From contig DAOMOX010000001.1 of the NCBI GenBank assembly GCA_035444565.1, positions 450,335 to 514,334 of the forward strand: a stretch of 64,000 nt of DNA, given 5' to 3'. Shown here one piece after another: positions 1 through 64,000 of this stretch (positions are counted from its first letter, which is position 1; each line of letters opens with the position of its first letter). The notes beneath the pieces were generated by a model. That model saw only the letters and a list, made by a program, of their open reading frames with translations. It searched no databases and was not told the origin of the DNA. The position numbers were made by a program, and so were the translations under genes. Source of the DNA: Candidatus Dojkabacteria bacterium. GTDB taxonomy: Bacteria; Patescibacteriota; Dojkabacteria; B142; OLB20.

Positions 1-243
1 AATTCATCAAAAGATTTGTCAGCTTTGAATAGTAAATTAGATAAGATTATCTCACTACTAGAAAGACAATTAGAGCAAAGTACTCCTAAACAAAAGGAAA
101 CCGCTATGATTGTTCAGCCTGAAATGGCTATAGTGGAGGAGAAACCTAAAGCTAGCGCTAAAAAGGTCGTCGCAAAGAAATCTACAGCGAAAAAAGCTCC
201 AGCGAAAAAGACTGCAAAAAAGTCTAAATATTTAGAGGAGTAA
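1..243 (+). CDS. C-terminal fragment (5'-partial) of a protein with a Lys/Ala-rich histone-H1-like basic tail
   Basis: The frame is open from base 1 (NSSKDLSALNSK...). The listed M at 16 is a TTG. The tail KKVVAKKSTAKKAPAKKTAKKSK is typical of a basic DNA-binding tail. Confidence 0.35.
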   Translation, partial: NSSKDLSALNSKLDKIISLLERQLEQSTPKQKETAMIVQPEMAIVEEKPKASAKKVVAKKSTAKKAPAKKTAKKSKYLEE

Positions 244-263
244 AAGTTTCGAAATTCTCGAAT

Positions 264-656
264 CTAAAAAAGATAGATAAGCACTAATAGTGTCAAAACT
301 ATCCCTATGAATGCGTTTCTAAATCCAGATAATTGATAGAGGATATACACAGCATCGTTACCTAGCTTCTTTTGTGAGGTAGATGGTCGATATTTTTTCT
401 CGCCAAATTGTTGTAGTAGCCAGTAAATCATTTCTCCGAGTCCACGTAGAGTAAGGAATACACCAATTTCGAGCAGCATAAACTTCCAACTAAAGATTCC
501 TGTTATTAGAATGAAAATCCAAATAGGAATAATTTCAAGAGCATCACCTTTTACATAGACATGTAACTGTCTTAGAATAAAGTTCGGCTTAGAATAAAAC
601 CATTTATCAGTTAATTCTCCAGATTTAATTTTTTTTATAACTTTTATAGCGCTCAT
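264..656 (-). CDS. small polytopic membrane protein, hypothetical
   Basis: 130 aa with 3-4 hydrophobic helices and no recognisable motif. Confidence 0.35.
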   Translation of the reverse strand: MSAIKVIKKIKSGELTDKWFYSKPNFILRQLHVYVKGDALEIIPIWIFILITGIFSWKFMLLEIGVFLTLRGLGEMIYWLLQQFGEKKYRPSTSQKKLGNDAVYILYQLSGFRNAFIGIVLTLLVLIYLF

Positions 657-718
657 TTTGCGTTAATATTGACTTTGTATAATTTAATAACTACGATTAA
701 CTTAATTAATTATATATC

Positions 719-1462
719 ATGTACAAGTCAATTCCCACTTTTAGCAGAGTAATCACTATTCTAACAGTAGTGACTACATTGTTATTTTCAGTCTATAAAG
801 GCGGTTTTTTAGGGTTAATTTTGTCTGCAGTGATTTGGGCTTTTGGTGGTTTTATGTTGCCTCGTTTGAAATTATTAGACTTAAGCAATTACTTTGTCTT
901 TTATGGATTATTAATAGCCACAGCGGTTGTTGCTGTATCGGCACCATTTATTACAGATAAATTAACAACACAAAAAGAATCAAACGAGACAGAAACTACC
1001 ACAGAAGAAGATGTTACGAATAGCGATCTTGGAGTTTTACCTACTAATGAGCCCAACGAAGATGGTAGTATAGTTGTTGAAGCAGGTGATGGTCTTTTGG
1101 GTGGGGATGTTTTCCTATCATATATCGGTGAATCCGCTCGAGGGAAAGAGGCGTATCTAGCTGATGGTGGAGTAACTGCAACTTATGTAGTTGAAACTAC
1201 CGTTCCTGGTCAGTATCAATTATGGGTTAAAATCAATGATGACGGTCTTCACCTTGATGGTGCGCGAAACGCAAAAGTCACCGTGAACACTAGCCAAGTT
1301 GGACAATATAACCATGTGAGTCAGGAAATTGACGGATGGAAATGGGTAGAAATATCTACTTTTACACTACTTGAGGGAGACAATACTGTGATCTTCGAGA
1401 AAATTGAGACCACAACCGCAGCTTTCGTAATGGACGAATTTAAATTTGTTCAAGTAAATTAA
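719..1462 (+). CDS. membrane-anchored protein with an acidic extracytoplasmic domain, hypothetical
   Basis: Two N-terminal TM helices are followed by a T/E/D-rich linker and a beta-rich C-terminal domain. Confidence 0.4.
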   Translation: MYKSIPTFSRVITILTVVTTLLFSVYKGGFLGLILSAVIWAFGGFMLPRLKLLDLSNYFVFYGLLIATAVVAVSAPFITDKLTTQKESNETETTTEEDVTNSDLGVLPTNEPNEDGSIVVEAGDGLLGGDVFLSYIGESARGKEAYLADGGVTATYVVETTVPGQYQLWVKINDDGLHLDGARNAKVTVNTSQVGQYNHVSQEIDGWKWVEISTFTLLEGDNTVIFEKIETTTAAFVMDEFKFVQVN

Positions 1463-1489
1463 TATTATTTTTAATTATTAATCAAAAAT

Positions 1490-1789
1490 ATGAGTGACTT
1501 AATAATAAACATACAATCTTCCGCAGAATCAATTGATCCACTATTAGGTACGATGATGGCTGGCTATCTTGGTTTCATGTTGATTGGATCAATCATCAAC
1601 TGTTTGGTTGGTCTTCTGATTATCTTTTCTATTGTCATTTTTATAATGGCATTGATAGATATTGTGCAGAGAGAAAATTGGAAGGAGGAAAATGACAAAG
1701 TAATGTGGTTATTGCTGATAATTTTCGTTCCTCTAGCACAGTTTTATTACTACTTCGTTACCAAGAAAGATTTGGACAAAAGAAAGTGA
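1490..1789 (+). CDS. small membrane protein with a PLDc_N-like (phospholipase-D N-terminal) membrane motif
   Basis: RENWKEENDKVMWLLLIIFVPLAQFYYYFVTKK matches the W...LL..P..G...Y short membrane domain. It is a tandem paralog of the next gene. Confidence 0.45.
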   Translation: MSDLIINIQSSAESIDPLLGTMMAGYLGFMLIGSIINCLVGLLIIFSIVIFIMALIDIVQRENWKEENDKVMWLLLIIFVPLAQFYYYFVTKKDLDKRK

Positions 1790-1854
1790 GTAGATGGTTT
1801 TTGACATCGAGCTAATCTAGCGTTAACATCAGTTATTATTTATTAATATTTAAA

Positions 1855-2271
1855 ATGAGCAAGAAATTTAAATTGCTAACAGGTTCTGCTTTGACTGCCA
1901 TAATGGCATTAGTTGCGCCTTTAAATGCTTTCGCAATAAGAGTTCAAGACGATTTTTTGTATGAATATGACACAACAACATCAAGTGGAGAAGAGATGAG
2001 TGGAGTAGGGGCGATATTGTTTTTTGCCTTCATCTGTTTAGTTATTGTCATTGCTTTCACAATTACAATTATTTGGGTGTTATCAATTATCGATATTTTG
2101 AAGCGGGAAAATTGGAAATCTGAAAATGACAAAATGGTTTGGTTACTTCTTGTTATATTTGTAAACTTCGTAGCCTTCTATTATTACTTCTTCTACCGAA
2201 AGACATTAGATAAGGCTGGCACACCAGGTAAAGTAGAGGCACCTTCTACACCCACAACTCCTGTAGTGTAA
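1855..2271 (+). CDS. small membrane protein, PLDc_N-like motif, paralog of 1490..1789
   Basis: It carries the same block RENWKSENDKMVWLLLVIFVNFVAFYYYFFYRK, preceded by a signal/TM segment. Confidence 0.45.
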   Translation: MSKKFKLLTGSALTAIMALVAPLNAFAIRVQDDFLYEYDTTTSSGEEMSGVGAILFFAFICLVIVIAFTITIIWVLSIIDILKRENWKSENDKMVWLLLVIFVNFVAFYYYFFYRKTLDKAGTPGKVEAPSTPTTPVV

Positions 2272-2293
2272 GTTGGAAATTATTAAAATTTGA

Positions 2294-2320
2294 AACCGCA
2301 CTTAAATAGTGCGGTTTTTG
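2294..2320 (+). terminator. rho-independent terminator
   Basis: aaaccgcac-ttaaata-gtgcggttttt is a GC stem followed by a T-run, immediately after the stop at 2271. Confidence 0.6.
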
Positions 2321-2410
2321 TTGATGTTTTGATAATAAACTTAACAATTTAACAAATTGATTGTACCCTGATTTAAATATACAATAATCTCAATCACTTA
2401 TTTCGAATTA

Positions 2411-3661
2411 ATGAGGTTACATCCAAAGTTAAAAAATGTTTCAATTCCGCGCTCACCGCTCAATATCTTTTTCCTGTCTTTCTTTCTGATAATCATTGCA
2501 GATGGGACTATGAGCTATGTTTTTCCGATAGTAGTAGAAGACAGCTTAAGCTCGAACACTTTGATGGGAATAATTATGGCGTTATCTTCAATTACAGGAT
2601 TGATTTGTGATTTTATCTTTCCCTCATTAATCTCACGTAAGAACTCGAAACAACTATTAATAGCATGTGCTCTAATGGCGCTTTTATTCCCTGTACTTTC
2701 GTATTTTGGAGAGTTATTTAATCTTGTCGGGTTTTTTGTACTAGCGAGTATTGCCTGGGGTGTTTATTATGAGTTCTTAGCTTTTTCGCAGCAAAACTAC
2801 ATTATCGAAAGCGATAAAACCAAAAATTTCACAAAGGACTGGGGATTACTAGCAGTATTAATAAGCATGATGGAGGTAATAGCCCCAATATTAGGGTCAA
2901 CTCTTTTGGTGGCAGGTGGATTGGCTTATCCAGTAGCAGTTCTTTTGATGCTTTCTGTGGCATTGGTAATATTGATGTTACAAGAATCTAAATCAGAAGA
3001 AGATGTTGAAATAAAAAGTGTTAGCAGAGAGTTGGTGAAGTTAATTAAAGAATTCAAGATGTGGGATTTGCTTTACGGCAGGGTGTGGCAAGTATTACTC
3101 GTATCGTTTGTTTTACAAAGTGTCTTCGCAACATATTGGACATTCGGAGGACTGTTTGGACAACAATTAGTGGGGGAAGAGGGGATGGATTGGATAGTTA
3201 TAGTTCTTTATGCAATTCCTTCGTTGATTGCATCTCTTCTGCTCTCCAAATTTATGATAAAGAAAAACAAGAAAAAGCTTACACAAATATTCCTAATCTT
3301 TGGTGGTTTGATTTTGACAATGTTGGTTTTTGCCCGTGAATCTGTTTATTTAACTGGACTGTTAATTTTGCTATCTAGTTTAATGTTTGCATTTGCTTAT
3401 CCATTAAATAATGCAGTCTTTAGTGACTTAGGAGCGCGATTGGGTAAAGAGAAGAACCACTTGTTCGGAATGATGAACGCTATCGGATCTCTAGCTTTTA
3501 TTATGATTCCGATTGCTTTAGGAGTATTAAGCGATACTTTTGGATATATTTATGCGTTCGCTTTCACTGGAGCGTTTTCTATGATTGCGGGAACCCTTTT
3601 GATTATTAAAACACCACGGAAGATTCGTCTGCCTCAAAAGGAAATTCAATCAATGGATTAA
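2411..3661 (+). CDS. MFS-type transporter-like membrane protein (about 12 TM)
   Basis: 416 aa with 11-12 predicted helices in a 6+6 arrangement around a charged central loop. The substrate is unknown. Confidence 0.45.
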   Translation: MRLHPKLKNVSIPRSPLNIFFLSFFLIIIADGTMSYVFPIVVEDSLSSNTLMGIIMALSSITGLICDFIFPSLISRKNSKQLLIACALMALLFPVLSYFGELFNLVGFFVLASIAWGVYYEFLAFSQQNYIIESDKTKNFTKDWGLLAVLISMMEVIAPILGSTLLVAGGLAYPVAVLLMLSVALVILMLQESKSEEDVEIKSVSRELVKLIKEFKMWDLLYGRVWQVLLVSFVLQSVFATYWTFGGLFGQQLVGEEGMDWIVIVLYAIPSLIASLLLSKFMIKKNKKKLTQIFLIFGGLILTMLVFARESVYLTGLLILLSSLMFAFAYPLNNAVFSDLGARLGKEKNHLFGMMNAIGSLAFIMIPIALGVLSDTFGYIYAFAFTGAFSMIAGTLLIIKTPRKIRLPQKEIQSMD

Positions 3662-3754
3662 ATCTATGGATGTAGCGAAAGAAACATACGAGAGGGAAAC
3701 TATTAGCTGACGTCTAATGGATAGTGTATGATATTGGTCGATTTTGTTTTTTGA

Positions 3755-3967
3755 ATGCCCGACATCCCAAATCCTCAACCAAATAGTGAGCTGAACATGA
3801 ATCCTTTTAAAGTAGGGGATAAAGTCGTATATGATGGAAGTAAATGGATTGTGTTAAATCCCATGATCGGTATTCAAGATGATAGGGAAATAGCTTTAAT
3901 AGGACGGGGGCCATATAATGCACTTAGATTGTCTGTCTATATAGATATGTTAACTTTTTCAAAATGA
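3755..3967 (+). CDS. small hypothetical protein
   Basis: 70-aa ORF with no motif. Confidence 0.2.
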   Translation: MPDIPNPQPNSELNMNPFKVGDKVVYDGSKWIVLNPMIGIQDDREIALIGRGPYNALRLSVYIDMLTFSK

Positions 3968-3983
3968 TAAAAACAGAATGATG

Positions 3984-4030
3984 TTGACTAGAAAATTTTT
4001 TACGAATATAATATCCCCATATAGGGGATA
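3984..4030 (+). promoter_or_regulatory. sigma70-like promoter with a CsoR-type operator palindrome
   Basis: TTGACT (3984-3989), a 17-nt spacer and TATAAT (4007-4012). This is followed directly by the inverted repeat TATCCCC-atata-GGGGATA (4012-4030) overlapping the likely transcription start, 4 nt before the csoR ATG. Confidence 0.55.
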
Positions 4031-4033
4031 ATT

Positions 4034-4312
4034 ATGAAACAAGATAAAAGATTTAAAACAACTCCAAAAGACAAGGCCCTCCATAGGATTAAAATCATCC
4101 AAGGCCATTTGTCAGCGATAGAGGAAATGATTAACAACGACAAATACTGTGTCGATATTGTGCATCAATCTAGAGCTGTGCAAAAAGCATTAAAGCAGCT
4201 TGATTTGCTACTTATCGAGAACCATCTTAAAACATGCGTCGTACACCAAATCCATAACCACGAAGAAATACGAACCACAGAAGAGTTATTAAAATTATTT
4301 GAATATAAATAA
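4034..4312 (+). CDS. csoR: CsoR/RcnR-family metal-sensing transcriptional repressor (copper-sensing type)
   Basis: 92 aa. It has the CsoR signature helix-bundle with ligand residues Cys (YCVDI), His (VHQS) and Cys (KTCVV), and it is the first gene of an HMA/copA operon. Confidence 0.8.
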   Translation: MKQDKRFKTTPKDKALHRIKIIQGHLSAIEEMINNDKYCVDIVHQSRAVQKALKQLDLLLIENHLKTCVVHQIHNHEEIRTTEELLKLFEYK

Positions 4313-4314
4313 AA

Positions 4315-5748
4315 ATGAAAAAAAATAAAAACGCTAAAACAATTTATGTGGAAGGAATGCATTGTGCATCATGCGAGTTACTCATCGAAAAAACACTTGA
4401 AGAATATCCGGGTGTCAAACAAGTTGATGCTTCATTGGAAAAGGGTCAGGTGAAAATCGTATCCGACAAAAGTGATTCTGTAGATATTGAAAAACTAAAT
4501 AAGGAATTTAAAGAAGCTGGTTATAAATTCAGTAATAAGCAATTTCCCAAGGAAAGCTATAAGTTAATTGAATTGACTGATGCCGGGATCGAGATAAACA
4601 GAGATAAATTTTATGAATATTTAAAAATATTTGGAATTCTCGTCTTTGTGTTGGTTCTTGTTATGTTAATCAATAATTCCAATATTGGCAGATATGCAGG
4701 TGTGAATGTAAATTCATCTCTACCTGCATTCTTGGTCCTTGGTATTGTCGCTGGCTTATCTAGTTGCGCTGCTTTGGTTGGAGGATTATTACTGGTCATG
4801 ACTAAGCAATGGAATGATTTATACATTACTGACAAAACAAATAAACTCAAATTTCAACCTCATATCTTATTCCACACTGGACGGTTAGTAGGTTACTTCG
4901 TTTTTGGAGGACTATTGGGATTACTTGGCCAGGTAGTTTCAATAGGAAGTGGAACATCTTTTGCAATTGTCATCATTGCGGTTTCTGTCGTTATGTTGGT
5001 TCTGGCATTGCAAATGATCGGAGTCAAACAGTTGCAAAACCTTCAGGTAAAAACTCCAAAAGTAATTAGTAAATTTATTACAAACGAATCGAATTTTTCA
5101 GGGAAATATGCCCCATTTATTCTTGGTGCATTGACGTTTCTACTTCCATGCGGATTTACATTGATTGCACAAGCCGCTGCTCTAGCTTCTTCAGGGTTTC
5201 TCAAAGGTGGTTTGATTATGTTGCTATTTGCTATCGGAACATTACCAATATTAGGTGGGATTAGTTTGACTGGAGTTAAATTCAACACAAAGCCGAAACT
5301 CACCTCGATGTTTAATAAAACGGCAGGAATTTTAATTGTCGTTTTCGCGATTTATACAATAAACAGTCAACTAAATGTTCTAGGCTTGAAAAGCTTAAGC
5401 GATTTGGAACTCAGAAGTAATAATACCGCCACGGAAAAAGTTGATCAAGAAGTTTCCGACAATCCCGTGATTGATGAAAATGCACAGAAATTAATTATTG
5501 TTGCAGATGATTTTTCTTATATACCACAAGGCTCAATGACAATAGAAGCCGATAAACCAACAGTGTTAGCGGTAAACAATAAAGGTGTACAAGGTTGTGG
5601 AAGATTTATGGCAGCCAGAGGATTAATCGATAATTTTGTAGAGTTGGACGATGGTTGGAACTATGTTGAATTAACTCCAAAGAAAGGCGTTTATAAACTG
5701 ACATGTACCATGGGCATGGTACGTCCTGTGACAATCACGGTTATTTAA
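4315..5748 (+). CDS. HMA-domain membrane protein (DsbD_2/CcdA-like thiol membrane domain), putative copper handling/transfer protein
   Basis: An N-terminal HMA domain (GMHCASCE = GMxCxxC) is followed by a 6-8 TM domain with two conserved membrane Cys (SSCAAL, LLPCGF) and a ~100-aa soluble C-terminal domain. It lies between csoR and copA. Confidence 0.55.
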   Translation: MKKNKNAKTIYVEGMHCASCELLIEKTLEEYPGVKQVDASLEKGQVKIVSDKSDSVDIEKLNKEFKEAGYKFSNKQFPKESYKLIELTDAGIEINRDKFYEYLKIFGILVFVLVLVMLINNSNIGRYAGVNVNSSLPAFLVLGIVAGLSSCAALVGGLLLVMTKQWNDLYITDKTNKLKFQPHILFHTGRLVGYFVFGGLLGLLGQVVSIGSGTSFAIVIIAVSVVMLVLALQMIGVKQLQNLQVKTPKVISKFITNESNFSGKYAPFILGALTFLLPCGFTLIAQAAALASSGFLKGGLIMLLFAIGTLPILGGISLTGVKFNTKPKLTSMFNKTAGILIVVFAIYTINSQLNVLGLKSLSDLELRSNNTATEKVDQEVSDNPVIDENAQKLIIVADDFSYIPQGSMTIEADKPTVLAVNNKGVQGCGRFMAARGLIDNFVELDDGWNYVELTPKKGVYKLTCTMGMVRPVTITVI

Positions 5749-5767
5749 TTATTAACAACTCATTAGA

Positions 5768-8194
5768 ATGAAAAAAACATTTGATGTTATTGGCGTACAT
5801 TGTGCTTCATGCAAATCTCTGATTGAAAGAAATGTTAACAAGCTGGATGGAATTAATATGGTGAATGTTAACTTTGCGGCAGCCAAAATGATGGTCGATT
5901 ATGATGAAAAGAAAGTCACTCTTGAAGAAATTGCTAAAGCGGTAGCGAGTGCTGGCACTTACAAATTGGTGAAGAATGATGACGAGGTTGTTCTTGCGAG
6001 CCCGGGAGAAATTAATAAATCTTCTCACATGAAAGAAATCGCAAAACCAGCACATGGTGAAACTGGCCACAATCACGCAGAAATGCTTAGAGCTGATGAG
6101 TATAAGTTGCTGAAGAAAAAAACAATACTTGTGGGCCTCGCGAATATTCCGTTCCTGTTCGTGATGATAAATATGCTTTTCAATAAAAGCGAAGAGATGA
6201 TGAGCTATCTAGGAATGATTAAACTAGAAAATTTTGGAATGTCTTTGAATCTTGATTGGGTTGTACAATTTCTCATTGCAACATTCATACTTTTCTGGGG
6301 AGGGAGTCAGTTTTTCAAGAGTGCGTGGACTGCATTGAAAAATAAAACAGCTAACATGGATACGCTTATCGCTCTGGGTACGTTCGTGGCATGGTTGTTC
6401 TCAGCGGTTGTGACATTTATTCCTCAAATATTCACAGATATCAAGGCAGAACCATTCTATGAGGCAGTAGGTTTTATAATATTTTTTGTGTTGTTGGGAA
6501 GGTTACTCGAAGCAAAAGCAAAAGGCAGCGCAAATCAGGCTGTTAAGAAATTAATGGAAATCCAAGCAAAAGATGCCTCAGTTATTCGTGATGGAGTAGA
6601 GGTGAAGGTTCCTATTAATGAAGTTGTAATTGGAGATATAGTAGTCGTAAGACCAGGAGAGAAGATTCCAGTTGATGGGGTTATTACCCATGGCACTAGT
6701 ACGATTGACGAATCTATGGTCACTGGAGAATCCATGCCGGTGGAGAAGTCTACAGGAGACAGTGTAATTGGTGCAACCATAAATAAATCTTCTAGCTTTC
6801 AATTTCGAGCGGAAAAAGTGGGCAAAGATACTTTACTCTCTCAAATCATTAAATTAGTTGAGGATGCCCAAATGAGTTCAGCTCCGATTCAGAAATTGGC
6901 AGACAAAATTTCTGCAATTTTCGTACCGATGATAGTAGTTATTTCAATTATGGTGGCCATATTTTGGTTGTTAATTGCACCGGAGTTGGGAATAGTTGGA
7001 GACATCTCTAGTGTTCAGTTAGCCATATATATCTTCGCAACAATTTTAATAATTGCTTGTCCATGTGCTTTGGGATTAGCTACACCAATCGCGGTGATGG
7101 TTGCTACCGGAAAAGCTGCAACCAAAGGAATATTAATCAAAGACGCAGAGGCATTCGAACTAGCATCCAAAGTCGACACAATTGTTTTTGATAAAACTGG
7201 TACTCTTACAAAAGGTGAGGTTGAAGTTGTCGAAATTGTTATAGTAGAGAATTTTAAAAACAAAAACAATCTACTGGATAGTTTGAGAATGGATGAATGG
7301 AACGAAGATACTTTGATCACGTTATCTGCGGCACTGGAATATAATTCGGAGCATCCCTTATCCGAAGCCATAGTAAAATTTGCCAATGATAAGAAATTAG
7401 ATTTCGCTAAAATCAAAATCGACTCATTTGAAAATCATGAAGGCAAAGGGGTAGCAGGAATTATGAAAGGGAAAGAAATTGTTATAGGAAACGAAAAGTT
7501 AATGGATAAATTTAAAATTGACTCTATAAAAGATGCGAATTCAGATTTAAAGGATAAGTTGGAGAAGTACAGAAATGAAGGCAAAACTATCGTTTCGATC
7601 GCTTATGGCAAGGAAATTATTGGATATTTTGCACTAGCAGATGCATTGAAGCCTGAAGCGAAACAGTTAATCAGCCAAATAAAAGAGAGAGGAATTCGAG
7701 TAATAATGCTATCTGGCGACAATGAACAAACTGCTAAGGCGATTGCAGAAAAGTTAGGAATTGATGATGTAATTGCGAACGTTTTGCCACACGAGAAGTC
7801 TGAAGTAATACAGAGACTGAAAAATGAAGAAGACGGTAAGATAATCGCTATGGTTGGTGATGGGATTAATGATGCTCCTGCACTTACTTTGGCAGATGTA
7901 GGCATCTCTATGGGTACTGGCACAGATATTGCTATTGAATCAGGGGATATCGTGATTGTCGGAGGAAAAATCGAAAAAGTGCTCGAAGTCCTGGATATTT
8001 CGTCAAAAACACTCAAGATTATCAGGGAAAATCTAATCTGGGCATTTGGATACAATATTATTGCCATTCCGATCGCAGGTGGATTGTTATATCCATTTAT
8101 AGGGCTTTTACTTTCTCCAGTAATCGCTAGCGTTGCTATGGCTTTCAGTTCTATCTCTGTTGTGTTAAACAGTTTAAGATTGAGGTCCGCATAG
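5768..8194 (+). CDS. copA: copper-translocating P1B-type ATPase
   Basis: N-terminal HMA (GVHCASCKS), a His-rich linker, the TM CPC motif ([13 protein letters not shown]), DKTGTLT phosphorylation site, [10 protein letters not shown] hinge and 8 TM helices. Confidence 0.95.
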
Positions 8195-8261
8195 GAATAA
8201 TTGTCTACACATATTTTAACTTTCATTAATTATCCAAATTCAATTTTGCGATGACATTAAT

Positions 8262-9010
8262 TTGTGTGTAAACTTTGTTAATTATTCTACTCATGTGAAA
8301 AAGTATCTGAAACAAAACCTTCGAACAATTTTATACATTTTAGTTCCACTATTAATAATCTCAATTTTCTCAACTTATGTTGTAGCATCAGCAGAGAAAC
8401 ACAATAATCCACTTTGGGCAGACCCTGGTAATGCGCTTTGGTGGTGGTTAATCACAATTTCGACGATAGGGTATGGCGACATGGTTCCTACAACTTACAT
8501 TGGCAGATTTTTTGGTTCCTTTGTCGTGCTTTCCGGAGTAGTGTTTTTCGGAACAGTTGTATCGGAATTAGGAATCCTTTTAAAGGTTTCATCTCAAAAA
8601 GAACACCTAGGATTGAAAAATATAAAGGATAAAGATCATATTGTTATACTCGGAGACAATCCACTATTAAGCAGTTTGATATCAAATATTAGGAAGATAG
8701 ATGAACATAAAAAAATAACTGTTGTTACTCATCATTTGGAATCAAGACCATATGAAGACATTTCTTTTGTAAAAGTGATCCTAGATATCATGAAACCCTT
8801 GTGAGGGCAAATGTGAAAGATGCTTCTCTAGCGATTATCCTTGCGGATGATCAGATAAATAATCCCGATGCCTATAGCATAATAATCGGAAATGAACTGG
8901 AGAAGATGAACCCCTTACTAATTAAGATTGCAGAAATTACGGATGAAAGATGGAAAAGTATTTTACAGATTCGGGAATTGATGTTTTTGTTACTGAGAAG
9001 AAATTCTTAA
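8262..9010 (+). pseudogene. two-TM K+ channel with a C-terminal RCK/TrkA-N domain, interrupted by a frameshift
   Basis: The pore helix and selectivity filter are present (TISTIGYGDMVP = TxGYGD). The RCK Rossmann start is HIVILGDNP. The frame breaks near the A4 run at 8771-8774: frame 1 ends at 8804 (..FVKVILDIMKPL*), while the -1 frame continues the RCK motif (..KSDPRYHETLVRANVKDASLAIILADD) to 9010. Confidence 0.55.
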
Positions 9011-9085
9011 AGAGTATACACAGCAAGGCGAACAACCAAGTTTCTGAAATTCTCGAAAAAGTTATGAAAACTAATAAGTAGGCAA

Positions 9086-10234
9086 TTAATCTGTTTTCGG
9101 TAATGTTATCACGAATATTGTACCCATAGGTTTATTCTCCTGGATTTTAATCTCCCCATTATGTAGGTTGATTATTTCCTTTGTGATTGCTAACCCAAGT
9201 CCACTTCCACCAGTTTTTCGTGACCTAGAGTCGTCAATCCTGAAGAATCTTTCAAATATTAGTTTATGATATTTCTTATCGATACCAGGACCATTGTCTA
9301 TAACCTTTGTAATAAGTTCTCTAGCATTGCTTTCAATCTGAATCTCGATTATCGATTGCTCTTGAGAATACTTAATAGCATTTTCCACTACGTTACTAAT
9401 AGCTCTATTGAGTAGAGTAGGATTAGCTTTAATTAAGATTTTCTCTTCTGGGGTAGTTATTTTTACTTCAATATCTTTTTTATTCGCAATCGAGTCCAGA
9501 TTTTTAGTCAGGTTTTTAATCAATCTTAAATAATTAACACTCTCAAAACTTTTTTTGTACTTTTCGAGCGAGCTCAGAAGTAACAAATCTTCCAGTAAAA
9601 CGTTCATATTATGTACTGTCCCGAGCGATGTTTCGAGATATTCTTTAGTGTCTCTTGGAATGTTTTTATTCATTAAAGCTGTTTCGATATTAGTCATCAA
9701 TACTGCCATTGGAGTTTTCAATTCGTGTGATGCATTGGCAACGAATTCACCTTGCACATCAAATGACTTCTGAAGTCTGTCTGTCATAGTATTGAAATTT
9801 CCAATAAGTTCATCAATCTCGTCGTTTGTACCACTTTGGGGAATTTTCCTATGGAGATTTTTTGCTTCAATTTCTGAAATTTCTTTGTTAATTCTTTTTA
9901 TTGGGCGGAGCATTTGTTTAGCTAGAATGTAACCGCCGGTAATACCAATGAGTAAATTTCCGGTTATCACGAAAAGTGATATCTTTTGAATTTGCTTTGC
10001 ATCGTTTTCGCGAATTTCTTTAAGTAAATCTCGGATACGGTAATTTCCTCTATTGTCATGTTCGAGTGTGAGGAATCTTTGACGGATTGGTCCTGGGAGC
10101 ACATCCTCCAATGTCTGATTGACGAATCGAACGTATATGAAGTTCACAACAAATAAAATTATCATCCCGCTGATAAATGTTACTAATCCGTACCAAAATG
10201 TAAGTTTGAAGTTGATGCTTTTGTGGAATTTCAT
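9086..10234 (-). CDS. sensor histidine kinase (HAMP-HisKA-HATPase)
   Basis: N-terminal TM, H-box (ASHELKTPMAV), N box (NAIKYS), and the G boxes DNGPGI and GGSGLGLAI. It overlaps the response-regulator gene by 4 nt. Confidence 0.85.
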   Translation of the reverse strand: MKFHKSINFKLTFWYGLVTFISGMIILFVVNFIYVRFVNQTLEDVLPGPIRQRFLTLEHDNRGNYRIRDLLKEIRENDAKQIQKISLFVITGNLLIGITGGYILAKQMLRPIKRINKEISEIEAKNLHRKIPQSGTNDEIDELIGNFNTMTDRLQKSFDVQGEFVANASHELKTPMAVLMTNIETALMNKNIPRDTKEYLETSLGTVHNMNVLLEDLLLLSSLEKYKKSFESVNYLRLIKNLTKNLDSIANKKDIEVKITTPEEKILIKANPTLLNRAISNVVENAIKYSQEQSIIEIQIESNARELITKVIDNGPGIDKKYHKLIFERFFRIDDSRSRKTGGSGLGLAITKEIINLHNGEIKIQENKPMGTIFVITLPKTD

Positions 10235-10926
10235 TTTTTCGTGTTTAACATATATCCTTTTCCATGAATTGTTTTGAGTATTTTCTTTTGTGGATCAAAT
10301 TTTTTTCGTAATGTTTTTATATGAGTCTTTATTGTATCACTAAATGGATTTGCCTCTTCGTCCCAGACATGCTCCAAAAGCTCTTCTGCGGGTATTGTGC
10401 GATTTATATTTCGAATCATGTACTCTAGCATAGAACATTCTTTCGTAGTGAGTTCAATCTCTTCGCCAGTTTGTGTATCTAATAAAGTGTTTTTGTCTGG
10501 GATTAATTCGTAATTTAGGAATTCTAAATTATGAGTCTTGTTTTCGCTGGACCTGCGAACTATTGCTTTTATCCTGGCAGTCAATTCTTTCAAATTAAAT
10601 GGTTTTGAGATGTAGTCGTCTGCACCTGCTTCAAAACCTATTAGTTTGTCATCAATCTGATGTTTTGCGGTTACCATTAAAATCGGTGTGTTGATATTTT
10701 GTGCTCTGAGTTTATTTGAGATGGAAATTCCATCAATTCCCGGGAGGTTGAGATCGAGAAGGATACAATCGTATTGATTAATTTCTGCTTTTGATAACCC
10801 TGAAGTCCCTTCATTTGAATAATCAACAGCAAAACCATAATCAGAAAGAGCCTTGATCAAAGGCCTGGCTAAATCTTCTTCGTCTTCTATCAATAACAAT
10901 CTCATACTTGTGCCGCCCACTCCCAC
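10231..10926 (-). CDS. OmpR-family response regulator
   Basis: Receiver domain (LLIEDEEDL, phospho-acceptor in ILLDLNLPGIDG, the T of LMVTA, the K of KPF) plus a winged-helix DNA-binding C-terminus. Confidence 0.9.
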   Translation of the reverse strand: MGVGGTSMRLLLIEDEEDLARPLIKALSDYGFAVDYSNEGTSGLSKAEINQYDCILLDLNLPGIDGISISNKLRAQNINTPILMVTAKHQIDDKLIGFEAGADDYISKPFNLKELTARIKAIVRRSSENKTHNLEFLNYELIPDKNTLLDTQTGEEIELTTKECSMLEYMIRNINRTIPAEELLEHVWDEEANPFSDTIKTHIKTLRKKFDPQKKILKTIHGKGYMLNTKK

Positions 10927-10964
10927 ATCTTAATCTGATGCAGGAGCGAGGGCGGATTAAAAAT

Positions 10965-11438
10965 TTATTGTGCGTGTCTACCCATACCCATTCCGTTTCC
11001 TCTTCCCATACCTTGTCCATTACCTCTTTGGCCGTTCATTGGCATTTCGATGCCTTGTTCTTCTAGCCAGTTTTGGAACTCTTCACGTTCTGCTTGCATT
11101 AGTTCGTGCATTTCGGTTCTTGTTTTACCTTCTGCAAGTAATGCATCTCTTTTAGCCATCATTTCTTCGTGATGTGCCTCAATAACTGCTTTCTGTTCTT
11201 CTGTGATAGTACCATCTTCTACTAAGCCGTTCAATCTTTCTGTATGTCTAGCTTCTCTTTCCTGTGTAAATACATTTTGAACTTCTGTTTTATCTAGATT
11301 GAATTTCTCAGATAGAGTTTCTACCATTGGTGGGTAGGTTTCTGTATCTTGTGCGAATGTTGGCACTGCGACGACTCCAAGAGCTGAGGCTGATACTACA
11401 ACACCTGCACCTAATATTAATAATTTATTTCTATTCAT
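10965..11438 (-). CDS. secreted LTXXQ-motif protein (CpxP/Spy/ZraP-like periplasmic stress chaperone) with a Gly/Met-rich tail
   Basis: Signal peptide, ITEEQKAVIEAHHEEMMAKRD (LTXXQ-like helix), and a C-terminus MPMNGQRGNGQGMGRGNGMGMG. It is the first gene of the RR/HK operon. Confidence 0.5.
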   Translation of the reverse strand: MNRNKLLILGAGVVVSASALGVVAVPTFAQDTETYPPMVETLSEKFNLDKTEVQNVFTQEREARHTERLNGLVEDGTITEEQKAVIEAHHEEMMAKRDALLAEGKTRTEMHELMQAEREEFQNWLEEQGIEMPMNGQRGNGQGMGRGNGMGMGRHAQ

Positions 11439-11645
11439 AGTTAAATAATAATAATTTAAATCTTCACTTAAAACGTATGCTTAATATTAGATCATATATT
11501 AATATTAACAAATTAAATACAAACATATATTAGACTTTGTTAGGTGAAATCAAGGTGAAGGTTAATTTTATTTTAATAAACTGCTAAAATCAGACATTAA
11601 TTAATTGCAAATAACATGAAAGAATATCCATACAAATAAAGACTA

Positions 11646-12104
11646 TTGGCAGGAATAATCGACAGTATGTTAATTTCCTTTATCAATTCGATTTATTTAT
11701 TACCTGCATTGTTCCTCGCTATTTTACCTCTAATCGCACAAATAACTAGCCAAGCTAGTGTTGACCCTGATTTAGTTGATGGAGCAGGTTTTATTGTGTC
11801 CTTTGCATGGTTGATGATGTGGTCCTTAATAATTTTTGTCATAAATACGGCATTCGGAGTTTTCTGGCATGTATATAGACCTGCAAAACATAATGGTCAA
11901 ACATACGGGAAGGAGTGGATGAAAGTTAAGGTTGTAAAAATAGATAACTCAGAGTTGACGATGAAAAGTCTTTTAATTCGATATGTTGCCTAACTTTTCC
12001 TAGCTCAAGCAATTAATATCTTCATGTATATCACTATCTTCATAGACGAAGAGAAAAGAGCAGTTTATGACTTTGTCTCTAACACGAAGGTTGTCCGAGC
12101 GTAA
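11646..12104 (+). pseudogene. RDD-family membrane protein with an in-frame TAA
   Basis: GQTYGKEWMKVKVV...LLIRYVA-TAA-LFLAQAINIFMYITIFIDEEKRAVYDFVSNTKVV aligns with the RDD consensus (..LGK...G..VV......GR..YF.K........R.q.lHD..agT.VV). The TAA at 11991-11993 sits where homologs have Lys. The same frame continues to the TAA at 12102-12104. Confidence 0.55.
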
Positions 12105-12665
12105 TCAATTAATTGCTTCTTTCAAATTTTGGAGCTTGTTCTCGAATAAATCTTTGGCTAATGCAATAAGTGCGAAAATCATTGGTGCAAAAACTATATT
12201 TCCATACAATTGGTTCTTCAAGAATGGTAGGGCATTGATATAGCTGTTTATCAATCCTGAAATTGTGTCTGGATACATTGCTGTGGTGATAACAACACCG
12301 AAATTTGTCCAAAGGTAGAAGATTAATACTGATAATAATGATCCCCCAAGTCCTGCCAAAGCAGGGTATGTTTCCCCTTCTTGTTTGTTAATTTTTGAAA
12401 GTGCGGCCCCAATAAGTGGTGTTAACAAGAATGCGCTCCATGTGAAGATAAAAATTGAGGTGTTCCCGATAACCGCATCAGAAAGTACCATTATCACTAA
12501 AGGTACTATCATCGCTAATTTTTTGTTGTTCATAAAATACCCAGCGCCTAAGGAGGCGATTGTCACGAATTCGACATTTGGACCAATCGTAAAAATTGTA
12601 CGAGTGAGGAATCCTAATGCGATAAAACTGAGAACTAATACCTTGTCGTTATTTGTTATTTTCAT
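12105..12665 (-). CDS. ECF-transporter S-component-like membrane protein (candidate cobalamin-specific CbrT-like permease)
   Basis: 186 aa with 5-6 TM, similar in size and topology to ECF substrate-capture proteins. It is co-transcribed downstream of the DUF4430 lipoprotein and a cobalamin riboswitch. Confidence 0.4.
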   Translation of the reverse strand: MKITNNDKVLVLSFIALGFLTRTIFTIGPNVEFVTIASLGAGYFMNNKKLAMIVPLVIMVLSDAVIGNTSIFIFTWSAFLLTPLIGAALSKINKQEGETYPALAGLGGSLLSVLIFYLWTNFGVVITTAMYPDTISGLINSYINALPFLKNQLYGNIVFAPMIFALIALAKDLFENKLQNLKEAIN

Positions 12666-12684
12666 TTTGAAATATTATTTAATA

Positions 12685-13155
12685 TTAGTTAATTGTGTCT
12701 AATTCAAAGGAAACTTTATCGTCTGCTTTGGGTAAGTACTGAGAAATTCCGACCTGACTTAGTTCTCCGTTAATTTTGAATGACCAGAATTTATTATCTG
12801 CGGAAGGATTGTATCCGTTAATCGAAGTGATGAAAAATGCAGTTTCACCATCCATTTCAAATGAGTCAAACTCAATTTTTAAATTTTCGTTCTCATAGAT
12901 GACTTTATTTAAGATTTCATATAGATTCTCACCCTCAGTAAACTCAGCCTCAGTAACAATACTCTGGCCGTTCTGGTCTACGACTGTAATTTCGGTTTTC
13001 TGCATTACTTGTGTGACTTCTTCCTCTTGTTGGGTTTCTTCAGAATTGTTTATTACTTCTTTTGCCTTATCAAAATACGTACAACCTGTAAGTGTGACTA
13101 CAGAAAGTAATAAAATAACTGCTAAGGGGAGTTTTTTAGATAATGTGTCGCGCAT
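12685..13155 (-). CDS. DUF4430-domain lipoprotein (BtuG/transcobalamin-like corrinoid-binding beta-grasp protein)
   Basis: Lipobox LLSVVTLTGC. The C-terminal block FITSINGYNPSADNKFWSFKINGELSQVGISQYLPKADDKVSFEL matches the DUF4430 W.y.vNG......s.y.lkdGD.i.f motif. It sits immediately downstream of the riboswitch. Confidence 0.6.
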   Translation of the reverse strand: MRDTLSKKLPLAVILLLSVVTLTGCTYFDKAKEVINNSEETQQEEEVTQVMQKTEITVVDQNGQSIVTEAEFTEGENLYEILNKVIYENENLKIEFDSFEMDGETAFFITSINGYNPSADNKFWSFKINGELSQVGISQYLPKADDKVSFELDTIN

Positions 13156-13165
13156 TTAAATGCTG

Positions 13166-13345
13166 TAAAAAATAAAAATTCTCCGAGTAGGAGACTTTTT
13201 AAGATTCCTGCTCGGGATTGTGGTTCTTACCAGGCTCGGACTTTTCAGTAAAGAACTGAATTACCGTAGCGGCACTGTGCAGGATTTTCACCTGACTTCA
13301 CCGATAAGAATTTTAGTCTAGCAAACCCGAGCGAAGATAGTCAAA
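13166..13345 (-). ncRNA. cobalamin (AdoCbl-variant type) riboswitch with a terminator expression platform
   Basis: The minus-strand RNA reads ..GCUCGGGUUUG..GGUGAAGUCAGGUGAAAAUCCUGCACAGUGCCGCUACGGUAAUUCAGUucuuuACUGAAAAGUCCGAGCCUGGUAAGAACCACAAUCCCGAGC.. This matches the core GGGAAn3GGUGAGAAUCC..GCAGCCCCCGCUACUGU and the B12-box region GUCCCGAGCCAGGAGACC. P1 is GCUCGGG/CCCGAGC. It is followed by a UCUCC-uacuc-GGAGA hairpin and a U-run. Confidence 0.65.
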
Positions 13346-13418
13346 CTTATCTTTTAAGATTCGAATAAATGTGGTTGAGTTTCGTGTACTAGCTTATTCT
13401 ATTCTAACGGATGATTGT

Positions 13419-13679
13419 CTACTCTATATTACCTTGCTCTAAAGCGTTGCCGGTATAACCTATTGCTCCAGCTGTTATCAGGAGTCCTGCGGCAGAAGCC
13501 GCTATAGGGACGGGATTGTCAGTGAATATTGTAAGTGCTAAATTGCCGACTCCAATTAAAAGAGCCACGCCCAGTTCTTTTGTAAGACGAAGTCTTCTTT
13601 CTTTGCATATTTTCATGGCTTCGACACATCCAATGATGAGACCAGAAGCTGCGCCAACAATTTCAGGTAAATTCTCCAT
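13419..13679 (-). CDS. small membrane protein, hypothetical
   Basis: 86 aa with 2-3 Gly/Ala-rich helices. Confidence 0.3.
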   Translation of the reverse strand: MENLPEIVGAASGLIIGCVEAMKICKERRLRLTKELGVALLIGVGNLALTIFTDNPVPIAASAAGLLITAGAIGYTGNALEQGNIE

Positions 13680-13689
13680 TATAATAATT

Positions 13690-14013
13690 TTAATTATTTA
13701 AAACCTCCCAAGCAATAATCCCACCTTTCAAGTCATAGACTTCTTTGAAACCAATTGTTTTCATAATGTCTAAGACTGCTTTCGTACGACTGCCAGTTCT
13801 GCAGTATATGAAATAAGGGTGGTTTTTGTCTAGGTTTTCGAGTTGTTTTTCAAAATCCACTGAATAAAAATCAAAATTGATAGATCCATGTAGATGTTGT
13901 TCAGCGTATTCGCCTGGAGTCCGGATATCAATAAGAGTCCCTTTACGGTCTTCGTGCATCGCTAGAAATGTCTTTGGATCAAGCGAAGAAAAGTTAAGTG
14001 ATGAAGTAATCAT
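13690..14013 (-). CDS. single-domain rhodanese (sulfurtransferase)
   Basis: Active-site loop YFIYCRTGSRTK (CX5R) and the ...GGIIAWEV C-terminus. Confidence 0.8.
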   Translation of the reverse strand: MITSSLNFSSLDPKTFLAMHEDRKGTLIDIRTPGEYAEQHLHGSINFDFYSVDFEKQLENLDKNHPYFIYCRTGSRTKAVLDIMKTIGFKEVYDLKGGIIAWEVLNN

Positions 14014-14041
14014 AATAAAAAATTTATTTAATTAATTGAAA

Positions 14042-14965
14042 TTATTGACTGTTTACTTGTTGGCTTTGTGAGTTACTGGCGTTACGTTTCTTTAACCTCA
14101 GAAGCCAGCCATAGGTGTGGACTGAGACTACTGCGATAATAGTTACCCAGAAAGTTGTTTGCATAGAAGTCGGTTGCAGTACGAAATAACCTTTCCATGC
14201 GTGAAAGATTACTGAGAGATAGGCGAGATAGACGAGATAATGAAGCTGTTTCCAGGCATTTACTCTCAGAAATAACTTTGCAGGGAGACTCCATGGCGCT
14301 ATCAATACCCAAAAGATTACAAAACCAGTGAAGATTACATAATGTAAGGTTTCGAGATTTAATATTCCTAGAGCACTCATTCCCACTGTATATGCAATGT
14401 AGAATAAGAGTAATCCCGTATGAATCAAGTTGTAATATTTTGTTGGGAGTTTTGTCTGGAAGTAATTTGTCGAAGTAAATGCTAATGCTGATAATATAAT
14501 TAATGCAGTAGTGCCAAAGTAATTCGCACTAACCGAATATATTAATTCAGGATTAAATTCATAATATTTCGAAATTACAAAATTTGCATGAATAAAAGCC
14601 AGAAGGAAAGTTGCAACGCCTACATGTCTTCTATGTCTGAATAACGGTGCAAAACGTTTGTTTATTCGTGTCAATGGTCCGATAACAAGTGTGATTTGTA
14701 AAAATGTAAACGCTGTGAATGCTGTAGCTTGAACTATATGTCTGGTGTCATCGAGATTGGGATACATTAATTGATGAAGGAGAACATTGCCTGCAACTAA
14801 GAGAAGAAGAATCATATTAACCCAATTTCTAGCTAATAGGCTTAGTAAGAGTAGTGCACCTAAAAGTATCCAGAAAACAACCAGAGTCGGAAAGAGGATT
14901 GGAGCAAGTAAAGCATAGAAGAGGCAAAGTGTAATTGTTGTGTAAACCTGGATTTTCTTATTCAT
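14042..14965 (-). CDS. polytopic membrane protein, possibly with a ferric-reductase-like (MsrQ-like) heme-binding TM domain
   Basis: About 9 TM. The HRRHVGVATFLLAFIHANFV His pair is spaced like the bis-heme ligands of Ferric_reduct domains. This is a weak call. Confidence 0.3.
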   Translation of the reverse strand: MNKKIQVYTTITLCLFYALLAPILFPTLVVFWILLGALLLLSLLARNWVNMILLLLVAGNVLLHQLMYPNLDDTRHIVQATAFTAFTFLQITLVIGPLTRINKRFAPLFRHRRHVGVATFLLAFIHANFVISKYYEFNPELIYSVSANYFGTTALIILSALAFTSTNYFQTKLPTKYYNLIHTGLLLFYIAYTVGMSALGILNLETLHYVIFTGFVIFWVLIAPWSLPAKLFLRVNAWKQLHYLVYLAYLSVIFHAWKGYFVLQPTSMQTTFWVTIIAVVSVHTYGWLLRLKKRNASNSQSQQVNSQ

Positions 14966-15160
14966 CTGATAATTGTTGTTATAAAAGTCTTTTTTTGTCG
15001 ATTACTTGGTATCAGTCAAAATGGTCTAACTATGATAATACATTCTCACTTTTTAGGGTAGTGAAAACAAGTGTATTAAAATAAATAATACACTTGAGAC
15101 AGTTTGTATCTCTTAGTTTCAGTTTGAAATTCTTAGCCGGCTTTTCAGATATCTCTTGGA

Positions 15161-15655
15161 TTAAGTTTGATAGAGTTCTGGTTTTAACCATTCATATTGT
15201 TTCTTGTTGTAAGCATATTTTTCAAAGTTGAATTTCGTCAATTTTGGATCTGGTTTCGAACGTAAGTATTGTTCGATAAATTCTTTACTCAAATTTTCGT
15301 CAACATTCTCTGCCAGTTCAAAAAAGTTTTCATTAAGTAATGTTATTCGTGAGTCAATTTGGGGAATATCATTATCAGTGGATTTATTTATCAATGAGAG
15401 TTTTAGGTAGGGTTTCTGTTTAAAAGATTGGATTTCTATGTAATTAACCGAACTGTTGTATCGATTACTACTTGTAGCAATCAGCCCGAAAATGTTGTCT
15501 TCGTAACTCGTCCAGACACGGATAACATCATTATGATTGATCTCGTTACCAAATATCTTCACACCTGCTGACAAATCCTCTTTCACTTTTGACATTAACA
15601 AAGAAATATCTGGCTTTGAAATTATTTTATTGTTTGAGCTTTGAAGATCCATCAT
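15161..15655 (-). CDS. hypothetical cytoplasmic protein
   Basis: 164 aa with no motif. Its start overlaps the stop of the LCP gene by 4 nt (ATGA). Confidence 0.4.
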   Translation of the reverse strand: MMDLQSSNNKIISKPDISLLMSKVKEDLSAGVKIFGNEINHNDVIRVWTSYEDNIFGLIATSSNRYNSSVNYIEIQSFKQKPYLKLSLINKSTDNDIPQIDSRITLLNENFFELAENVDENLSKEFIEQYLRSKPDPKLTKFNFEKYAYNKKQYEWLKPELYQT

Positions 15656-17142
15656 TGAGGTGAGGGAAGAAGTATAGTGAAGTCTTCTTTGTTCAACCTA
15701 TATCTTTGGTAAGGCTTACCATCTACAATATTAGTACTTAAGTTCTCCGAGAGATACTGACGAGTAGCGGGTAACTCACCATCAGAGAAATCTAAGATAA
15801 TTATTGAGTTTTGATCTTTAAACTCTTTGGAAAGAGTTACGAGATACTTACTGTTAGTAATTCTAAGCGGAGGTTCATTGGATGAGAAGTCAACGAACTT
15901 GGGATAATCGAAATATAATTTACCTTTTAGATTTGCAGTACCGTATGCAAAAACTTCAGCATTTTCTTCATAAACGACAGGGTTCCCAATAATGCTTTTA
16001 ATTAATTCTTGAATTCTACAAAATTCATTTCCCGGGCAGTCTTTCCAATGAGTAGGAACCATATAATATGGACCACCAGGTCTATCGTGTGGCTGTTTAT
16101 TTAAATATTTCTCACTACCTCCAATCTCGGGATCGAGCACAATATTAATAACCTTGTCTAATTCAAACTTCTCAATTAGTTTAGTGCCGGCAAGGATTTC
16201 TTTGACTGTTAATTCGCTAACAAGTGTTTTTTCGCGATAAATTTTGTAGAGGTCTGTGAGTTTATTCGGATCAAGCAATGTCTCAGAAGTTAGTGCTCTA
16301 TTTAATACGGCTTCAATCACAATTTGTTGTCTACGTGCTCGACCAAAATCTGAGGTAAGTTGTCTGACTCGAACGTATTTTAAGGCATCTTCACTACTCA
16401 GAAATATTTTGCCTTTCTTGAAATAAACATTTTCCCAACCGTAATCATTGAAAGGGTATACATCCCAAACATCTGCTGGATTATCCACGAAAATACCGAC
16501 TTCACCTGTTTCTGGGTTAGTTTCTCCGACTGTTTCTATTGCCTCCACAAAACTGTCCAATGTAACGAAGATATGGTACTGGATTGGGATTCCTGTTACA
16601 GAGGTGACTGTATCTTTCAATTCTTCAATTCCACGACCAGGGCAGTTTGCATTTTCAGTTTTATCATAAATCCAGTGTATGCTACCGCTAAATTTGAGAC
16701 ATTCTTCCCTGAAATCTACACCCAAATCTCTAGGAATACTTATCATAGTAAGTTTTTCAGTTTCGTGGTCGTAAACCACTTGAATAATTGTGTCTATATT
16801 ACGAGTTCCTGCTTGACCTTTAGGGTCTGTACTTTTAAACTCACCATCTTCAAATATTATGTCTCGAGTGTCTACTCCAGCAATTAATACCGAAGTTACC
16901 TTATTATCATTTTTCAACTCTAAATCAACAAATTTATCTACAAATTGAGTCCCTGTAGATATTGCACGAATTAAACTGCTTCTAGAAAATAATTCTGCAC
17001 CAGAAAAGAAAAAGTAATCAACCAAGAAAAACATCCCAAACATTATTACGAAGAGGAAGGGATAGAGTATGAATTTGGCTCTTTTCCTTAGACGTTTCTT
17101 GGGCTGATTTTTTTGCACTTTATTAATTTCGACTTTATACAC
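15652..17142 (-). CDS. LytR-CpsA-Psr (LCP) family cell-envelope phosphotransferase with a long C-terminal extension
   Basis: N-terminal TM. The LCP core is LIAGVDTRD ... DTIIQVVYDHETEKLTMISIPRDLGVDF (the ..lGvDsR....rsDtimlv....k...l.SiPRD pattern). Confidence 0.8.
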   Translation of the reverse strand: MYKVEINKVQKNQPKKRLRKRAKFILYPFLFVIMFGMFFLVDYFFFSGAELFSRSSLIRAISTGTQFVDKFVDLELKNDNKVTSVLIAGVDTRDIIFEDGEFKSTDPKGQAGTRNIDTIIQVVYDHETEKLTMISIPRDLGVDFREECLKFSGSIHWIYDKTENANCPGRGIEELKDTVTSVTGIPIQYHIFVTLDSFVEAIETVGETNPETGEVGIFVDNPADVWDVYPFNDYGWENVYFKKGKIFLSSEDALKYVRVRQLTSDFGRARRQQIVIEAVLNRALTSETLLDPNKLTDLYKIYREKTLVSELTVKEILAGTKLIEKFELDKVINIVLDPEIGGSEKYLNKQPHDRPGGPYYMVPTHWKDCPGNEFCRIQELIKSIIGNPVVYEENAEVFAYGTANLKGKLYFDYPKFVDFSSNEPPLRITNSKYLVTLSKEFKDQNSIIILDFSDGELPATRQYLSENLSTNIVDGKPYQRYRLNKEDFTILLPSPQ

Positions 17143-17195
17143 AGGAATAGTGCTTATGTAATAGCTTGGATAATTACTCTATCATAGCGAGTGAA

Positions 17196-17753
17196 TCAAT
17201 CCAACTCTTTAGTTTTTCGCAGATGATTTACAAGAATTGCAACAGCTGCACTAATTAGTACAATATTTTTAATAATATACTGTCCCTCAAGCGAGAATCC
17301 GTAGGGAAATTTTGTAAATACTGTATCGGTCAGTGTAATAAATGGAGTAAATGTGCCTCCCATATGGAGTATAAATATCCAAAAAGTAATTTTCGTTAGT
17401 CTTGGGATTAGAAACATAATCCCCAAAACTGTTTCCCAAACTCCTAAAAAGATAAAAAATGGCTCTCTCGGAAGGAAATAAATTGAATTTGCTACCAAAT
17501 CTGCAGCTGGACTTGAGTCGAATGGTTTTAGAATACCAAACCAAATGTAAATGATGGCGATCGAAATCCTCAGAAACCAATCCGAATAATTATTAAAAAT
17601 TGTATAAACCTTTTGTTCAACGGAATGTAGATTCATTTTTCTGAGTAATAAGTTAGAACAAATTATAATAATAATTAGCTTTAATGTTAAGTTTTTTGAA
17701 AGTGAGATTCTAAATACTTTGTTACGATTCATTGGAGAAAATAAAACTAGCAA
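17196..17753 (-). CDS. DoxX-like membrane protein
   Basis: The 4-TM segment LRISIAIIYIWFGILKPFD...FLGVWETVLGIMFLIP resembles DoxX (R...lG..f...G..K......ElvgG). Confidence 0.4.
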   Translation of the reverse strand: MLVLFSPMNRNKVFRISLSKNLTLKLIIIIICSNLLLRKMNLHSVEQKVYTIFNNYSDWFLRISIAIIYIWFGILKPFDSSPAADLVANSIYFLPREPFFIFLGVWETVLGIMFLIPRLTKITFWIFILHMGGTFTPFITLTDTVFTKFPYGFSLEGQYIIKNIVLISAAVAILVNHLRKTKELD

Positions 17754-17822
17754 TTACTAATATTTACTACTCCAATTCCTTGTGTTAGGATAAATTAAAC
17801 AATTAATTATTACCCCAATTCA

Positions 17823-19070
17823 ATGTTAAGAAGATTTTTCACCGTTCTCACTGGAGGATTGTTTTTGTTTATAGTATTTCCTTTCGGTAACGTAGATGCG
17901 CTTGTTATCGAGAGCGTAAAAGATGATACTCAAATCGTAGTTACAAATGATGTTGATGATGATTTGTTGTTAAAGGGTGAAGGTATGATCACTGTCTATG
18001 GGGATGTGAACGGTGATTTAATAATTCTAGGAGAAACAGTAAAAGTAACTGGTGATGTAGAAGGGAATGTTTATATTTTCGGAAGTACAGTAACCATAGA
18101 AAGTATTGTTGGTAAGAGTGTATACGTAATTAGTGGTACTACTTTTTTGAATGGTGAAGTTTATAGAGATGTATATCTAATGGGTGGAAGTGTTCATTTG
18201 AGTGGCCCAGTTAAAGAAGATGTAATCATTGCAGGAGGAGATGTTTATGTTCAAGGTGAAGTAGGAGACGACATAAGAGCTTTTACAGGAACAATGCGAG
18301 TTAATACTACTGTAGGTGGAGATATTGTCTCTGCTAGTGGAAATACAATTATTGGAGGAACGGTTCAAGGTAGTGTGATTTCTACTGGAGCAACTGATTT
18401 GCAAGATTCTATTGTTGAAGGAGATTTTGTCGCTTACACTGACAAAAATGATGTTGTTAAATATTCTGAAAGTACAATACAAGGAGAGCGTTCAATCAAA
18501 GGATATGAGCAGTTTGGGGAGTTCTTTAAAACTAACAATACTTCTATCACAAGCACCTTAATTGAAGATATTTGGACAAAAACATTCTGGTCTATGTTTC
18601 AATGTGTCGGAGCTGTGATTTTAGGGTATCTGCTTTTCAAATTTGCCCCAGTTAGACTCGAGAATACATTGGCAAAGATGAATGACACTCAGGAAGTCCT
18701 TAAAAGTTTCTTGATTGGATTCTTCGCTTTCCCTGTCGGAATATTCATAGTTATCTTCTTAGCATTATCTATAATTGGTTGGCCTATCCTGAAAGTAATA
18801 GTATTGCTAGCATTGCTTGCGATTTCTGTGGTGACACCCATCGCTGGAATCATTTTGGGAAGAAAAATTCTACCATTAATTGGTAGTAAGAGAAGATATG
18901 TAATTCCATTAACTCTGGGTGTTGTGATAATTCAAATCATCAGTACAATCCCTATTCTTGGATGGTTTTTCTATCAGAGTGTCGTATTTGTTGTAATTGG
19001 AGCAATGCTTCGTATGCAGTGGGGTAAATACCAAATTGCACAGAAGATGACGGTAAAGGTAACAAAGTAA
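17823..19070 (+). CDS. bactofilin-like beta-helix repeat protein fused to a C-terminal polytopic membrane domain
   Basis: Signal peptide, then ~170 aa of G-x-V-x-G-(D/N)-V repeats (GDVNGDLIILGETVKVTGDVEGNVYIFGSTVTIE...), followed by 5-6 TM helices. Confidence 0.4.
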   Translation: MLRRFFTVLTGGLFLFIVFPFGNVDALVIESVKDDTQIVVTNDVDDDLLLKGEGMITVYGDVNGDLIILGETVKVTGDVEGNVYIFGSTVTIESIVGKSVYVISGTTFLNGEVYRDVYLMGGSVHLSGPVKEDVIIAGGDVYVQGEVGDDIRAFTGTMRVNTTVGGDIVSASGNTIIGGTVQGSVISTGATDLQDSIVEGDFVAYTDKNDVVKYSESTIQGERSIKGYEQFGEFFKTNNTSITSTLIEDIWTKTFWSMFQCVGAVILGYLLFKFAPVRLENTLAKMNDTQEVLKSFLIGFFAFPVGIFIVIFLALSIIGWPILKVIVLLALLAISVVTPIAGIILGRKILPLIGSKRRYVIPLTLGVVIIQIISTIPILGWFFYQSVVFVVIGAMLRMQWGKYQIAQKMTVKVTK

Positions 19071-19142
19071 GTATTCAAATTGAACACAAGAGAGCAGGCT
19101 AAAATCTGTTATGAATTTTTGTTGCCTGTTATCTTCCGCTAA

Positions 19143-19658
19143 TTATTTGTTTTCCACCAACTTCATCAACTCATAGCAGACCATCACATCATTTAGTGCT
19201 CTATGGGATTGTAGCTCGAGTCCGAGATATTCTTTAATAGTGGTTAATCGGAAATTAGTAATCGGAAGATTTGACCTCCTCGCAACTTGCACAGTACATA
19301 GTTTTGGGTTATCTAATTCGGGAATCTCATACCGACCAAATTCTGCATTCAGAAAACGATAGTCGAAATTTACATTGTGTGCTACAAATGTACTATGACC
19401 AATAAAATCCTTTACCTCTTTAAAAACTTCTTCTGGTTCACGCCCGTCGTTATTTAAGTCTTGTTTGGTAATTCCAGTAATTTGTGTGATCAAAGAGGGG
19501 ACATCCCCAGGAATGTTAATCAAAGTTGAATATTCTGAAACAATCTTCCCTTTGGAAACTTTGATTGCAGCAACTTCTATGACTCTATGGTAGTTGCAAT
19601 TTAATCCGGTGGTTTCTGTATCGATTATTACCAAATCATCCATTAGACTTCCTTTCAA
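19143..19658 (-). CDS. DEDDh 3'-5' exonuclease (DnaQ/epsilon-like)
   Basis: Exo I VIIDTETTGL, Exo II FVAHNVNFDYRFL, Exo III HRALNDVMVCYEL. Confidence 0.8.
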   Translation of the reverse strand: MKGSLMDDLVIIDTETTGLNCNYHRVIEVAAIKVSKGKIVSEYSTLINIPGDVPSLITQITGITKQDLNNDGREPEEVFKEVKDFIGHSTFVAHNVNFDYRFLNAEFGRYEIPELDNPKLCTVQVARRSNLPITNFRLTTIKEYLGLELQSHRALNDVMVCYELMKLVENK

Positions 19659-20040
19659 TCATGATACAGGCATCATGAATACTTTTAATGTCATTTGTTT
19701 CGCAATATTCGAGCGCTTCGGGGCTCTCACTTCCAGGCTGAAACCAGACATTTTTAATTCCTAACTCATTAACTTCTTTCAGGACCTCTAAAGTGACATG
19801 TGGTGGAACTACAAAAATAACTACATCAATTTTTTCATTAATATCTGACAATTGTGTGTAGACTTTGTGACCTAATATTTCGGTCTCGTTGGGATTTACA
19901 GGGTAAACATCATAACCTGCACTTGTTAAGTCCTTGAAAACCCTGTGTCCATATTTTTCCGGATTTTTCGAGACACCGATAACAGCATAAATATTCTTTT
20001 TGTCTATAAGTGAGTGCATTTCTTGAGTATTGAATATCAT
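19636..20040 (-). CDS. CoA-binding domain protein (YccU-like)
   Basis: IYAVIGVSKNPEKYGHRVFKDL...VYPVNP...IDVVIFVVPPHVTLEVLKEV...GIKNVWFQPG is the CoA_binding_2 pattern. The start is placed at the internal ATG (MIFNTQEMHSL). The longer listed ORF, which reaches 20184, adds a non-protein-like leader. Confidence 0.6.
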   Translation of the reverse strand: MIFNTQEMHSLIDKKNIYAVIGVSKNPEKYGHRVFKDLTSAGYDVYPVNPNETEILGHKVYTQLSDINEKIDVVIFVVPPHVTLEVLKEVNELGIKNVWFQPGSESPEALEYCETNDIKSIHDACIMIERKSNG

Positions 20041-20073
20041 TATTATACAGTATAAGTATATTAAAAATTTCTT

Positions 20074-20862
20074 ATGACAAATAATATGAACCAACCAACC
20101 GTTCCAGAGGCAAATCCTGTAATCGAAACTCCTGTTCAACCTGATCCATTTAAAACCGATGGCTATAACGAAGCAGTAAAGCAAGGGAATTCTATGAAAA
20201 TTGTTTTATTGGTAGTTATTTTTCTAATTTTTGGAGTGTTAGTAGCGTATATTTTGATGAATTATTTAGGAGGGGATGAAGAGCCAGAAGTTGTCACTCC
20301 CACAGCGGTTCCAACGGTGGAGGCGACATCTGCAGTAATTGAGCCGACGGTAACACCACCAGGTATTTCTTCAGGTTACAAAGATTTTACATTCCCCGCT
20401 TATATTCCAGACAATAAAGATAATCCATTCACAATTAGCGGTAAAGCTTTAGAAGACTCTGAATCTGCTATATTAGAAGATGAAGGATCAGTAGGCTTTA
20501 CCATCAGCGGAGAAGATTATCAACTAAATGTAAAAGCTTATTTTGAATCTCAAAATACACCGTACAATGAATATTTCTTCCTTGAAAGAGATGGAGCGGA
20601 TACAATAGCAAGAGTGAAACACGATTATATTGAGGCTACTAAAGATCTCTATAAATACGTTAGATCAGATGATGTAAGTGAGACTATTGATTGTAAAGGG
20701 ATGGGTCCAGAGGATATAATCCCCGCTCCTTGCGGACAAGCACGTTATACAAGTTACAATCAAGTTGAAACATTTTATATTCTAGATATCACATGTGATG
20801 CTGATGCTGAAAACGTAACGAAGTGTGATGAAATAGTTAAATCTCTTGAAATTCAATATTAG
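20074..20862 (+). CDS. membrane-anchored extracytoplasmic protein with a conserved C-terminal 4-Cys domain
   Basis: N-terminal TM, a P/T/V linker, and the C-terminal C-x12-PCG-x17-C-x9-C-DEIVKSL module. The same module ends ORFs 32030..32812 and 32870..34642. Confidence 0.5.
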   Translation: MTNNMNQPTVPEANPVIETPVQPDPFKTDGYNEAVKQGNSMKIVLLVVIFLIFGVLVAYILMNYLGGDEEPEVVTPTAVPTVEATSAVIEPTVTPPGISSGYKDFTFPAYIPDNKDNPFTISGKALEDSESAILEDEGSVGFTISGEDYQLNVKAYFESQNTPYNEYFFLERDGADTIARVKHDYIEATKDLYKYVRSDDVSETIDCKGMGPEDIIPAPCGQARYTSYNQVETFYILDITCDADAENVTKCDEIVKSLEIQY

Positions 20863-21254
20863 TTCTCGACGCTTAATCTTTCAAGTTCCTTAAGGATTTC
20901 GGTCTTTCCTTTAAAGCAGTTGTTTTCTGCCACGAGTAAAGGGACCCCTTTCTGATCTTCTGGTATACCACATTTTTCAATACTATTATCAAATCCTCGT
21001 TTATTTAAACTATTGCCTTTTAAACTTTTTATCGATAAATCAATATGATTTGAGTATTCACGAAATTCAATTTCATCTATAGTTTCTTCGCAGAACCCAC
21101 AATCGGAATCGGTATAAAGGACAATCTTGTTAGGATTATTCACTCCATATGTATAATTTAAAACCATTATTAATGCCAAGATATTCACGAGGAATAGGGC
21201 GATTGGACTTTTAGACTTCATTTTAGAATATTTCATGTAGTTATTATAGCTCAT
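20859..21254 (-). CDS. membrane-anchored thioredoxin-fold CxxC protein (extracytoplasmic thiol-disulfide oxidoreductase candidate)
   Basis: N-terminal TM, then VLYTDSDCGFCEETI (a CGFC active site in a glutaredoxin/thioredoxin-like context). Confidence 0.45.
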   Translation of the reverse strand: MSYNNYMKYSKMKSKSPIALFLVNILALIMVLNYTYGVNNPNKIVLYTDSDCGFCEETIDEIEFREYSNHIDLSIKSLKGNSLNKRGFDNSIEKCGIPEDQKGVPLLVAENNCFKGKTEILKELERLSVEN

Positions 21255-21318
21255 TGGAAATTATTATATTAATGATTCTAACTCTATTGATAAATCCTCA
21301 TTCGAGTTATAATTAGCC

Positions 21319-21684
21319 ATGAAGGCAAAGCTGACAGGTGGAATTCTATCATTCGTGGGTTTTGTATTATCTCCGGTTTCCTGGTGGAATGATCTTGTTG
21401 TAAATTTCCCTTTGAGTTATTTAATGGCTTTACCTTTTGGGCTATTAAATGAAAAACTGTTTTTACCTTCTTTCGTAATTGCTTATTGGATGACAAATAT
21501 TATCGGGATACTTTTGATGCATATTGGAGTAAAAAAGATTGCGAGTAAACAAAAAAAGAATGAAAATAAAAAAGAATTAATAACAACTTTGGTTTTCGGG
21601 ATGATATATACCGCTTTGATAATTGCCCTGGTTTTAACAGAAGTATTAAAGATCCCGGAATCGATACTGAATAGGTTTAGGTGA
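21319..21684 (+). CDS. small membrane protein, hypothetical
   Basis: 121 aa with 3 TM. The antisense 70-aa ORF 21284..21496 is judged spurious. Confidence 0.35.
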   Translation: MKAKLTGGILSFVGFVLSPVSWWNDLVVNFPLSYLMALPFGLLNEKLFLPSFVIAYWMTNIIGILLMHIGVKKIASKQKKNENKKELITTLVFGMIYTALIIALVLTEVLKIPESILNRFR

Positions 21685-21714
21685 GTGTAATTATAATTAA
21701 ATCAATTACAAAAT

Positions 21715-22191
21715 ATGAATAAGGACCTAACAATTGATTTTGGTGCCTCAATGTTAAATATTCGTGTACTTCTCCTGATTAAATACAAAGGGGGATATTT
21801 GTTTGAGTTAAACACAGATGATTACTATTTTGCTATTGGTGGTAGAGTTAAGTTCGGAGAGTCATCCTCAGAAGCTGCAAAGAGAGAATTGAAAGAAGAG
21901 TTGGATTATAATGATTTAGAATTAGAACTAATTGGTTTAATCGAGAATTTCTTCGTAATAGGTGAAAAATCGGTTCATGAGGTGAACTTTGTTTATGGTG
22001 GGGCGATAAAAGATGAAATTGACTTCAATAATTTAAAATCAAATCATAAAGGTTTTAGCTCCCTTTTACCAGAAGATGTTATGACTAGCGATGTAAGACC
22101 AAAAGTATTAAAAGAGCTTATCCCAAAGCTATTAAGTAATTATGACGAGATTGGAGAGTTTATACATTTGGTGAATAGGGATTCAGCATGA
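21715..22191 (+). CDS. Nudix-fold hydrolase (divergent)
   Basis: The Nudix box is GRVKFGESSSEAAKRELKEELD (G-x5-E-x7-REUxEE, with D in place of the last G). Confidence 0.45.
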   Translation: MNKDLTIDFGASMLNIRVLLLIKYKGGYLFELNTDDYYFAIGGRVKFGESSSEAAKRELKEELDYNDLELELIGLIENFFVIGEKSVHEVNFVYGGAIKDEIDFNNLKSNHKGFSSLLPEDVMTSDVRPKVLKELIPKLLSNYDEIGEFIHLVNRDSA

Positions 22192-22443
22192 CCTGAATTA
22201 AAATTTCGTAACTATTTATTAAGTAAATTTCTACCCAAGTTTTTTCAAAAGTTTATTATATTGTCCCTCGGTCAAGAATATCCTATGAACGTTAGGATTT
22301 TTAGTATCTCCCGTTAATGTTGCTGTATCTGATACTCCCCAATTTGTTATGGTCATATTTGTTATATTTAAGTCCAGGGAGAAGTATTTTGGAGATTTAT
22401 TAATTTCATCTTTTAATATAGCTTATAGGCAATTTTATCTGTA

Positions 22444-22842
22444 TTAATTATTCCTCGTGCTTTGGTTAAGAGCAACTGCATCTTTAACTAATTTCTTAAA
22501 TGCTGATTCATCTAATTTGTCTTCCTCGTGAATAATAATGGCTCGATAACTATTTATAAGACCTTTTTTATCCATCTCTTTGAGGGCTGGCCCTTTGGAG
22601 AAAGCAAATCTTAGATGTTCTTTATATGTTTCTCCTGTTGTGAGCATACCGTTTTTATACCAAACAAAAACCCCAGCGGGATTAGACGGCGTTTTATATT
22701 TAACCTCTTCTTTTATTTCCGGATCAGCTTCTTTGATTAATTCCCTTATTCGGGACATAGTTTTAATTCGCCAATCGCTTGAAGTTGAATTTTCCATAAA
22801 TTTAATACGAGAGAAGTTTGAATACTCAATAAAATGTAACAA
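22444..22842 (-). CDS. DUF1801 (YdhG-like) domain protein
   Basis: LIKEADPEIKEEVKYKTPSNPAGVFVWYKNGMLTTGETYKEHLRFAFSKG matches the DUF1801 pattern. The true start may be an internal Met. Confidence 0.45.
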   Translation of the reverse strand: MLHFIEYSNFSRIKFMENSTSSDWRIKTMSRIRELIKEADPEIKEEVKYKTPSNPAGVFVWYKNGMLTTGETYKEHLRFAFSKGPALKEMDKKGLINSYRAIIIHEEDKLDESAFKKLVKDAVALNQSTRNN

Positions 22843-22944
22843 TTACAATCCTACCTACACAAGTCTTTGAGTAGGCATGGAAGCGCTTTCGACTTCACCC
22901 CACCTTGGCAGTGCAAGCTCAGCCAATACATTAAAAATACTAAA

Positions 22945-23029
22945 CGGAGAGGACAGGATTCGAACCTGCGGTCCCTTGCGAGACACTTCGTTAGCAGTGA
23001 AGCGCTTTCGACCACTCAGCCACCTCTCC
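22945..23029 (-). tRNA. tRNA-Ser (anticodon GCU)
   Basis: GGAGAGGTGGCTGAGTGGTCGAAAGCGCTTCACTGCTAACGAAGTGTCTCGCAAGGGACCGCAGGTTCGAATCCTGTCCTCTCCG. It has a 7-bp acceptor, a 3-bp D stem with a long loop, the anticodon loop CUGCUAA (U33, A37), a long variable arm and a TTCGAAT T-loop. CCA is not encoded. Confidence 0.8.
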
Positions 23030-23266
23030 GTTTAGTATTTTTTTAAATCCATTTCCACCTTTGTATGATTTTACCAGTTTCTCATAATCATAGGCATCTT
23101 TACTTGACTCGAACTCTCTATACATAAATAACGCCCAAGGCTTGTATCGAAAAACAAATCTGCGCTTATCAGTCCCATTGTGATGTTTTAGCCGTTTAGC
23201 CAAATCTTTAGTACAGCCAATATAGTACTTGTTATCAATGTTTTTTAAAATCTAAACATAATGCAT
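22991..23266 (-). pseudogene. GIY-YIG nuclease (YhbQ/UPF0213-like), copy 1, with an in-frame TAG at codon 5 and a 3' end overlapping the tRNA-Ser 5' end
   Basis: MHYV-TAG-ILKNIDNKYYIGCTKDLAKRLKHHNG...PWALFMYREF...EKLVKSYK matches the YhbQ GIY-YIG pattern (..wylYllr...g.lYtGiT.dl.rRl.qH..G). The last codons (..NGEVAE) are encoded by the acceptor/D-arm of the tRNA. Confidence 0.5.
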
Positions 23267-23643
23267 AGATTTGAAGCACGCCTTTAGCAGTATAAGCTTT
23301 CGACTTCACCCCGCCCTGGCGGGGCAAGCTCAGCCACCTCTCCGTTTAGTATTTTTTTAAATCCATTTCCACCTTTGTATGATTTTACCAGTTTCTCATA
23401 ATCATAGGCATCTTTACTTGACTCGAACTCTCTATACATAAATAACGCCCAAGGCTTGTATCGAAAAACAAATCTGCGCTTATCAGTCCCATTGTGATGT
23501 TTTAGCCGTTTAGCCAAATCTTTAGTACAGCCAATATAGTACTTGTTATCAATGTTTTTTAAAATCTAAACATAATGCATAGATTTGAAGCACGCCTTTA
23601 GCAGTATAAGCTTTCGACTTCACCCCGCCCTGGCGGGGCAAGC
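23016..23643. repeat. two tandem direct repeats of 314 bp (23016-23329 and 23330-23643), with partial third and fourth copies at 23644-23658 and 23739-23762
   Basis: Visual alignment shows near-identical copies. Each unit is a tRNA-Ser 5'-end segment plus a GIY-YIG ORF plus a tRNA 5'-half mimic. Confidence 0.85.
23284..23580 (-). pseudogene. GIY-YIG nuclease, copy 2 (duplicate within the second repeat unit)
   Basis: The same ORF with the same in-frame TAG. Its C-terminus runs into the degenerate tRNA-like segment. Confidence 0.5.
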
Positions 23644-23914
23644 TCAGCCACCTCTCCGCATAGGTCTTTAAGCACTAAGTTTATCAGCCGTAATCTTGAT
23701 GAAGGTTGATTTACCCACCGTAGTTTCAACAAAGGTGGGCCACCTCTCCGTTTAGTATTTTTCTGAAACCTATTCAATCAAGTCCTCAATTATATCAACA
23801 CCCAACACAATCTCACAAATCAATCGAATTTACAAAACTTTAATGATTCCTTCATACAATAAATATGCTACACAGTTATTATATGTTCATTAATTTATTT
23901 ATTAAGTTTATTTT

Positions 23915-24163
23915 ATGGGAATCTTAGTATTCATAGTAATCGGTCTAATTGCCGGTTGGATTGCATCTGTAATTATGAAAACAGATGGTAGTCAAGGTAT
24001 GGTAGGAGATATTATCGTAGGTATTTTGGGTGCACTTATCGGAGGACTTGTAATGAGTTTCTTAGGCGGACAAGGTGTAACAGGGTTTAACTTGTACAGT
24101 ATTGTAGTGGCAGTTCTTGGTGCAGTTATACTATTGGCGGTTGTAAAAGCGGTTAAGAAATAA
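23915..24163 (+). CDS. GlsB/YeaQ/YmgE-family small membrane protein
   Basis: GILVFIVIGLIAGWIASVIM...GMVGDIIVGILGALIGGLVMSFLG is the characteristic pattern. Confidence 0.75.
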   Translation: MGILVFIVIGLIAGWIASVIMKTDGSQGMVGDIIVGILGALIGGLVMSFLGGQGVTGFNLYSIVVAVLGAVILLAVVKAVKK

Positions 24164-24206
24164 CTTAATTTAATCATATTTTTTATATAATTATTAATAG
24201 AATAAA

Positions 24207-24617
24207 ATGGAAGAAGTAAATACACATGTTGAAACGAGCCGTACTGTTGACCCAATGTCAGGTACAGTAGTTAAAAGACAACATGTAGTTAGAGAGAATG
24301 GTTTACCTGAGGATGAGTTTGCTTTGGCGAAATTCAATCAAGTGATTTGGTATATAACTCACCTGATTGTGATTTTAATTGTACTAAGAGTTTTATTCTA
24401 TCTGTTAGGTGCAAACCCACAGGGGATTGTAAGTTTCATTTATAGCTTAACAAATTTATTTGTCGCACCATTTAGAGGAATATTTCCTTCACCATCAGAG
24501 TCTGGATCATTCTTTGACACAGCAGGTGTGGTTGCAATAGGGTTCTACTATTTATTAGCATTTATAGTTACAAGTTTCTTGAGGATATTATCTAAAAGAA
24601 ACGTAGAACAAATCTAA
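24207..24617 (+). CDS. YggT-family membrane protein
   Basis: The YGGT-like core is LIVLRVLFYLL...TNLFVAPFRGIFPS...FDTAGVVAIGFYYLL. Confidence 0.6.
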   Translation: MEEVNTHVETSRTVDPMSGTVVKRQHVVRENGLPEDEFALAKFNQVIWYITHLIVILIVLRVLFYLLGANPQGIVSFIYSLTNLFVAPFRGIFPSPSESGSFFDTAGVVAIGFYYLLAFIVTSFLRILSKRNVEQI

Positions 24618-24636
24618 TATTGAATAAATATGAATT

Positions 24637-24663
24637 AGCCCTCCAAATGGAGGGCTTTTTTAT
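24637..24663 (+). terminator. rho-independent terminator
   Basis: agccctcc-aaat-ggagggct followed by ttttttatt. Confidence 0.65.
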
Positions 24664-24713
24664 TGCCAAAACGATTAGTTAGTGGGACAATTTGGGATAA
24701 TTCTGTTTAACGA

Positions 24714-25907
24714 ATGATAGGACGAAACACTAAAATCTTTCTTGCAACTCAACTTACCCATTCGTTGATATTCACTATCCCAATTTGGATTGTTTTTTAT
24801 CAAAACTATGTAACACCGAGTCAGTTAGCGGTAATTGTAATGCTCACATATGCTGTCCAAATGATTATGGAATTGCCAAGTGGAGCATTAGCTGATTTGA
24901 TAGGTCGAAGAAGCACATTAATTATTTCATTTCTATTAGGGGCGATAAGTTATATTTTAATTTCATTTGGAACATCCTATCTCTACTTTGTTATTATCAA
25001 TGTCATTGTTGGGATTAGCGACTCATTTAGATCAGGGGCGGAAGAAGCGATAATTTACGACACATTCAAAGAGAAGGATTCACACGAATTCGAAAAAATT
25101 AACTCAAAAGGCAATTTGGTTTATCAAACAGGGCTCATAGTTGGAACCATATCTGGAGGACTATTGTATAGTGTTAATGTTTATATACCTTTTATACTTT
25201 ATGGAATGTCTTTGTTAGTCGGCTTTCTATTAACATTCTTCTATATTGAACCCAAAATTGACTCTGAAAAATTCACATTGAATAATTACATCAAACAGAT
25301 TAAAACCGGAACTAAAGAAGTATTCAAAGATAAGTTAACAACCTATACATCTTTGTTTTATATCGCAGTAGGGGGTATTACCTGGACGAATGCATTGTAT
25401 TTCGGATCATTTTTTATGGTTGGGTTGGGTTTTGATGATGCGCAAAGAGGTTTTATTCAAGGTGGGACTAGGTTAATAAATGCATTATTATTCACGTATA
25501 TTTTAAAGAAAATAAAGTTGAGTGAAAGGTTTAAAATTGTAATATTTCCAATTATCATGACCTTAGCTTTTCTCCCTGGAATATTTCTTGAAGGGTGGGT
25601 GGGTGTGCCATTTTTTGCGCTCGCATTACTTACAACGACTGGAAGATGGATACTCTTAACTCCAATTACAAACAAAATGTTCAGTTCGAAAGTGCGTGCG
25701 ACTGCAATCTCTGTGATGAGTCTGCTTATTGGATTCGTTTATCTGTTTTTGGTGGGGATTTCCGGTTTTGTGGTAGAACGATACGAGATTGGGGGGATGT
25801 ATACAGTGCTTGGAGTTATGACTATAATATTCGTTGTCCCACTAGCATATTTATTACTTAAAGTAAGAACTAGTACCAATGAAACTCAAGTACTACCCAC
25901 AAGTTGA
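24714..25907 (+). CDS. MFS-type transporter-like membrane protein
   Basis: 397 aa with ~12 TM. It has an MFS-like GRRS motif after TM2 (LADLIGRRSTLII). Confidence 0.5.
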   Translation: MIGRNTKIFLATQLTHSLIFTIPIWIVFYQNYVTPSQLAVIVMLTYAVQMIMELPSGALADLIGRRSTLIISFLLGAISYILISFGTSYLYFVIINVIVGISDSFRSGAEEAIIYDTFKEKDSHEFEKINSKGNLVYQTGLIVGTISGGLLYSVNVYIPFILYGMSLLVGFLLTFFYIEPKIDSEKFTLNNYIKQIKTGTKEVFKDKLTTYTSLFYIAVGGITWTNALYFGSFFMVGLGFDDAQRGFIQGGTRLINALLFTYILKKIKLSERFKIVIFPIIMTLAFLPGIFLEGWVGVPFFALALLTTTGRWILLTPITNKMFSSKVRATAISVMSLLIGFVYLFLVGISGFVVERYEIGGMYTVLGVMTIIFVVPLAYLLLKVRTSTNETQVLPTS

Positions 25908-26463
25908 AAAGTTTGTAATTGATACATTTACTAAAAATGGTGATGAAGGTGGAATTCCGCATCTTTTAAAAACTGTGGAGTTTATCAAACTTCTTAAAAC
26001 TGATGCGGACGAGGCAATGCTTATCGCTGCTATAGCACATGATATTGAAAGAGGTTCTAAAAGTAAACAGCCATCAGAGATAATTAAAAAGCAAGGTTTT
26101 AAAGACGAAAATCATCTCAAGTATCACCAAGAGGAAGGTGCACGTATCACCGCAAAGTTTCTCAAGAATATCAACGCTGATAAAGATATGGTTGAACGTG
26201 TAGTAATGTTGATTTCAAAACACGAAGTTGGAGGAAATACAGATCAAAATCTACTGAAGGATGCTGATAGTATGAGTTTCTTCGAAACTAATGTTGAGCA
26301 TTTCGTATCGAAAAAAGTTCATGAGTATGGCTATGAGAAGGTGAAAGAAAAACTAGACTGGATGTTTAATAGGATTACACAGGATAGAGCGAAAGAGCTG
26401 GTGAGGGATAAGTATCAGGAAGCAATTAATTCTCTATCAATAGCTCAAGAAAAAGGTTGTTGA
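25879..26463 (+). CDS. HD-domain phosphohydrolase-like protein
   Basis: H..K ... AAIAHDIER is HD-motif spacing in an all-helical protein. Confidence 0.4.
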   Translation: MKLKYYPQVEKFVIDTFTKNGDEGGIPHLLKTVEFIKLLKTDADEAMLIAAIAHDIERGSKSKQPSEIIKKQGFKDENHLKYHQEEGARITAKFLKNINADKDMVERVVMLISKHEVGGNTDQNLLKDADSMSFFETNVEHFVSKKVHEYGYEKVKEKLDWMFNRITQDRAKELVRDKYQEAINSLSIAQEKGC

Positions 26464-26547
26464 TTTATTTTGAGAAGGGAAAAGCAATTGCGAAGAAGAT
26501 AAAGAAACGAGTTCAAAGAATTTTTCGATATTTTGAATAAAACGAAT

Positions 26548-27495
26548 CTAGGAATGCATAAAATCTGAAATCCACATAGTTTTAATCATTTTCAATAGTG
26601 TTCCATCTATCTCAACATGTTCCTTTTTCGACAGTAGTTCAAATTTGTGTTCAAACTTTCCACCTAAAGGTAGAAAAGTCTCTTTAAAGGACTTCTGTGT
26701 ACTTGTGCCTTCTGTCCCGAGAGTGATGATTTCAACATCGGGGTAAAGATTCTTAATTTCAAGCAGTGTTTTAATTTTTAAAAGAGTACCCAATTGAGAA
26801 TAACCTCTTAACACTTTATTTGAATGGCTAGATATGACAGTGCCTTGTTTTGTACCTCTGTAATTAGATACTGAAAATAAGGCATATCCAACAATTTTAT
26901 TGATTTTGCTATCCCATAAATATCTCATATGTCCTAAGTCAGTCTCTATCCATTTATCCATTAATTGTCTATCCAATTTAGGGTCGACCCCAGTTTGAAT
27001 TTTCCATGTATCTAAAAATCGGTAAATTTCTTTGATAATCTCACTTTTTTTGTTTGTTGGGGATAAATATTGAATATTCTCATTTTTTCTTTCTGCTTTT
27101 ATGTACTTTTTATACCTTTCGGGTATTAATTCATAGAACTTACTTTCGTCAATATTTCCCCCTTTAACATAGTACTCATTGAATGTGGTTAAAGGCGCCT
27201 CACATAATGAAAAGACTCTGATTATTACATCTGGATCGTATTTTGCTTTGATAAATTCTATAAGTATGGAATCAGGTTCTCCTAGAACACGAATTATTTT
27301 CAAGTCTGTTCTCTCGTCTATCTGGAAAATTGATAATATTTCGCCATTTTTCTTAACTAGTATTACTTTAAGTCGAGGATGTTCACTCATAAACGAAAGC
27401 ATATGTAATTGATTAGTAAAATTACTATATGCAAGGGAATAGGGAAGTGTTGTTTCCGTATGACTCAAGTCTGTGACATCTAATTCTTTACCCAT
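26548..27495 (-). CDS. hypothetical protein, possibly a GNAT-fold (FemAB/Acetyltransf_6-like) enzyme
   Basis: 315 aa. The C-terminal half (GYALFSV...GTKQG...GYSQLGTLLK...GGKFEHKF) resembles acyl-CoA N-acyltransferase beta-strands. This is a weak call. Confidence 0.3.
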   Translation of the reverse strand: MGKELDVTDLSHTETTLPYSLAYSNFTNQLHMLSFMSEHPRLKVILVKKNGEILSIFQIDERTDLKIIRVLGEPDSILIEFIKAKYDPDVIIRVFSLCEAPLTTFNEYYVKGGNIDESKFYELIPERYKKYIKAERKNENIQYLSPTNKKSEIIKEIYRFLDTWKIQTGVDPKLDRQLMDKWIETDLGHMRYLWDSKINKIVGYALFSVSNYRGTKQGTVISSHSNKVLRGYSQLGTLLKIKTLLEIKNLYPDVEIITLGTEGTSTQKSFKETFLPLGGKFEHKFELLSKKEHVEIDGTLLKMIKTMWISDFMHS

Positions 27496-27617
27496 TTATC
27501 AATTTAGTTTATGGGTGTGATTATAACATCGAAACCTCTTGTTTAATATCTCGGTGCGCCATATGTCCGACAGGAGCCGTGTATTAATGGTATAATATAT
27601 ATAGTAATAATATAGAT

Positions 27618-29207
27618 TTGCTAGAACCTTGGACAGAAGAACAACTACATGACGTATACGAAAACGGTGTAACCGCATTTGGACTTCTCATGCTTATTGA
27701 TAATTTAGAAATTAATCAATCCCCCGGTTGGTTAAATCTTGGACAAAACAAGGAGGGAAAGGATTTCGAGTTTCAAAGACTAATTAGAAATACTGCACAA
27801 AAATTAGCATGTTTAGAGATACGTTACCCAAACTTAAACGACAGTGTAGACGATGATCTTTATAATCATATTATTGGAAACCCTACTCGTTCATTGATAC
27901 AATGGATGCAATTTTATTTGTTAGGATTAGGACATGGAGAAGGGATTATATCAACGGATAAATTAGTAATAATTTGTTCAGAGACATGCGTGTTGGATTT
28001 TATTGAAAGAAATTTAGAGAACATACCACGCACGGAACTATCTTTAGAGGAAACAATCGGAGATATTTATGAGGGTCCGAAAACATGCTCAAGATATTTA
28101 TATATTTCTCCTACTTGTGGCGAAGATTCTTTCTCCTCAATTAAAGAAATATACCTAGAATACAATCAAACTTTTTCAGAATTTACAGAATTCCTTTCCA
28201 AATATCCCTTTTTATTTGAAATGAATATGGATACTTATATCAATCCGACAACTATTAGCCTCCAAGATACTCCGATTCTTTCAAAACTTAAACAGCTAGG
28301 AAAAAATTTAGACGGAATAGAGTGGAATGATGAGTTCAAAAATGATTTCGCTAATAGTTTTGTATTTTCTTTCTTTTTGATCTTGGGAGAGGAAGATTTC
28401 CAGGATCTTTATGACGAAAGAATACTAAGGTATTGGGGTGATAGATTCTGGGTTCAAGACGCAACTATTCCTCGTGCACTTGTGGTAACTCCTAATGGTT
28501 TGAAAAATCTGGCTAATGATCCAAAGAAAAGCAAATCAAATGCAAGTCATGAATATTTCCATTTTTTCTTAAATAGATATTTTTCATCTGAATCGGATCC
28601 TATGGGCTCTTCTCAATATATACTCCCAAAATGGTTAATAGAAGGTTTGTGCAATGTAATGTTTTTAACCGAGAGGGGCAGGACAGATGATGGCTTTAGG
28701 GAAGCACAAATAAATAAATTGATGAATGGAGAAGAAGAATTATTAACAGCTCAAGATATTATGAATTCAGATGATGTTAATTACCTTCATTATAGTGTCT
28801 TTACTCATTTCATATTCAAGGTACTAAATTCAGCGATTGATGGGGAAAAAGAAATCAAGTCTATTCCAATACGTTCTTACGGAATAACAAATAAAGTATT
28901 AAAAGCAATGAAAGATGCATATGGAAAATTGAAGATAATTTATCCACCAGCGCCTTCTAATCTTCATAATCTAGTCGCAATCGAGATTATTGGTTCAATA
29001 TTAAAAGATTCACGCAGTTTCAATAAATTTAACTTCAATAATTTGATGAAAACTTTTAACTCAAATAGAGAAATATTCTATGCAGACTATTTTTTCCCTG
29101 AGTGGGAGACAGACGATGAACAGTATAGAGAAATGATAAGATTCTTCCGAAAAATAAAAGAAATACAAATTAGTAAAGAAACTAACAGCAATGAAAATAA
29201 TAAATAA
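27618..29207 (+). CDS. HExxH zinc-metallopeptidase-like protein (MA-clan, Peptidase_MA_2-like), paralog A
   Basis: SHEYFHFF (HExxH), and about 30 aa later WLIEGLCNV (the EGxA third-ligand helix). There is no signal peptide. Confidence 0.45.
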   Translation: MLEPWTEEQLHDVYENGVTAFGLLMLIDNLEINQSPGWLNLGQNKEGKDFEFQRLIRNTAQKLACLEIRYPNLNDSVDDDLYNHIIGNPTRSLIQWMQFYLLGLGHGEGIISTDKLVIICSETCVLDFIERNLENIPRTELSLEETIGDIYEGPKTCSRYLYISPTCGEDSFSSIKEIYLEYNQTFSEFTEFLSKYPFLFEMNMDTYINPTTISLQDTPILSKLKQLGKNLDGIEWNDEFKNDFANSFVFSFFLILGEEDFQDLYDERILRYWGDRFWVQDATIPRALVVTPNGLKNLANDPKKSKSNASHEYFHFFLNRYFSSESDPMGSSQYILPKWLIEGLCNVMFLTERGRTDDGFREAQINKLMNGEEELLTAQDIMNSDDVNYLHYSVFTHFIFKVLNSAIDGEKEIKSIPIRSYGITNKVLKAMKDAYGKLKIIYPPAPSNLHNLVAIEIIGSILKDSRSFNKFNFNNLMKTFNSNREIFYADYFFPEWETDDEQYREMIRFFRKIKEIQISKETNSNENNK

Positions 29208-29223
29208 ATAGATATTAATTATT

Positions 29224-30624
29224 ATGTTTGGGGAGGATTTAAATAATATTGGTAAAATGTTAGTTGGTTTTGCAGGAAGCCGAAGAGACTCTGCATGGAA
29301 TAAAATGAAGGAAGAAAGTTATGAGCGTGCTGGAGGTAGGATTACAGGTGTAGAACTACAAGAGTCTATAATTGCTTCAATTGAAAGACTGGTCCAAATA
29401 TCAAAAAAATATGAGGAATTTTCTCTCGATGATAATAACGGAAAGGAATATTTTGTTTTTGGTAACTCTGCCAGAACAATTTATGAATGGTTCACCTTTT
29501 ATATAGATAATTCAGTAAATGAATCAAGTGGAATATCTACAGTAATGTGGATCAATCTTATTGCGGAGACTGATGTTCTAGTGTTTCTAGAAGATAAATG
29601 GAGTAAAGGTCATATTTCTCCTTCTCCCATTAATGATGGGTTTTCATTGTATCAATATATCTCGTCAACTATAAATGAAGATGTTTCTTCAAACTTTGTA
29701 AATGTATATAACGAAGAACACGATAATATCATTCATTTCTTAGGGAGTAATAGATTGATTTATAAGCCATTGACTAGGGAATACCAAAGCACAAGGAATC
29801 CTGGCATACAAGATTTAAATTTCCCGTATTTTATAGACGAGAAAACAATATTTAAAGATTCTATGAAATACTCATTCTTTGTTATGCTTGATGATAAGGA
29901 TTTCGGGGAGCTGTACTCGGACGTTGTTGTTAAATACAAATCAGATAGATTCTGGGTTCTTGATTGTCCTTCAGTTAGATCTGTTGTAATTACTCCAAAT
30001 GGTGTCAACAATCTTATTCAGGATCCGCGACTCCTTGATTCGAATGCAAAACACGAAGCATTACATGCATATACTGATGCTCGTCTAGAAACTAGGCAAG
30101 ATTTAATGAGGTCGGGTCAATATTTATTGCCCAGATGGACTATAGAGGGTCTAGCAAATTTTGTGTCGGGTAGAGGGCGCGAAGAAGATGGATTCAGAGA
30201 GCGACAACTTCGGACCTTTAAAAAATTTGGGTTGAAAGAATTTGATGAAATAGCTAGTAATGATGATGAATATTATGAGTATTACACACTGTTAATGTAT
30301 TTCTTGTTATCCGCTATGACGTCTTGCTTCCATAGAGAGAATCAAATTAAATTAATTAAAAAAGATGATGATAGTAGAATATTAGAGGCTTTAATACTAC
30401 TTAGACTCTCCACTTTTAAAACTGAATTGCCAGCTAACGGTGACTTTAGAAATGAATTTATTAAAGATATTGTGATGAGCGTCTTTGCAGGATCTGAACA
30501 GGATTTTCGAAATTTGAGCTTTGAAAATTTGAAAGTATTGTTTAATGAGAATAAAGAGAAAATATTCAAGGGGTATTATGAAGACAACGAAGTAGTAATT
30601 GATTTAAATAAAGTTTCCAACTGA
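29224..30624 (+). CDS. HExxH zinc-metallopeptidase-like protein, paralog B
   Basis: KHEALHAY (HExxH) and WTIEGLANFV. It shares collinear blocks with paralog A (DRFWV.D...R..V.TPNG..NL..DP; Y.LP.W.IEGL; DGFRE.Q). Confidence 0.45.
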   Translation: MFGEDLNNIGKMLVGFAGSRRDSAWNKMKEESYERAGGRITGVELQESIIASIERLVQISKKYEEFSLDDNNGKEYFVFGNSARTIYEWFTFYIDNSVNESSGISTVMWINLIAETDVLVFLEDKWSKGHISPSPINDGFSLYQYISSTINEDVSSNFVNVYNEEHDNIIHFLGSNRLIYKPLTREYQSTRNPGIQDLNFPYFIDEKTIFKDSMKYSFFVMLDDKDFGELYSDVVVKYKSDRFWVLDCPSVRSVVITPNGVNNLIQDPRLLDSNAKHEALHAYTDARLETRQDLMRSGQYLLPRWTIEGLANFVSGRGREEDGFRERQLRTFKKFGLKEFDEIASNDDEYYEYYTLLMYFLLSAMTSCFHRENQIKLIKKDDDSRILEALILLRLSTFKTELPANGDFRNEFIKDIVMSVFAGSEQDFRNLSFENLKVLFNENKEKIFKGYYEDNEVVIDLNKVSN

Positions 30625-30735
30625 TTAAAATTAATAATGTTTATATAAGTAATTGTATAAATATGCCATTAGTAAAGTACCCATAGAGTATGTTTTTATC
30701 TATAATAAGATAATAAATCAGCTGAAGTTTGTATT

Positions 30736-30960
30736 TTGATAAAACTAATTCCAAACCCACTCAACAAAAATCAAAATTTCTCTGGATTGTTTCGAAAGGC
30801 AACCTTAATAGAGGAGACATTCAACATGACTAGAGCAATTCTGAGCCCTTTTGTTTATTTCCCGATAATATTCGCAGTTCTGGTTTACTTAAATTTCCCA
30901 TCACATTTAATCTTGGTGGTTTTATCTTTCTTTTTGTTTTGTATATTGAAAATCAATTAA
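30736..30960 (+). CDS. small membrane protein (possibly the N-terminal TM part of the next gene in another frame)
   Basis: 74 aa with 2 TM. It overlaps 30939..31982 by 22 nt. Confidence 0.25.
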   Translation: MIKLIPNPLNKNQNFSGLFRKATLIEETFNMTRAILSPFVYFPIIFAVLVYLNFPSHLILVVLSFFLFCILKIN

Positions 30961-31982
30961 TCGGTTTCTGGAAAATATCTGCTATCAATTCAGTCAAGGT
31001 AGAGGAACAAAATCCAAGTTATATAAAACTTTCGCTGATTGATATAAGGTTTCGATTTATAAATTCACTCACCTCATTATTAACGACAATATTTCTTTTA
31101 TTGTCTTTGTTTCTCTTTCTTCCATCTGTTGAAAGTCTCGAAATATTTATGAAACTGAATCAAACAAATGTTCCAGTGATGAAGCTATTATCATTTTTAC
31201 TGTTAATCCAAATTTCTGACGTGGTAGTCAAATATTTTGAATACGCACTATATAAAAATGTTCCACAAGATATTAATTTCGCCGAACTAAATAAGTCTTT
31301 CTCGTTGATACGGAAAAAGATTAAGATGGTTGAATTCCTACCTTTTTCCATTATTTTTATTACTGTTTTATACTACATGGGATTGCCTAAAAATATTCTC
31401 TTAGTAATTGTCGGGGTTTTTTTATTAACGATTATTCTTGGATTCATTGAAATATATAGACTAAAGAATGCAAATTTGGACAATTTGTCTACTCCTGAAA
31501 TTGGACTTCAAGATGTTATCGATGAGTCTGAGAAAGTAATATATTCAATATTTGGAGTTATGAACACGAAAAGAACAGGAACTGCATTTCTTGGCGTAGG
31601 AAAGATGAACAAACCGGAGAATTCGTTGATAGTTACAAACAAAAGACTACTTTTAGTAGAAGTTCCAATTGCAGGGAATAGCAAAATAGTTGACGAAATT
31701 AATTACAGCGATATGAATTTCTATTGGAATAGGGGTGAAATCATAAAAAATGGAAATGAATTATTAAATAGACATACACTATCGGAAATTGTTAAGAAGT
31801 ATGGTGTGAAGTCATTTAAGTTTGAGGATATTAAAATACTTGAACTTAATAAAATGCTGATTAAAATTGAAACCACTTTGGACGAAAAAGCAGAATATTT
31901 ATTTATGGATAGGGAACATATTGATCCACTTTCTAAACATCTCTCAAAATTATTAGGTGCGAATTTTATTGTTGAGGCTTGA
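30939..31982 (+). CDS. membrane protein with a C-terminal bacterial PH (bPH_2/YdbT-like) domain
   Basis: 4 TM, then SLIVTNKRLLLVEVPIAGNSKIVDEINYSDM (the TNKRL.. strand typical of bPH domains). Confidence 0.4.
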   Translation: MYIENQLIGFWKISAINSVKVEEQNPSYIKLSLIDIRFRFINSLTSLLTTIFLLLSLFLFLPSVESLEIFMKLNQTNVPVMKLLSFLLLIQISDVVVKYFEYALYKNVPQDINFAELNKSFSLIRKKIKMVEFLPFSIIFITVLYYMGLPKNILLVIVGVFLLTIILGFIEIYRLKNANLDNLSTPEIGLQDVIDESEKVIYSIFGVMNTKRTGTAFLGVGKMNKPENSLIVTNKRLLLVEVPIAGNSKIVDEINYSDMNFYWNRGEIIKNGNELLNRHTLSEIVKKYGVKSFKFEDIKILELNKMLIKIETTLDEKAEYLFMDREHIDPLSKHLSKLLGANFIVEA

Positions 31983-32029
31983 TAAGAAACGAATCCAAGT
32001 ATTCTCAAGAAATTTTGAGTGAGCTCAGT

Positions 32030-32812
32030 TTAGACACTTCTCAAGCTTGCTACGATTTTATCGCATTCTTGTAGGCCAGTTTCCGTATCGGCTGTGCAAT
32101 ATATGGAAAGTGTTGCTACACTTTCTATATTGAGGAATGAATCACCACATGGAGCGGACACTGATTCTCCTGTGGATGCGAAATATAATCCTTCGCAGGT
32201 TCCGGAAGTCTTGAAATTACTTCCGTTAACATAAGTATAGGTATTACTACCTCTTTCTGAGGTTAAATTGCTTGTTTGAACACGATATATTTTCCCATAG
32301 TATAGATTTTCAAACCAATTATATTCTCCTACATAACCTGTCCCACCGTATCCTTCGTCTTCGTACTCCTCTTTTATAATTAAAGTAAAGTCCTCACCCT
32401 CAACAAATCCACTATTAGATTCAGTATATGATAGCGGATCTAATTTGACTGACCATTCTGCACTTACTGGTTTTGTTAGTTCATACTTTTTTAGTCTAAC
32501 CGAATTGTCTACTCCTGGTAAATCTACACTGATCTTCTCTGTTGGTACAGAGGTTGGGGTAGTGAGCATTTCTTCGATGATTGTGGGTTGAGTTTTGGTG
32601 GGGTTAATTGATGCAGGCTCATTTGTAGTAAGGTTTATACTTTCGGGTTCATATATTTCCTTAAAGTAGATATATGCTCCAAAAATGAAAAGTGTAATCA
32701 GAAGTAAAATTGCTAAAATAATTACTGCAAATGATTTAGGATTGTTGTTACTCTGTATATAAGTCTCGTCCACAGATGGGGGAGTTGGTTGATTGTTATC
32801 TTCTATATTCAT
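32030..32812 (-). CDS. membrane-anchored extracytoplasmic protein with the conserved C-terminal 4-Cys domain
   Basis: TM, a P/T linker, and ...SGTCEGLYFASTGESVSAPCGDSF...IYCTADTETGLQECDKIVASL. This is a paralogous module to the ends of 20074..20862 and 32870..34642. Confidence 0.5.
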   Translation of the reverse strand: MNIEDNNQPTPPSVDETYIQSNNNPKSFAVIILAILLLITLFIFGAYIYFKEIYEPESINLTTNEPASINPTKTQPTIIEEMLTTPTSVPTEKISVDLPGVDNSVRLKKYELTKPVSAEWSVKLDPLSYTESNSGFVEGEDFTLIIKEEYEDEGYGGTGYVGEYNWFENLYYGKIYRVQTSNLTSERGSNTYTYVNGSNFKTSGTCEGLYFASTGESVSAPCGDSFLNIESVATLSIYCTADTETGLQECDKIVASLRSV

Positions 32813-32869
32813 AATTTTTATTTAAATATTATTAGATATATTAATTAATATATTAGACTTCATAAATAT

Positions 32870-34642
32870 TTATTTTGCAATTGATAGATTGTTGATTATC
32901 TCTTTGCATGTTTTGGTGGCTTTCTCAGGAGTAGTTTTTACTTCACAAGAGATTGTCAGAAACCTAGGACCCTCAGCTGTTTCGAATTTGTAAGAAGTGT
33001 CCACGCAAGGTGATTGTATGGGGTTGCCCAAAAAGTCTTTACAGTCACTTTTCTTGTAATTTCTTGAGTCCGTGAAATAGTAAATAAACTTAGCAGCATA
33101 TTCATGCATCAAAATATTTCCTAGGTATTCGGTATCAATCTCCTCAGGTATCCAATTGGAATAACTAAAGCCATTTTCATACCATTCATTTATTGAGAAT
33201 ACCATATCTTCTGATTCAATTTTAATACTAGCTCGTTCTATATTACTATTGTTCTCGTTTTGTAATCCTTCTGGTAACGTTCCTTCTACAATTATTGCTT
33301 CTCTTCGACTTCCTCCATACTCAGAATCATATACTATTCCGGAGTATGAGTTTTCTGTCGGAATTGTTAAGCGATGTGTTGGCGTAGGCATTACATTTGT
33401 ATCAGTAGGTTGTACAGGTATTGTAGGATTTAAGGATTTCAATCTAAAATAATTTATGTCTTGTATCCATAATACTTCAGCTACTTCAGTCTTTTGTGTG
33501 AAACCACTTACTTCAAGCTCTTTTCCTAATAGAAACTTTCCAATAATAGTAGGTTTTCTTGTTATCTTATCGAAAAGAAAATTACCATCTAAGATATATT
33601 CTTTATTTTCTGTTGAAAAAATTGGGGTGATTATATCCTCACCTGGATTTCTGAGTTCGAATTTCCCATTTCCCAAGTTAATAATCGAAGAAGAAGGGGA
33701 CGTGTTTTTATTAATTGGTTCTAATTGATCTATATATTGACTAAATTCGAAGATGTTATTTGCTTCATCTATAGAAATAATTTCAAACTCATTATAGGTT
33801 TCGATTTGGCTATCTTGTAATGAACTAAACGTGCTAGACGATTCGTTGGATATTGGCAAGTAAGTTTCTTTATCTATGGTAATAACTGCTTCATAGATAG
33901 TCTCGACACGCTTTGTGGCTCCATTAGCCTCTCTTGTGAGTGCTATTCCTGGATAAGTGAAGGTAATTACAAAGACTTCTCGATTGTTAATTTTGTCTTC
34001 TTTTAACTTGTACTGCGAAGATTCTCCTTGTAATAAGTAGTCATAAAAACCCACCAATGATTTTAGCTGTGATCTATGCTCAATCGAAATCATTTCTTCC
34101 GAAAGGTTTCTCCAGTTTGATGTACTACCGTAACTATAACTGTATTCATTTATCCCGTCACTGAAGGTCGCAAATTTTTGAGGGCTGAAATCACGATAAG
34201 ACTTCCCCGGTACCATTTCTGTCGGTAGTAATGTATCTGATTTGGAAACATCATAACGGATTAGATATTTCTCGTCTTGATTAGAAACATAACCCTCTAC
34301 GTCAAAATTGTCATATTCCTCAAAGTCGGTGACAGTTTTGATATTGTAAGAATAATGAAGGATTCCCGGTTTCGCTAACATTTCTTTGAGAGTTTGTTGT
34401 GTTTTTTGTATTACTTCCATTGCGGATACAGGTTTCACCACTTTTCTTTGTTGTTCTTCCGGAAGGAAGAAGACTCCAATTCCAACAACAAAAATTACAA
34501 AAAGGGTTAGTGCAAACTTATAGAATATCCCAAGTCCAGGAGATTTTTCTGGCTTGATTTTTTGTAATACTATTTTGTCGAGTCTGGTTTCTTCATTTTT
34601 ATCTAATTTATTATTGTTCATGAATTGATTTAGATTTTCCAT
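32870..34642 (-). CDS. putative single-pass anti-sigma factor / envelope sensor, with the C-terminal 4-Cys domain
   Basis: It lies immediately downstream of the ECF sigma gene (10-nt gap). It has a short cytoplasmic N-terminus, one TM, and a ~520-aa extracytoplasmic region ending ..CKDFLGNPIQSPCVD...ISCEVKTTPEKATKTCKEIINNL. Confidence 0.45.
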   Translation of the reverse strand: MENLNQFMNNNKLDKNEETRLDKIVLQKIKPEKSPGLGIFYKFALTLFVIFVVGIGVFFLPEEQQRKVVKPVSAMEVIQKTQQTLKEMLAKPGILHYSYNIKTVTDFEEYDNFDVEGYVSNQDEKYLIRYDVSKSDTLLPTEMVPGKSYRDFSPQKFATFSDGINEYSYSYGSTSNWRNLSEEMISIEHRSQLKSLVGFYDYLLQGESSQYKLKEDKINNREVFVITFTYPGIALTREANGATKRVETIYEAVITIDKETYLPISNESSSTFSSLQDSQIETYNEFEIISIDEANNIFEFSQYIDQLEPINKNTSPSSSIINLGNGKFELRNPGEDIITPIFSTENKEYILDGNFLFDKITRKPTIIGKFLLGKELEVSGFTQKTEVAEVLWIQDINYFRLKSLNPTIPVQPTDTNVMPTPTHRLTIPTENSYSGIVYDSEYGGSRREAIIVEGTLPEGLQNENNSNIERASIKIESEDMVFSINEWYENGFSYSNWIPEEIDTEYLGNILMHEYAAKFIYYFTDSRNYKKSDCKDFLGNPIQSPCVDTSYKFETAEGPRFLTISCEVKTTPEKATKTCKEIINNLSIAK

Positions 34643-34652
34643 AATTAGATAT

Positions 34653-35156
34653 TTAATTAATAAAGGTTTGTAATTTATTTATCACTCTATGATGCATAAC
34701 TCTGGCATTTGTTTCACTCATATTTAATACAGAAGCACACTCTGCAAAGTTTAAATTATTCATATATTTAAGTAATAGAAGTTCTTTTTCAATTTCCTTG
34801 AGTTTACTAAATAGGTCTTTTAGCGAGAATTTATTAATCAATGCTGAATCAGAATTATCTTCGATTTCTTCTACATTGTAGTTTTCGATTTCGAAAGAAT
34901 GATCAAATATGGAATTGTCTTTATAGGACTTTCTATAATAATCATTAATTTTGTGTCTACAAATTGCAAAAAGCCATGTTTTATATGTGGATTGTCCTCG
35001 GAAATTATCAAGATTTACCCACGCAGACAAAAATGTCTCTGCAGTTATATCCAGTGCATCTTCCCTTGAATTGGTTTTCGCCAGAGTAAACAAGAAGATG
35101 CTTTGCTTATTCTCTTTATAAAAATCTTCAAAAATCTGTTTTTTGTTTTTCATCAA
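34653..35156 (-). CDS. ECF (group IV) sigma-70 factor
   Basis: Region 2 is DITAETFLSAWVNLDNFRG.STYKTWLFAICRHKINDYYR. Region 4 is LLLLKYMNNLNFAECASVLNMSETNARVMHHRVINKLQ. Confidence 0.85.
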   Translation of the reverse strand: MMKNKKQIFEDFYKENKQSIFLFTLAKTNSREDALDITAETFLSAWVNLDNFRGQSTYKTWLFAICRHKINDYYRKSYKDNSIFDHSFEIENYNVEEIEDNSDSALINKFSLKDLFSKLKEIEKELLLLKYMNNLNFAECASVLNMSETNARVMHHRVINKLQTFIN

Positions 35157-35206
35157 AATTGATTTATTACTAAGGTAGTCGAAAGAGCGTTACAAAACTA
35201 GTTAAC

Positions 35207-35710
35207 TTATTTGAGTTTTCTAACAAAAATCCAATTACGACCAAATAACATATAAATTGAATATGAAAACAACAGAATGATAAATATGGTGATAAATTTT
35301 GAGGGGAATATTGCAAAAAAGTTAGAAATTACTGTGAAAATTGTATTATAAAGCTCACGAACTAATAAAGCAGATATTAGAGTCCCCAAACTTATTGAGT
35401 GAAACACATAAACTAAGTTTACGAATGTACGTTTTAATACTTCGATGATCCATGCACTAAATGTGTATTGCGCTTTACGTCTTTTGGGTCCTTTCGGACC
35501 ACGAATCCATCTGCTTGAGAAGAAAATTATTAGGATAATTAAATAGGTGTAAACAATTCCAAGTCCAGTATATACATCATTAATAATGCTCCAAAATAAT
35601 ATAGAGAATATTAATAAATGGATGCGGAGAAAGAATAACGTGAGTCCATAATCTATCAGAAGAGTCACAACTTTGTGAGCTAAAGGTTTGTTTCCTAATG
35701 TATCAATCAT
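35207..35710 (-). CDS. polytopic membrane protein, hypothetical
   Basis: 167 aa with 4-5 TM. Confidence 0.4.
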   Translation of the reverse strand: MIDTLGNKPLAHKVVTLLIDYGLTLFFLRIHLLIFSILFWSIINDVYTGLGIVYTYLIILIIFFSSRWIRGPKGPKRRKAQYTFSAWIIEVLKRTFVNLVYVFHSISLGTLISALLVRELYNTIFTVISNFFAIFPSKFITIFIILLFSYSIYMLFGRNWIFVRKLK

Positions 35711-36444
35711 CTGTCAAAATTTATCCATTTGCGGAAAAATAGGACTCGTATTATGTAGATTATTAGAGGACCAACCAATAGTGATACAATTCTTGATGCA
35801 TTTTCGACATCAATTGTTGTGTAGTCGAAAGTCTCTAAAAAAAGCCCAAAACCGAATAAGAGTATACTTATAAATATAAATGATAGAATGCGCCTTCCTG
35901 CTGAATTCTCCAAGTTGGTCTTGAGGATTACTGTTACACCTACACTCACCAGAAACACAAAAATCGGCAAAATAATAAAGAGAATAAAGAAGTAAAACTG
36001 TATTACATCCGGAAGCAAATCAGTAATTTGTCTATTAATTTCGGAGCCAAATTGTTTCTCAAAAAAGGTAACTACTAATGCTGTTAATGAGGCAGAGTAG
36101 AGGAAATAGAATATATACTTGAGTGATTTTAAAAAGATTTCTATAGACCAATCGTCGTATGTTAATCTTTTCGATGGGCCTCTCCGTGCTTTTTCTTTGC
36201 TGAGATAGTAACCAACTAGTAAAAACAAAATTGTAAAGAATGAGGAAATCAAACTAATCTCTGTACTAAATAAACCGTTCTTTAAATATGTGAGTAATGT
36301 AATGGTTATGCTTCCCATTATTGGTATAGAAACGAACATGAAAGTGTAGTCTGAAGTCTGTGAAATCAAATCTATAATCTTTCCACTTCTTAGAATTTCG
36401 GACAATCTTTTAAAGAAGGTTACTTGATTAGCATTGGGTTCCAT
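35707..36444 (-). CDS. polytopic membrane protein, hypothetical
   Basis: 245 aa with 6 TM. It overlaps the downstream gene by 4 nt. Confidence 0.4.
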   Translation of the reverse strand: MEPNANQVTFFKRLSEILRSGKIIDLISQTSDYTFMFVSIPIMGSITITLLTYLKNGLFSTEISLISSFFTILFLLVGYYLSKEKARRGPSKRLTYDDWSIEIFLKSLKYIFYFLYSASLTALVVTFFEKQFGSEINRQITDLLPDVIQFYFFILFIILPIFVFLVSVGVTVILKTNLENSAGRRILSFIFISILLFGFGLFLETFDYTTIDVENASRIVSLLVGPLIIYIIRVLFFRKWINFDR

Positions 36445-36446
36445 AT

Positions 36447-37211
36447 TTATTCACTTTTCTCAAGTAGACATTGTTGAAGTTCTTGGGTCATTGTCCAACC
36501 ACATTCGCCATTTGATTGTCGTGCACATTCTGCATTTATATAGCATGCATATTCTTCTCGGTAAGCACAGTCAGTGATTACGTCCTCATCATCTGAACAT
36601 ATTTGACCGCTACAACCACCTATTTTACAACCATCTTTCACTTGTACTGTTTTGAAGCTCACGTAAACTTCTTCTACCTTGTTGTTCTCGGGCATGCCTG
36701 ATGGATTTGCTTTCTCGAAAACTAAAACGCCAGAGTCAGGAAGATTTTCACCCTCAAACTCTAAAGTAGCTTCAAAAGGCACGAAATCCTCGGTCATCCA
36801 TTCAGCACCATCGGTTGTGGTAATTGTAGCAGAGCTGATTTCATTTCCCTCGAGATCTGTAAGGACGACTCTGAATGAACCTTCCCAAAACCAAGTCCCA
36901 GGTGCTTCACCATTTATATCTAATGGACTTTGTATGTATTGATCGGGTAGTGGATTAAACACTTTGATTTCGCCTGTTGGTAACGGTTCTGGTGAAACAG
37001 GCGGAACAGATGTATCAACGAAAGTCCGTCCGTCTGGAGTCATACATTGCTGAGGATAGATATCAAGAATAGGAAAGTTCCATTCCACGCATTCCTCAAA
37101 ACTATTAATTTTCGAAATAGAAAATTGCCTATATCCATAGTAAAGCCCTAGGAAAATCAATACAAAAGCGAGGAAAACTAAAGGAACTAGAAATACTAGA
37201 TATTTTTTCAT
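36447..37211 (-). CDS. secreted/membrane-anchored Cys-rich protein
   Basis: N-terminal TM. The C-terminus has 10+ Cys (CKIGGCSGQICSDDEDVITDCAYREEYACYINAECARQSNGECGWT). Confidence 0.45.
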   Translation of the reverse strand: MKKYLVFLVPLVFLAFVLIFLGLYYGYRQFSISKINSFEECVEWNFPILDIYPQQCMTPDGRTFVDTSVPPVSPEPLPTGEIKVFNPLPDQYIQSPLDINGEAPGTWFWEGSFRVVLTDLEGNEISSATITTTDGAEWMTEDFVPFEATLEFEGENLPDSGVLVFEKANPSGMPENNKVEEVYVSFKTVQVKDGCKIGGCSGQICSDDEDVITDCAYREEYACYINAECARQSNGECGWTMTQELQQCLLEKSE

Positions 37212-37272
37212 ATGAGTATGATAACTAATACTAAAGTATAGTAAAAATAGAGGATGAATGCGATAGAACTCT

Positions 37273-38004
37273 TTATTTGCTATAAATTACACTAGGTGCA
37301 TTACCTTTGAAATTGTATGCATTCTCAGTGATTGTAAGTTTTTCAGTATCTAGCCCTGTGACGCTTTTTACTATTGTTTCGGTAGCAATCGTTAAAGCTT
37401 TGTTTGCTTGGTCGGCGGGTAGTCCTAGTCGGTTTATCTCAATAGATTCTGTGTCTAAGCTCAATTCATTATTTGTGATTTCAGTTTTTGCTTTTAGGTA
37501 AAAAGCTGGATTAGATCCTAATTTCTCAATCCAGTTTAAACCTTTGTCAACATTCTCCTCGGAGTATCCACCATATCCGGCAATACTCGCGAAATTCTTT
37601 AATTTACTGGTTATAAGGTTTCCGGAAACTTCGATAATCCCTCCATCTGAAAATTTAACTTGTACATTCTCAACTGGCATGGAAGACCAGTTTGAATAAT
37701 TAATTCTTGCCGAAATTTCGCTATTTGAGAAAGACATGTCATATGGTTTAGGTGATGTGAAGACTATTCCTGGTCCAGTTTGTAATTCTTCGGGCGCTTT
37801 ATCAAACGAAAGTACTTGTGATTCGGTTTTTGCCATGAATTCATCATAATCTTCCTCGGTATATGTGACTCCGAGGTCCTTTGGTTTTGTAACATTAAAG
37901 AAATCTCCAGGCATTGGAATGATTCCGAAATAACCCAGGAGTAGGATTCCACCGACAGTAAGTAAGACTACAAAAACAAGGAGAATAGTTAGGGACTTTT
38001 TCAT
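37273..38004 (-). CDS. membrane-anchored extracytoplasmic protein, hypothetical (first gene of the operon ending in the ECF sigma cluster)
   Basis: N-terminal TM with a soluble beta-rich domain. Confidence 0.45.
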   Translation of the reverse strand: MKKSLTILLVFVVLLTVGGILLLGYFGIIPMPGDFFNVTKPKDLGVTYTEEDYDEFMAKTESQVLSFDKAPEELQTGPGIVFTSPKPYDMSFSNSEISARINYSNWSSMPVENVQVKFSDGGIIEVSGNLITSKLKNFASIAGYGGYSEENVDKGLNWIEKLGSNPAFYLKAKTEITNNELSLDTESIEINRLGLPADQANKALTIATETIVKSVTGLDTEKLTITENAYNFKGNAPSVIYSK

Positions 38005-38074
38005 CTATCGTCAATAATAGATTAAATATGAAATTTGATTGTACTATATCACTAAATGTGTAAAACGGAAAGAC

Positions 38075-38310
38075 ACCGGATAGTCACTCCGTGCTTCACT
38101 TACCATACCAGAAGAGGATCGCTGCCTCCGCTGTCTCTCCGGGGTTTAACCGCGGAGTCCCGTTATTATTCTCACATCAACTTATAGGATAAACGGGATC
38201 CCGTGCTTCCCTCCCTTCCGGCAGGGCAGGCAACCACGGGATGACCTCAGGGGTCGCTTTCGCCATCCACTTATCCTACCGTAAGGGAGGGACCGCGGAG
38301 TCCCGTAAAT
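38075..38310. repeat. GC-rich double-hairpin repeat element cluster, locus 1
   Basis: Copies of module B (gtctctccGGGGtttaaCCGCGGAGtcccgttattattctcac..aacttatagg) and of module A with an inserted segment (gatCCCGTGcttccctcccttccggcagggcaggcaacCACGGGatgacctcagggg). Confidence 0.6.
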
Positions 38311-38382
38311 CCCACAAGTAGTAATTGTAATAACAACCTCATAGTTATATATTATTATTACCTACTTTTTATCAATATAAAT

Positions 38383-39042
38383 ATGAATAAATCGTTAAGT
38401 TTATTCTTTGTCGCTTTGTTTTCCACAATCCTAGTATTGCCCGTAAGTGCTATAGCTCCAACAAGGCCTACGGAAAGGGCAACAGTTCAGCAAACTCAGG
38501 CTCCCAAACCCACAAAACCTACTGATGAAGAGAAGTTGCTTTTAAAAGAGGAGAGAGAGGCGAAAATCCAGGAACTACAATGTGAAGCAGCAAAAACTCG
38601 AACTGAATCACAAAAAAAGATATATGAAGCACAACAGTTAAGATATGGGAATAGATACGTTAATATGTTAACTAGACTAAACAGTTTATTGGAAAAGTTG
38701 GATGAGCGTGAAATTGACGCTTTGGACTTACCAGAATATGTGAGTGAACTTACTACAATGGTGGAGGGATTTAATTTAGAATTGAAAGCTCTTATAGGAA
38801 AATTTGACGAGATGAGACCAGTAACTTGCGAAACTTCTGGTGAGGAATATGTGAAAATTCTTAGAGAAGCAAAAACAGAAAGTGCGCAGTTAAGAACCCA
38901 ATCTAGAGAAATTAATCAATATTTCTTGAACACAATTCTTCCTGAATTGAAGAGAGTAAGGGCTCAGGCCGAAGAAACAGTAACAACTCCAACTGAAGAA
39001 GTTGAAGTAGAACCTACAGAGACAAATATTTTAAATAATTAA
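38383..39042 (+). CDS. secreted coiled-coil protein, hypothetical
   Basis: Signal peptide, a Pro/Thr-rich segment, and long heptad-like helices. Confidence 0.45.
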   Translation: MNKSLSLFFVALFSTILVLPVSAIAPTRPTERATVQQTQAPKPTKPTDEEKLLLKEEREAKIQELQCEAAKTRTESQKKIYEAQQLRYGNRYVNMLTRLNSLLEKLDEREIDALDLPEYVSELTTMVEGFNLELKALIGKFDEMRPVTCETSGEEYVKILREAKTESAQLRTQSREINQYFLNTILPELKRVRAQAEETVTTPTEEVEVEPTETNILNN

Positions 39043-39050
39043 TTTTAAAT

Positions 39051-39341
39051 ATGAGTAATAAAAATATCGCAATATTAGTAATCTTCTTCTTGTTTATCGC
39101 AGCTATGGTTGGAGTAGTGATGTATATGATGCGAGATGTGATTGTCGAGACGGAGAGTAGTAATCAAAATCAAGTTGAGCCAACAGTAGTAGTGGAAGAA
39201 GTAGACCAGACTGAACCCACAATCGAGACAACCATCCCACCAGAAGAAGATGCTTCTAAAAGTATCGATGATACTATAAATGAAATAGAGAAAGGGTTAG
39301 ACGATTTGGACGTCGATAACGATTTACCCGAGGTAAATTAA
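39051..39341 (+). CDS. small membrane-anchored acidic protein, hypothetical
   Basis: One TM and an E/D/T-rich tail. Confidence 0.4.
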   Translation: MSNKNIAILVIFFLFIAAMVGVVMYMMRDVIVETESSNQNQVEPTVVVEEVDQTEPTIETTIPPEEDASKSIDDTINEIEKGLDDLDVDNDLPEVN

Positions 39342-39357
39342 AATACTCATAGAAGAT

Positions 39358-39960
39358 CTAAGAGGTTTCTAAATATTTCCTGTATTCTTTGTCATTATTA
39401 ATGAGTTCGTCAATCGATGTTTTAATTATTTTTGTTCTATTTGTACCTCGATTGAACTGCACCCAATCCAAATAATTCCGTTCATATTGATTTAAAACCA
39501 GATTAAATCGAGTTTTGTTATTATAATCCTGATATTTATTAATAAAAGCAGTGATAATTTTTTCTATGTTGTTTGGTTTGTATTCGGCAATTTCTAAATG
39601 TTCAGAATCAATTCCATGGATGAACATTTGATTAAAGTATCTATGTTTCTTCCCTTGCCATAGAACTAGGGTAGGTTTTTGTTTTTGGAGAGCTAGTGTG
39701 ATTTGATGACCAGTACTGAAGTTTGACACTGTGTCTTCAATAATAACTAATTGTGCTTGATTGATTGCTAATACACATTTTTTATAGATTGCTTTAATAT
39801 CTCTGACATTTAAATCCCCATCATTAATTTTTTCGCCGGTGTGTTTGAGCCAATCTCTAGTTAAAGTGTGATTCTCTTGAACGAGATAATCTCTAATTGC
39901 GAAATATGTTTTCTTGTATCTGTTGAATTCCACAGTGGAGGCGGTGAAGTATATTTTCAT
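39358..39960 (-). CDS. hypothetical protein, possibly with a nucleoside 2-deoxyribosyltransferase-like fold
   Basis: MKIYFTAS... and VIIEDTVSNFSTGHQITLALQKQKPTLVL are reminiscent of kiYlAg...D.GT..E.G.A...kP. This is a weak call. Confidence 0.3.
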   Translation of the reverse strand: MKIYFTASTVEFNRYKKTYFAIRDYLVQENHTLTRDWLKHTGEKINDGDLNVRDIKAIYKKCVLAINQAQLVIIEDTVSNFSTGHQITLALQKQKPTLVLWQGKKHRYFNQMFIHGIDSEHLEIAEYKPNNIEKIITAFINKYQDYNNKTRFNLVLNQYERNYLDWVQFNRGTNRTKIIKTSIDELINNDKEYRKYLETS

Positions 39961-40037
39961 ATGTGGATATTATGTGCATAATGTGCATATATTTTACGAC
40001 TCTGTTATTTTATAATCAAATTAATTAATAAATACTC

Positions 40038-40544
40038 ATGGAAAAAATTGATGAATATCTGGATAAAAACCTGAATTATGTTCCTGCTGTTGCTGGATTT
40101 ATGGTTAAAGATGGGAAGGTATTACTTGGGTTGCGAAAGAAAGTTTCGAATGATTTGGGTAAAGACCTTTATGCAGGAATAGGGGGGAAAGTTGAGGTGA
40201 ATGAATCTACGGATGAATGTTTAGAAAGAGAAATATTAGAAGAAATTGGAGTAAAAGTCACCAAATATCAAAAACTTGGCCAATTAAAATATATTAATCC
40301 GCATAATCCCAAGTGGGATATGGAAGGACATTTCTATTTAATTAGAGAATGGGAAGGCGAACCGCATGAAACAGATGTTATAAAGCCAATCTGGTTTGAC
40401 ATCGAAGAAATCCCAACTGATAACATGTTTAGTGATAATAAATATTGGCTAGACTTGCTCTTCGCAGGGAAGAGCTTCGAAGGAGTATTTTTATTTGGTA
40501 GCGAAAAAAGTCAGGTGGAGGAGTATAGACTCATAGAAATATAA
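40038..40544 (+). CDS. Nudix hydrolase (MutT-like)
   Basis: The Nudix box GIGGKVEVNESTDECLEREILEEIGV is a perfect G-x5-E-x7-REUxEExGU. Confidence 0.75.
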   Translation: MEKIDEYLDKNLNYVPAVAGFMVKDGKVLLGLRKKVSNDLGKDLYAGIGGKVEVNESTDECLEREILEEIGVKVTKYQKLGQLKYINPHNPKWDMEGHFYLIREWEGEPHETDVIKPIWFDIEEIPTDNMFSDNKYWLDLLFAGKSFEGVFLFGSEKSQVEEYRLIEI

Positions 40545-40697
40545 TTCTACAGACAAAATTCTAAAAAATAATCTTCAAGAGTACTCCTATGACTGCAAGT
40601 TGTTTCGCTAGACATCTTAGTGATACTTAATTATCATAATTTATGAATATAGAAATATTAGTTAATTTAATTTCTTATATAGTTAGGTAAAAATAAC

Positions 40698-41600
40698 ATG
40701 AAACACTTCGTTAAACTCAAGTTGTTATTCTTATTATTTATATTTGGTTTATTTTACATACTCTTCGTATATTTCAACAGCACCAACAAAGATATTAAGA
40801 ATCCACAAACAGCATTCGAGTCTTTGCAGTATCATACATGTCCTTATACATTGAAAGTGTCTGGGAAAAATATATCTGCAGATTGGATAGGTGGGGCTTA
40901 CATAGTAGGCGAGGAAGGATACTATTGGATAATTAACAATTGTGAAAAATTTATTGAGTCTAGTCCTCCCATACTCTCAAATTTAGGAATTGCCCCAATT
41001 GATTTCGAAGCCTTCGATCCTGCTACTTTAATGGCTGGTGCTTTCAGGTTCGAACAACCCAAAGATGACCGCAAACCAATTAGTTCTTTTGGAGAAGTAA
41101 AAGAATATAATTATAACTATTCTCTTTCTTTTGATTTTCTCGAACCGGGAACAGATGTAATAGCAGCATTGGATAGTGAAGTACGTGATATTTCTTTCGA
41201 TATGATTAGTTCGAATTATACATTAATATTATCTTATAACGACATTTATCAAATATATTATTCTGGTGTTTTGGACTTGCAAGTATCTGAAGGTGAAAAG
41301 GTTAAAGCTGGTCAAGTATTAGGAAAGCTGGGATTAAATGATGAAGGGGCCTTAGCAAACTTCCAGATAAGAATCTCTAAAGAAAATTTAATTAACGACT
41401 CTACATTATATTATTGTCCCCTTCAATTATTGCCCTCCGAAACCAAAGCAGAATATGAATCTAAATTAAAATTATTAATGGAAGAGTGGGAAAATTTTAT
41501 AGATAATTCAATGATTTATGAAGAGTTGGATTATTCTATACCTGGTTGTATCAATGAGTTTAAACTATACAGACCAGGGCCTGGTCCCGTTCCTCTCTAA
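40698..41600 (+). CDS. membrane-anchored M23/LytM-like domain protein (possibly catalytically degenerate)
   Basis: N-terminal TM. GTDVIAALDSEV ... VSEGEKVKAGQVLGKLG ... FQIRI resembles the M23 G.pV.A...G.V / aGq.iG.vG / HLHFEI blocks, but the His residues are replaced. Confidence 0.4.
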   Translation: MKHFVKLKLLFLLFIFGLFYILFVYFNSTNKDIKNPQTAFESLQYHTCPYTLKVSGKNISADWIGGAYIVGEEGYYWIINNCEKFIESSPPILSNLGIAPIDFEAFDPATLMAGAFRFEQPKDDRKPISSFGEVKEYNYNYSLSFDFLEPGTDVIAALDSEVRDISFDMISSNYTLILSYNDIYQIYYSGVLDLQVSEGEKVKAGQVLGKLGLNDEGALANFQIRISKENLINDSTLYYCPLQLLPSETKAEYESKLKLLMEEWENFIDNSMIYEELDYSIPGCINEFKLYRPGPGPVPL

Positions 41601-41725
41601 TTCAACTCTTCGAGATAAGTGATTTAACTACATTTATTCTATAGAGAATTAAAGTGTGAAAAAGGTTGGCTCGTATGAGAATTAATTTATATGGTAATAT
41701 TTAATTTACTTTTAAATTTTATAAA

Positions 41726-41968
41726 ATGTCTAGTAAGGTTCTAAATTTTTTTGAATCGGCTGGTTTTGGTGTTCTTATGGTTGTGATATTTTGTCTTATA
41801 TATTTTATCTCGACTCCTTTTGTTAAAGTATTTATGGGTGATATCAGAGAGTTTGACCAAGTGCAGACCAGTACAGTTTTAACCACAGTATATATAATGC
41901 TATTAATACTATCCCCACAAGTTTGGTTCTTCTCCACGTTATATTTCTTCGATAGAAATAAAAAATAG
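41726..41968 (+). CDS. small membrane protein, hypothetical
   Basis: 80 aa with 2 TM. The antisense ORF 41719..42003 is judged less protein-like. Confidence 0.25.
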   Translation: MSSKVLNFFESAGFGVLMVVIFCLIYFISTPFVKVFMGDIREFDQVQTSTVLTTVYIMLLILSPQVWFFSTLYFFDRNKK

Positions 41969-42009
41969 GAATTTAGAGAAATCAAGGCAATGATATAACT
42001 CATGTTAAA

Positions 42010-42417
42010 ATGAGTAAATTATTATCATTCATGGACCAATCAGAATTCGAACAACTTGTTAAGAAAGGAATAGAGGAAATTCCTCTGGAATTTAGACAGA
42101 AATTAGACAATGTTGCCATCTTCGTCTCGCCTTACCCAAATCACGAACAACAAATGAAGATAAATTTAAGACCGGGCTGGACTTTGTTTGGACTTTACGA
42201 AGGTGTGCCACTGACTAAAAGAGGTACAAACTACGCAATGGCTATGCCAGACAGGATTACAATTTTTCAAGGGCCGATTCAAAATGCTACGCGAGGAGAT
42301 GTTGATAGAATGCGTGATGTTGTGAAAAATACAGTTTGGCATGAAATCGCACACCACTTTGGGATGGATGAGAATGAAGTGCGTGAGGCTGAGAGGAAGA
42401 GAGGTGTGGGGTATTAA
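42010..42417 (+). CDS. Zincin_1 (DUF1025)-family small HExxH metallopeptidase-like protein
   Basis: VWHEIAHHFGMDENEV is the characteristic C-terminal HEIxHH motif of this ~130-aa family. Confidence 0.6.
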   Translation: MSKLLSFMDQSEFEQLVKKGIEEIPLEFRQKLDNVAIFVSPYPNHEQQMKINLRPGWTLFGLYEGVPLTKRGTNYAMAMPDRITIFQGPIQNATRGDVDRMRDVVKNTVWHEIAHHFGMDENEVREAERKRGVGY

Positions 42418-42424
42418 TTCACAC

Positions 42425-42800
42425 CTAAATAGTAATCGGGATCCCGTGCTTAAAGCACGGAATGACTGCAGGGGCTTTTGACTCTCCTCGTCACTTCGTA
42501 GTTCATCCCGAAAAGGAAATGAACGCCTTCGCGTCTCTCCGTGGTTTAACCGCGGAGTCCCATTTTTCTTCTCACTTGAACTTATAGGTCCTACGAGATC
42601 CCGTGCTTAAAGCACGGGAAGACCTCAGGGGCTTCGACTCTCCTCGTCACTTCGTAGTTCGTCCCGAAAAGGAAATGAACGCCTCCGCGTCTCTCCGCGG
42701 TTTAACCGCGGAGTCCCGTTTTTATTCTCACACGAGCATAAAGGGTATACGGGTTCCCGTGCTTAAAGCACGGGAAGACGGCGGAGTCCCGTACATCCAC
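42425..42800. repeat. GC-rich double-hairpin repeat element cluster, locus 2 (two full tandem units of ~166 bp plus a partial third)
   Basis: Unit = gatCCCGTGCttaaaGCACGGGaagacctcaggggcttcgactctcctcgtcacttcgtagttcgtcccgaaaaggaaatgaacgcctccgcgtCTCCGCGGtttaaCCGCGGAGtcccgtttttattctcac. The units start at ~42428 and ~42594. Confidence 0.7.
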
Positions 42801-42863
42801 TCAATCGACTTCTCTCCATCATGAAATTAGGAGTATAATCAAATAATAATTAATCTTCGCAAA

Positions 42864-43154
42864 ATGAAAAACGAAAACAAATATTGGTTCAAAAGAAAAA
42901 GATATGGATATGGCTGGACACCATCGAGTTTAGAAGGATGGCTGTTAATAGTAGCTTACTTGATTATAATTATTATGGGAGTCATATTATTCTCCGATAA
43001 ACTTGAATCAGGCGATACTTTGTATTCAATTGGATATCTAATTTTCATCATTACAACTACTTCAATCTTGTTACTTTTCACTGTCCGAAAAGCTCCGAAA
43101 GGCAAATGGAGATGGGGGTGGAAAGAAGGTGATGATAAAAGTGAGGATTTTTAA
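42864..43154 (+). CDS. small membrane protein, hypothetical
   Basis: 96 aa with 2 TM and a basic/acidic tail. Its stop overlaps the Nudix start (TAAATG). Confidence 0.4.
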   Translation: MKNENKYWFKRKRYGYGWTPSSLEGWLLIVAYLIIIIMGVILFSDKLESGDTLYSIGYLIFIITTTSILLLFTVRKAPKGKWRWGWKEGDDKSEDF

Positions 43155-43604
43155 ATGCAAACGAAAGATAACGCTCATTTCCACATCGTCACAGTTAAAG
43201 CATGGGTGAAGAAAGGCGATAAATATCTTTTGGCGAGAAGAGGAATGAGTGAAGTTCATATGCCAGGAGTTTGGTCCATTCCGGGCGGAAAAGTCGATGA
43301 CGATGGCGAAACAGTGAATATCTTGCAAGAAACTCTCAAAAGAGAGGTACTCGAAGAAGTTGGTGTTGAGATTACTGACGAAATTGATTTAGTTTACAAT
43401 AACTCCTTCAAACGTTCTGACGGAGCATCGGTAGTGGGACTAACTTTCCTTTGTCATTGGAAGACTGGTGAAGCACAGCCATTGGAGGAAACTTTAGAAG
43501 TAGGTTGGTTCACATTGGATGAGTTGATTGACAAGGAAGATGTAGCGGATTTTTTGAAGAGGGAGATAAGAGCTTTGGCAACTTTTGTGAATTCCTTAGA
43601 ATAG
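43155..43604 (+). CDS. Nudix hydrolase
   Basis: The Nudix box is GGKVDDDGETVNILQETLKREVLEEVGV. Confidence 0.75.
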   Translation: MQTKDNAHFHIVTVKAWVKKGDKYLLARRGMSEVHMPGVWSIPGGKVDDDGETVNILQETLKREVLEEVGVEITDEIDLVYNNSFKRSDGASVVGLTFLCHWKTGEAQPLEETLEVGWFTLDELIDKEDVADFLKREIRALATFVNSLE

Positions 43605-43883
43605 CCCACCTTTTGGCATTCCAGCCTCGGGTTTTCGCTTTTTCTTCTTGCCACATTTAACTTCCACAACTGGTGTAGAATTAAGCATATTCAAAGAATC
43701 CTCTGTTATGGTGTTTAAAACAATACATGCTTCTGTCCCAAAAGCTCCTAATTTTTCATATTTATCTCCTCCCCCCAATAACCAATCAGTAAGTCTAATG
43801 AAACATCTCCCGACAGGCAATATCCCTAGTTCAGTTGTTGGTGGATCAAGTTCTCCCATGAAAAATACGAAATTAAATTGCAT
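43596..43883 (-). CDS. small hypothetical protein with a basic C-terminus
   Basis: 95-aa ORF ending KCGKKKKRKPEAGMPKGGLF. It is chosen over the antisense 43648..43893 ORF on composition only. Confidence 0.2.
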   Translation of the reverse strand: MQFNFVFFMGELDPPTTELGILPVGRCFIRLTDWLLGGGDKYEKLGAFGTEACIVLNTITEDSLNMLNSTPVVEVKCGKKKKRKPEAGMPKGGLF

Positions 43884-43920
43884 TATACTATAGAAATTAG
43901 GTTTTTAGAGCTTTGTTAAC

Positions 43921-44095
43921 ACTTCGCGTTTCTCCGCGGTTAACCTGCCCTGCCGAAAGGGAGGGACCGCGGAGTCCCGTTATTATTCTCACTCGAACTT
44001 ATGGGACATACGGAATCCCGTGGTTAAACCACGGGATGACCTCAGGGTCCAGATTGCTTGCTTAAAGCACGGAATGACCACGGAGTCGAACATTC
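43921..44095. repeat. GC-rich hairpin repeat element cluster, locus 3 (upstream of the heliorhodopsin gene)
   Basis: tCTCCGCGGttaa[cctgccctgccgaaagggaggga]CCGCGGAGtcccgttattattctcac..aacttatggg, then CCCGTGGttaaaCCACGGGatgacctcaggg, then cttaaagcacggaatgacc. Module B carries an inverted copy of the locus-1 insert. Confidence 0.55.
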
Positions 44096-44211
44096 GCCGT
44101 TACTTCGCAGTATAAGTACGAAAAGAACCAAGAATTCATATTCAAATGTTGAGTATTGTCATCCCCTCACCAATATTATAATATACCAATATAATTCATT
44201 ATTTATCCAAA

Positions 44212-44991
44212 ATGAAACTAACGGATTCCCCACAAACGTATCGTAAGCTTAAATTGTACAATCTCGTTATGGGATTTCTACATCTTTTGCAAGGTGTTTT
44301 GATGGTCGTTGTCAGTAATGACACATCAGCGAAGTTAACTACTGAGTTTTTGAAGTTTGATACACAGGCGATGCAGGTATTGCAAGAGAAAGAGGTCCTC
44401 TTTGAATTGCCATTAGGTTATTCAGTAGCAGTTTTCCTGTTTATGTCCGCTTTGGCTCATTTCATTATTGGCACAGTATATTTCCCCAAATATGTTGAAA
44501 ATCTTAAAAAAGGTGCTAATTACGCTAGATGGATTGAATATGCATTTAGTTCGTCATGGATGATTGTGATTATCGGGATTTTGGTTGGAATGTTTGATGC
44601 CCCAAGTTTGATTTTACTGTTCTTCTTGAACATGATGATGATTTTGTTTGGATATGTTATGGAATTGCATAATCAAACGACATCCAAGACAGATTGGACA
44701 TCATTCATCTATGGTTGTATCGCAGGTGCAGTTCCTTGGGTAGTGATGGGTTGGTATTTCTATGGGGCAGTTCAAAACACAAATGAAGTCGCAGTTGTTC
44801 CAAACTTTGTTTACGGAATTTTCATCTCGCTACTAGTCTTCTTCAATGTTTTCGCTATCAATATGATCCTGCAATACAAAAGAGTTGGAAGATGGAAAAA
44901 TTATCTTTTTGGAGAGGTAGTCTATATTGCTCTAAGTTTAGTAGCTAAATCATTACTAGCTTGGCAAGTATGGAGTGGGACACTTCGCTAG
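44212..44991 (+). CDS. heliorhodopsin (7-TM microbial rhodopsin with inverted topology)
   Basis: 259 aa with 7 TM. Near-collinear motif identity with the type heliorhodopsin 48C12 as recalled: LYNLVMGFLHLLQG, RWIEYAFSSSWMIV, FIYGCIAGAVPW, VPNFVYGIFISLLVFFN, and QYKRVGRWKNYLFGEVVYIALSLVAKSLLAWQVWSGTL with the TM7 Schiff-base Lys (SLVAKS). Confidence 0.85.
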   Translation: MKLTDSPQTYRKLKLYNLVMGFLHLLQGVLMVVVSNDTSAKLTTEFLKFDTQAMQVLQEKEVLFELPLGYSVAVFLFMSALAHFIIGTVYFPKYVENLKKGANYARWIEYAFSSSWMIVIIGILVGMFDAPSLILLFFLNMMMILFGYVMELHNQTTSKTDWTSFIYGCIAGAVPWVVMGWYFYGAVQNTNEVAVVPNFVYGIFISLLVFFNVFAINMILQYKRVGRWKNYLFGEVVYIALSLVAKSLLAWQVWSGTLR

Positions 44992-45584
44992 GCTTTTTTG
45001 TGAAGAGCCCAGTAGTACCTATGAAATACTGGGCGAATTAGCAGATGCGTTATGAAAGAAAATAAAATAAATTGCATTATCATTACAAACTGATCAGCTA
45101 GTAACTTTGTATCTGCACCGATAAAGATTGCGAACAATATTAGAAATAAACTAATCCCAATTTGAACAAAGTACTTCACAGGTAATTTATTCATTAACCA
45201 GGGTTCTTCCCCAAACCACCATACAGCTTTCGGAACAAATTTCTCCCAACCCTAATAAGGATTTAAAATAAACCATAGCAAATCCCAGAACATTGTCCAA
45301 ACTAAATAAATTGCCAAAAGTTCCAATTCGGCAATTAATGTAAATTCAATCCCGAAAAAGAAAGGAGAGTGCATAAAAAGAAATAGAAAGATATTTAAGA
45401 ACAAGTGATATCCAGTTAGAACTTTAGCACCTGTAAAAAGTCGAAATATTTTAGGAGGCATAAATTCTCTGCTCCACGTCGCGCTTTTTTCTGCCCATCC
45501 ATACTTACCTTCAAGCTCAATCTCAAATAGAGCAATGCTTAGTGCAACACAAAACCAGAATAGTGAAATTATCAACATATACAT
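44988..45584 (-). CDS. membrane protein encoded as two in-frame ORFs separated by a single TAG (110 aa, then TAG at 45252-45254, then 19 codons, then the 68-aa ORF)
   Basis: ..WFILNPY-TAG-GWEKFVPKAVWWFGEEPWLMNKLPVKYFVQIG.. all lie in one frame. Hydrophobic helices lie on both sides. It could be one interrupted gene or two adjacent genes. Confidence 0.35.
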
Positions 45585-45694
45585 TTATTAATTTCTTAAT
45601 AATACAAAAATAACTTTTTTAACACAAAAATAGATATGTGGTATATAATATTTATATAGTTAAGTTGTTTTATTTTATTTATTAATTATTTAAT

Positions 45695-46393
45695 ATGAAA
45701 TTTTTAAAAATACAAGCAGTAATAATGGCATTGGTTTTAGTTACCATTCCTTTCTTAGGAATTAAAGACGTCAATGCATTCACAAGTTATAAAAGGACCG
45801 AGGGATACAACATCACTCTTGAAAGACAAGCAGTTGTGGGTAAAGGTGACAAATTATCACTTGAAGCAAAATTCTTCAATTCACAAAATGCAGACAGCTA
45901 CAAATGGAATTGGAATATTTGTGGAACAAAATCTACAACAACTACCACTACTTGGTATGCTAAGAAAAACTTTACATTTAAAAATGTCGGCAACTGTGTA
46001 GTTACAGTCGATGGTCAGGCTATTTATGAAGCAAAGATGGTGAATGGTCAACCTACAGATGGAGTGATTATTCCAGGAACTGTTACAGACACAGTAAAGG
46101 TTCTTCCTTCAGAAACAGTAACAGTAAACATAGCAGGACCTTCTAGTGCAAAAGTAGGTCAGACATTTTGGCTAGAATCTGCTTATAGTGGAGCAAGTAA
46201 CTATAATAAATTGAACTGGAAATGGAGTTCAAAAGGAGTATGTAAGGGAACAAGTGAATGGGGTCAACCTACAACCAAAATTGGTGAGACCGGTGATTCA
46301 AAGGGAACATGTACAAAAACTCTTAATTTAAGAGTTGAGTATCCAAATAAAGTCGTAAAAGGTGTTGCAGTGAAGAATATTAGTATTTACTAA
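45695..46393 (+). CDS. secreted protein with two W-x-W / paired-Cys beta-sandwich-like repeats
   Basis: Signal peptide. Repeats: YKWNWNICGTKST..NCVVTVDG and NKLNWKWSSKGVCKGT..GTCTKTLNL. Confidence 0.45.
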   Translation: MKFLKIQAVIMALVLVTIPFLGIKDVNAFTSYKRTEGYNITLERQAVVGKGDKLSLEAKFFNSQNADSYKWNWNICGTKSTTTTTTWYAKKNFTFKNVGNCVVTVDGQAIYEAKMVNGQPTDGVIIPGTVTDTVKVLPSETVTVNIAGPSSAKVGQTFWLESAYSGASNYNKLNWKWSSKGVCKGTSEWGQPTTKIGETGDSKGTCTKTLNLRVEYPNKVVKGVAVKNISIY

Positions 46394-46410
46394 TAGCTAA
46401 AGAAAAGATT

Positions 46411-46439
46411 AAAAGGGCTCCTTAGGGAGCCCTTTTTTG
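46411..46439 (+). terminator. rho-independent terminator
   Basis: aaaagggctcc-ttag-ggagccc followed by tttttt. Confidence 0.7.
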
Positions 46440-46477
46440 TTGCATAAGCTATAATCTTATAAATTATCAATCTAAGC

Positions 46478-47161
46478 ATGGATAATGTCGATAAATATGC
46501 GAAAACCCTCTGGGATTATCACCACTTAAATCATGAAGTTAAGAAGGCGGATATATTGATGTGTTTTACATCTCTAGATTTATCGGTTGCCAAATACTGT
46601 GCTAAATTATTTCATAAAAACTATGCACCTCTGGTTTTAATCTCTGGTGGAAATGCTACCAATAAATGGATTCCAGACGAGGAAAATTTACAGCGTACAA
46701 ATTGGGGTACTGATTCGGAGGCAGAGAAATATTATGAAGTAGTTCTCGAGAATGGTGTCCCAAAGGAATCAATTTTGCTCGAAACCAAATCGACAAATTC
46801 TGGGGAAAACGTTACTTTCTCATATGAAATTCTCAAAGAGAAAAATTTAATTCCTAGAGCAGTGATATTAGTTCATAAACCTACTATGGAAAGAAGGGCA
46901 TATGCTGTTTTTAAGAACTATTGGCCTATTAAAAATACTAAATTGATGGTAACTTCAATGCCTATCACTTATGAGGATTACGTAGGGAAAGTAATTGATC
47001 GAGATGTAATAATTAATATTATGGTCGGAGACCTTCAAAGAATCAAATTGTATCCAGAAATGGGTTTTCAAGTTAATCAAGAAATTCCTGATGAAGTCTC
47101 GGTTGCATACGAGGAATTAGTTAAACGAGGTTACGATAAACATTTAATCGCGAAGAAATGA
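46478..47161 (+). CDS. DUF218 (YdcF/ElyC-like) domain protein
   Basis: ADILMCFTSLD...PLVLISGGNA...SEAEKYYEVVLENGVPKESILLETKSTNSGENVTFS...AVILVHKPTMERRA matches the DUF218 pattern (..ivVLGg....SGG....sEA..m...l...Gvp...i..E..S.nT.eNa...lVTs..Hm.R). Confidence 0.55.
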   Translation: MDNVDKYAKTLWDYHHLNHEVKKADILMCFTSLDLSVAKYCAKLFHKNYAPLVLISGGNATNKWIPDEENLQRTNWGTDSEAEKYYEVVLENGVPKESILLETKSTNSGENVTFSYEILKEKNLIPRAVILVHKPTMERRAYAVFKNYWPIKNTKLMVTSMPITYEDYVGKVIDRDVIINIMVGDLQRIKLYPEMGFQVNQEIPDEVSVAYEELVKRGYDKHLIAKK

Positions 47162-47200
47162 ATCACTGATAAGTGTATAATTAATAAAATATTTCATATC

Positions 47201-47662
47201 ATGAACACTTTCAATAACGTAATATTCGGACAAAAAGCTTTTATCATTAACGATGAAGGGGAGATTTTAATTGTTAAACGCGACAAAGAATTAATTTATG
47301 TAAATAAATGGGATGTGCCAGGTGGAAAACTAGATAATGATGAAACTTTGTTTGAGGCCCTGAATCGTGAAATTAAAGAGGAAGTTGGTCTAAAATTAGA
47401 TAAAATAATCTGTACATTATCCAGCTCGAAGTTCAAAGGTAAACTTGGAAATGACCTAATTGTATATAGAAATATTTATTTATGTAGTGCCAAAGGAAAA
47501 GTAGAATTAAGCGCAGAACATTCTGAATATAAATGGGTAAAGCCAGAAGATTTGTCTAATTATGAATTTGCAGATGACAAAGATTTAGCTGATATCATAA
47601 AGTCGCTTCCAGAAATTCTATTAAATTTAAATACAAATATTTCATATTCAAAATTAATTTAA
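47201..47662 (+). CDS. Nudix hydrolase
   Basis: The Nudix box is GGKLDNDETLFEALNREIKEEVGL. Confidence 0.65.
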   Translation: MNTFNNVIFGQKAFIINDEGEILIVKRDKELIYVNKWDVPGGKLDNDETLFEALNREIKEEVGLKLDKIICTLSSSKFKGKLGNDLIVYRNIYLCSAKGKVELSAEHSEYKWVKPEDLSNYEFADDKDLADIIKSLPEILLNLNTNISYSKLI

Positions 47663-47669
47663 AAAAGCT

Positions 47670-48611
47670 ATGGACGAAGGATCACAAAAGGCAAAATCAA
47701 TGTTTATCAAACTTGCAATAGTAGTGGTAATACTATTGACATTATTGTGTATTGGGATATTTTTACTTATGTCACGATTGGGTGGTGGTTTTCTAAATAG
47801 ACAGGAAGATTTAAATACAGCCCCTACGACTACACCTATCATCGGTTTAACTCCGACGATTATCGACTTTTCAAGTAGATGGACAAAGTATATCGACCGT
47901 GCGTATTTGTATAAGTTTGATATTCAACAGTCGTGGGAAATTGATTATGACGCACCAGAAGATGATGTTTTATTCATTGCGGACGATGAAAGCTCCCTAG
48001 GTGTGAGAGCAGTTCAGCATAATTACGAAACTGTAGACGATTATGTATTATCTTTAGATATTGAAAATGCTACTGCAAATGCGGGATTGCCAGCAGTAAT
48101 TGTGGAATGGTCGAATATCTACAAAATCGATCAGGATGCAGAAGTGATTAGGCGAAAAGAGAAAATTGTCGAAGATGACAAAGTAGTGATTCGTAATTAT
48201 CTGATGAAAGAAGAATACATCTTTATTTTCACGACTTATTCCTTAACAAACGAAACTGCTGAGACAAGTGAAATGTTCCTCGAATTTCTAAATGTAATAG
48301 GAACGTTTGAATATAAGACAGATCGTTTTGAAGCAGAGGGTACAATAGTAACGGGAGAGGGTGCGGGCAAACCTCAGTGTCCAGATGGATATTATCTTAA
48401 AATTGAAGGCTCATATTTGAGATCGAGTAATAGTTCACTTTTACTTCGTAGTATTACCCCGGGAGATGGAAACGAATATCCATTATTTCAGAATAGGAAT
48501 TTACTCGGTCAGAGTGTGAAAATAAATGCAATCTATGATACTGAAAAAATCTTATGCAGAGGTTTAAGTTGTGATTGCGAAGACTATTTACTCATTGAGA
48601 GTTTTGAATAA
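47670..48611 (+). CDS. membrane-anchored extracytoplasmic protein, hypothetical
   Basis: N-terminal TM and a 270-aa soluble domain with CxC/C..C near the C-terminus. Confidence 0.4.
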   Translation: MDEGSQKAKSMFIKLAIVVVILLTLLCIGIFLLMSRLGGGFLNRQEDLNTAPTTTPIIGLTPTIIDFSSRWTKYIDRAYLYKFDIQQSWEIDYDAPEDDVLFIADDESSLGVRAVQHNYETVDDYVLSLDIENATANAGLPAVIVEWSNIYKIDQDAEVIRRKEKIVEDDKVVIRNYLMKEEYIFIFTTYSLTNETAETSEMFLEFLNVIGTFEYKTDRFEAEGTIVTGEGAGKPQCPDGYYLKIEGSYLRSSNSSLLLRSITPGDGNEYPLFQNRNLLGQSVKINAIYDTEKILCRGLSCDCEDYLLIESFE

Positions 48612-49400
48612 ATGAACTTGATAAAAGAATCTCTCAATCTAGATTTTAAATTCTTGTTAATAAGCGAGATTAGCTTATTAGATAGATTCAATCTAATTAT
48701 AAAAAAATACCTGTATTTTATTCTCAGGTTATTGGGAGCAAACAAAAGAAATCACGGGAAATTTCTAGGTAAAGAATTCACTTTTCCCAATAAGTATGGG
48801 TATGTTGGTTTACAAAGAGTAATTGTTGATAATATTTTTCTAAAAAAATATCTACCTGAGAGAATAAGCGTTGTAGATATTGGTGCGCATGCGGGGGAAT
48901 TTGCCTTTTTTCTTGAAAAAATTATCAATGCAAAAAAAGTTGCAAGCGTGGAGCCATTTCAGACTACTTTTGAAATTCTAAAGAAGAATTTCCCTAATAA
49001 CCAAAATTTTCAATATGCGATAACAAACAAAGAAGATGTTGAATTGTATATCTCAGAAATAAGTACACAACTGAACTCTTTATTTCCAGATGATTCCAGG
49101 AAACAAAATCAAAAAATAAAAGTCCCTTCAATTACATTGAGTAAATTTGTTTCAGATGAAGTTAAAGGGGAGTTTCATTTATTAAAAATTGATACTGAGG
49201 GTTCAGAATACAATGTATTAAATAGTGGATTAGATGTAATCAATAAGTTTAAATATCTTCTTGTTGAAATTGAATTAGAGAGAGAAGGGTATCTAAAAAT
49301 ATTAGAACTTCTTAGCGGACAGAAAAATTATAAATTGATTGCAATGGGTGACTACAAACAAGGTCAGCGAGCTGTTGATGTCTTGGTGAAGAAAAACTAA
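48612..49400 (+). CDS. FkbM-family SAM-dependent methyltransferase
   Basis: VVDIGAHAGEFAFFLEK (motif I), ..VEPFQTTFEILKKN.., and LLKIDTEGSEYNVL (the FkbM hallmark lKiDvEGaE). Confidence 0.75.
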   Translation: MNLIKESLNLDFKFLLISEISLLDRFNLIIKKYLYFILRLLGANKRNHGKFLGKEFTFPNKYGYVGLQRVIVDNIFLKKYLPERISVVDIGAHAGEFAFFLEKIINAKKVASVEPFQTTFEILKKNFPNNQNFQYAITNKEDVELYISEISTQLNSLFPDDSRKQNQKIKVPSITLSKFVSDEVKGEFHLLKIDTEGSEYNVLNSGLDVINKFKYLLVEIELEREGYLKILELLSGQKNYKLIAMGDYKQGQRAVDVLVKKN

Positions 49401-49475
49401 GCTGGATATAAAATAGTTCTACTTTTCTCTTGAAATTCGCTATACTGATAGCAAATATTATTCGACTGCCCAGTC

Positions 49476-50036
49476 ATGGTTCAAAAAAAAGGCTTTAACC
49501 TTCTCAAAACTCAAGTAGAACCACAAACTATATGGACTAAAATCTACAAGTGGACCACTACCACTGCAAGAGCAATTATGGTCTTGGTAGAATTAATCAT
49601 TGTTGTAGCATTTGGTTTCAGAGTCGTGGTAGATCTACAATTCAAAAACTTCAACAAGGACATCGCCGTAAAAGAAGAAATAATGTCCGTATTACAAGAG
49701 AGCGAAACAAGACTTCGATCTACTCAAGACCGGATAGCTTTGTATGAGCAGTTATGGAGGAATACACCATATTTCAGTAATGTATACTTAGAGGTTTCAA
49801 AGATTATTCCATTAACTGTAGAGGAACTAAATATCCAAATTGTGAATGGTGAGATTACAATTCGTGGTTTTGCTAGTACTGAGACAATAGCTACGATAGA
49901 GAGCGGTTTCAAAAATTCTAGTCTGTTCACTCAAACAGAATTATCTAATATTGAATCACAAGGAAATAGTACGGATAGTTTCGTAATTAAATCTAAACTA
50001 AATAATTTACCTATGCGAAGTGAGGTATTATTCTAA
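49476..50036 (+). CDS. PilN-like type IV pilus/competence assembly protein (tentative)
   Basis: The N-terminal GFNLLKTQVE resembles the PilN INLLP motif. There is a single TM (IMVLVELIIVVAFGF) and a coiled-coil plus beta periplasmic domain. Confidence 0.35.
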   Translation: MVQKKGFNLLKTQVEPQTIWTKIYKWTTTTARAIMVLVELIIVVAFGFRVVVDLQFKNFNKDIAVKEEIMSVLQESETRLRSTQDRIALYEQLWRNTPYFSNVYLEVSKIIPLTVEELNIQIVNGEITIRGFASTETIATIESGFKNSSLFTQTELSNIESQGNSTDSFVIKSKLNNLPMRSEVLF

Positions 50037-50665
50037 TGCAATTAAAAACAAGTACATCACAACTCAGAGAATATTTAGAAACTAAACAAGGCAAAACATA
50101 CTTTATTGCCATAATGACTTTAATCACCGTTGCAGTCATGCTGGTATTTGCAATAGTTCCGGCGATTAAATCTATCACAGACAAGATTGCACAGAATGAG
50201 GTCCGAAGAGAATATTTAAATGCACTTACAGACAAGGAGAAAAATATAAAAGAATTATTAATACAAGAAGAACAGTCACAGGCGCAAATACAATTTCTAG
50301 AGTCTTCGTTGCCTTCAAAACGAAATGATGAGTATATTCTTGCTAATATTGGTGAAATAGCTGAACAAAACAATGCGTATCTTTTTAATGCTGACTTTTC
50401 AGAGGATTCCGTTGCAACGATAGAATCTGATGTTGAGAGTAAGAAAAGACTAAAACAAGTACCATTGACAATTAGTGTGCAAGGTACCATTCCCAGTTTG
50501 GGTGCATTCATGAAGAAAATGGAAGAATTCCCCATGCCGTTTGTTGTGGAAAGTATGATATACGGTAATAAAGACGTACGCAGTCAAAACTTACCAGCGA
50601 ATAGAGGAGATTCTCTTTTGGTTATGAAAATTAATTATTACTACTACGAAGATGTTACAGAGTGA
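50036..50665 (+). CDS. PilO-like assembly protein (tentative)
   Basis: Short N-terminus, one TM, a long coiled-coil (..EKNIKELLIQEEQSQAQIQFLESSLP..) and a C-terminal alpha/beta domain. It shares a start/stop overlap with the upstream gene. Confidence 0.3.
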   Translation: MQLKTSTSQLREYLETKQGKTYFIAIMTLITVAVMLVFAIVPAIKSITDKIAQNEVRREYLNALTDKEKNIKELLIQEEQSQAQIQFLESSLPSKRNDEYILANIGEIAEQNNAYLFNADFSEDSVATIESDVESKKRLKQVPLTISVQGTIPSLGAFMKKMEEFPMPFVVESMIYGNKDVRSQNLPANRGDSLLVMKINYYYYEDVTE

Positions 50666-50876
50666 GAAAACTTGGTACACAATGGTATTGATAGGCTTCC
50701 TTGAGGTTCTGATTTTTATTGCATATCAGTTTTATACATCAATCACTGGCCAAAACGTTGATTTAGTTAAAAAGATTGATGATACTCCGATTTCCCCTGA
50801 ACTTGGTATAGAGAAATTGACAATGAAACCAGTTTTGGAAGGAAACATTTTGATACAAAATAGTGATTTAGATTAA
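50652..50876 (+). CDS. small membrane-anchored protein, hypothetical
   Basis: 74 aa with one TM. It overlaps the previous gene by 14 nt. Confidence 0.3.
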   Translation: MLQSEKTWYTMVLIGFLEVLIFIAYQFYTSITGQNVDLVKKIDDTPISPELGIEKLTMKPVLEGNILIQNSDLD

Positions 50877-50910
50877 AATATCACTTTAAATTCCCAATTA
50901 TTTAATAATT

Positions 50911-51861
50911 ATGGCCACACTAAATATTGGAGTCGGTGGAGTCCCATTGACCTCAAAAAAGAACAATACCGTTTCAGGAATAGTAAGAGTTAAAGAGTTG
51001 CAACTTGATTTAATGGAGATCGAGTTTGTGCATGGTGTGAAGATGACAGCAGAGAGTGCAGATTTGGTGAATAAAACAAGAGAATCATCCCAAATTGAAC
51101 TTACAATCCACGGTCCTTACTATATAAATTTGGCTTCAGATGATAATCGGAAATTTTACGGTAGTATTAAATATATTACCGATTCAATTTATATAGGGGG
51201 GTTGTGTGGGGCAAAAAGCGTAACTTTCCATCCTGCTTTTTATCAAAGGGAGGATAAGAAAATTGTTTATGAAAAAGTTAAGAAGGCGTTTAGTAAGATA
51301 TACGAAGAATTTGAAAAGCCTAAATATGAAAATCATCCTGTACAGAAAGGAGAAATAACTTTGTCACCAGAACTTACAGGGAAACCCACTCAGTTCGGAG
51401 ATATTGAGGAGTTAATAAAGTTGTCAGAAGAGTTTAAGAACGTAAATTTACGTTTTTGTATTGATTTTGCACATAAATTTGCTAGATCAAATGGCGAATA
51501 TAATGGTTACGAGAAGTTTGATGAAATTTTAAGCCTAATTGAAAAGAATTTAGGAAAGGAGTTTCTGGAGAAATTGCATATGCATGTCTCGGCTATTAAT
51601 TATGGAGAAAAGGGTGAAAAACATCATTTAACTTTCCTTCAAGGTGCAGAAGAGTACAAAGAAATGGGCGTAGTGGTTGAAGGAATTGAAAAATATTTCA
51701 ATGAGTTACAAAAAAAAGGAAAAACAATAGACGCTGGTTTCAAATGGAAGGAATTACTGCAAGTGCTAAAGGATAGAGAAGTAGGAGGATATTTAGTGTG
51801 CGAAAGCCCGATACTGGAGTATGATGCGTTGCTCTTGAAGCAAACTTACAATAATTTATGA
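50911..51861 (+). CDS. AP endonuclease family 2 / endonuclease IV-like TIM-barrel protein
   Basis: HGPYYINLAS and TFHPAF match the Nfo HDSYLINLG and NFHPGS metal-binding blocks. It is longer than canonical Nfo. Confidence 0.5.
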   Translation: MATLNIGVGGVPLTSKKNNTVSGIVRVKELQLDLMEIEFVHGVKMTAESADLVNKTRESSQIELTIHGPYYINLASDDNRKFYGSIKYITDSIYIGGLCGAKSVTFHPAFYQREDKKIVYEKVKKAFSKIYEEFEKPKYENHPVQKGEITLSPELTGKPTQFGDIEELIKLSEEFKNVNLRFCIDFAHKFARSNGEYNGYEKFDEILSLIEKNLGKEFLEKLHMHVSAINYGEKGEKHHLTFLQGAEEYKEMGVVVEGIEKYFNELQKKGKTIDAGFKWKELLQVLKDREVGGYLVCESPILEYDALLLKQTYNNL

Positions 51862-51890
51862 TATAGTGATTAGACATTTATAAAAATAAT

Positions 51891-52829
51891 ATGGCAAAAG
51901 AAAAAACAGAGGAAATAGTTACAGAAACACCTCCAAAACACAAAAAGCCCACCGATTCAAAAGTATTACTTAATGCGGGAAGCATTTTACTTGGTGGCGT
52001 TTTGATATCAATGGCAATATTATTCTCCGGAAATGGTTTCTCCTTTGGATCGTCAGACACAGAGAATGCAACTGGAGAGGTTGCAGGTGATTGTTCTGGG
52101 GAAAACCGTTTTGGTGAGGGTTGTTATGATCAATACGCACAGGACTTGGAATTGGATTTGACAAAATTCCAGGAATGCGTTGAAGGCGAAAATTATTATG
52201 ATGTAATAGATAGTGAGTTGGCAGCGGGAGAAAAATTTGGAGTTCAGGGAACACCCTCATTTTACCTCGGAAAAGGCAATGGTGAAGAATTTGATGGGTT
52301 TTACGTAGGAGGATTAAGAATCCAAGAATTAGAAACGCTCATAGGAAAACTTGAAAAAGAAGATGTTGCTTCTGTAAACAAATATTGGACTGATTATTTA
52401 AAAAATAGTGTACAAGAATATGCACCCCAGGTACGTGAATATTATGCATCCGCCGAAGGAGGATCACTTACAGGTGATGCACTTGAAAGTGCTGTTGAGG
52501 GATATATCAATGAGCAGACAACAAGTGTTAATACTGATTATGTAGTAAGGAAACTAAATGCTGGTGATGGGCTTACACAAGGAGACGGCGAGATTGTGAT
52601 GATGGAGTTTAGTGATTATGAATGCCCTTACTGCCAGACTTTTGCAAATGATGTATTGATAGAAGCAAAAGAAAAATTCGTGGACACAGGTAAAGCAAGA
52701 TACATTTATCGTGATTTTCCTCTTGAAAATATTCACCCAAGTGCTCGTTCTGCAGCAAATGCAGCTCGCTGTGCAGGTGATCAAGGGAAATATTTCGATT
52801 ACCACGATAAACTATTTGAAATTAACTAA
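51891..52829 (+). CDS. membrane-anchored DsbA-like thioredoxin-fold protein with an unusual (permuted or truncated) domain order
   Basis: N-terminal TM. In the middle, ..FQECVEG..FGVQGTPSFYLGKGNGEEFDGF..LETLI resembles the C-terminal half of DsbA. The CxxC N-terminal half (MEFSDYECPYCQTF...FPL..IHP...AARCAGDQGKYFDYHDKLF) then follows and the protein ends. Confidence 0.5.
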   Translation: MAKEKTEEIVTETPPKHKKPTDSKVLLNAGSILLGGVLISMAILFSGNGFSFGSSDTENATGEVAGDCSGENRFGEGCYDQYAQDLELDLTKFQECVEGENYYDVIDSELAAGEKFGVQGTPSFYLGKGNGEEFDGFYVGGLRIQELETLIGKLEKEDVASVNKYWTDYLKNSVQEYAPQVREYYASAEGGSLTGDALESAVEGYINEQTTSVNTDYVVRKLNAGDGLTQGDGEIVMMEFSDYECPYCQTFANDVLIEAKEKFVDTGKARYIYRDFPLENIHPSARSAANAARCAGDQGKYFDYHDKLFEIN

Positions 52830-52843
52830 CATTTACTCATAAA

Positions 52844-53335
52844 ATGCGAAGGGGTCTGCTCTCCCTACTGATTGCTATATTTTTTGGGACATTGTTACTG
52901 TTTATTAGTTTCAATTATTCTCCTTTCAACGTTGATGGTTTAGATAATATTATTCAGCGTTATGGTATCACCGAAGAAGATGAACTTCTTGAGGTTATTC
53001 AAAGAAGTATCGAACTTGGAATTGCCTGGGAATTCTTAGACGTAGGAATCCTGACAGCCTGGATTTTAATAATGGCAGGGTTTGTTATTTCCTTCTTTAC
53101 TTCGATACATTTATTCATTGATAAACTTTTCTTTAGGAAGTTTTTTGAATCCCCCAAAATTCAACCAGCAATCAGAAGGGGTATTATGTTGTATTTTCTG
53201 ATTTTTGCATTCGTGGGATTGCGTCTGATGGGAGCGTTAGAGTGGTACACTATTTTGATAACTGCTGTATTGTTGGCCACGGTGGAGTTTGTATTTGTTT
53301 CTACATTATCCAAAACTAATAAACGGATAAAATAG
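52844..53335 (+). CDS. polytopic membrane protein, hypothetical
   Basis: 163 aa with 4 TM. Confidence 0.4.
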   Translation: MRRGLLSLLIAIFFGTLLLFISFNYSPFNVDGLDNIIQRYGITEEDELLEVIQRSIELGIAWEFLDVGILTAWILIMAGFVISFFTSIHLFIDKLFFRKFFESPKIQPAIRRGIMLYFLIFAFVGLRLMGALEWYTILITAVLLATVEFVFVSTLSKTNKRIK

Positions 53336-53415
53336 TATGAAAATAATCTCTTTAACAATAGATTAAAGAACTTAGTAATTCAATTTGCTATAATCGACTA
53401 TCATTTTGAAACATC

Positions 53416-55323
53416 ATGAGTAAGAAAGTTCTAATCGGAGTAGCATGGCCATATGTTAATGGTGATATACATGTTGGACATTTGGGAGGGTATTTGCTTC
53501 CTGCAGATATAGTTGCGAGATTTCATCGACTCAAAGGTGATGATGTCTTAATGGTATCTGGTTCTGATTGTTATGGTACGCCAATCACTGTTGAGGCCGA
53601 CAAAAAAGGATTAAAGCCAGAAGAGGTTGTAGAGATGTATCATAAGAAAGATTTAGAACTTTTCAAAATGTACGGGCTGGACTATAACTTGTATACCAAA
53701 ACAACCACTCAAAAACACAAAGAAGTGGTACACGAGGTTTTCTTGAAACTGTTGGATAACGGCTATATCGAAAAAGGCGTAATGCAACAATATTACGCAA
53801 TTGATGATAATCAATTTCTACCCGACAGATATGTCGAAGGAACCTGTCCTTACTGTAATGCAGGCAACCAAAGAAGCGATCAATGTGAAAGCTGTGGAAG
53901 ATGGTTGAAAGATGGAGAGCTCATTGACCCAGTGAGTAAATTAACTGGTTCAAAAGTCACTTTGAAGGATACAGAACATTACTTCTTGAATTTTGAGAAA
54001 TTAGAATCGCAGTTGCGCGAATATCTTGATGCAAATAAAGAAAATTGGAAGAAGTGGGTTTGGAATGAAGCAAATGGTTGGCTAAAAGAAGGTTTACAGA
54101 GAAGGGCAATCACTCGAGATATGGATTGGAGTATTGATTTACCGATTGAAGAAATCAAAAAGCGTGACGAGAGCAAACAACTGAAAGATTTTACTGGAAA
54201 ACATATTTATGTTTGGTTTGAGGCTGTGATTGGATATCTCTCAGCTACGAGAGCTTGGTGTGAGATGGAAGAAGGAACTAGTGACACAATTTTCAAAAGA
54301 GACGCGGGACAGAGCAGAAATTGGGAAGATTGGTGGAAAAGTTCAGATTCTGTTATCTATAACTTTATGGGTCAAGATAATCTTGTCTTTCATGCTTTAA
54401 TGTGGCCAGGTCAATTGATGGGTTTAGATGATGGATATCAACTGCCAAAGTTCGTTGTAGTTAATAAGTTTTTGAATTACGAAGGCAAAAAGTTTAGTAA
54501 AAGTAGAAACTGGACCATAGATTCGAGAGTAATTGCAGAAAAGTATGGGGTAGATTTGGTCAGGTATTATATTGCTAGGAATTTACCGGAAAACAAAGAA
54601 GGCAATTTCACTTGGGAGGATTTTGTGGCTTCAGTAAACAATGAATTGGTAGCTAATCTCGGGAATCTTGTGAATAGAACATTGACTTTTATTAATAGTA
54701 AATTTAATGGCGAATTAGAATCTGAAAATTTCAAGCCAGATATGACTCTGAGTCAAACAGCTTTGAAGCTTATGATAAAAACGAAAGCTTTCTTATTTTT
54801 TGAGGGTATAACGGAAAAGGAAAGGGAATCAGGAGAAAAGGATATGGTTTATAATCCAGAAATAAACAATTGGCTAGGAAGTGAACAATTTGAATATTTA
54901 AATCGTTTTACTGAACTTCAAAATGGAAGTAATGGACCATGGCTAGTTAATGCATTGGACACAGTTATGGGTTATTCGAGATTAGCAAATCAATACTTTG
55001 ATGCAACGAAAGTTTGGGAGCGTGTGAAAGAAGGCAAAGATGGGAAAGACCAGGCTCAGGAAATTTTATTAAATTTAGTAAATGTCCTGTATGATCTCTC
55101 AATAATAATGTATCCATTCATGCCGGAAACATCTGGCAAATTATTAAGAATGTTGGGACGAGAAACCATTAAAACTGAATTGGGTTCAGATATGTGGAAA
55201 TCAGTATTTGATGAGGATTGTACTAGGCAACTAATCACACATCTAAAACTCAGTGAAGTAGAACTTCTGTTTGACAAACTCGATCCCGAAAAAGTCTTGG
55301 CTGAGAAAGATTCTACTGATTAA
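53416..55323 (+). CDS. metG: methionyl-tRNA synthetase
   Basis: HIGH (PYVNGDIHVGH), the zinc knuckle CPYCNAGNQRSDQCESCG, KMSKS (KFSKSRN), and an anticodon-binding helical domain. Confidence 0.95.
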   Translation: MSKKVLIGVAWPYVNGDIHVGHLGGYLLPADIVARFHRLKGDDVLMVSGSDCYGTPITVEADKKGLKPEEVVEMYHKKDLELFKMYGLDYNLYTKTTTQKHKEVVHEVFLKLLDNGYIEKGVMQQYYAIDDNQFLPDRYVEGTCPYCNAGNQRSDQCESCGRWLKDGELIDPVSKLTGSKVTLKDTEHYFLNFEKLESQLREYLDANKENWKKWVWNEANGWLKEGLQRRAITRDMDWSIDLPIEEIKKRDESKQLKDFTGKHIYVWFEAVIGYLSATRAWCEMEEGTSDTIFKRDAGQSRNWEDWWKSSDSVIYNFMGQDNLVFHALMWPGQLMGLDDGYQLPKFVVVNKFLNYEGKKFSKSRNWTIDSRVIAEKYGVDLVRYYIARNLPENKEGNFTWEDFVASVNNELVANLGNLVNRTLTFINSKFNGELESENFKPDMTLSQTALKLMIKTKAFLFFEGITEKERESGEKDMVYNPEINNWLGSEQFEYLNRFTELQNGSNGPWLVNALDTVMGYSRLANQYFDATKVWERVKEGKDGKDQAQEILLNLVNVLYDLSIIMYPFMPETSGKLLRMLGRETIKTELGSDMWKSVFDEDCTRQLITHLKLSEVELLFDKLDPEKVLAEKDSTD

Positions 55324-55334
55324 TCTCACTATAA

Positions 55335-56195
55335 ATGAAAAACTCTAAATTACTCCAATACTTTGAGGAAAAATTTGGTAATGTTGACTCTTTGTTCGAT
55401 ACCCATACTCATTTGATGAGCCTTTCTGATGATGAGCTTGACGCCACAGTTAAAAGAGCCAAAGATAATGGAGTGAATTATATGGTTGATGTTGCAGTTG
55501 ACCTGGAAACATCTCTCAAAACCCTGCAAAAACACAAGAAATTTCCTGAAATAATTTTCCCAACTGTCGGAATAGATCCGGAAGTAGTTGTTCCTGGGTC
55601 GGATTTGTATGATGATAGTATCGATGAGAAAAAGATTGACCAACTATTACGCGAACTTGCACAATTAGTTGAAGAAAACAAAGAAGATGTTTTAATGATC
55701 GGTGAGTGTGGACTTGATTATTATTGGATAGAAAAGCAAAACCTTACTGATGAGGAAAAAGAGCGAAGTAAATCTCTTCAGAAGAAATTGTTCATCGGAC
55801 AACTTGAGATATCTAGCAAATACAGTCTCCCGTTGACAATGCATCACCGCGATTCACTAGATGATTGCTTGAAGTTTATTCTTGAGAGTGGGTTGGACTT
55901 ATTTGGGATCTTTCACTCGTTTACAGGAAATCTTAATGATGCAAAGAATGCCATTGATAGTGGTTTTGCAATAGGAGTTAATGGGATTGCAACTTACAAA
56001 TCAGCCGAAGAATTAAGATTTTGTATTCATGAAATTGCTGGCGAGTTTGAAGCACTTCTTGATTTGTATAAAAATAATATTTTTCTAGAAACAGATGCAC
56101 CTTTTTTGCAACCGCGAGGTTCAAAGACTAAAATAAATGAAGCATCAAATATTAAATTAATCTACGATTTTCTTGCTAATGGACAGACTGACTAA
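55335..56195 (+). CDS. TatD-family metal-dependent hydrolase/DNase
   Basis: DTHTHL, GECGLDYY, TMHHRDS, FHSFTG and the LETDAPF blocks. Confidence 0.7.
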   Translation: MKNSKLLQYFEEKFGNVDSLFDTHTHLMSLSDDELDATVKRAKDNGVNYMVDVAVDLETSLKTLQKHKKFPEIIFPTVGIDPEVVVPGSDLYDDSIDEKKIDQLLRELAQLVEENKEDVLMIGECGLDYYWIEKQNLTDEEKERSKSLQKKLFIGQLEISSKYSLPLTMHHRDSLDDCLKFILESGLDLFGIFHSFTGNLNDAKNAIDSGFAIGVNGIATYKSAEELRFCIHEIAGEFEALLDLYKNNIFLETDAPFLQPRGSKTKINEASNIKLIYDFLANGQTD

Positions 56196-57123
56196 TATAG
56201 ATTTAACTTCTCAGATAGATAAGACAAAAAGAACAAGAGAAAGAGTGCATAAGCTAGAGCAATTAAATATTTTTCCAAAAGAGTCTGTAACCGATACAGA
56301 AGGGATGATAATTAATCTGTGCAAAGAACAAAGATGGGTTGTAAATCCTAAGTCCGATAATATTCCGGACAGCTTTTTTGACCGAGATATTGTCTCTACA
56401 ACTCAATCTCTGGGAAGGATTGATACCATCACAAACATTCTCGATCAGAATCTTAACATCAAACATAATTGGTCCAGGCTCATTACATACATTGACCTAG
56501 TAAAGCATTTAAACGACACGCTTCAGGTGCGATTGAGGTATGAGCTTCTAGAGAATAATGTAGTTGTAAAATGGATAGTCGTGGATTCTTCAAATCCCGA
56601 GGAAAGCGTATATATTTTGATAGCTCACTCAGAGGAAATATCTAACTCATGGGAACAATCCTTTCTACAAATTGACTCAACCAACAATTCCGTTTCTATA
56701 AAAGTTTTCAAATATTTCATGTTCGACGGAGACGGAATGATGCTCGAGGATTATTTGTATACGGAACTCGATAATGACAGATTAGAAGCAGATTTGAATA
56801 GCAAAAAATTAAATTTAAAAATCACCGACAACTTTGCGGGTGTTTTTGTACAAGATAGGTTTACATTACCACTTGAGGGCGATGATACCATGGGCGTAAT
56901 TCATTTTGAAGAAGTGATTGACCTGATTAAAAACGAATTAAAAAATGTCCCAGACAAGCTTGCTGTTTTAAAAAGATTCAATCTCAAGAATCATGAAATT
57001 CGTGTAGAACTGGAATCTCATATCGGGATGGAGAATCAATCTCCAAAGCTTAACCATATAGTAGCGGAATTAGAAGATATGGTAGAAGAAGTTAAAGGTG
57101 CTGATATTTTAATTTCCAAGTAA
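56173..57123 (+). CDS. hypothetical cytoplasmic protein
   Basis: 316 aa with no motif. It overlaps the TatD 3' end by 23 nt. Confidence 0.4.
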   Translation: MLMDRLTNIDLTSQIDKTKRTRERVHKLEQLNIFPKESVTDTEGMIINLCKEQRWVVNPKSDNIPDSFFDRDIVSTTQSLGRIDTITNILDQNLNIKHNWSRLITYIDLVKHLNDTLQVRLRYELLENNVVVKWIVVDSSNPEESVYILIAHSEEISNSWEQSFLQIDSTNNSVSIKVFKYFMFDGDGMMLEDYLYTELDNDRLEADLNSKKLNLKITDNFAGVFVQDRFTLPLEGDDTMGVIHFEEVIDLIKNELKNVPDKLAVLKRFNLKNHEIRVELESHIGMENQSPKLNHIVAELEDMVEEVKGADILISK

Positions 57124-57187
57124 AAAAATTTTGCAACTGCAGAAAATTGGTAGTAGATTATAGTCATATTATTAATATTTATTATTT

Positions 57188-58474
57188 ATGAAAAATACAA
57201 TCGAGCCTAACAAAATTAAGGCACTTATCACTTTTGTAGTCGTACTTAGTGTGATTACCTTTTCTTCAATCGGGTATTTAATTGGTAGGGGAAGTGGGGA
57301 TGGAATTACAACAGGGCTTACAGAAATTGAAGATTCCTCAGCAGCTGTTTACAATAATGTGCAAAAAGGGAATGTAAAATATACAAAGCCACAGTATATT
57401 CCAGTCAGGGAGGCAATGCCTTTATATTTTAAGTATACAGGTGTAAATAATACGAATGACTTGCCAGATTGGAAAATAAATTTCTGCGGTGTTGTCAAAA
57501 GATATCCGGATACTCAGGAAGTAGCTACTTCAAGAAGATTTAATACTGTTGGCTCGTGTAAGATTACTGTAAATGTAACAGTTAATGGAAAAACCGAAAC
57601 AGTAGTGTTCTATCAGAAAGTTTTAAAGATAAAAAGTACTGTTGATACCGAACTTCTTACAAATGGCGATGCATATCTTGGAGAAGATTATACTGTGGGA
57701 ATATCTTTGGATGGAAAAGTAAATGCTGCGTATAAAGGCGTAGACTGGAATTGGTCAGCGACAGGGGATTGTGAAGCGGGTTGGAGCCCATCGATTGGGG
57801 TCGATGCCGTATTAGTACTTAAATTGCTAAATCCTGGTGTTTGTACGGTCAAAGTGGTGGGTTATGTATACTATGACACATACGCAATTAAAGCAGTAGA
57901 GTCTGCACAAATCAATATTTTACCTGCGAGAGTAGTACCAACAGATGAATTGGAAGTAACAGAAATGCCAACTCCAGTGCCTTCTGTTGTAATTCCTACC
58001 CCTGCTCCTTCTATAGTAGGAGTATCCCCAACACCAGCAAGTAATCTTGCAGCAATGAGTTTGTTCCCCTCAACTTTTAAAACATCACCTAATGGTGAGT
58101 TTAAAGTTGCTATTATGGCACAACCTCCTTCCACCAACATCACAGGATATGTTACCAGTTATCAGATTCGCCTCAAGGTCCAAGGCGCATCAATTGTTGA
58201 GGGTTCATTTGTAGAAGCCGGTGGTAATTTACTAACAATTGGTACGTGTAATACATCTAATAGTGCAATCACTACAAATGAAGTATGTGTAGACGTTTCA
58301 ACTATGTCTGGATACATTCCAAATAATCAAGTATTGGGTAGTTTCACAATCAAGGCACAAACGACAAACCCAATAGTAGTTTCAACGATTCCAGGTAATG
58401 CTTATCTTTCAAATGGGCAATTGCAGTTGGCTGAAAATATTAAACTTGCGAGTTACACAGTTTCTCTCCCTTAA
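57188..58474 (+). CDS. secreted/membrane-anchored protein with W-x-W / paired-Cys repeats and a Pro/Ser/Thr linker
   Basis: N-terminal TM. DWKINFCGVV..GSCKITVNV and VDWNWSATGDCEAGW..GVCTVKVVG are related to the repeats in 45695..46393. There is a PTPVPSVVIPTPAPS linker and a C-terminal beta domain. Confidence 0.45.
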   Translation: MKNTIEPNKIKALITFVVVLSVITFSSIGYLIGRGSGDGITTGLTEIEDSSAAVYNNVQKGNVKYTKPQYIPVREAMPLYFKYTGVNNTNDLPDWKINFCGVVKRYPDTQEVATSRRFNTVGSCKITVNVTVNGKTETVVFYQKVLKIKSTVDTELLTNGDAYLGEDYTVGISLDGKVNAAYKGVDWNWSATGDCEAGWSPSIGVDAVLVLKLLNPGVCTVKVVGYVYYDTYAIKAVESAQINILPARVVPTDELEVTEMPTPVPSVVIPTPAPSIVGVSPTPASNLAAMSLFPSTFKTSPNGEFKVAIMAQPPSTNITGYVTSYQIRLKVQGASIVEGSFVEAGGNLLTIGTCNTSNSAITTNEVCVDVSTMSGYIPNNQVLGSFTIKAQTTNPIVVSTIPGNAYLSNGQLQLAENIKLASYTVSLP

Positions 58475-58511
58475 AATGAAAAGTGGTCTGTCTATCGTTT
58501 CTAACGAAACC

Positions 58512-61500
58512 TTAGTCAGGCCACCTACTATACATAATTGTTTCCGCTTCTCCTTCTCTTTTCGGTAAAGACTGCCAGATTTTCTCAGTTAGAAATGGAA
58601 TAAAAGGATGTAACAATTTCAGATATGTTTCTAGAGAATATAGTATCAACCATTGGGCTGTAAATCTTGATTTTGACTCCTCTTCTGATGTGTTGATTGG
58701 GTTTCCTTCACGATCTTTTGTGTAAAGTCTAGTTTTGATTTTTTCCAGATAAATATCAGCGAAATAATGCCAGAATGATTCATAAAGTTCGTCAGCGGCG
58801 ATTCCAAATTTAAATTCGTTCAATCTCCTGGTAGTTTCTTCAATTAGTTTTTCAACATGATCCAACATTTCAGTATCATCTTGTGTGAACTCTAATTCGG
58901 ACCTGTCCGAATTAATCAATTTGTCAGCTTTATCTTCGATGTTAAAGAGTACAAACTTGGATGCATTCCAGATTTTATTGCAGAAGTTGCGGTTAGATGA
59001 TACTTTCTCTTCATAAAGACGATAATTTTGACCGGCTGAGTTACCTTTGACAAAGCTATATCTCAATGCATCTGTTCCATATTTTTGCATCATTTCGAAA
59101 GGATCGATACCATTACCTTTGGATTTGCTCATTTTAATTCCATTCTTATCAAGTACCAACCCATGTAGATACACGTCTTTGAAAGGAACAATTTGCTCGT
59201 CGGAAGTATTAGGGTTTAGCTTCTTCGCTCTATACGGATTGAGTAACATCATTCTGGTCACCCAGAATAATAAAATATCCCATCCAGTTTCCATAACTTG
59301 GGTAGGGTAGAATTGCTCAAAATCACCTTCCTTCACCATCAAAGTTAGATATGGCCATTGTCCAGATGAGAACCATGTATCAAGTACATCTTCGTCTTGA
59401 AGCCATTCTGATTTTATTAAGGAATAATTTCGAAGTTCCAGATTTTTTGGGTCATTTTCTCTAGATTGCTCAGGAGTTAAATTATTTAATTTTCTCTCGA
59501 ATATTCTAATTATGCCTGCATGTGTCACAACCAATGGGTTTTTATAGCCTGAGGTTTTCAACCAAATGATAAACTCTTCAATTCTCTTTTCGACTGCTTC
59601 TATTTTCTCGCCTTTTTCAAGCTCTGGTTGGAAATCCATATTATTTTTTGAAGCCTCTTCAGGATGTTTGTTAGTAAATTCTTCCCAAGTAAGCCCTTCT
59701 AAGTTGCCGAAATTCCTTTCTTTGAGTAAATCGTTCTCGATGATTTTCAATCCCAATTTCTCATTAACAATTTCAGCAGTTTGACGTGCTCTTTTTAATG
59801 GAGAGGTGATAATCACATCATATTTAGAATTGAGTTTTTCAATTGCGTTTTGAGCTTGTTTTTGACCGATGTCATTTAAATCGATATCAGTGAATCCATG
59901 GAATTTACCAAGTTTGTTGTATTCTGTCTCTCCATGTCTCAGGACTGAAATATTGATTTGTCCATTTAGATCAGAGTTTGAGTTGTTAGGATTATCATGT
60001 CCTACATGTATTAATCCCTCATAATCTTCGGGATTATTTATAATTTTGTTTCCAATTTTCTCTTTTACTTCACCTGTTTGGGTGATGTATTGCGTATGTT
60101 CGCCTTTATACCAGACAGGAACTCGATAACCCCACCATAGTTGTCTCGTGATGCACCAATCTTCCTGACTTTCCATCCATTGTAGATATGTTTTCTTTTT
60201 GCCCTCAGGCATGATTTCAGTTAATCCTTCTTCAACTAATCTTTTTGCTTCTCTTTTTAATGGTTCTGTATCCACAAACCATTGATAGGAGATAAGCGGT
60301 TCTATAGGGTGTTTGCATCTCTCACAAATTCTAATTCTGTTTTCATAATTTTCGTCTAAGTATACTAGCATTCCATTTGCTTTCATGTCTTCTAACATCA
60401 CTTTTCGTGCTTCCTTTACATTCATACCTTCATATTTGCCGGCTAGGTGATTCATTTTGCCATTGAAGTCTATGACCTGCTTCTCTGGGAAAGCTTCCTC
60501 TGGATGACGTTTGGCTATATCCCAATCTTCCGGGGAATGTGCGGGAGTGACTTTTACCATGCCAGTTCCGAAATTTTCATCGACAGCGTCATCGGCGATA
60601 ACATTTATTTTGGATGTGCCAAGTAAAGTTTTAACTTCAAATTCTTTTCCAACATACTCTTTAAATCTCTCATCGTCTGGGTCAACTGCAAGTGCTGTGT
60701 CTCCGAACTTGGTCTCCGGCCTGACTGTGCCTAGAACGAAACCATTAGTATAGAATTTGTCGTCAGGGAAGTCTTTGAAGTTTATAAAGTGAATACCCGC
60801 ATCTCTTTTTTTTGATTCAGCAACTTTCCAAAGCTTTGTTAATTCTTGATTTAAATCTCCCTCAAAATCAGGGTTAGAAAGTATTAAGCTGAATTTTTTA
60901 TTTAGCCTCATCATAATTGCATACGGTTTGCCGACTATTACATCTCCTTTAGTTAACTTTTCGTTATCATAACCAATACAATGTACAACCATTTCTCCAG
61001 TTTCAATTTGGTATCCGCCATCAATTGCGCCTATTGCAAATGGATAAATTTCTTTACCGTCCGGGCTTGATGACCTCTCAAAAATCCATTTAACTTCTTC
61101 CATTTGTGAGAAGTCATTTTTAATTCTTATCGCATCTTTTTCGGGATCTACAAATCCGTATTTAAAGTAGAAGAAAGGGGAAACTGAGTCTTTGAACTCC
61201 GTGTCGATATCTGCAAGAGCAGACTGACATCTGGGGCACCAGTTGATTATCCTTTTATCGCGATATACGAGCTTGTCCTCATACATTAACTCGAATGCCT
61301 TTAGAACTTCGTCTACAATCTTGGGTTCTAGAGTAAATAATTCTCTATCGAAATCTGCAGATAAACCAATATTTTTTTCCTGCCTACGAGCATTTTCAGA
61401 GTTTTTGATACAAAAAGCATAACAACGTTTATAGAATTCTTCTCTGCCTAATGCTTTCTTTGATAATCCTTCTTTTTCGAGTTCTTTCTCAAAAACTACT

Positions 61501-61796
61501 TCAGTCAAAATTCCTGCGTGGTCTTTTCCAGGTAGGAGCAAAACCTTTTTTCCCCTCATACGGTTGTATCTACCCATCAAATCTTGATAGGCATATCCAG
61601 ACATATGACCTAGGTGCAGATTCCCATTTGCATTTGGAGGAGGTAGGACAATTGAAAAAGTTTCTCGATCTATGTCGTTGGCGGTCGATAATTTTTTTTC
61701 AGATTTGTATTCGGGCGAATAGAATCTATTCTCAAGCCAAAAAGCTAAAATTTCCTCTTCAGTTGATTGTGGTTGATATGGTCCTTTGGGAAGCAT
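58512..61796 (-). CDS. valS: valyl-tRNA synthetase with an inserted histidine-phosphatase (PGAM-like) domain
   Basis: HIGH (NANGNLHLGHMSGY), the editing domain TVRPETKFGDTALAVDPDDERF, WWGYRVPVWY, DVLDTWFSSGQWPY, and KMSKS (GIKMSKSKGN). It is 1094 aa, against ~880 typical. Confidence 0.95.
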   Translation of the reverse strand: MLPKGPYQPQSTEEEILAFWLENRFYSPEYKSEKKLSTANDIDRETFSIVLPPPNANGNLHLGHMSGYAYQDLMGRYNRMRGKKVLLLPGKDHAGILTEVVFEKELEKEGLSKKALGREEFYKRCYAFCIKNSENARRQEKNIGLSADFDRELFTLEPKIVDEVLKAFELMYEDKLVYRDKRIINWCPRCQSALADIDTEFKDSVSPFFYFKYGFVDPEKDAIRIKNDFSQMEEVKWIFERSSSPDGKEIYPFAIGAIDGGYQIETGEMVVHCIGYDNEKLTKGDVIVGKPYAIMMRLNKKFSLILSNPDFEGDLNQELTKLWKVAESKKRDAGIHFINFKDFPDDKFYTNGFVLGTVRPETKFGDTALAVDPDDERFKEYVGKEFEVKTLLGTSKINVIADDAVDENFGTGMVKVTPAHSPEDWDIAKRHPEEAFPEKQVIDFNGKMNHLAGKYEGMNVKEARKVMLEDMKANGMLVYLDENYENRIRICERCKHPIEPLISYQWFVDTEPLKREAKRLVEEGLTEIMPEGKKKTYLQWMESQEDWCITRQLWWGYRVPVWYKGEHTQYITQTGEVKEKIGNKIINNPEDYEGLIHVGHDNPNNSNSDLNGQINISVLRHGETEYNKLGKFHGFTDIDLNDIGQKQAQNAIEKLNSKYDVIITSPLKRARQTAEIVNEKLGLKIIENDLLKERNFGNLEGLTWEEFTNKHPEEASKNNMDFQPELEKGEKIEAVEKRIEEFIIWLKTSGYKNPLVVTHAGIIRIFERKLNNLTPEQSRENDPKNLELRNYSLIKSEWLQDEDVLDTWFSSGQWPYLTLMVKEGDFEQFYPTQVMETGWDILLFWVTRMMLLNPYRAKKLNPNTSDEQIVPFKDVYLHGLVLDKNGIKMSKSKGNGIDPFEMMQKYGTDALRYSFVKGNSAGQNYRLYEEKVSSNRNFCNKIWNASKFVLFNIEDKADKLINSDRSELEFTQDDTEMLDHVEKLIEETTRRLNEFKFGIAADELYESFWHYFADIYLEKIKTRLYTKDREGNPINTSEEESKSRFTAQWLILYSLETYLKLLHPFIPFLTEKIWQSLPKREGEAETIMYSRWPD
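59487..59960 (-). other. histidine phosphatase (phosphoglycerate-mutase family, branch 1) domain embedded in valS
   Basis: ISVLRHGETEYNKLGKFHGFTDIDLNDIGQKQA...YDVIITSPLKRARQTAEIV...ERNFGNLEGLTWEEF...AVEKRIEEFI...PLVVTHAGIIR is the full RHG...R...E...H catalytic set. It lies between the ValRS WWGYRVPVWY and DVLDTWFSS blocks. Confidence 0.8.
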
Positions 61797-62635
61797 TATT
61801 GTAATTCGTAAAGCAATGAAATCGCGCCGTATAGACTGGCGTCATCTCCAAACTCTGTAATTTTGAGAGTTGGTTGTGGCAAGTACTCGACATAATTTGC
61901 TAATTCCATTCGTAGTAAATTTAATAAGAATTTTCTGTGCACAATTATACCACCTGAGAAAATAATTACAGGCGGTTTAAAAAGTGTAACAAGGTTATTT
62001 AAACCGATTCCTAGGTATTGTACCATTTCATTCCAAATTGGGTCACTGTCCTCTAGGCTGGCTAGTGAATGTATTCCGGTTTTTTCTTGTATAACAGCTC
62101 CTGTTGCATATGCTCCGAGTAATCCAGGTGTGTGGAAATGATTTCTATGAGTGCCATGTGAGTTTACAATCATATACTCAGGCTCTAATGGTAATTCTAA
62201 AAATTTATCTCCAACTCTGTGAACGTAAGTGGCTCCAAATCCAGTTCCTATGATGCAATATAAATACCTGTTTTCGTTTTTAGCAAGTCCGAAATATCTC
62301 TCGGCTCGTGCAGTTGCTACTGCGTCATTGCGCATAATTACTTTAGTATTGAATTTCTTGGCGATATCCTCTAAAAGTGGTTTGTGATTCCAGTCTGGTA
62401 AATTTGTGAGTAAATCAATTTTTTCGTTGCTGACACTTCCGGGTAGTGCAATAGAAATACCTTCTATCTTTTGCCATTTGCTGAATTTTTCTATTTGGGA
62501 TGTCATTTTTCCGAGTGCCTCATCATAAGACTGGGGCGTGGAAATAGTCTCTTTACCACTAATCGTAGGTTTGTTTAATTTGTCAATTTTTGCGAATGCG
62601 GTTTTTGTTCCGCCTACATCAATTGCTACATACAT
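61796..62635 (-). CDS. ROK-family sugar kinase / glucokinase-like protein
   Basis: MYVAIDVGGTKTAFA (N-terminal ATPase motif), ..IIGTGFGATYV.., actin-fold. The ROK Cys zinc motif is absent. Confidence 0.6.
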   Translation of the reverse strand: MYVAIDVGGTKTAFAKIDKLNKPTISGKETISTPQSYDEALGKMTSQIEKFSKWQKIEGISIALPGSVSNEKIDLLTNLPDWNHKPLLEDIAKKFNTKVIMRNDAVATARAERYFGLAKNENRYLYCIIGTGFGATYVHRVGDKFLELPLEPEYMIVNSHGTHRNHFHTPGLLGAYATGAVIQEKTGIHSLASLEDSDPIWNEMVQYLGIGLNNLVTLFKPPVIIFSGGIIVHRKFLLNLLRMELANYVEYLPQPTLKITEFGDDASLYGAISLLYELQ

Positions 62636-62828
62636 ATCTTTGTCTGTGATTAATACATAATAACCATTGCTGGCTCTGGTGTAAATAGCGCAAAATTGAC
62701 TGCTGAGTCATTGAGAATTTCGTAATTTTAATAAATAGGAATTGTGGATAAAGTCAGATATTTTCCATAGTTCTGATGTATAAATAATTAAAACATACGT
62801 TTATGCTACTGATACCATATCGTTTGCG

Positions 62829-63488
62829 ATGCTAGTTTCTTTGATTGATTTATTATTTCCCAGAATGTGTGTGTTCTGTGATACGCAGAAAACGCTTTTA
62901 TGTGAAGAGTGTAAAAATACTAAACTTGAGTATTACAAAACACATTTTTGTCATGTTTGTCGTAGAAATTTTGAAGATGATTTTGTTCACATAGAATGTC
63001 AGGAAAGAACAAATTTAGACGGGGTAATCGTTGTTGCTCATTACAATAAATTTGCAAAAATCCTCATTGAAGAAATGAAGTATAACCTTTATTTTTCTGT
63101 TTCTGCTGAAATTGGTTATCTTATGAAAATAAAATTAAGCGAATTCAATATTAAATATGATGTTGCCGTTCCGATTCCGCTTCATAGATTTAAAGAAAAT
63201 TATAGAGGTTTCAACCAGGCCGAACTATTATCCAAAGTAATCACATCTAGTGTTGATAATTGTATAAAAAGAACAAAAAATACTAAATCACAGGTAAATT
63301 TAAATAGGAAAGAACGTCTTGCAAATCTAAAAGATGTTTTTCAACTTAAGAAAGAAATCGCATATAAGTCGGTACTTCTTGTAGACGATGTTATGACAAG
63401 TGGTAGTACTCTCGAAGAATGTGCAAGAGTCTTGAAAAAAGCAGGGGTAGAGAAAGTTTATGGGTTGGTTTTCGCGAGGGGTGATTAG
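62829..63488 (+). CDS. ComF-family protein (phosphoribosyltransferase domain with N-terminal zinc finger)
   Basis: CVFCDTQKTLLCEECK...FCHVCRR is a 4-Cys finger. The PRTase motif is LLVDDVMTSGSTLEE. Confidence 0.75.
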   Translation: MLVSLIDLLFPRMCVFCDTQKTLLCEECKNTKLEYYKTHFCHVCRRNFEDDFVHIECQERTNLDGVIVVAHYNKFAKILIEEMKYNLYFSVSAEIGYLMKIKLSEFNIKYDVAVPIPLHRFKENYRGFNQAELLSKVITSSVDNCIKRTKNTKSQVNLNRKERLANLKDVFQLKKEIAYKSVLLVDDVMTSGSTLEECARVLKKAGVEKVYGLVFARGD

Positions 63489-63672
63489 TTCTTCCGAAGT
63501 ATGTTTCTAAACTGCATAAATTTCTTTAAGAAATAATATTTGTTATAATTATCTCAAGAAAGTCGGAATCGTTGGGAACCGGCAACTGAGACAGACAGTA
63601 TCTGTCAAAATTGCTAAAATTAAATATTCACCTTGAGTAAAACCACAGGTGGGACCGCATCTTGTTAAGAGG

Positions 63673-63717
63673 CCCTGTAATTGTTTAAAAACAGTAACAG
63701 GGTCTTTTTTATTTTTT
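63673..63717 (+). terminator. rho-independent terminator
   Basis: ccctgtaattgttt-aaa-aacagtaacaggg followed by tcttttttatttttt. Confidence 0.55.
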
Positions 63718-63728
63718 AAGTCAATACA

Positions 63729-64000
63729 ATGGCGACAACAGTCAAAATTATACTAGGAGTGGTTTTCCTGGGTTTTGTCTGTCTGCAGGTGGCATTATTC
63801 TTAGTAAATGAAATTAAATTGCCAAAATTAAATATTAGAAAATTAACCGAAAAGAAGGGAAAAATTAAAATTCTTGCAATCGATCCTCATCCAGATGACG
63901 AAACCATGCTTTCGGGAGGTTTCATTGCAAATTTCTCCAGAAATAAAAAAGTGGAATTAAAGCATATTTGCGTTACCAAAGGTGAAAAGGGTGACGAGAT
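63729..64000 (+). CDS. PIG-L/LmbE-family N-acetylglucosaminyl deacetylase (3'-partial, runs off the window)
   Basis: N-terminal TM, then ILAIDPHPDDETMLSGG (the PIG-L AHPDDE motif). Confidence 0.55.
   Translation, partial: MATTVKIILGVVFLGFVCLQVALFLVNEIKLPKLNIRKLTEKKGKIKILAIDPHPDDETMLSGGFIANFSRNKKVELKHICVTKGEKGDE

Follow-up and report, generated by a model that had tools for sequence, protein, structure and literature searches.

What are the GC-rich hairpin repeats that interrupt an AT-rich stretch of a Candidatus Dojkabacteria genome? In the window, by which we mean the whole 64-kb stretch of DNA analysed here, they occupy three intergenic loci confined to 6 kb, with a GC content of 53-57% inside the loci vs about 30-38% in their surroundings. 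A first-pass annotation made from the sequence alone had located these three regions against their AT-rich background, and all of the sequences it described were recovered there. It offered three interpretations: REP/MITE-like mobile palindromes, a multi-copy small RNA, or a shared cis-regulatory leader. Searches with nhmmer and a covariance model yielded no further copies in the remaining 58 kb of the window. The 14-mer CCGCGGAGTCCCGT occurs six times at up to 2 mismatches, on the + strand only and in these three loci only (0.04 in shuffles). Hairpin A is present four times in the window, and the 91-nt core described below four times in the window and at least 24 times in relatives. The features are as follows.

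Locus 1 array: 38072-38306, + strand; insertion point after ...aaaacggaaaga.
Core 1: 38131-38247, + strand; B 38133-38163 (motif on +), 29-nt spacer 38164-38192, A 38193-38245 (motif on -); covariance-model match of 78.2 bits, E 5.9e-16.
Partial long-loop B module, 3' half only, CCTACCGTAAGGGAGGGACCGCGGAGTCCCGT: 38275-38306, + strand; repeat family D6, inverted repeat I17.
Locus 2 array: 42437-42792, + strand; begins 20 nt past the Zincin_1 stop codon.
Core 2: 42531-42625, + strand; B 42533-42563, spacer 42564-42592, A 42593-42623; 98.3 bits, E 1.1e-20; orthologous core in lineages L022 and L024.
Listed open reading frame MLKAR...: 42603-42824, + strand; array read-through wholly within repeat units, not a gene.
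Core 3: 42687-42781, + strand; B 42689-42719, spacer 42720-42748, A 42749-42779; 98.6 bits, E 9.8e-21.
Locus 3 array: 43921-44095, + strand; upstream of the conserved ATTATAATATA box of the heliorhodopsin gene.
Core 4: 43926-44042, + strand; long-loop B 43928-43980, spacer 43981-44009, A 44010-44040; 80.0 bits, E 2.3e-16; inverted repeat I3.

Locus 1 lies between a 243-aa gene (-) and the coiled-coil gene (+), which are divergent, and consists of a degenerate half-module, GTCACTCCGTGCTT (38083-38096), one full core whose A loop carries a 23-nt nested hairpin, TCCCTCCCTTCCGGCAGGGCAGG (38208-38230), and the terminal partial long-loop module. Locus 2 runs A, 63-nt middle, core, 61-nt middle, core and B 3' fragment; the two tandem units and partial third recognised earlier correspond to a direct repeat of 152 nt (88% identity) at a 156-nt period, and comparison with L011 and L024 reveals a decayed 5' half of a long-loop module in each middle. 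Locus 3 is made up of one core with a long-loop B, followed by a partial A (44059-44084). The loop insert noticed in opposite orientations at loci 1 and 3 is 23 nt long, the copy in core 4 (43944-43966) being the reverse complement of that at 38208-38230 (96% complementary). The view that the MLKAR... reading frames are artefacts agrees with a search of 5.8 billion proteins, in which no homologue was found.

Across genomes, the recurrent unit is B, a fixed 29-nt spacer and A, which together form the 91-nt core (alignment rows of 95 nt, gaps of at most 1 nt); this replaces the unit of about 150-166 nt proposed earlier, which ran from A through a middle segment to B. Both hairpins represent one oriented module, GTC(W)-YTCC..stem..loop..stem..GGAR-TCCCGT, which B carries on the + strand and A, its inverted copy, on the - strand (23 of 31 positions agree); this explains why the insert is seen in either orientation. 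A gap-free alignment of 23 modules shows an invariant GAC, which is GTC when read on the motif strand. Both stems are 8 bp long, extending to 9 bp when the outermost loop bases are counted as a pair; the earlier figure was correct for B and one pair short for A. In the long-loop modules, folded in silico, the loop takes in the 23-nt nested hairpin. The T-run 3' of B, previously regarded as a terminator feature, is confined to the four copies of this genomic region and is absent from most family members.

Both 8-bp hairpins covary strongly. Hairpins B and A are 97-99% paired, both sides have changed in five of the eight stem pairs of the 23-module alignment and in seven of the 16 pairs of the two hairpins in a 13-core alignment, and neither the observed paired-cell percentage nor the covariation score was reached in any of 500 shuffles. 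Cross-pairing of B with A was no better than in shuffles. The modules have a stable predicted fold as single-stranded DNA. Template switching can yield compensatory changes in palindromes without selection, which counts against the nuclease-target reading proposed below.

The module matches the Ssn-related motif (SRM), known in Neisseria as NTS (Neisseria Transformation Sequence)/dRS3, a class of oriented GC-rich hairpins associated with SsnA, a single-domain GIY-YIG nuclease of ~94 aa that binds the motif only as single-stranded DNA, cuts a few nucleotides upstream and does not bind RNA (Chenal et al., Nat Commun 2025, PMC11893778). The NTS sequence reads CGTCATTCCCGCGMAVGCGGGAATCYRG in PMC11893778; for comparison, A in reverse complement reads GGTCATTCCGYGS...SCRCGGAATCCCG and B reads CGTCTCTCCGCGG...CCGCGGAGTCCCG. 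The published SRM pattern, HGTCWYN(0-2)YYVSBRHN(0-5)WNVSBRGN(0-2)RNCYNB (PMC11893778), matches two B modules in the window, those of cores 1 and 3 (0.1 in shuffles), and 12 more array modules in the relatives scanned, the matches being B-type in 14 of 14. This strict pattern captures only B modules with GCGG-type stems, leaving A modules and GTGC/GTGG variants unmatched. Binding by Neisseria SsnA depends most strongly on one C of the recognition positions, and the loop may differ in sequence or be extended (PMC11893778); the flanking positions that the enzyme needs are invariant or nearly so in Dojkabacteria modules. Its activity is lost once the palindrome sequence is altered with the hairpin kept (PMC11893778), and inner stems vary freely within one Dojkabacteria genome, which counts against the nuclease-target reading.

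A GIY-YIG gene of 86-94 aa was found in sister lineages, namely L032, L033, L029 and GCA_020429395.1, the last from the L025 lineage, in which all three loci hold arrays; no ssnA homologue is encoded in the 64-kb window. The gene shares 50% identity with the ssnA locus of N. gonorrhoeae, with tblastn E values of 1e-20 against the collection and 5e-27 pairwise, below the 1e-10 that defines an ssnA homologue in PMC11893778. On both sides of it stand GTCACTCC-TGC..GCA-GGAGTCC hairpins, making up an SRM-ssnA-SRM unit of 425 nt that recurs at 93.9% identity. These hairpins share only the outer stem and flanks with the array modules; their inner stem (TCCTGC, with a loop of 4 nt) is shorter. The two intergenic sites occupied by this unit are those at which L027 has cores, and at one of them L006 has cores as well.

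We therefore consider it probable that the arrays are SRM repeats of the NTS/dRS3 kind, the putative targets of an SsnA-type nuclease; the flanking sequence and the associated gene place them with this kind and not with RAYT-type REP elements. Against it stand the lack of an ssnA homologue in the window, the shorter inner stem of the hairpins around ssnA, the failure of the strict pattern to match A modules and the modest copy number. Both systems have an oriented hairpin of ~30 nt with GTC(W) upstream, a YTCC...GGAR outer stem, TC(C) downstream and a loop that tolerates change; both are extragenic, arranged in +/- pairs and clustered by membrane or surface protein genes, with a ~94-aa single-domain GIY-YIG gene between motifs, in the Dojkabacteria case in related genomes (PMC11893778). 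In contrast to the published systems, the host belongs to a candidate phylum (neither 'Patescibacteria' nor 'Candidatus' occurs in the main text of PMC11893778), stems are 8-9 bp with 5-nt loops and an inner stem varied by compensatory change, and there is a long-loop variant with a nested hairpin. The spacer is fixed at 29 nt, whereas the surroundings of gonococcal ssnA hold 11 NTS in 3.2 kb, in +/- pairs with about 58 nt between motifs. Copy number appears low, and ssnA is multi-copy, in sites that elsewhere hold gene-less cores.

Occupancy of orthologous sites varies. L011 and L022 have no array at locus 1 or at locus 3, and L024 has locus 1 filled and a simple core at locus 3; the comparison of empty and filled sites that had been proposed thus found both kinds among syntenic Dojkabacteria genomes. 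L030 retains a collapsed scar, positions 42416-42524 (a 109-nt indel at locus 2) are missing from a strain whose flanks are 99.3% identical, and deletions between repeats were seen. Five contigs end inside arrays, and public contigs start at 43926 and 44015, within locus 3. A second, unlinked region of the family lies among rhamnose and polysaccharide genes in several lineages, and copy number is seemingly modest, tens at most, vs hundreds in Neisseria. The single orientation reported for all copies holds in the window but not for the family, since arrays in relatives occur in both orientations, some inverted relative to flanking genes or between convergent genes. Gene content between and beside arrays differs among lineages. 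The variable genes so flanked encode surface and membrane proteins. Orthologous arrays are better conserved than flanking genes (97.4% vs 85-94%, and 89% vs 68-79%), which parallels the unusual divergence of genes adjoining dRS3 (PMC11893778).

Among the three initial interpretations, REP/MITE-like elements are the closest, given several loci and polymorphism in both presence and unit number. Classical REP/REPIN/BIME elements moved by RAYT, an HUH Y1 transposase, would account for inverted GC-rich palindrome pairs with a spacer, extragenic mosaic arrays and polymorphic occupancy, and they share with the Dojkabacteria repeats alternating orientation, vertical persistence and, as proposed here, a small, repeat-flanked nuclease recognising single-stranded hairpins (PMC3116915, PMC2817692, PMC5581495). 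This origin is nevertheless very improbable: the flanking sequence is that of NTS/SRM, the partner is GIY-YIG, there is no conserved GTAG, the palindrome-palindrome pairing of the long REPIN hairpin is not kept, its B-A counterpart showing no covariation, and no Y1 transposase appeared in Pfam scans of window ORFs or in gene tables covering about 370 kb from relatives. MITE-like bacterial repeats (ERIC, Correia/NEMIS, BOX, RUP), together with the double-hairpin elements and GC-rich palindromic clusters known from AT-rich mitochondrial genomes, resemble the Dojkabacteria arrays in being palindromic, non-coding intergenic units of 90-160 nt whose ends are inverted, in forming GC-rich islands in AT-rich DNA and in their presence/absence polymorphism (PMC3184786, PMC4478555, PMC2800124); they differ from the Dojkabacteria arrays, whose ends are hairpins bearing a putative nuclease recognition sequence and for which no target-site duplication was identifiable. 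An array of inert local duplications, or of integron-like attC or other recombination sites with no dedicated protein partner, fits the clustering of the window loci within 6 kb, the lineage-variable gene content and the deletions between repeats. It is the least probable reading, as the second, unlinked region and the covarying stems depart from what the first-pass annotation expected of simple duplication (three loci only, no covariation), the R'/R'' attC core sites and an integrase are absent, and tandem units have no ORFs between them.

Two further readings give the repeats a role in transcripts. Structured small RNAs, or RNA hairpins acting as terminators or stabilisers at transcript ends, would suit the stem covariation, the very stable predicted folds, the short U-run after B in the four copies of this region and the conservation of arrays above their flanks. 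We regard this as improbable, because Rfam gave no match even at E up to 10, no promoter-like site was found inside the arrays, most family members have no U-run, both orientations relative to transcription occur, and the element is dispensable at orthologous sites; the unit proposed for a small RNA was also in the wrong phase, and the conserved unpaired positions fit the recognition code of a DNA nuclease that does not bind RNA (PMC11893778). A shared leader, attenuator or riboswitch-like element for the coiled-coil, membrane/Nudix and heliorhodopsin genes was suggested by the position of all three window arrays upstream of + strand genes in one orientation, but is highly unlikely. Each array is separated from the downstream ATG by a conserved TATAAT-like or ATTATAATATA box, which places the arrays upstream of likely promoters; the element is absent at coiled-coil and heliorhodopsin orthologues in two lineages (both genes in L011; the L022 heliorhodopsin has an upstream intergenic region of 38 nt); and the genes that follow the arrays in relatives (rfbB, glycosyltransferases) are of unrelated kinds, with some arrays inverted or between convergent genes.

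Under the preferred SRM reading, B, the 29-nt spacer and A form a convergent pair with predicted cut sites at both outer edges, and such pairs are concatenated into intergenic mosaic arrays that recall the Neisseria intergenic mosaic elements (NIMEs). Parkhill et al. reportedly described NIMEs in 2000 as intergenic mosaics of short palindromic repeats around repeat units of 50-150 bp, with variable unit number and ties to variable genes. The Dojkabacteria arrays, too, are intergenic palindrome mosaics of variable unit number near variable genes; they differ from NIMEs and from dRS3 repeats as described in PMC11893778 in their spacer and 'middle' sequences and in being built from a polar 91-nt core. 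A Dojkabacteria SsnA would recognise the array modules, the SRM-ssnA-SRM unit may act as an IS-like source, and the 91-nt cores could be gene-less miniatures of it, spread and resized by module-module recombination. Incoming single-stranded DNA would then be cut at arrays, and recombination might be shaped around the flanked variable genes, as in Neisseria. The Dojkabacteria arrays would thereby add a candidate-phylum version of the hairpin repeats targeted by SsnA, a targeting that we infer from the modules and the associated gene.

The GC-rich double hairpins that the first-pass annotation placed in three intergenic regions were found as described, and they form a real, well-defined repeat family, probably arrays of the Ssn system that resemble the Ssn-related motif (SRM) and the Neisseria Transformation Sequence (NTS), here in a bacterium of the Candidate Phyla Radiation (CPR). 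Within loci 1 to 3 the GC content is 53-57%, against a background of about 30-38%. The sequence CCGCGGAGTCCCGT occurs six times at up to two mismatches, always on the + strand and always within these loci (0.04 in shuffles), hairpin A occurs four times in the window, and locus 2 holds a direct repeat of 152 nt with a period of 156 nt. Over the 58 kb that make up the rest of the window, neither a hairpin-module HMM nor a core covariance model detected further copies.

Module A reads ACGGGAT-CCCGTGC-TTAAA-GCACGGG-AAGAC and the reverse complement of module B reads ACGGGAC-TCCGCGG-TTAAA-CCGCGGA-GAGAC, so that the two are inverted copies of a single module. For this reason the 23-nt insert TCCCTCCCTTCCGGCAGGGCAGG is seen in both orientations: locus 1 has it forward, inside an A loop, and locus 3 has its reverse complement, inside a B loop; the insert folds as a nested hairpin and characterizes one long-loop module variant. 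The unit had been drawn as A-middle-B, an assignment that we replace, since the unit recurring across all genomes is a polar 91-nt core, B-spacer-A, composed of B and A, 31 nt each, around a spacer that measures 29 nt, or 28 nt in a single core. An alignment of 13 distinct cores, drawn from five lineages, spans 95 columns and needs only one gap, of 1 nt, in one row. The polarity of the core follows from the covariance-model scores, which on one strand exceed those on the other by 20-34 bits. In locus 2 the 75-nt "middle" is a decayed 5' half of a long-loop module, as intermediate forms in two syntenic relatives, L011 and L024, show. Beyond the window, the covariance model identified 17 cores among the relatives examined first and another three in L033, a relative's second genomic region; its four cores in the window are as follows.

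Cores identified by the covariance model in the window
38131-38247: core 1
42531-42625: core 2
42687-42781: core 3
43926-44042: core 4

Stem covariation, which had been proposed as a check, was present in both local hairpins. Pairing of the 8-bp stem stands at 97.3% over 23 modules, both sides have changed in 5 of its 8 pairs, and none of 500 shuffles came up to the real alignment in pairing or in covariation score. For the two local hairpins of the core alignment, pairing is 98-99% and seven pairs covary, although template switching can create compensatory changes in palindromes without selection. A long REPIN-type hairpin in which B pairs with A was rejected, given that this pairing lacks covariation and stays at shuffle level (81.6%, where shuffles average 82.5% and 442 of 500 equal or exceed the observed value). 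The structure maintained is therefore that of two independent local hairpins, both computed to be stable as single-stranded DNA. The flanking helix TCCCGT/ACGGGA is 84.6% paired and shows no compensatory change. Within one genome the inner stems vary among GCGG/CCGC, GTGC/GCAC, GTGG/CCAC and AGGG/CCCT, and this variety favors a hairpin over a double-stranded protein operator.

The family assignment rests on both the motif and a nuclease gene. The NTS, CGTCATTCCCGCGMAVGCGGGAATCYRG, is an oriented extension of the dRS3 palindrome that has been generalized as the SRM (Chenal et al. 2025, PMC11893778), a hairpin-forming inverted repeat of 20-50 nt with the published degenerate pattern HGTCWYN(0-2)YYVSBRHN(0-5)WNVSBRGN(0-2)RNCYNB. 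This pattern matches B modules, two in the window (0.1 in shuffles), and, among the scanned relatives, 12 further array modules. The strict pattern misses A modules and stem variants of the GTGC/GTGG type, which still carry GTC(W)YTCC...GGARTCC, and the Dojkabacteria consensus is (C/G)GTC(W)YTCC...GGARTCCCG. In Neisseria, SsnA, a 94-aa single-domain GIY-YIG nuclease, binds single-stranded DNA copies of the motif exclusively and cleaves a few nucleotides upstream of them; cleavage relies on the three nucleotides that precede the palindrome, binding most of all on the C that follows it, and the loop is dispensable and extendable (PMC11893778). All 23 Dojkabacteria modules have the GAC (read as GTC on the motif strand), and the G matching the post-palindrome C of the NTS is at least 90% conserved. 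At the N. gonorrhoeae ssnA locus the motifs occur as +/- pairs with about 58 nt between them, a convergent-pair design shared with the Dojkabacteria core, whereas the sensitivity of Neisseria SsnA to palindrome sequence (PMC11893778) differs from the freely varying Dojkabacteria stems. Separately, a more distant Dojkabacteria lineage without double-hairpin cores carries an almost canonical Neisseria NTS, TGTCATTCCCGCGTATGCGGGAATCCAC (L020:4176-4203).

SRMs are extragenic, clustered near membrane-protein genes, and typically flank ssnA (PMC11893778). The 64-kb window itself contains no ssnA homologue; among relatives, however, a GIY-YIG-only gene of 86-94 aa lies in the second genomic region at two intergenic sites of L032 and L033 that hold cores in L027, and one of these sites, rfbD-rfbB, also has cores in contig L006. 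The homologue is likewise present in L029, and MCA9380139.1 is the same protein in GCA_020429395.1, of the L025 lineage, in which loci 1-3 all bear arrays. With Ssn homologues defined as single-domain GIY-YIG proteins of about 94 aa (cd10448) with E below 1e-10 to Neisseria SsnA, the Dojkabacteria protein shows 50% identity to N. gonorrhoeae ssnA, at E 1e-20 in the collection search and 5e-27 pairwise; Pfam assigns it GIY-YIG only, and it has a weak match to a UPF0213 (YhbQ-type) structure. A single N. gonorrhoeae locus was matched, and 11 NTS surround it within 3.2 kb, as +/- pairs. This locus (L034, 1880219-1883473 of NZ_CP119142.1) comes from a 2.17-Mb record that, like NZ_CP119140.1 of the same size, is listed among PLSDB plasmids but looks chromosomal; ahead of a TTG at 1558 its ssnA frame has no canonical start, with a nearby ATG at 1494 out of frame, so the ssnA N-terminus may be disrupted.

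The ssnA unit in relatives
L033:10914-11338: GTCACTCCTGCGTAGGCAGGAGTCC, gene, then one to four copies of GGAYTCCTGCYTTCGCAGGARTGAC
L033:13590-14014: the same layout
L032: likewise

On one side the Dojkabacteria gene is flanked by GTCACTCC-TGC-GTAG-GCA-GGAGTCC and on the other by GGAYTCC-TGC-YTTC-GCA-GGARTGAC, present in one to four copies. The outer stem and flanks of these hairpins are those of modules B and A, but their inner stems differ from those of the arrays and are shorter. The 425-nt unit is repeated 2.7 kb away at 93.9% identity, and another copy runs off the end of contig L029. The 29-nt spacer was also compared with the unit's inner edges; a shared TAGGAA plus weak similarity is too little to claim homology.

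Syntenic relatives were retrieved through homologues of the heliorhodopsin, whose window copy is 100% identical to proteins named Candidatus Dojkabacteria. The comparison of orthologous sites that the first-pass annotation had suggested returned both empty and filled sites at loci 1 and 3.

Occupancy of the three loci
Locus 1: window filled; L024/L025 filled; L022/L023 (DTUPAT2) empty; L011 empty
Locus 2: window 2.3 units; L024/L025 B-spacer-A-linker-long-loop B; L022/L023 (DTUPAT2) B-spacer-A-middle-B; L011 A-middle-B
Locus 3: window filled; L024/L025 filled, one simple core; L022/L023 (DTUPAT2) empty, 38-nt intergenic region; L011 empty

The arrays are dynamic. An activated-sludge contig that is 99.3% identical over 2.7 kb of flank lacks 42416-42524, and the ends of five independent contigs fall inside arrays. 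No target-site duplication could be defined at the junctions of loci 1 and 3, and no module lies within 10 kb in lineages whose heliorhodopsin is just 73-76% identical. A 19-mer scan located the second genomic region, with an array between rfbD and rfbB in contig L006; there, four arrays lie within 20.9 kb of L027 and two in L029, three cores occupy two sites of L033, and L030 has scars only, including a collapsed half-module at rfbD-rfbB. In genome contigs the exact 19-mer matched only the DTUPAT2 orthologue and, by chance, one Pirellulales sequence; it matched three activated-sludge metagenome contigs and no viral contig, a scan that under-counts the family because stems vary. The repeat unit had no blastn match in phage and plasmid collections, and the repeat-derived ORF, used as a protein query, found no copies elsewhere. 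The uniform orientation noted earlier holds within the window but is not a family property, since some arrays in relatives are inverted relative to flanking genes or lie between convergent genes.

Identity to the window (flanking genes exclude the short membrane-protein gene m80, 64.6% identical in L022 and 100% in L024)
L022: array 97.4%; flanking genes 85-94%; adjacent non-repeat intergenic DNA 74%
L024: array 89%; flanking genes 68-79%; adjacent non-repeat intergenic DNA 75%
L011: array 83-87%; flanking genes 70-82%; adjacent non-repeat intergenic DNA 82%

Several features of the array surroundings were recorded. The 80-aa membrane gene at L024:8059-8301 is 100% identical to window 41726-41968 while its neighbors are 68-79% identical, a recombination mosaic beside the arrays; this hints at recombination tracts ending at arrays, where incoming single-stranded DNA would be cut. 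Right of locus 1, gene order varies among lineages. About 4 kb upstream of locus 1 in L024, a large serine recombinase (Resolvase and Recombinase domains, 608 aa, L024:1-1256, cut by the locus end) replaces the window's gene set. A segment of roughly 300 nt (43605-43920) that separates the Nudix gene from the array of locus 3 is absent in L011, L022 and L024; the 95-aa ORF at 43596-43883 (-) has no Pfam match and is unrelated to the array-adjacent small ORFs of other lineages. The Zincin_1 stop (42415-42425) is TAA in the window and L011 and TGA in L008, L022 and L024, where the array (gactgcc...) follows directly on the final sense codon and itself provides the stop. In L006, the RfbD adjoining the array upstream (2044-2859, -) is truncated by a deletion of about 70 nt or a frameshift to 271 aa, against 295-299 aa in its closest homologues, possibly an assembly error because contig coverage is about 2.4x. 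The window has four separate Nudix hydrolase genes (21715-22188, 40038-40544, 43155-43604 and 47201-47662), two of which directly adjoin arrays. It also encodes, at 58515-61796 (-), a 1094-aa class I aminoacyl-tRNA synthetase (tRNA-synt_1 and Anticodon_1) in which a histidine-phosphatase domain (His_Phos_1, residues 618-793, E 1.1e-42) interrupts the protein between its catalytic and its anticodon-binding part, an unusual fusion.

Three readings had been offered for the repeats: REP/MITE-like mobile elements, a small-RNA family or a cis-regulatory leader. The first comes nearest, yet the arrays are not RAYT-associated REP/REPIN elements: no RAYT (Y1_Tnp) occurs in the scanned window ORFs or in the relatives' gene tables, Pfam revealed no transposase among 60 ORFs of the window and 8 from relatives, and the array-adjacent small ORFs (95 aa in the window, 95 in L027, 94 and 98 in L030, 98 in L016) have no mutual relationship. 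A literature search on REP or MITE elements in Patescibacteria/CPR found nothing relevant. A small-RNA family finds no support in Rfam 15, whose models match nothing in the arrays, whether the gathering threshold is applied or E is relaxed to 10; ARAGORN reported only a tRNA-Ser at 22944 in the window. Hairpin B had also been likened to a terminator, but its T-run is confined to copies of the window region and begins 6 nt past the stem. As for a shared leader, conserved boxes lie between the arrays and the downstream ATG in all lineages, with or without an array (agTATAATcaaataataatt ahead of the gene for the 96-aa membrane protein, ATTATAATATA ahead of heliorhodopsin and ccctgTATAATaatccc ahead of rfbB), and these boxes together with the empty orthologous sites rule it out. 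Integron attC sites, characterized by R''(RYYYAAC)...R'(GTTRRRY) ends, one site per cassette ORF, a single orientation and a nearby integrase, were likewise rejected: the array ends are GTCT.../...AGAC, tandem units have no intervening ORFs, both orientations occur and no integrase was found.

The NTS-ssnA-NTS layout has been likened to an insertion sequence, with mobility raised as a hypothesis only (PMC11893778). A stronger version, in which SRM-ssnA-SRM in this Dojkabacteria clade is an active IS-like mobile element with the 94-aa GIY-YIG nuclease as its "transposase" and the 91-nt cores as gene-less miniatures, seems to us possible but rather unlikely; it would fit the 425-nt unit repeated at 93.9% identity, the occurrence of the ssnA unit and cores at the same intergenic sites in different lineages, and the contigs breaking inside ssnA.

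For the SRM/NTS-like arrays themselves, we propose that a Dojkabacteria SsnA would cut immediately 5' of the motif on either strand, B on the + strand and the reverse-complemented A on the - strand, predicted cuts that coincide with both outer edges of every core. The cores may be gene-less derivatives of the ssnA unit, and the arrays would modulate recombination of incoming single-stranded DNA. CPR bacteria have tiny genomes and are thought to rely on DNA uptake; PilN/PilO-like proteins are encoded in the window.

With these results the SsnA/SRM system, which was described only recently and pairs a site-specific single-strand DNA nuclease with hairpin targets in the genome, extends to the Candidate Phyla Radiation, and they add new candidate nuclease/motif pairs with different stems and an insertion-tolerant loop. 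They also carry a warning for annotation, as these GC-rich islands are not genes and are unlikely to be small RNAs or riboswitches. The comparative series at one site, comprising empty, core, array, scar and ssnA-bearing states, could reveal how the repeats spread, a point that the Neisseria work left open. Should the IS-like reading prove true, it would define a class of mobile element driven by a nuclease type otherwise unknown for bacterial insertion sequences, and residing in the genome of an ultra-small episymbiont.

What the first reader, a model, noticed from the sequence alone, without database searches (positions are those of the whole stretch)
44212..44991. Heliorhodopsin gene in a small-genome, CPR-like context with no retinal-biosynthesis genes in view
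The 259-aa 7-TM protein is collinear with the type heliorhodopsin as I recall it. This includes RW.EY..SSS.MIV, F..GCIAG.VPW, VP.FVYGI.ISL..FFN and the TM7 segment SLVAKS.LAWQ..SGTL with the retinal Schiff-base Lys. Heliorhodopsin function is still unresolved, and its occurrence in host-dependent ultrasmall bacteria implies light sensing with externally acquired retinal. No blh, crt or other carotenoid-cleavage genes occur in this 64 kb. The gene is preceded by one of the GC-rich hairpin repeat clusters (43921-44095). It is followed by a membrane protein split by an in-frame TAG.
Basis: partly seen in the sequence, partly recalled or inferred. Interest (0 to 1): 0.75.

Follow-up and report, generated by a model that had tools for sequence, protein, structure and literature searches.

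The report
Known heliorhodopsin in a Dojkabacteria genome
This is a real, intact and strongly conserved gene for heliorhodopsin (an inverted light-sensing membrane protein) in a tiny-genome candidate-phylum bacterium, but the same protein is already annotated in public databases and heliorhodopsins in these bacteria were described in 2022, so it is ordinary.

Summary
The ORF at 44212-44991 (+), 259 aa, is a heliorhodopsin. It matches Pfam PF18761 end to end (E = 7.7e-95). It matches the NCBIfam HeR equivalog at 333.8 bits against a cut-off of 100. It is 51% identical to the crystallised TaHeR.

All functional residues I checked are present: Schiff-base Lys246 in SLVAK, counterion Glu109, His24/His83 and the lateral-fenestration residues. 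Charge distribution supports the inverted, N-terminus-inside topology. dN/dS of about 0.016 against a strain orthologue shows strong purifying selection.

The genome is CPR. The identical protein is in NCBI nr as 'heliorhodopsin HeR [Candidatus Dojkabacteria bacterium]'. No Pfam carotenoid or retinal-synthesis family occurs in the 64 kb.

The upstream repeat element and the downstream TAG-interrupted membrane gene are both real. The repeat belongs to a dispersed intergenic family. The TAG is a strain-specific TAC->TAG nonsense mutation in a convergent gene.

Chiriac et al. 2022 catalogued 98 heliorhodopsins in CPR, 7 of them in Dojkabacteria. Use of external retinal is already the published hypothesis (Shihoya 2019; Jaffe 2022). 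No conserved partner gene was found. Interest is low.

The parts
44212..44991 (+). Heliorhodopsin gene, 259 aa, 7 TM. Key residues: Schiff-base K246 in S242-L-V-A-K246, counterion E109, H24/H83, and fenestration residues F165/C169/G172/F211/A215 plus N212.
   Evidence: ORF. Pfam PF18761 E = 7.7e-95. NCBIfam NF038020 333.8 bits. PDB 6is6 E = 6.8e-71. Residue mapping. Hydropathy and positive-inside count. dN/dS about 0.016 against L004.
44165..44211 (+). AT-rich segment just upstream of the start codon (AATATTATAATATACCAATATAATTCATTATT...) with two TATAAT hexamers. Probably the gene's own promoter (inferred).
   Evidence: Identical in L004 and nearly identical in L005, although the DNA further upstream differs in all three. 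The promoter scan gives a 9/12 match at 44156-44184, which is no better than chance on its own.
43920..44095 (+). One copy, plus a partial second hairpin, of a dispersed GC-rich hairpin repeat family. It is inserted between the NUDIX gene and the heliorhodopsin gene in this strain.
   Evidence: Repeat families D1-D5. Palindrome and motif counts against shuffles. Alignment. Fold -76.7 kcal/mol, z = -4.2. No Rfam match. Absent at this site in L004, where the NUDIX-HeR spacer is 38 nt.
43155..43604 (+). NUDIX hydrolase gene, co-directional upstream neighbour. Context only; no functional link is shown.
   Evidence: Pfam PF00293 E = 3.9e-16. Below every NCBIfam equivalog cut-off. Same position in L004 and L005 but not in L006 or other loci.
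44988..45584 (-). Convergent gene for a roughly 198-aa multi-pass membrane protein of no known family. It is interrupted by an in-frame TAG at 45252-45254 and overlaps the heliorhodopsin stop codon by 4 nt.
   Evidence: Translation. Intact orthologues in L004, L005 and L006 carry TAC (Tyr) at that codon. TAG is also present in L001-L003, which are independent assemblies. No Pfam or NCBIfam hit.

Best explanation
The gene encodes a functional heliorhodopsin of a Candidatus Dojkabacteria (CPR/Patescibacteria) bacterium.

Shown here:
- It is a full-length member of the family, with the retinal-binding Lys246, the single Glu109 counterion, the His24/His83 pair and the residues that line the lateral fenestration.
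- Its charge distribution fits the inverted, N-terminus-inside topology.
- It is under strong purifying selection.

Inferred from characterised homologues:
- The apoprotein takes up all-trans retinal made by other organisms through the lateral fenestration. The 64 kb holds no carotenoid or retinal pathway, and CPR metabolism is minimal.
- It forms a protonated Schiff base at K246. On green light it enters a slow photocycle in which the proton moves to the E109/His cluster without crossing the membrane.
- The long-lived state changes the activity of a partner protein by direct contact. It therefore acts as a light-dependent regulatory switch rather than an ion pump.

The partner in this lineage is not identified.
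For: - Family membership: Pfam PF18761 E = 7.7e-95, full-length. NCBIfam HeR equivalog 333.8 bits against cut-off 100. 51% identity to TaHeR and 44% to 48C12 over 244 aligned residues.
- Residues: K246, S242, E109, H24, H83, R106, Y110, E151, Y231 and E235, and fenestration residues F165/C169/G172/F211/A215/N212. All are identical to 48C12, and all to TaHeR too apart from F165, which is Tyr there. All are conserved in 60-80 of the 80 related loci.
- Topology: seven hydrophobic segments. 13 K/R on the predicted cytoplasmic side against 4 outside for an N-in orientation.
- Selection: 89% nucleotide but 97.7% amino-acid identity to L004, dN/dS about 0.016.
- Host: the identical protein is filed as heliorhodopsin HeR of Candidatus Dojkabacteria, with a longest contig of 516 kb. 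The nearest loci are 98% ('bacterium isolate DTUPAT2') and 92% (Ca. Dojkabacteria HKST-UBA15) identical.
- Retinal pathway: no Blh, RPE65, phytoene synthase, phytoene desaturase or lycopene cyclase family in any ORF of 100 aa or more.
- Literature: rapid uptake of external retinal through a fenestration in TaHeR and absence of blh in rhodopsin-bearing CPR (PMC9296517, citing Shihoya 2019). HeRs as regulators of glutamine synthetase, photolyase and an ABC transporter (PMC9529153, PMC9769723, PMC11109279). HeRs in CPR with SLVAK as the commonest motif (PMC9166423).
Against: - Retinal binding, the photocycle and the lack of ion transport were not measured for this protein.
- Only 64 kb of the genome was inspected, so a retinal pathway elsewhere is not excluded.
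- No neighbour is conserved next to HeR across 74 loci. None of the ten recurrent neighbour classes listed in PMC11109279 is adjacent here. The only two-component system lies about 33 kb away.
- The one conserved membrane-protein neighbour is knocked out by a nonsense codon in this strain.
- The closest named MAG comes from an isolate series (HKST-UBA) that I recall as activated sludge. I did not verify this. If correct, it is not an obviously sunlit habitat.
Confidence: 0.85

Rival explanations
1. The retinal is made by the bacterium itself, from carotenoid and blh genes that lie outside this 64-kb window.
For: Only 64 kb was examined, while the source contig may be 516 kb. Blh genes are not always next to rhodopsin genes.
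Against: No such family occurs in the window. Rhodopsin-bearing Saccharibacteria (also CPR) lacked blh in high-quality bins (PMC9296517). CPR genomes generally lack isoprenoid and carotenoid pathways (established knowledge; not tested for this genome).
Confidence: 0.07
2. [quoted passage not shown]
For: One heliorhodopsin clade transports protons (PMC9448325). CPR have few ways to build a proton gradient.
Against: The sequence is closest to TaHeR and 48C12. These are the type prokaryotic HeRs and, from my recollection of the original reports, show no ion transport. It shares their full residue set. The transporting HeRs are a separate viral group. Their determinant residues were not mapped here.
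Confidence: 0.04
3. The protein mainly serves as a two-chromophore light harvester. It would recruit an exogenous xanthophyll antenna at the lateral fenestration, as proposed in a 2025 preprint.
For: The five fenestration residues and the conserved Asn named in the preprint (10.1101/2025.11.27.691015) are all present: F165, C169, G172, F211, A215, N212. The host is monoderm-like, so external carotenoids could reach the protein.
Against: The proposal is a preprint based on structures and docking. It does not say what the harvested energy is used for. It is compatible with, rather than an alternative to, a regulatory role.
Confidence: 0.08
4. The gene is a decaying or functionless relic in a lineage that lives in low light.
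For: The neighbouring convergent gene carries a nonsense mutation. The locus sits among inserted repeats in a divergent, recombining segment.
Against: The ORF is intact and every functional residue is kept. dN/dS of about 0.016 at dS of about 0.7 shows strong constraint. The 90%-identity cluster has 22 members seen on many contigs.
Confidence: 0.02

Closest known systems
TaHeR, heliorhodopsin of Thermoplasmatales archaeon SG8-52-1 (PDB 6is6, 7clj, 7u55)
   Same: Best solved-structure match: E = 6.8e-71, 51% identity over 244 residues. Same SLVAK Schiff-base motif, Glu counterion, His pair and Met at the 48C12-Q213 position. Same fenestration residues except F165, which is Tyr in TaHeR.
   Different: Bacterial (CPR) rather than archaeal host. 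The TM5-TM6 loop is 7 residues longer. Nothing about this protein has been measured.
Heliorhodopsin 48C12, the founding member (PDB 6su3, 6uh3, 9ljj)
   Same: Collinear over the whole length, E = 7.7e-57, 44% identity. Mapped equivalents: K241=K246, E107=E109, H23/H80=H24/H83, S237=S242, and fenestration F162/C166/G169/F206/A210 = F165/C169/G172/F211/A215.
   Different: Met218 in place of Gln213, as in most of the 80 related loci.
CPR heliorhodopsins catalogued by Chiriac et al. 2022 (PMC9166423)
   Same: Same family in the same radiation. That survey reports 98 HeRs in CPR genomes, 7 of them in Dojkabacteria, with SLVAK among the commonest TM7 motifs. The present protein has SLVAK and is from Dojkabacteria.
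   Different: I did not check whether this particular genome was in their data set. Of the 80 best genome loci found here, 22 carry a CPR label, so the distribution is now wider than in 2022.
Saccharibacteria type-1 rhodopsins (SacR; Jaffe et al. 2022, PMC9296517)
   Same: A rhodopsin in a CPR bacterium with no blh, proposed to use retinal from neighbouring or host cells. Fast retinal uptake is compared explicitly with heliorhodopsin.
   Different: SacRs are type-1 outward proton pumps with normal topology and a DxxxK-type motif. The present protein is a heliorhodopsin with inverted topology and SxxxK, so it is not a member of that family.
Regulatory heliorhodopsins AbHeR, TfHeR and OcHeR (PMC9529153, PMC9769723, PMC11109279)
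   Same: Same family. They supply the model of action adopted here: a light-dependent change in the activity of a bound partner.
   Different: Their partners (glutamine synthetase, photolyase, an ABC transporter) are encoded next to the HeR gene. None of these is adjacent here. The neighbours are a NUDIX hydrolase and an uncharacterised membrane protein.

Membership tests
Heliorhodopsin (type-3 rhodopsin; Pfam PF18761, NCBIfam NF038020) | Full-length profile match above the curated cut-offs | tested here: met
   PF18761: 317.3 bits against 26.7, profile positions 1-242 of 242. NF038020 equivalog: 333.8 bits against 100, positions 1-244 of 244.
Heliorhodopsin (type-3 rhodopsin; Pfam PF18761, NCBIfam NF038020) | Seven transmembrane helices | tested here: met
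   Seven hydrophobic segments at about 15-37, 62-90, 107-128, 132-153, 166-187, 197-221 and 233-254. Collinear with solved 7-TM structures 6is6 and 6su3. No structure was predicted here.
Heliorhodopsin (type-3 rhodopsin; Pfam PF18761, NCBIfam NF038020) | Inverted topology: N-terminus cytoplasmic, C-terminus outside | tested here: met
   Positive-inside rule: 13 K/R in the N-terminus and even loops against 4 in the odd loops and C-terminus. This is a prediction only, not an experiment.
Heliorhodopsin (type-3 rhodopsin; Pfam PF18761, NCBIfam NF038020) | Retinal Schiff-base Lys in TM7 within an SxxxK motif | tested here: met
   S242-L-V-A-K246 aligns with S237/K241 of 48C12.
Heliorhodopsin (type-3 rhodopsin; Pfam PF18761, NCBIfam NF038020) | Single Glu counterion in TM3 (E107 of 48C12) with the His23/His80 pair | tested here: met
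   E109, H24 and H83.
Heliorhodopsin (type-3 rhodopsin; Pfam PF18761, NCBIfam NF038020) | Lateral fenestration residues between TM5 and TM6, the proposed route for external retinal or carotenoid | tested here: met
   F165, C169, G172, F211, A215 and N212 equal 48C12 F162, C166, G169, F206, A210 and N207. The residue list is from 10.1101/2025.11.27.691015. Sequence conservation only.
Heliorhodopsin (type-3 rhodopsin; Pfam PF18761, NCBIfam NF038020) | Binds all-trans retinal, has a photocycle lasting seconds, and shows no net ion transport | not testable with these tools
   Needs heterologous expression and spectroscopy.
Heliorhodopsin (type-3 rhodopsin; Pfam PF18761, NCBIfam NF038020) | Host is a monoderm (the family is reported absent from diderms) | tested here: inconclusive
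   The host is CPR, which the cited surveys treat as monoderm (PMC8612252). The window holds a LytR_cpsA_psr protein and no outer-membrane family. The cell envelope cannot be established from 64 kb.
Type-1 microbial rhodopsin (Pfam PF01036 Bac_rhodopsin) | Profile match to Bac_rhodopsin and a DxxxK-type TM7 motif with the N-terminus outside | tested here: not met
   Only PF18761 is reported at E <= 0.01. The motif is SLVAK and the charge bias indicates N-in.
Candidatus Dojkabacteria (CPR/Patescibacteria) as source organism | Sequence assigned to that lineage in public records, with the nearest genomes from that lineage | tested here: met
   The identical protein is under HRN86731.1 and HRP51167.1, 'Candidatus Dojkabacteria bacterium'. 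The 92%-identical orthologue with conserved synteny is in Ca. Dojkabacteria HKST-UBA15. Window GC is 0.35, coding density 0.90, standard code with TGA as a stop. No rRNA or ribosomal-protein phylogeny was done.

The most novel reading that the evidence does not exclude
In this Dojkabacteria lineage the heliorhodopsin may act on the NUDIX hydrolase encoded directly upstream. The spacer is 38 nt in the 98%-identical relative L004. This would couple light to the clearing of damaged nucleotides. It would be a new partner class, in line with the photo-oxidative-stress idea of Bulzu et al. 2021. A variant of this reading is that, in a retinal-auxotrophic episymbiont, chromophore loading itself reports the presence of a retinal-producing host.
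Probability: 0.06. Interest if true: 0.5.

Novelty: already known. Interest (0 to 1): 0.12.

Why it matters
It matters little beyond confirming a correct reading from raw sequence.

A heliorhodopsin in a metabolically minimal CPR bacterium does support the view that these cells sense light with a borrowed chromophore. That view, and the occurrence of HeRs in Dojkabacteria, are already in the literature. The protein is already named correctly in NCBI.

The locus could serve as one more test case for retinal uptake by CPR heliorhodopsins, or for hunting HeR partners. However, it offers no conserved partner gene to test.

Tried and rejected
- Rfam search of the whole window (gathering thresholds) and of 42380-44230 (E <= 1). 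The repeat elements match no known RNA family.
- Search for a conserved HeR neighbour. ORFs within three genes of HeR in 74 loci were clustered by BLASTP. The largest cluster spans 8 loci, none of them CPR. The window's neighbours recur only in the close relatives L004, L005 and L006, which is synteny by descent.
- Pfam and NCBIfam scans of the convergent 198-aa membrane protein (intact L004 copy), the 232-aa secreted protein, the 96-aa membrane protein and the 95-aa minus-strand ORF 43596..43883. No family was found. In particular DUF2177 and DUF2238, which are recurrent HeR neighbours in PMC11109279, were not hit.
- TAG recoding as an explanation for the split gene. Rejected because orthologues have TAC at that codon and TAG ends 11 other ORFs in the window.
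- Horizontal acquisition flagged by composition. Rejected because HeR gene GC is 0.374 against 0.35 for the window.
- Paper searches for 'DTUPAT2' found nothing. A search for 'HKST-UBA' gave no paper describing the source MAG, so the habitat is not established.
- I did not run the large protein-database searches or a structure prediction. At 51% identity to a crystal structure they could not change the verdict.

Full report
**Observation.** The four quoted motifs are all in the translation. The window uses the standard bacterial code. TGA ends 19 of 79 ORFs, coding density is about 0.90 and GC is 0.35.

**Family.**
- Pfam assigns the protein to Heliorhodopsin PF18761 only (E = 7.7e-95, 317 bits, profile 1-242 of 242).
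- NCBIfam assigns it to the HeR equivalog NF038020 (333.8 bits against a cut-off of 100).
- The best solved-structure matches are all heliorhodopsins: TaHeR 6is6 (E = 6.8e-71), 48C12 6su3/6uh3/9ljj (about 8e-57) and 9vfc (1.5e-42).
- Identity is 51% to TaHeR and 44% to 48C12 over 244 aligned residues.

**Residues.** I aligned the protein with TaHeR, 48C12 and the 80 related genomic copies.
- Schiff-base Lys is K246 (48C12 K241), in the motif S242-L-V-A-K.
- The counterion is E109 (E107).
- H24/H83 (H23/H80), R106, Y110, E151, Y231 and E235 are all present.
- The residues that a 2025 preprint lists as lining the lateral fenestration are identical to those of 48C12: F165, C169, G172, F211, A215 and N212.

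**Topology.** Hydropathy gives seven segments. For an N-in topology, the cytoplasmic side carries 13 K/R and the outside 4.

**Is it functional?** Against the orthologue in L004 the gene is 89.2% identical in DNA but 97.7% in protein. pS is 0.46, pN is 0.011 and dN/dS is about 0.016. That is strong purifying selection. Gene GC (0.374) is close to the window's 0.35.

**Host.**
- An exact-sequence look-up shows the identical protein in NCBI nr as 'heliorhodopsin HeR [Candidatus Dojkabacteria bacterium]' (HRN86731.1, HRP51167.1). It occurs on contigs up to 516 kb. Its 90% cluster has 22 members.
- It is also on a contig of MAG GCA_035445885.1 and in two Logan assemblies.
- A scan of one genome per species found 163 relatives. 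The closest are 'bacterium isolate DTUPAT2' (98%) and Ca. Dojkabacteria HKST-UBA15 (92%). A MAG labelled Saccharibacteria (73%) and CPR3 (60%) follow, then a mix of Anaerolineae, other Patescibacteria, Actinomycetota and Thermoplasmatota at 50-60%.
- By record title, 22 of the 80 best loci are CPR.
- The CPR guess is therefore right, and the organism is a Dojkabacteria (WS6) bacterium.

**Retinal synthesis.** I scanned every ORF of 100 aa or more with Pfam, or read precomputed Pfam hits for the stretch 44.2-55.3 kb. I found no Blh/BCD, RPE65-type oxygenase, phytoene synthase, phytoene desaturase, lycopene cyclase or polyprenyl synthase. The statement 'none in view' holds. The rest of the genome could not be inspected with these tools.

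**Surroundings.**
- *Upstream gene.* A NUDIX hydrolase (43155..43604) is below all NCBIfam equivalog cut-offs. In L004 it ends 38 nt before the HeR start. In the window the gap is 607 nt.
- *Inserted DNA.* The extra sequence consists of about 300 nt with an orphan minus-strand ORF, then the repeat element at 43920-44095.
- *Repeat family.* The element belongs to a hairpin-rich family with cores CCGTGCTTAAAGCACGG and CCGCGGAGTCCCGT. It is also present at 42437-42810 and 38100-38310, always on the + strand and always intergenic. Counts are 11 and 6 matches against 0 and 0.04 expected. The copy folds well (z = -4.2) and matches no Rfam family.
- *Effect on assembly.* The MAG contig carrying the same gene begins 286 nt upstream of the HeR start, which corresponds to about 43926, inside the repeat.
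- *Promoter region.* The last 45 nt or so before the start codon, which hold two TATAAT hexamers, are conserved in the window, L004 and L005 whatever lies upstream. This suggests the gene has its own promoter (inference).
- *Downstream gene.* The 'split membrane protein' is a convergent gene on the minus strand (44988..45584) that overlaps the HeR stop by 4 nt. The in-frame TAG at 45252-45254 is TAC (Tyr) in the intact 198-aa orthologues of L004, L005 and L006. It is TAG in the window and in three other assemblies. It is therefore a real, strain-specific nonsense mutation, not recoding or a sequencing error. The protein has no Pfam or NCBIfam family.

**Partner search.** I clustered the ORFs within three genes of HeR in 74 loci and found no widely shared neighbour. 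The window's neighbours recur only in L004, L005 and L006. The only two-component system in the window is about 33 kb away. None of the ten recurrent neighbour classes of PMC11109279 is adjacent. Within 8 kb there are two NUDIX genes, an AP_endonuc_2 protein and a DsbA/thioredoxin-like protein. This is loosely in keeping with the oxidative-stress association of Bulzu et al., but it is anecdotal.

**Mechanism.** I commit to the following. The apoprotein acquires all-trans retinal from other cells through the fenestration and binds it at K246. After photoisomerisation the proton moves to the E109/His cluster. The protein stays in a long-lived state that modulates a bound partner. It is a light switch, not a pump.
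- Shown here: family membership, residues, predicted topology, selective constraint, and absence of a retinal pathway in 64 kb.
- Inferred from homologues: retinal uptake (PMC9296517, citing Shihoya 2019) and regulation of partners (PMC9529153, PMC9769723, PMC11109279).
- The partner is unknown.
- Rivals, all judged unlikely: endogenous retinal from genes outside the window, proton transport as in viral V2HeR3 (PMC9448325), a relic gene, and a xanthophyll-antenna role (10.1101/2025.11.27.691015). The last is also compatible with the main explanation.

**Comparison with what is known, and novelty.**
- Chiriac et al. 2022 screened 1,326 CPR genomes. They found 115 rhodopsins, of which 98 were inferred to be heliorhodopsins: 80 in Saccharimonadia, 7 in Dojkabacteria and 3 in ABY1, with a few in other classes. 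SLVAK was among the commonest motifs.
- Bulzu et al. 2021 already included Patescibacteria in their HeR neighbourhood analysis.
- Jaffe et al. 2022 proposed host-derived retinal for CPR rhodopsins and drew the parallel with TaHeR.
- The exact protein is correctly named in NCBI.

The finding is a correct identification of something already known. Interest is low.

Noticed in passing
window 58512..61796 (-): The 1094-aa valyl-tRNA-synthetase-like ORF carries a complete histidine-phosphatase domain (PF00300, E = 1.1e-42) at residues 617-792, between the two halves of the class I synthetase core. This is an unusual domain insertion in an aminoacyl-tRNA synthetase.
   Followed up: no
window 38100-38310, 42437-42810, 43920-44095 (+): A dispersed intergenic family of GC-rich hairpin repeats with a unit of about 156 nt and cores CCGTGCTTAAAGCACGG and CCGCGGAGTCCCGT. 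All copies are on the + strand. There is no Rfam match. Copy number differs between the window, L004 and L005, and one MAG contig breaks inside a copy.
   Followed up: partly
window 41900-45950 compared with L004: The window and the DTUPAT2 genome (L004) are 99-100% identical in DNA from about 45950 to 53150. They are only 78-92% identical across the Zincin-repeat-NUDIX-heliorhodopsin-membrane-protein segment; the HeR gene has dS of about 0.7. Conversely, the M23 peptidase at 40698..41600 is 100% identical in protein to L005. This mosaic pattern suggests recombination between diverged strains around the heliorhodopsin locus.
   Followed up: partly
window 45252-45254 within 44988..45584 (-): A TAC->TAG nonsense mutation truncates a conserved 198-aa membrane protein of no known family. 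The mutation is present in four independent assemblies of this strain and absent from L004, L005 and L006. A 68-aa ORF starting at the ATG at 45194 could still express the C-terminal third.
   Followed up: yes
window 22944-23520 (-): Two near-identical tandem ORFs (22991..23203 and 23284..23517; peptide ...KRRFVFRYKPWALFMYREFESSKDAYDYEKLVKSYKGG...) sit next to and overlap the tRNA-Ser(GCT) gene at 22944-23030. This looks like a duplicated small gene or mobile-element remnant at a tRNA.
   Followed up: no
loci L022, L028, L050, L030, L048, L056, L024: Heliorhodopsin genes 54-58% identical to this one lie on contigs of MAGs labelled as diderm taxa: Gammaproteobacteria (including a 668-kb contig), Kosmotogaceae, Spirochaetaceae and Anderseniella. 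Their GC is 0.48-0.59. Either the labels or the bins are wrong, or the 'monoderms only' rule has exceptions.
   Followed up: no
window 21715..22191, 40038..40544, 43155..43604, 47201..47662: Four separate NUDIX hydrolase genes occur in 64 kb of a reduced genome, two of them flanking the heliorhodopsin locus.
   Followed up: no
window 43596..43883 (-): A 95-aa minus-strand ORF lies in the roughly 300 nt that, together with the repeat, separate NUDIX from the heliorhodopsin gene in this strain only. It has no Pfam hit and no tblastn match in any of the 83 loci. The segment is bracketed by the 14-nt direct repeat AGAGCTTTGGCAAC / AGAGCTTTGTTAAC (D12).
   Followed up: partly

Follow-up and report, generated by a model that had tools for sequence, protein, structure and literature searches.

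Accessory and nested domains of aminoacyl-tRNA synthetases (aaRSs) are usually tRNA-binding or editing modules or, in eukaryotes, signalling modules. In the class Ia synthetases, such as valyl-tRNA synthetase (ValRS; 1GAX) and isoleucyl-tRNA synthetase (IleRS), the CP1 editing domain and CP2/CP3 are hydrolytic or accessory domains placed within the Rossmann fold. A related arrangement is the curated NCBIfam family NF040702, 'isoleucine--tRNA ligase, N-acetyltransferase domain-containing', in which a class Ia synthetase carries an embedded unrelated enzyme domain; a full-text literature search found no paper describing this architecture. A phosphoesterase attached to a tRNA 3'-end enzyme is known from the HD domain of bacterial CCA-adding enzymes, which in Escherichia coli has phosphatase, 2'-nucleotidase and 2',3'-cyclic phosphodiesterase activities and offers a precedent for the healing of tRNA ends. 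In addition, a branch-1 histidine phosphatase (HP) is fused to a nucleic-acid enzyme in the bifunctional Rv2228c-type protein PRK07238 (RNase H plus acid phosphatase), and the fold also occurs free-standing, as in the PhoE/CobC/PspA-type phosphatases (PDB 9mmh, 6e4b, 6nru, 4ij5, 4pz9).

The protein from a Candidatus Dojkabacteria bacterium described here, a ValRS with a nested histidine phosphatase (ValRS::HP), differs from each of these systems. Unlike the known connective peptides, its CP3 houses an entire enzyme that is foreign to the synthetase and belongs to an unrelated superfamily; this insertion is polymorphic between strains, and the enzyme also exists as a free-standing gene. Host and module differ from those of NF040702, and probably the site as well; GNAT modules do occur at the same ValRS site in relatives, as in the NF040702 IleRS. 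The phosphatase has a different fold from the HD domain, and the Dojkabacteria CCA-adding enzymes carry an HD domain plus a nested HP. PRK07238, which ranks second among the NCBIfam matches of the insert (108 bits; cutoff 326), is an end-to-end fusion with another partner, whereas the domain here is nested. With the free-standing phosphatases it shares the fold (TM ~0.8), the length of ~180 aa and the catalytic residues, but it sits inside a synthetase and scores under every NCBIfam equivalog cutoff. A complete phosphomonoesterase nested in CP3 appears to be previously undescribed, and full-text literature searches found no description of a ValRS with a nested phosphatase, in line with the novelty claimed in the earlier note.

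The valS::HP gene was delimited by ORF and profile searches at 58512..61796 of the window (the whole stretch of DNA analysed, 64,000 nucleotides), on the minus strand, as are all its features given below. The ORF has an ATG start and encodes 1094 aa in one continuous frame, exactly as it had been called before. The product is the housekeeping ValRS of the Dojkabacteria organism, with a histidine phosphatase nested inside it. The whole protein scores above the NCBIfam cutoffs of two valS equivalogs (NF004349, 746.2 bits against 704; TIGR00422, 719.7 bits against 612.1), its Pfam tRNA-synt_1 match (1e-106) is split into two stretches, and the top Foldseek match of its AF2 model is ValRS 1GAX (E = 8e-51, TMt 0.73). 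The N-terminal ValRS part (aa 1-609; 59970..61796), assigned from the tRNA-synt_1 stretch at aa 16-580 and the match of the AF2 model to 1GAX, contains the first Rossmann half, the CP core, CP1 (the editing domain), CP2 and the N-terminal portion of CP3. The C-terminal anticodon-binding domain (Anticodon_1, PF08264; aa 974-1093; 58518..58877) was found with Pfam.

The HIGH, KMSKS and editing motifs had all been described as intact. Motif searches located the HIGH signature as HLGH (aa 61-64; 61605..61616) and KMSKS (aa 888-892; 59121..59135), and the editing domain carries TVRPET (aa 357-362; 60711..60728; motif search and alignment) and PAHSPED (aa 418-424; 60525..60545; alignment). The editing-pocket residues of Thermus thermophilus ValRS (R216, T219, K270, T272, D276 and D279) appear to be largely matched: TVRPET, K415, T417 and D424 are kept and align with R216/T219, K270, T272 and D279. 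The exception is the position of D276, which is occupied by Ser421. The presence of the phosphatase explains why annotation pipelines label such proteins merely 'class I tRNA ligase family protein'.

Motif search and structure comparison place the block WWGYRVPVWY (aa 554-563; 60108..60137) at the end of the CP2-CP3 linker, which in yeast IleRS lines the pocket for the tRNA CCA end. The stretch after it (aa 564-609; 59970..60107; alignment and AF2) is the N-terminal portion of native CP3, which forms beta-hairpins and ends ...VGHDNPNNSNSD. The inserted segment (aa 610-796; 59409..59969) was delimited by alignment with the insert-free orthologues P0020, P0024 and P0028; at its junctions, NSNSD is followed by LNGQ and SLIK by SEW. 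The second Rossmann half resumes with DVLDTWFSS (aa 803-811; 59364..59390; motif search). The spacing between the two blocks, previously put at ~235 residues instead of ~40, was measured at ~239 residues, compared with ~35 in T. thermophilus ValRS and ~40-45 in insert-free Dojkabacteria relatives. The AF2 model of the full protein has a pLDDT of 91.2, with residues 607-610 as the sole segment below 50, and a flexible linker was assigned to aa 601-612 (59961..59996) from the model and a comparison with locus L083. In this model, the synthetase and phosphatase parts are shown to be intact and are predicted to fold independently, with a short flexible linker between them. Modelling, which had been proposed as a check, folded both parts confidently, with the insert in peripheral CP3 and the Rossmann strands uninterrupted. 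The insert is nested in ValRS, as stated earlier, but it sits in a surface loop of the variable CP3 connective subdomain, a known peripheral insertion, and not in the catalytic core proper, where it had been placed; the strands of the Rossmann core are spared. An intein or other mobile self-splicing insert was rejected, as Pfam gave no Hint-family match, the C-terminal junction has no His-Asn and the splice-junction residues are absent.

The inserted segment contains a His_Phos_1 domain (PF00300; aa 618-793; 59418..59945; Pfam and AF2), with a Pfam match of E = 1.1e-42 and 146.3 bits against a gathering cutoff of 21.7, covering positions 3-181 of the 194-position profile. The earlier note had expected this family beside tRNA-synt_1, at aa ~610-775, and both families were matched. 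The catalytic loop LRHGET, with R620 and the nucleophile H621, was located by motif search (aa 619-624; 59925..59942), and the codon of the second catalytic histidine, H759 in VVTHAG, by alignment of the embedded copies (59520..59522). All six catalytic residues (R620, H621, N627, R669, E693 and H759) are present; these positions are kept in 45-47 of the 47 embedded ValRS copies aligned, and the hexad RHNREH is retained by nearly all phosphatase copies in ValRS, IleRS and CCA-adding enzymes. With a dN/dS of 0.058 for the phosphatase and 0.059-0.074 for ValRS, the two parts are under equally strong purifying selection. An AF2 model of the domain by itself (pLDDT 92.9) has TM scores of 0.79-0.84 to 9mmh, 6e4b, 6nru and 4ij5. 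Pfam, catalytic residues, dN/dS and AF2 agree with the proposal of an intact, catalytically plausible phosphatase in frame, and the nested domain is apparently a complete and active branch-1 histidine phosphatase.

The phosphoglycerate-mutase label that had been attached to the domain was not upheld. The cutoffs for dPGM are missed (PRK14115, 63.3 against 305; TIGR01258, 62.5 against 81.7), with a match to the N-terminal ~100 residues only. Alpha-ribazole phosphatase CobC (TIGR03162, 124.6 against 162.9) and phosphoserine phosphatase PspA (NF045917, 84.4 against 350) were rejected as identities in the same way. The closest characterised structures are small-molecule phosphatases, namely a riboflavin-pathway HFP, alpha-ribazole-5'-P phosphatase, phosphoserine phosphatase and GpgP. 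Judged from the missed cutoffs and from these nearest structures, the domain is not a phosphoglycerate mutase. The module is mildly acidic (pI ~5.7-5.9), as are its free-standing relatives, and no sign of an acquired basic RNA-binding surface was seen on it.

Another 46 cluster representatives, drawn from independent assemblies, have the same architecture, and for this reason it is not regarded as an assembly artefact. Identical junctions are found in independent JGI, ENA, NCBI and Logan assemblies, and a 97%-identical strain carries the same ValRS/HP junctions; together with the dN/dS of the phosphatase, this led to the rejection of a chimera or a frameshift. An inactive spacer, a regulatory pseudo-enzyme or an artefact of this type, which has nothing in its favour beyond being possible a priori, is extremely improbable given these junctions, the conserved catalytic residues, the purifying selection and the lack of intein features in the Pfam and junction analyses.

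The architecture recurs in relatives, one of the points on which an alignment had been suggested, although not in all of them, as some are insert-free and others carry other modules. In their CP3, a phosphatase, a PF06821 serine hydrolase, or GNAT or HAD-like modules are found; some relatives have several of these in tandem and others none at all. Module presence or absence varies between strains, and the ValRS alleles are recombinant mosaics; in L083, for example, a 536-nt serine-hydrolase module takes the place of window positions 59961-59983. These comparisons identify CP3 as a hotspot for insertions in Dojkabacteria ValRS. The nested phosphatase is not unique to this gene, but represents one of the states that this modular site takes across the lineage. 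This adds to what was known of CP3, the fold of which differs between species and is Zn-binding in Thermus, and of aaRSs, which have been reported to be favoured hosts of domain insertions in general. A scan of genome contigs with the full protein mostly matched generic ValRS motifs, with L002 as the only Dojkabacteria locus, and its matches do not amount to a taxonomic census.

The same phosphatase is also found outside ValRS. Relatives with an insert-free ValRS encode the orthologous phosphatase in a gene of its own that directly follows valS, in the order PRTase-valS-HP-TatD-metG. Three independent contexts (L001, L087/L088 and L089/L090) have a free-standing HP of the same clade beside a valS that lacks the insert, in L087/L088 at 256 nt downstream on the same strand; at some insert-free valS loci, no HP is present within 10 kb. 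A 159-aa gene co-oriented with the free-standing HP of L001 was considered as a serine-hydrolase module and rejected, as it is hydrophobic, membrane-like and unrelated. CCA-adding enzymes with a nested HP of the ValRS clade (CCA::HP) form 14 clusters, which are also Dojkabacteria-like; no valS was found in their gene neighbourhoods, and their assemblies (GCA_964393185.1 and GCA_054921735.1) are not the ones that contain the ValRS loci compared. The HD motif is fully conserved in CCA-adding enzymes both with and without HP. A role of HP as a substitute for a degenerate HD domain was therefore rejected, and the phosphatase is additive rather than a replacement for a lost phosphoesterase. IleRS carries nested phosphatases of separate clades at the same CP3 site, often in tandem. 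From the best 150 of 28,609 HP matches, 17 long proteins that combine HP with a different partner were profiled: in 16 of them the partner is ValRS, IleRS or a CCA-adding enzyme, and in the remaining one it is kinase-like.

Since the same phosphatase adjoins or sits inside other tRNA-end enzymes in relatives, a link to tRNA charging is probable, of a kind that has not been described before. Genomic context likewise lends support to the suggestion of the earlier note that the substrate may be tRNA- or nucleotide-related. Tentatively, the best explanation is a nested, active phosphomonoesterase that would work together with the enzymes that use the tRNA 3'-CCA end. A small PhoE/CobC/PspA-type phosphatase gene, still separate downstream of valS in relatives, would have become nested in the tip of CP3; the route could have been a tandem duplication of valS-HP and then two deletions that kept the reading frame, and ValRS alleles may afterwards have been swapped through homologous recombination. 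Tethered directly after the CP2-CP3 linker, which lines the A76 pocket, the phosphatase may act on a terminal 2'/3'-phosphate on tRNA or on a nucleotide-type phosphomonoester arising there, and taking this phosphate off would ready the tRNA end for CCA repair and charging. A broader version, in which tRNA 3'-end healing by removal of terminal 2'/3'-phosphates is built into ValRS, IleRS and the CCA-adding enzyme, all of which require a clean CCA end, and in which CP3 is a cassette site where quality-control modules for tRNA or aminoacyl-tRNA are swapped between strains by recombination, is unlikely; if true, it would add to aminoacylation a modular layer of tRNA repair and proofreading not known before, with phosphatase, esterase and acetyltransferase modules.

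Several observations count against a role at the tRNA end: the unrelated modules at the same CP3 site, the small-molecule substrates of all the nearest characterised relatives, the lack of a visible RNA-binding surface, the HD motif kept in CCA::HP and the insert-free valS loci without HP. The chemically unrelated modules (serine hydrolase, GNAT, HAD-like) fit a merely permissive site. The main alternative is a housekeeping or house-cleaning phosphatase of the ordinary kind, acting on small molecules and lodged in CP3 as a permissive loop, with no mechanistic tie to aminoacylation; nesting in a large, essential and constitutive protein of a very small genome could then reflect co-expression, stability or a neutral ratchet. 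This is a serious possibility, if a rather doubtful one. It is favoured by the known variability of the CP3 fold and the reported preference of inserted domains for aaRSs, by the patchy, recombining distribution of unrelated modules, single or tandem, at one site, by the closest structures and by the absence of a basic surface. It leaves unexplained the conserved adjacency of the same clade to valS and metG, and does not account for its nesting in CCA-adding enzymes or for the independent nesting of unrelated HP clades in IleRS CP3. Moreover, among the 17 multi-domain relatives profiled, the partner is unconnected with tRNA in just one, and no nested domains were found in other large proteins of the window.

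The range of module chemistries at one site of an antibiotic-target enzyme, together with strain-level presence/absence polymorphism and recombination as is typical of conflict loci, would also suit self-protection, in which the CP3 modules (phosphatase, serine hydrolase, GNAT) would detoxify aminoacyl-adenylate mimics or aaRS-targeting antibiotics at the target, by analogy with MccE- and MccF-type immunity against processed microcin C. Such a role is very unlikely: histidine phosphatases act on phosphomonoesters and not on acyl-sulfamates or phosphoramidate diesters, and the free-standing orthologue and the CCA-enzyme fusions would be left unexplained. The fusion of HP to all three hosts would also be expected if it hydrolysed a shared product (pyrophosphate or AMP) and so pulled the reactions forward, since ValRS, IleRS and the CCA-adding enzyme all use ATP (the last also CTP) and release pyrophosphate. 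However, no branch-1 histidine phosphatase is known to act as a pyrophosphatase, and CCA addition does not yield AMP, so that product removal has very little probability. Under the favoured explanation of a phosphomonoesterase at the tRNA 3' end, ValRS::HP is a concrete candidate for a tRNA-linked phosphatase function in minimal-genome bacteria, of interest as the phosphatase adjoins valS when free-standing and recurs within IleRS and CCA-adding enzymes. It is also a clean natural example of how a neighbouring gene turns into a nested domain and of an essential enzyme with an insertion hotspot that varies between strains, and it points protein engineers to permissive insertion sites in class I synthetases.

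The window contains no second valS or HP copy. Across relatives, the orthologous locus is arranged as PRTase-[ROK]-valS...TatD-metG. In the window, the conserved synteny markers are a ComF-like phosphoribosyltransferase gene upstream of valS (62829..63488, plus strand) and, on its far side, TatD (about 55392-56126, plus strand) and metG (53416-55323, plus strand). A ROK-family gene directly upstream of valS (61796..62635, minus strand) is syntenic in L082, L083 and L084. Its stop codon overlaps the valS start, and for that reason the two genes probably form one operon.

The valS gene of the window (58512-61796, minus strand) is a single open reading frame with an ATG start that encodes a valyl-tRNA synthetase (ValRS) of 1094 amino acids. 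In Pfam, the synthetase domain tRNA-synt_1 is split into two stretches (E = 1e-106), Anticodon_1 is found at residues 974-1093, and a histidine phosphatase domain (His_Phos_1, PF00300; E = 1.1e-42, 146 bits) lies between both synthetase stretches at residues 618-793, nearly full-length at profile positions 3-181 of 194. Two NCBIfam equivalog cutoffs for valine--tRNA ligase are exceeded (746 vs 704 bits and 720 vs 612). A motif scan located HLGH (residues 61-64), WWGYRVPVWY (554-563), LRHGET (619-624), DVLDTWFSS (803-811) and KMSKS (888-892), in agreement with the positions in the earlier note. WWGYRVPVWY and DVLDTWFSS, the blocks flanking the insert, are ~239 residues apart, compared with ~35 residues in Thermus thermophilus ValRS and ~40-45 in insert-free relatives. 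The nested histidine phosphatase (HP) that the earlier note had proposed, together with the pair of Pfam domains that it expected, is thus borne out far beyond chance by the reading frame, both profile collections and the block spacing. The editing motifs, also described there as intact, appear largely so, except for one pocket position, at which Ser421 replaces D276 of T. thermophilus. This residue is part of the motif PAHSPED (60525-60545, minus strand; residues 418-424), in which D279 is retained as D424. The lineage consensus has Ala or Ser at the position of Ser421, and post-transfer editing could be altered in the lineage.

The domain is a complete histidine phosphatase, but its suggested likeness to phosphoglycerate mutase did not hold at the level of identity, as the NCBIfam cutoffs for dPGM (63 vs 305) and the pgm_1 subfamily (62.5 vs 81.7) were missed. 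The insert also falls below the equivalog cutoffs for CobC (124.6 vs 162.9) and PspA (84 vs 350). The closest solved relatives by sequence and fold are small-molecule phosphatases of ~180-210 residues with a TM of ~0.8, namely the riboflavin-pathway HFP (9mmh), the alpha-ribazole-5'-phosphate phosphatases (6e4b and 6nru), phosphoserine phosphatase (4ij5) and GpgP (4pz9). By sequence and modelled fold, HP is a putative generic PhoE/CobC/PspA-type enzyme.

The fused gene is no artefact. The 5.8 billion proteins searched include many close relatives from assemblies of independent origin (JGI, ENA, NCBI and Logan), among them a partial protein that is 100% identical to the window ValRS and annotated as Candidatus Dojkabacteria. 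The same HP is present at the same place in 46 of the 120 best matches, and the six catalytic residues R620, H621, N627, R669, E693 and H759 are kept in 45-47 of 47 embedded copies. A related strain (locus L083), with ~97% DNA identity to the window over ~10 kb, has identical HP junctions, which, with the independent assemblies, speaks against a chimeric assembly. The sole difference there is a 23-nt linker (59961-59983), swapped in-frame for a 536-nt serine-hydrolase module. Between the two strains, dN/dS is 0.058 for HP and 0.059-0.074 for the synthetase parts. The AlphaFold2 model of the whole protein is confident (pLDDT 91.2, pTM 0.76), with pLDDT below 50 only in the linker that leads into the insert (residues 607-610); among PDB entries, the model best matches T. 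thermophilus ValRS (1GAX).

The host segment of the insert aligns between residues 417 and 447 of T. thermophilus ValRS, which by homology with IleRS structures is the connective peptide subdomain CP3. The insert is therefore peripheral, in a variable connective peptide outside the Rossmann strands, and not inside the catalytic core as first thought. CP3 comprises residues 473-534 in Candida albicans IleRS and 459-526 in yeast IleRS; its topology is reported to vary among species, with a Zn-binding motif in Thermus (PMC7191050; PMC7955072). The CP2-CP3 linker directly precedes it (yeast 453-ARDWNVSRNRYWG-465; window ValRS 545-EDWCITRQLWWG-556). The linker of yeast IleRS lines the pocket that holds the CCA end of the tRNA (PMC7955072), a detail relevant to HP function.

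An alignment of 120 ValRS relatives identified the loop between WWGYRxPVWY and QDEDVLDTWFSS as a hotspot for insertions, which occupy two neighbouring sites. The hotspot is empty in about half of these relatives, including one that is 78% identical to the window protein (P0020). Elsewhere it holds single modules (HP, a PF06821 serine hydrolase, a GNAT acetyltransferase or HAD-like modules) or tandems, including hydrolase with phosphatase, GNAT with phosphatase and GNAT with hydrolase. These states are intermixed on a neighbour-joining tree of the ValRS core, and the alleles are mosaics. For example, most of the length of the relatives P0001 and P0007, hydrolase module included, aligns at 95-100% identity, but residues ~220-335 at only 35-47% and HP at 70-90%. 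Homologous recombination between alleles would be the simplest explanation for this patchy distribution.

The entrance to the editing domain holds a second lineage-specific insertion of ~120-130 residues (60762-61154, minus strand; residues ~215-345). Modelled with confidence (pLDDT ~90) as a beta-rich segment, it has no Pfam match and is missing in the class of Dojkabacteria ValRS of 750-790 residues (e.g., P0112). It is hypervariable: P0001 and P0007, elsewhere at least 95% identical, share only 35-47% identity here. HAD (P0055) or ASCH-like (P0089, P0071) modules are additionally hosted in this region by other relatives. A ValRS relative of 1431 residues with GNAT and phosphatase at the hotspot (P0058) has a precomputed match to PF04480 (DUF559, a Vsr-like endonuclease), a possible hint that some modules function in mobility.

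HP is also found in other hosts. An exhaustive HMMER search with the insert alone against 1.84 billion cluster representatives gave 28,609 matches. Among the best 150, 17 long proteins with a non-HP partner were profiled, and the partners were class Ia synthetases (15), a CCA-adding tRNA nucleotidyltransferase and a kinase-like protein. NCBIfam identified true IleRS with two phosphatase domains (P0257, P0252 and P0280) and further ValRS with HP, including a fragment (P0251), carrying three to four HP copies. The IleRS copies lie directly before the D.WF.S block, again in CP3, sometimes with additional sites; the second copy is between the catalytic and anticodon-binding domains in P0252, and a copy lies between D.WF.S and KMSKS in P0280. 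Fusions of the CCA-adding enzyme with HP were found in 14 clusters and are encoded on long contigs, and their closest insert-free relatives are annotated as Dojkabacteria. In a rough neighbour-joining tree, HP of the CCA-adding enzymes nests within the clade of ValRS and free-standing modules, and the IleRS modules form separate clades and were therefore acquired independently. Across hosts, nearly all copies have intact catalytic residues. The other large proteins of the window, MetRS included, have no nested foreign domains. Many free-standing HP relatives are tandem HP-HP proteins of ~410 residues. In one CCA-adding enzyme (P0419), the loop behind the HD domain, where HP is nested in the fusions, holds a different insert of 84 residues, and another (P0411) is ~120 residues longer than typical with no extra domain annotated by Pfam; CCA-adding enzymes may therefore also have an insertion hotspot.

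The closest free-standing HP relative (P0122, 48% identity) shares a contig with an insert-free ValRS, and two more genes of the same clade are arranged likewise near valS. The order at these loci is a ComF-like phosphoribosyltransferase gene (PRTase), valS, zero to two genes, HP, TatD and metG; on a 988-kb contig (L087), valS is followed after 256 nt by HP as the next gene on that strand. Synteny around valS is preserved in the window and L083 (PRTase, ROK, valS, two unknown ORFs, TatD and metG), with no free HP gene at either locus and the sole copy inside valS. All ValRS-embedded and free-standing valS-linked HP form one clade in the rough tree. Given this single clade and the shared locus, a neighbouring gene would have become a nested domain, or the reverse in some lineages. 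We propose that valS-HP could have been duplicated in tandem and then reduced by two in-frame deletions to give the nested topology.

The valS/metG neighbourhood, the fusions to ValRS and CCA-adding enzymes and the independent fusions to IleRS together suggest that HP is functionally associated with enzymes that bind the tRNA 3' end. From this genomic association, the favoured reading is that HP would be an active phosphomonoesterase working with such enzymes, with a terminal 2'/3'-phosphate of tRNA or a nucleotide-type phosphomonoester as the preferred candidate substrate. Against it, the hotspot also hosts unrelated chemistries, the nearest characterised enzymes use small molecules, no basic surface was seen on the HP module, the HD phosphoesterase motif is fully kept in the CCA-adding fusions, and no HP lies near some of the insert-free valS genes. 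The main rival reading, nearly as likely, is that HP serves small-molecule housekeeping and simply occupies a permissive loop. As minor alternatives, HP could detoxify antibiotics that mimic adenylates, remove PPi or AMP, or be an inactive spacer or an artefact, the last set against the intact catalytic residues and the independent assemblies.

The earlier note had regarded the architecture as undescribed, and full-text literature searches likewise found no account of ValRS, IleRS or the CCA-adding enzyme carrying a histidine phosphatase, or of the CP3 hotspot. The window ValRS belongs to the broad class of synthetases with nested accessory domains; a domain-insertion survey from 2026 names synthetases only as hosts of editing domains. 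NCBI labels proteins of this type 'class I tRNA ligase family protein', and an NCBIfam model exists for IleRS with a GNAT domain; the architecture is therefore recorded in databases but not studied. It is of clear interest to specialists in aminoacyl-tRNA synthetases and tRNA, and the question of HP function is directly testable.

The stretch from valS to TatD-metG (56173-58474, plus strand) is a variable island, with two unknown ORFs in the window and L083, large unknown genes and HP in another locus (L001), and a heavy-metal cassette (HMA/DsbD_2, P-type ATPase, MFS and metal repressor) in L084 (12868-21204); a similar cassette is present elsewhere in the window (2411-8194). At locus L085 of a Dojkabacteria genome, TatD adjoins a gene (17429-18772, minus strand) for a 447-residue protein with NUDIX and a YbaK/ProX-type aminoacyl-tRNA editing domain (PF04073), another hydrolase joined to a tRNA-related module in the lineage. 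Upstream of valS, the stop of a ROK-family gene (61796-62635, minus strand) overlaps the valS start by one base (61796), which suggests translational coupling or a single operon. This pair is absent in L001, L087 and L089 and is kept in L082, L083 and L084.
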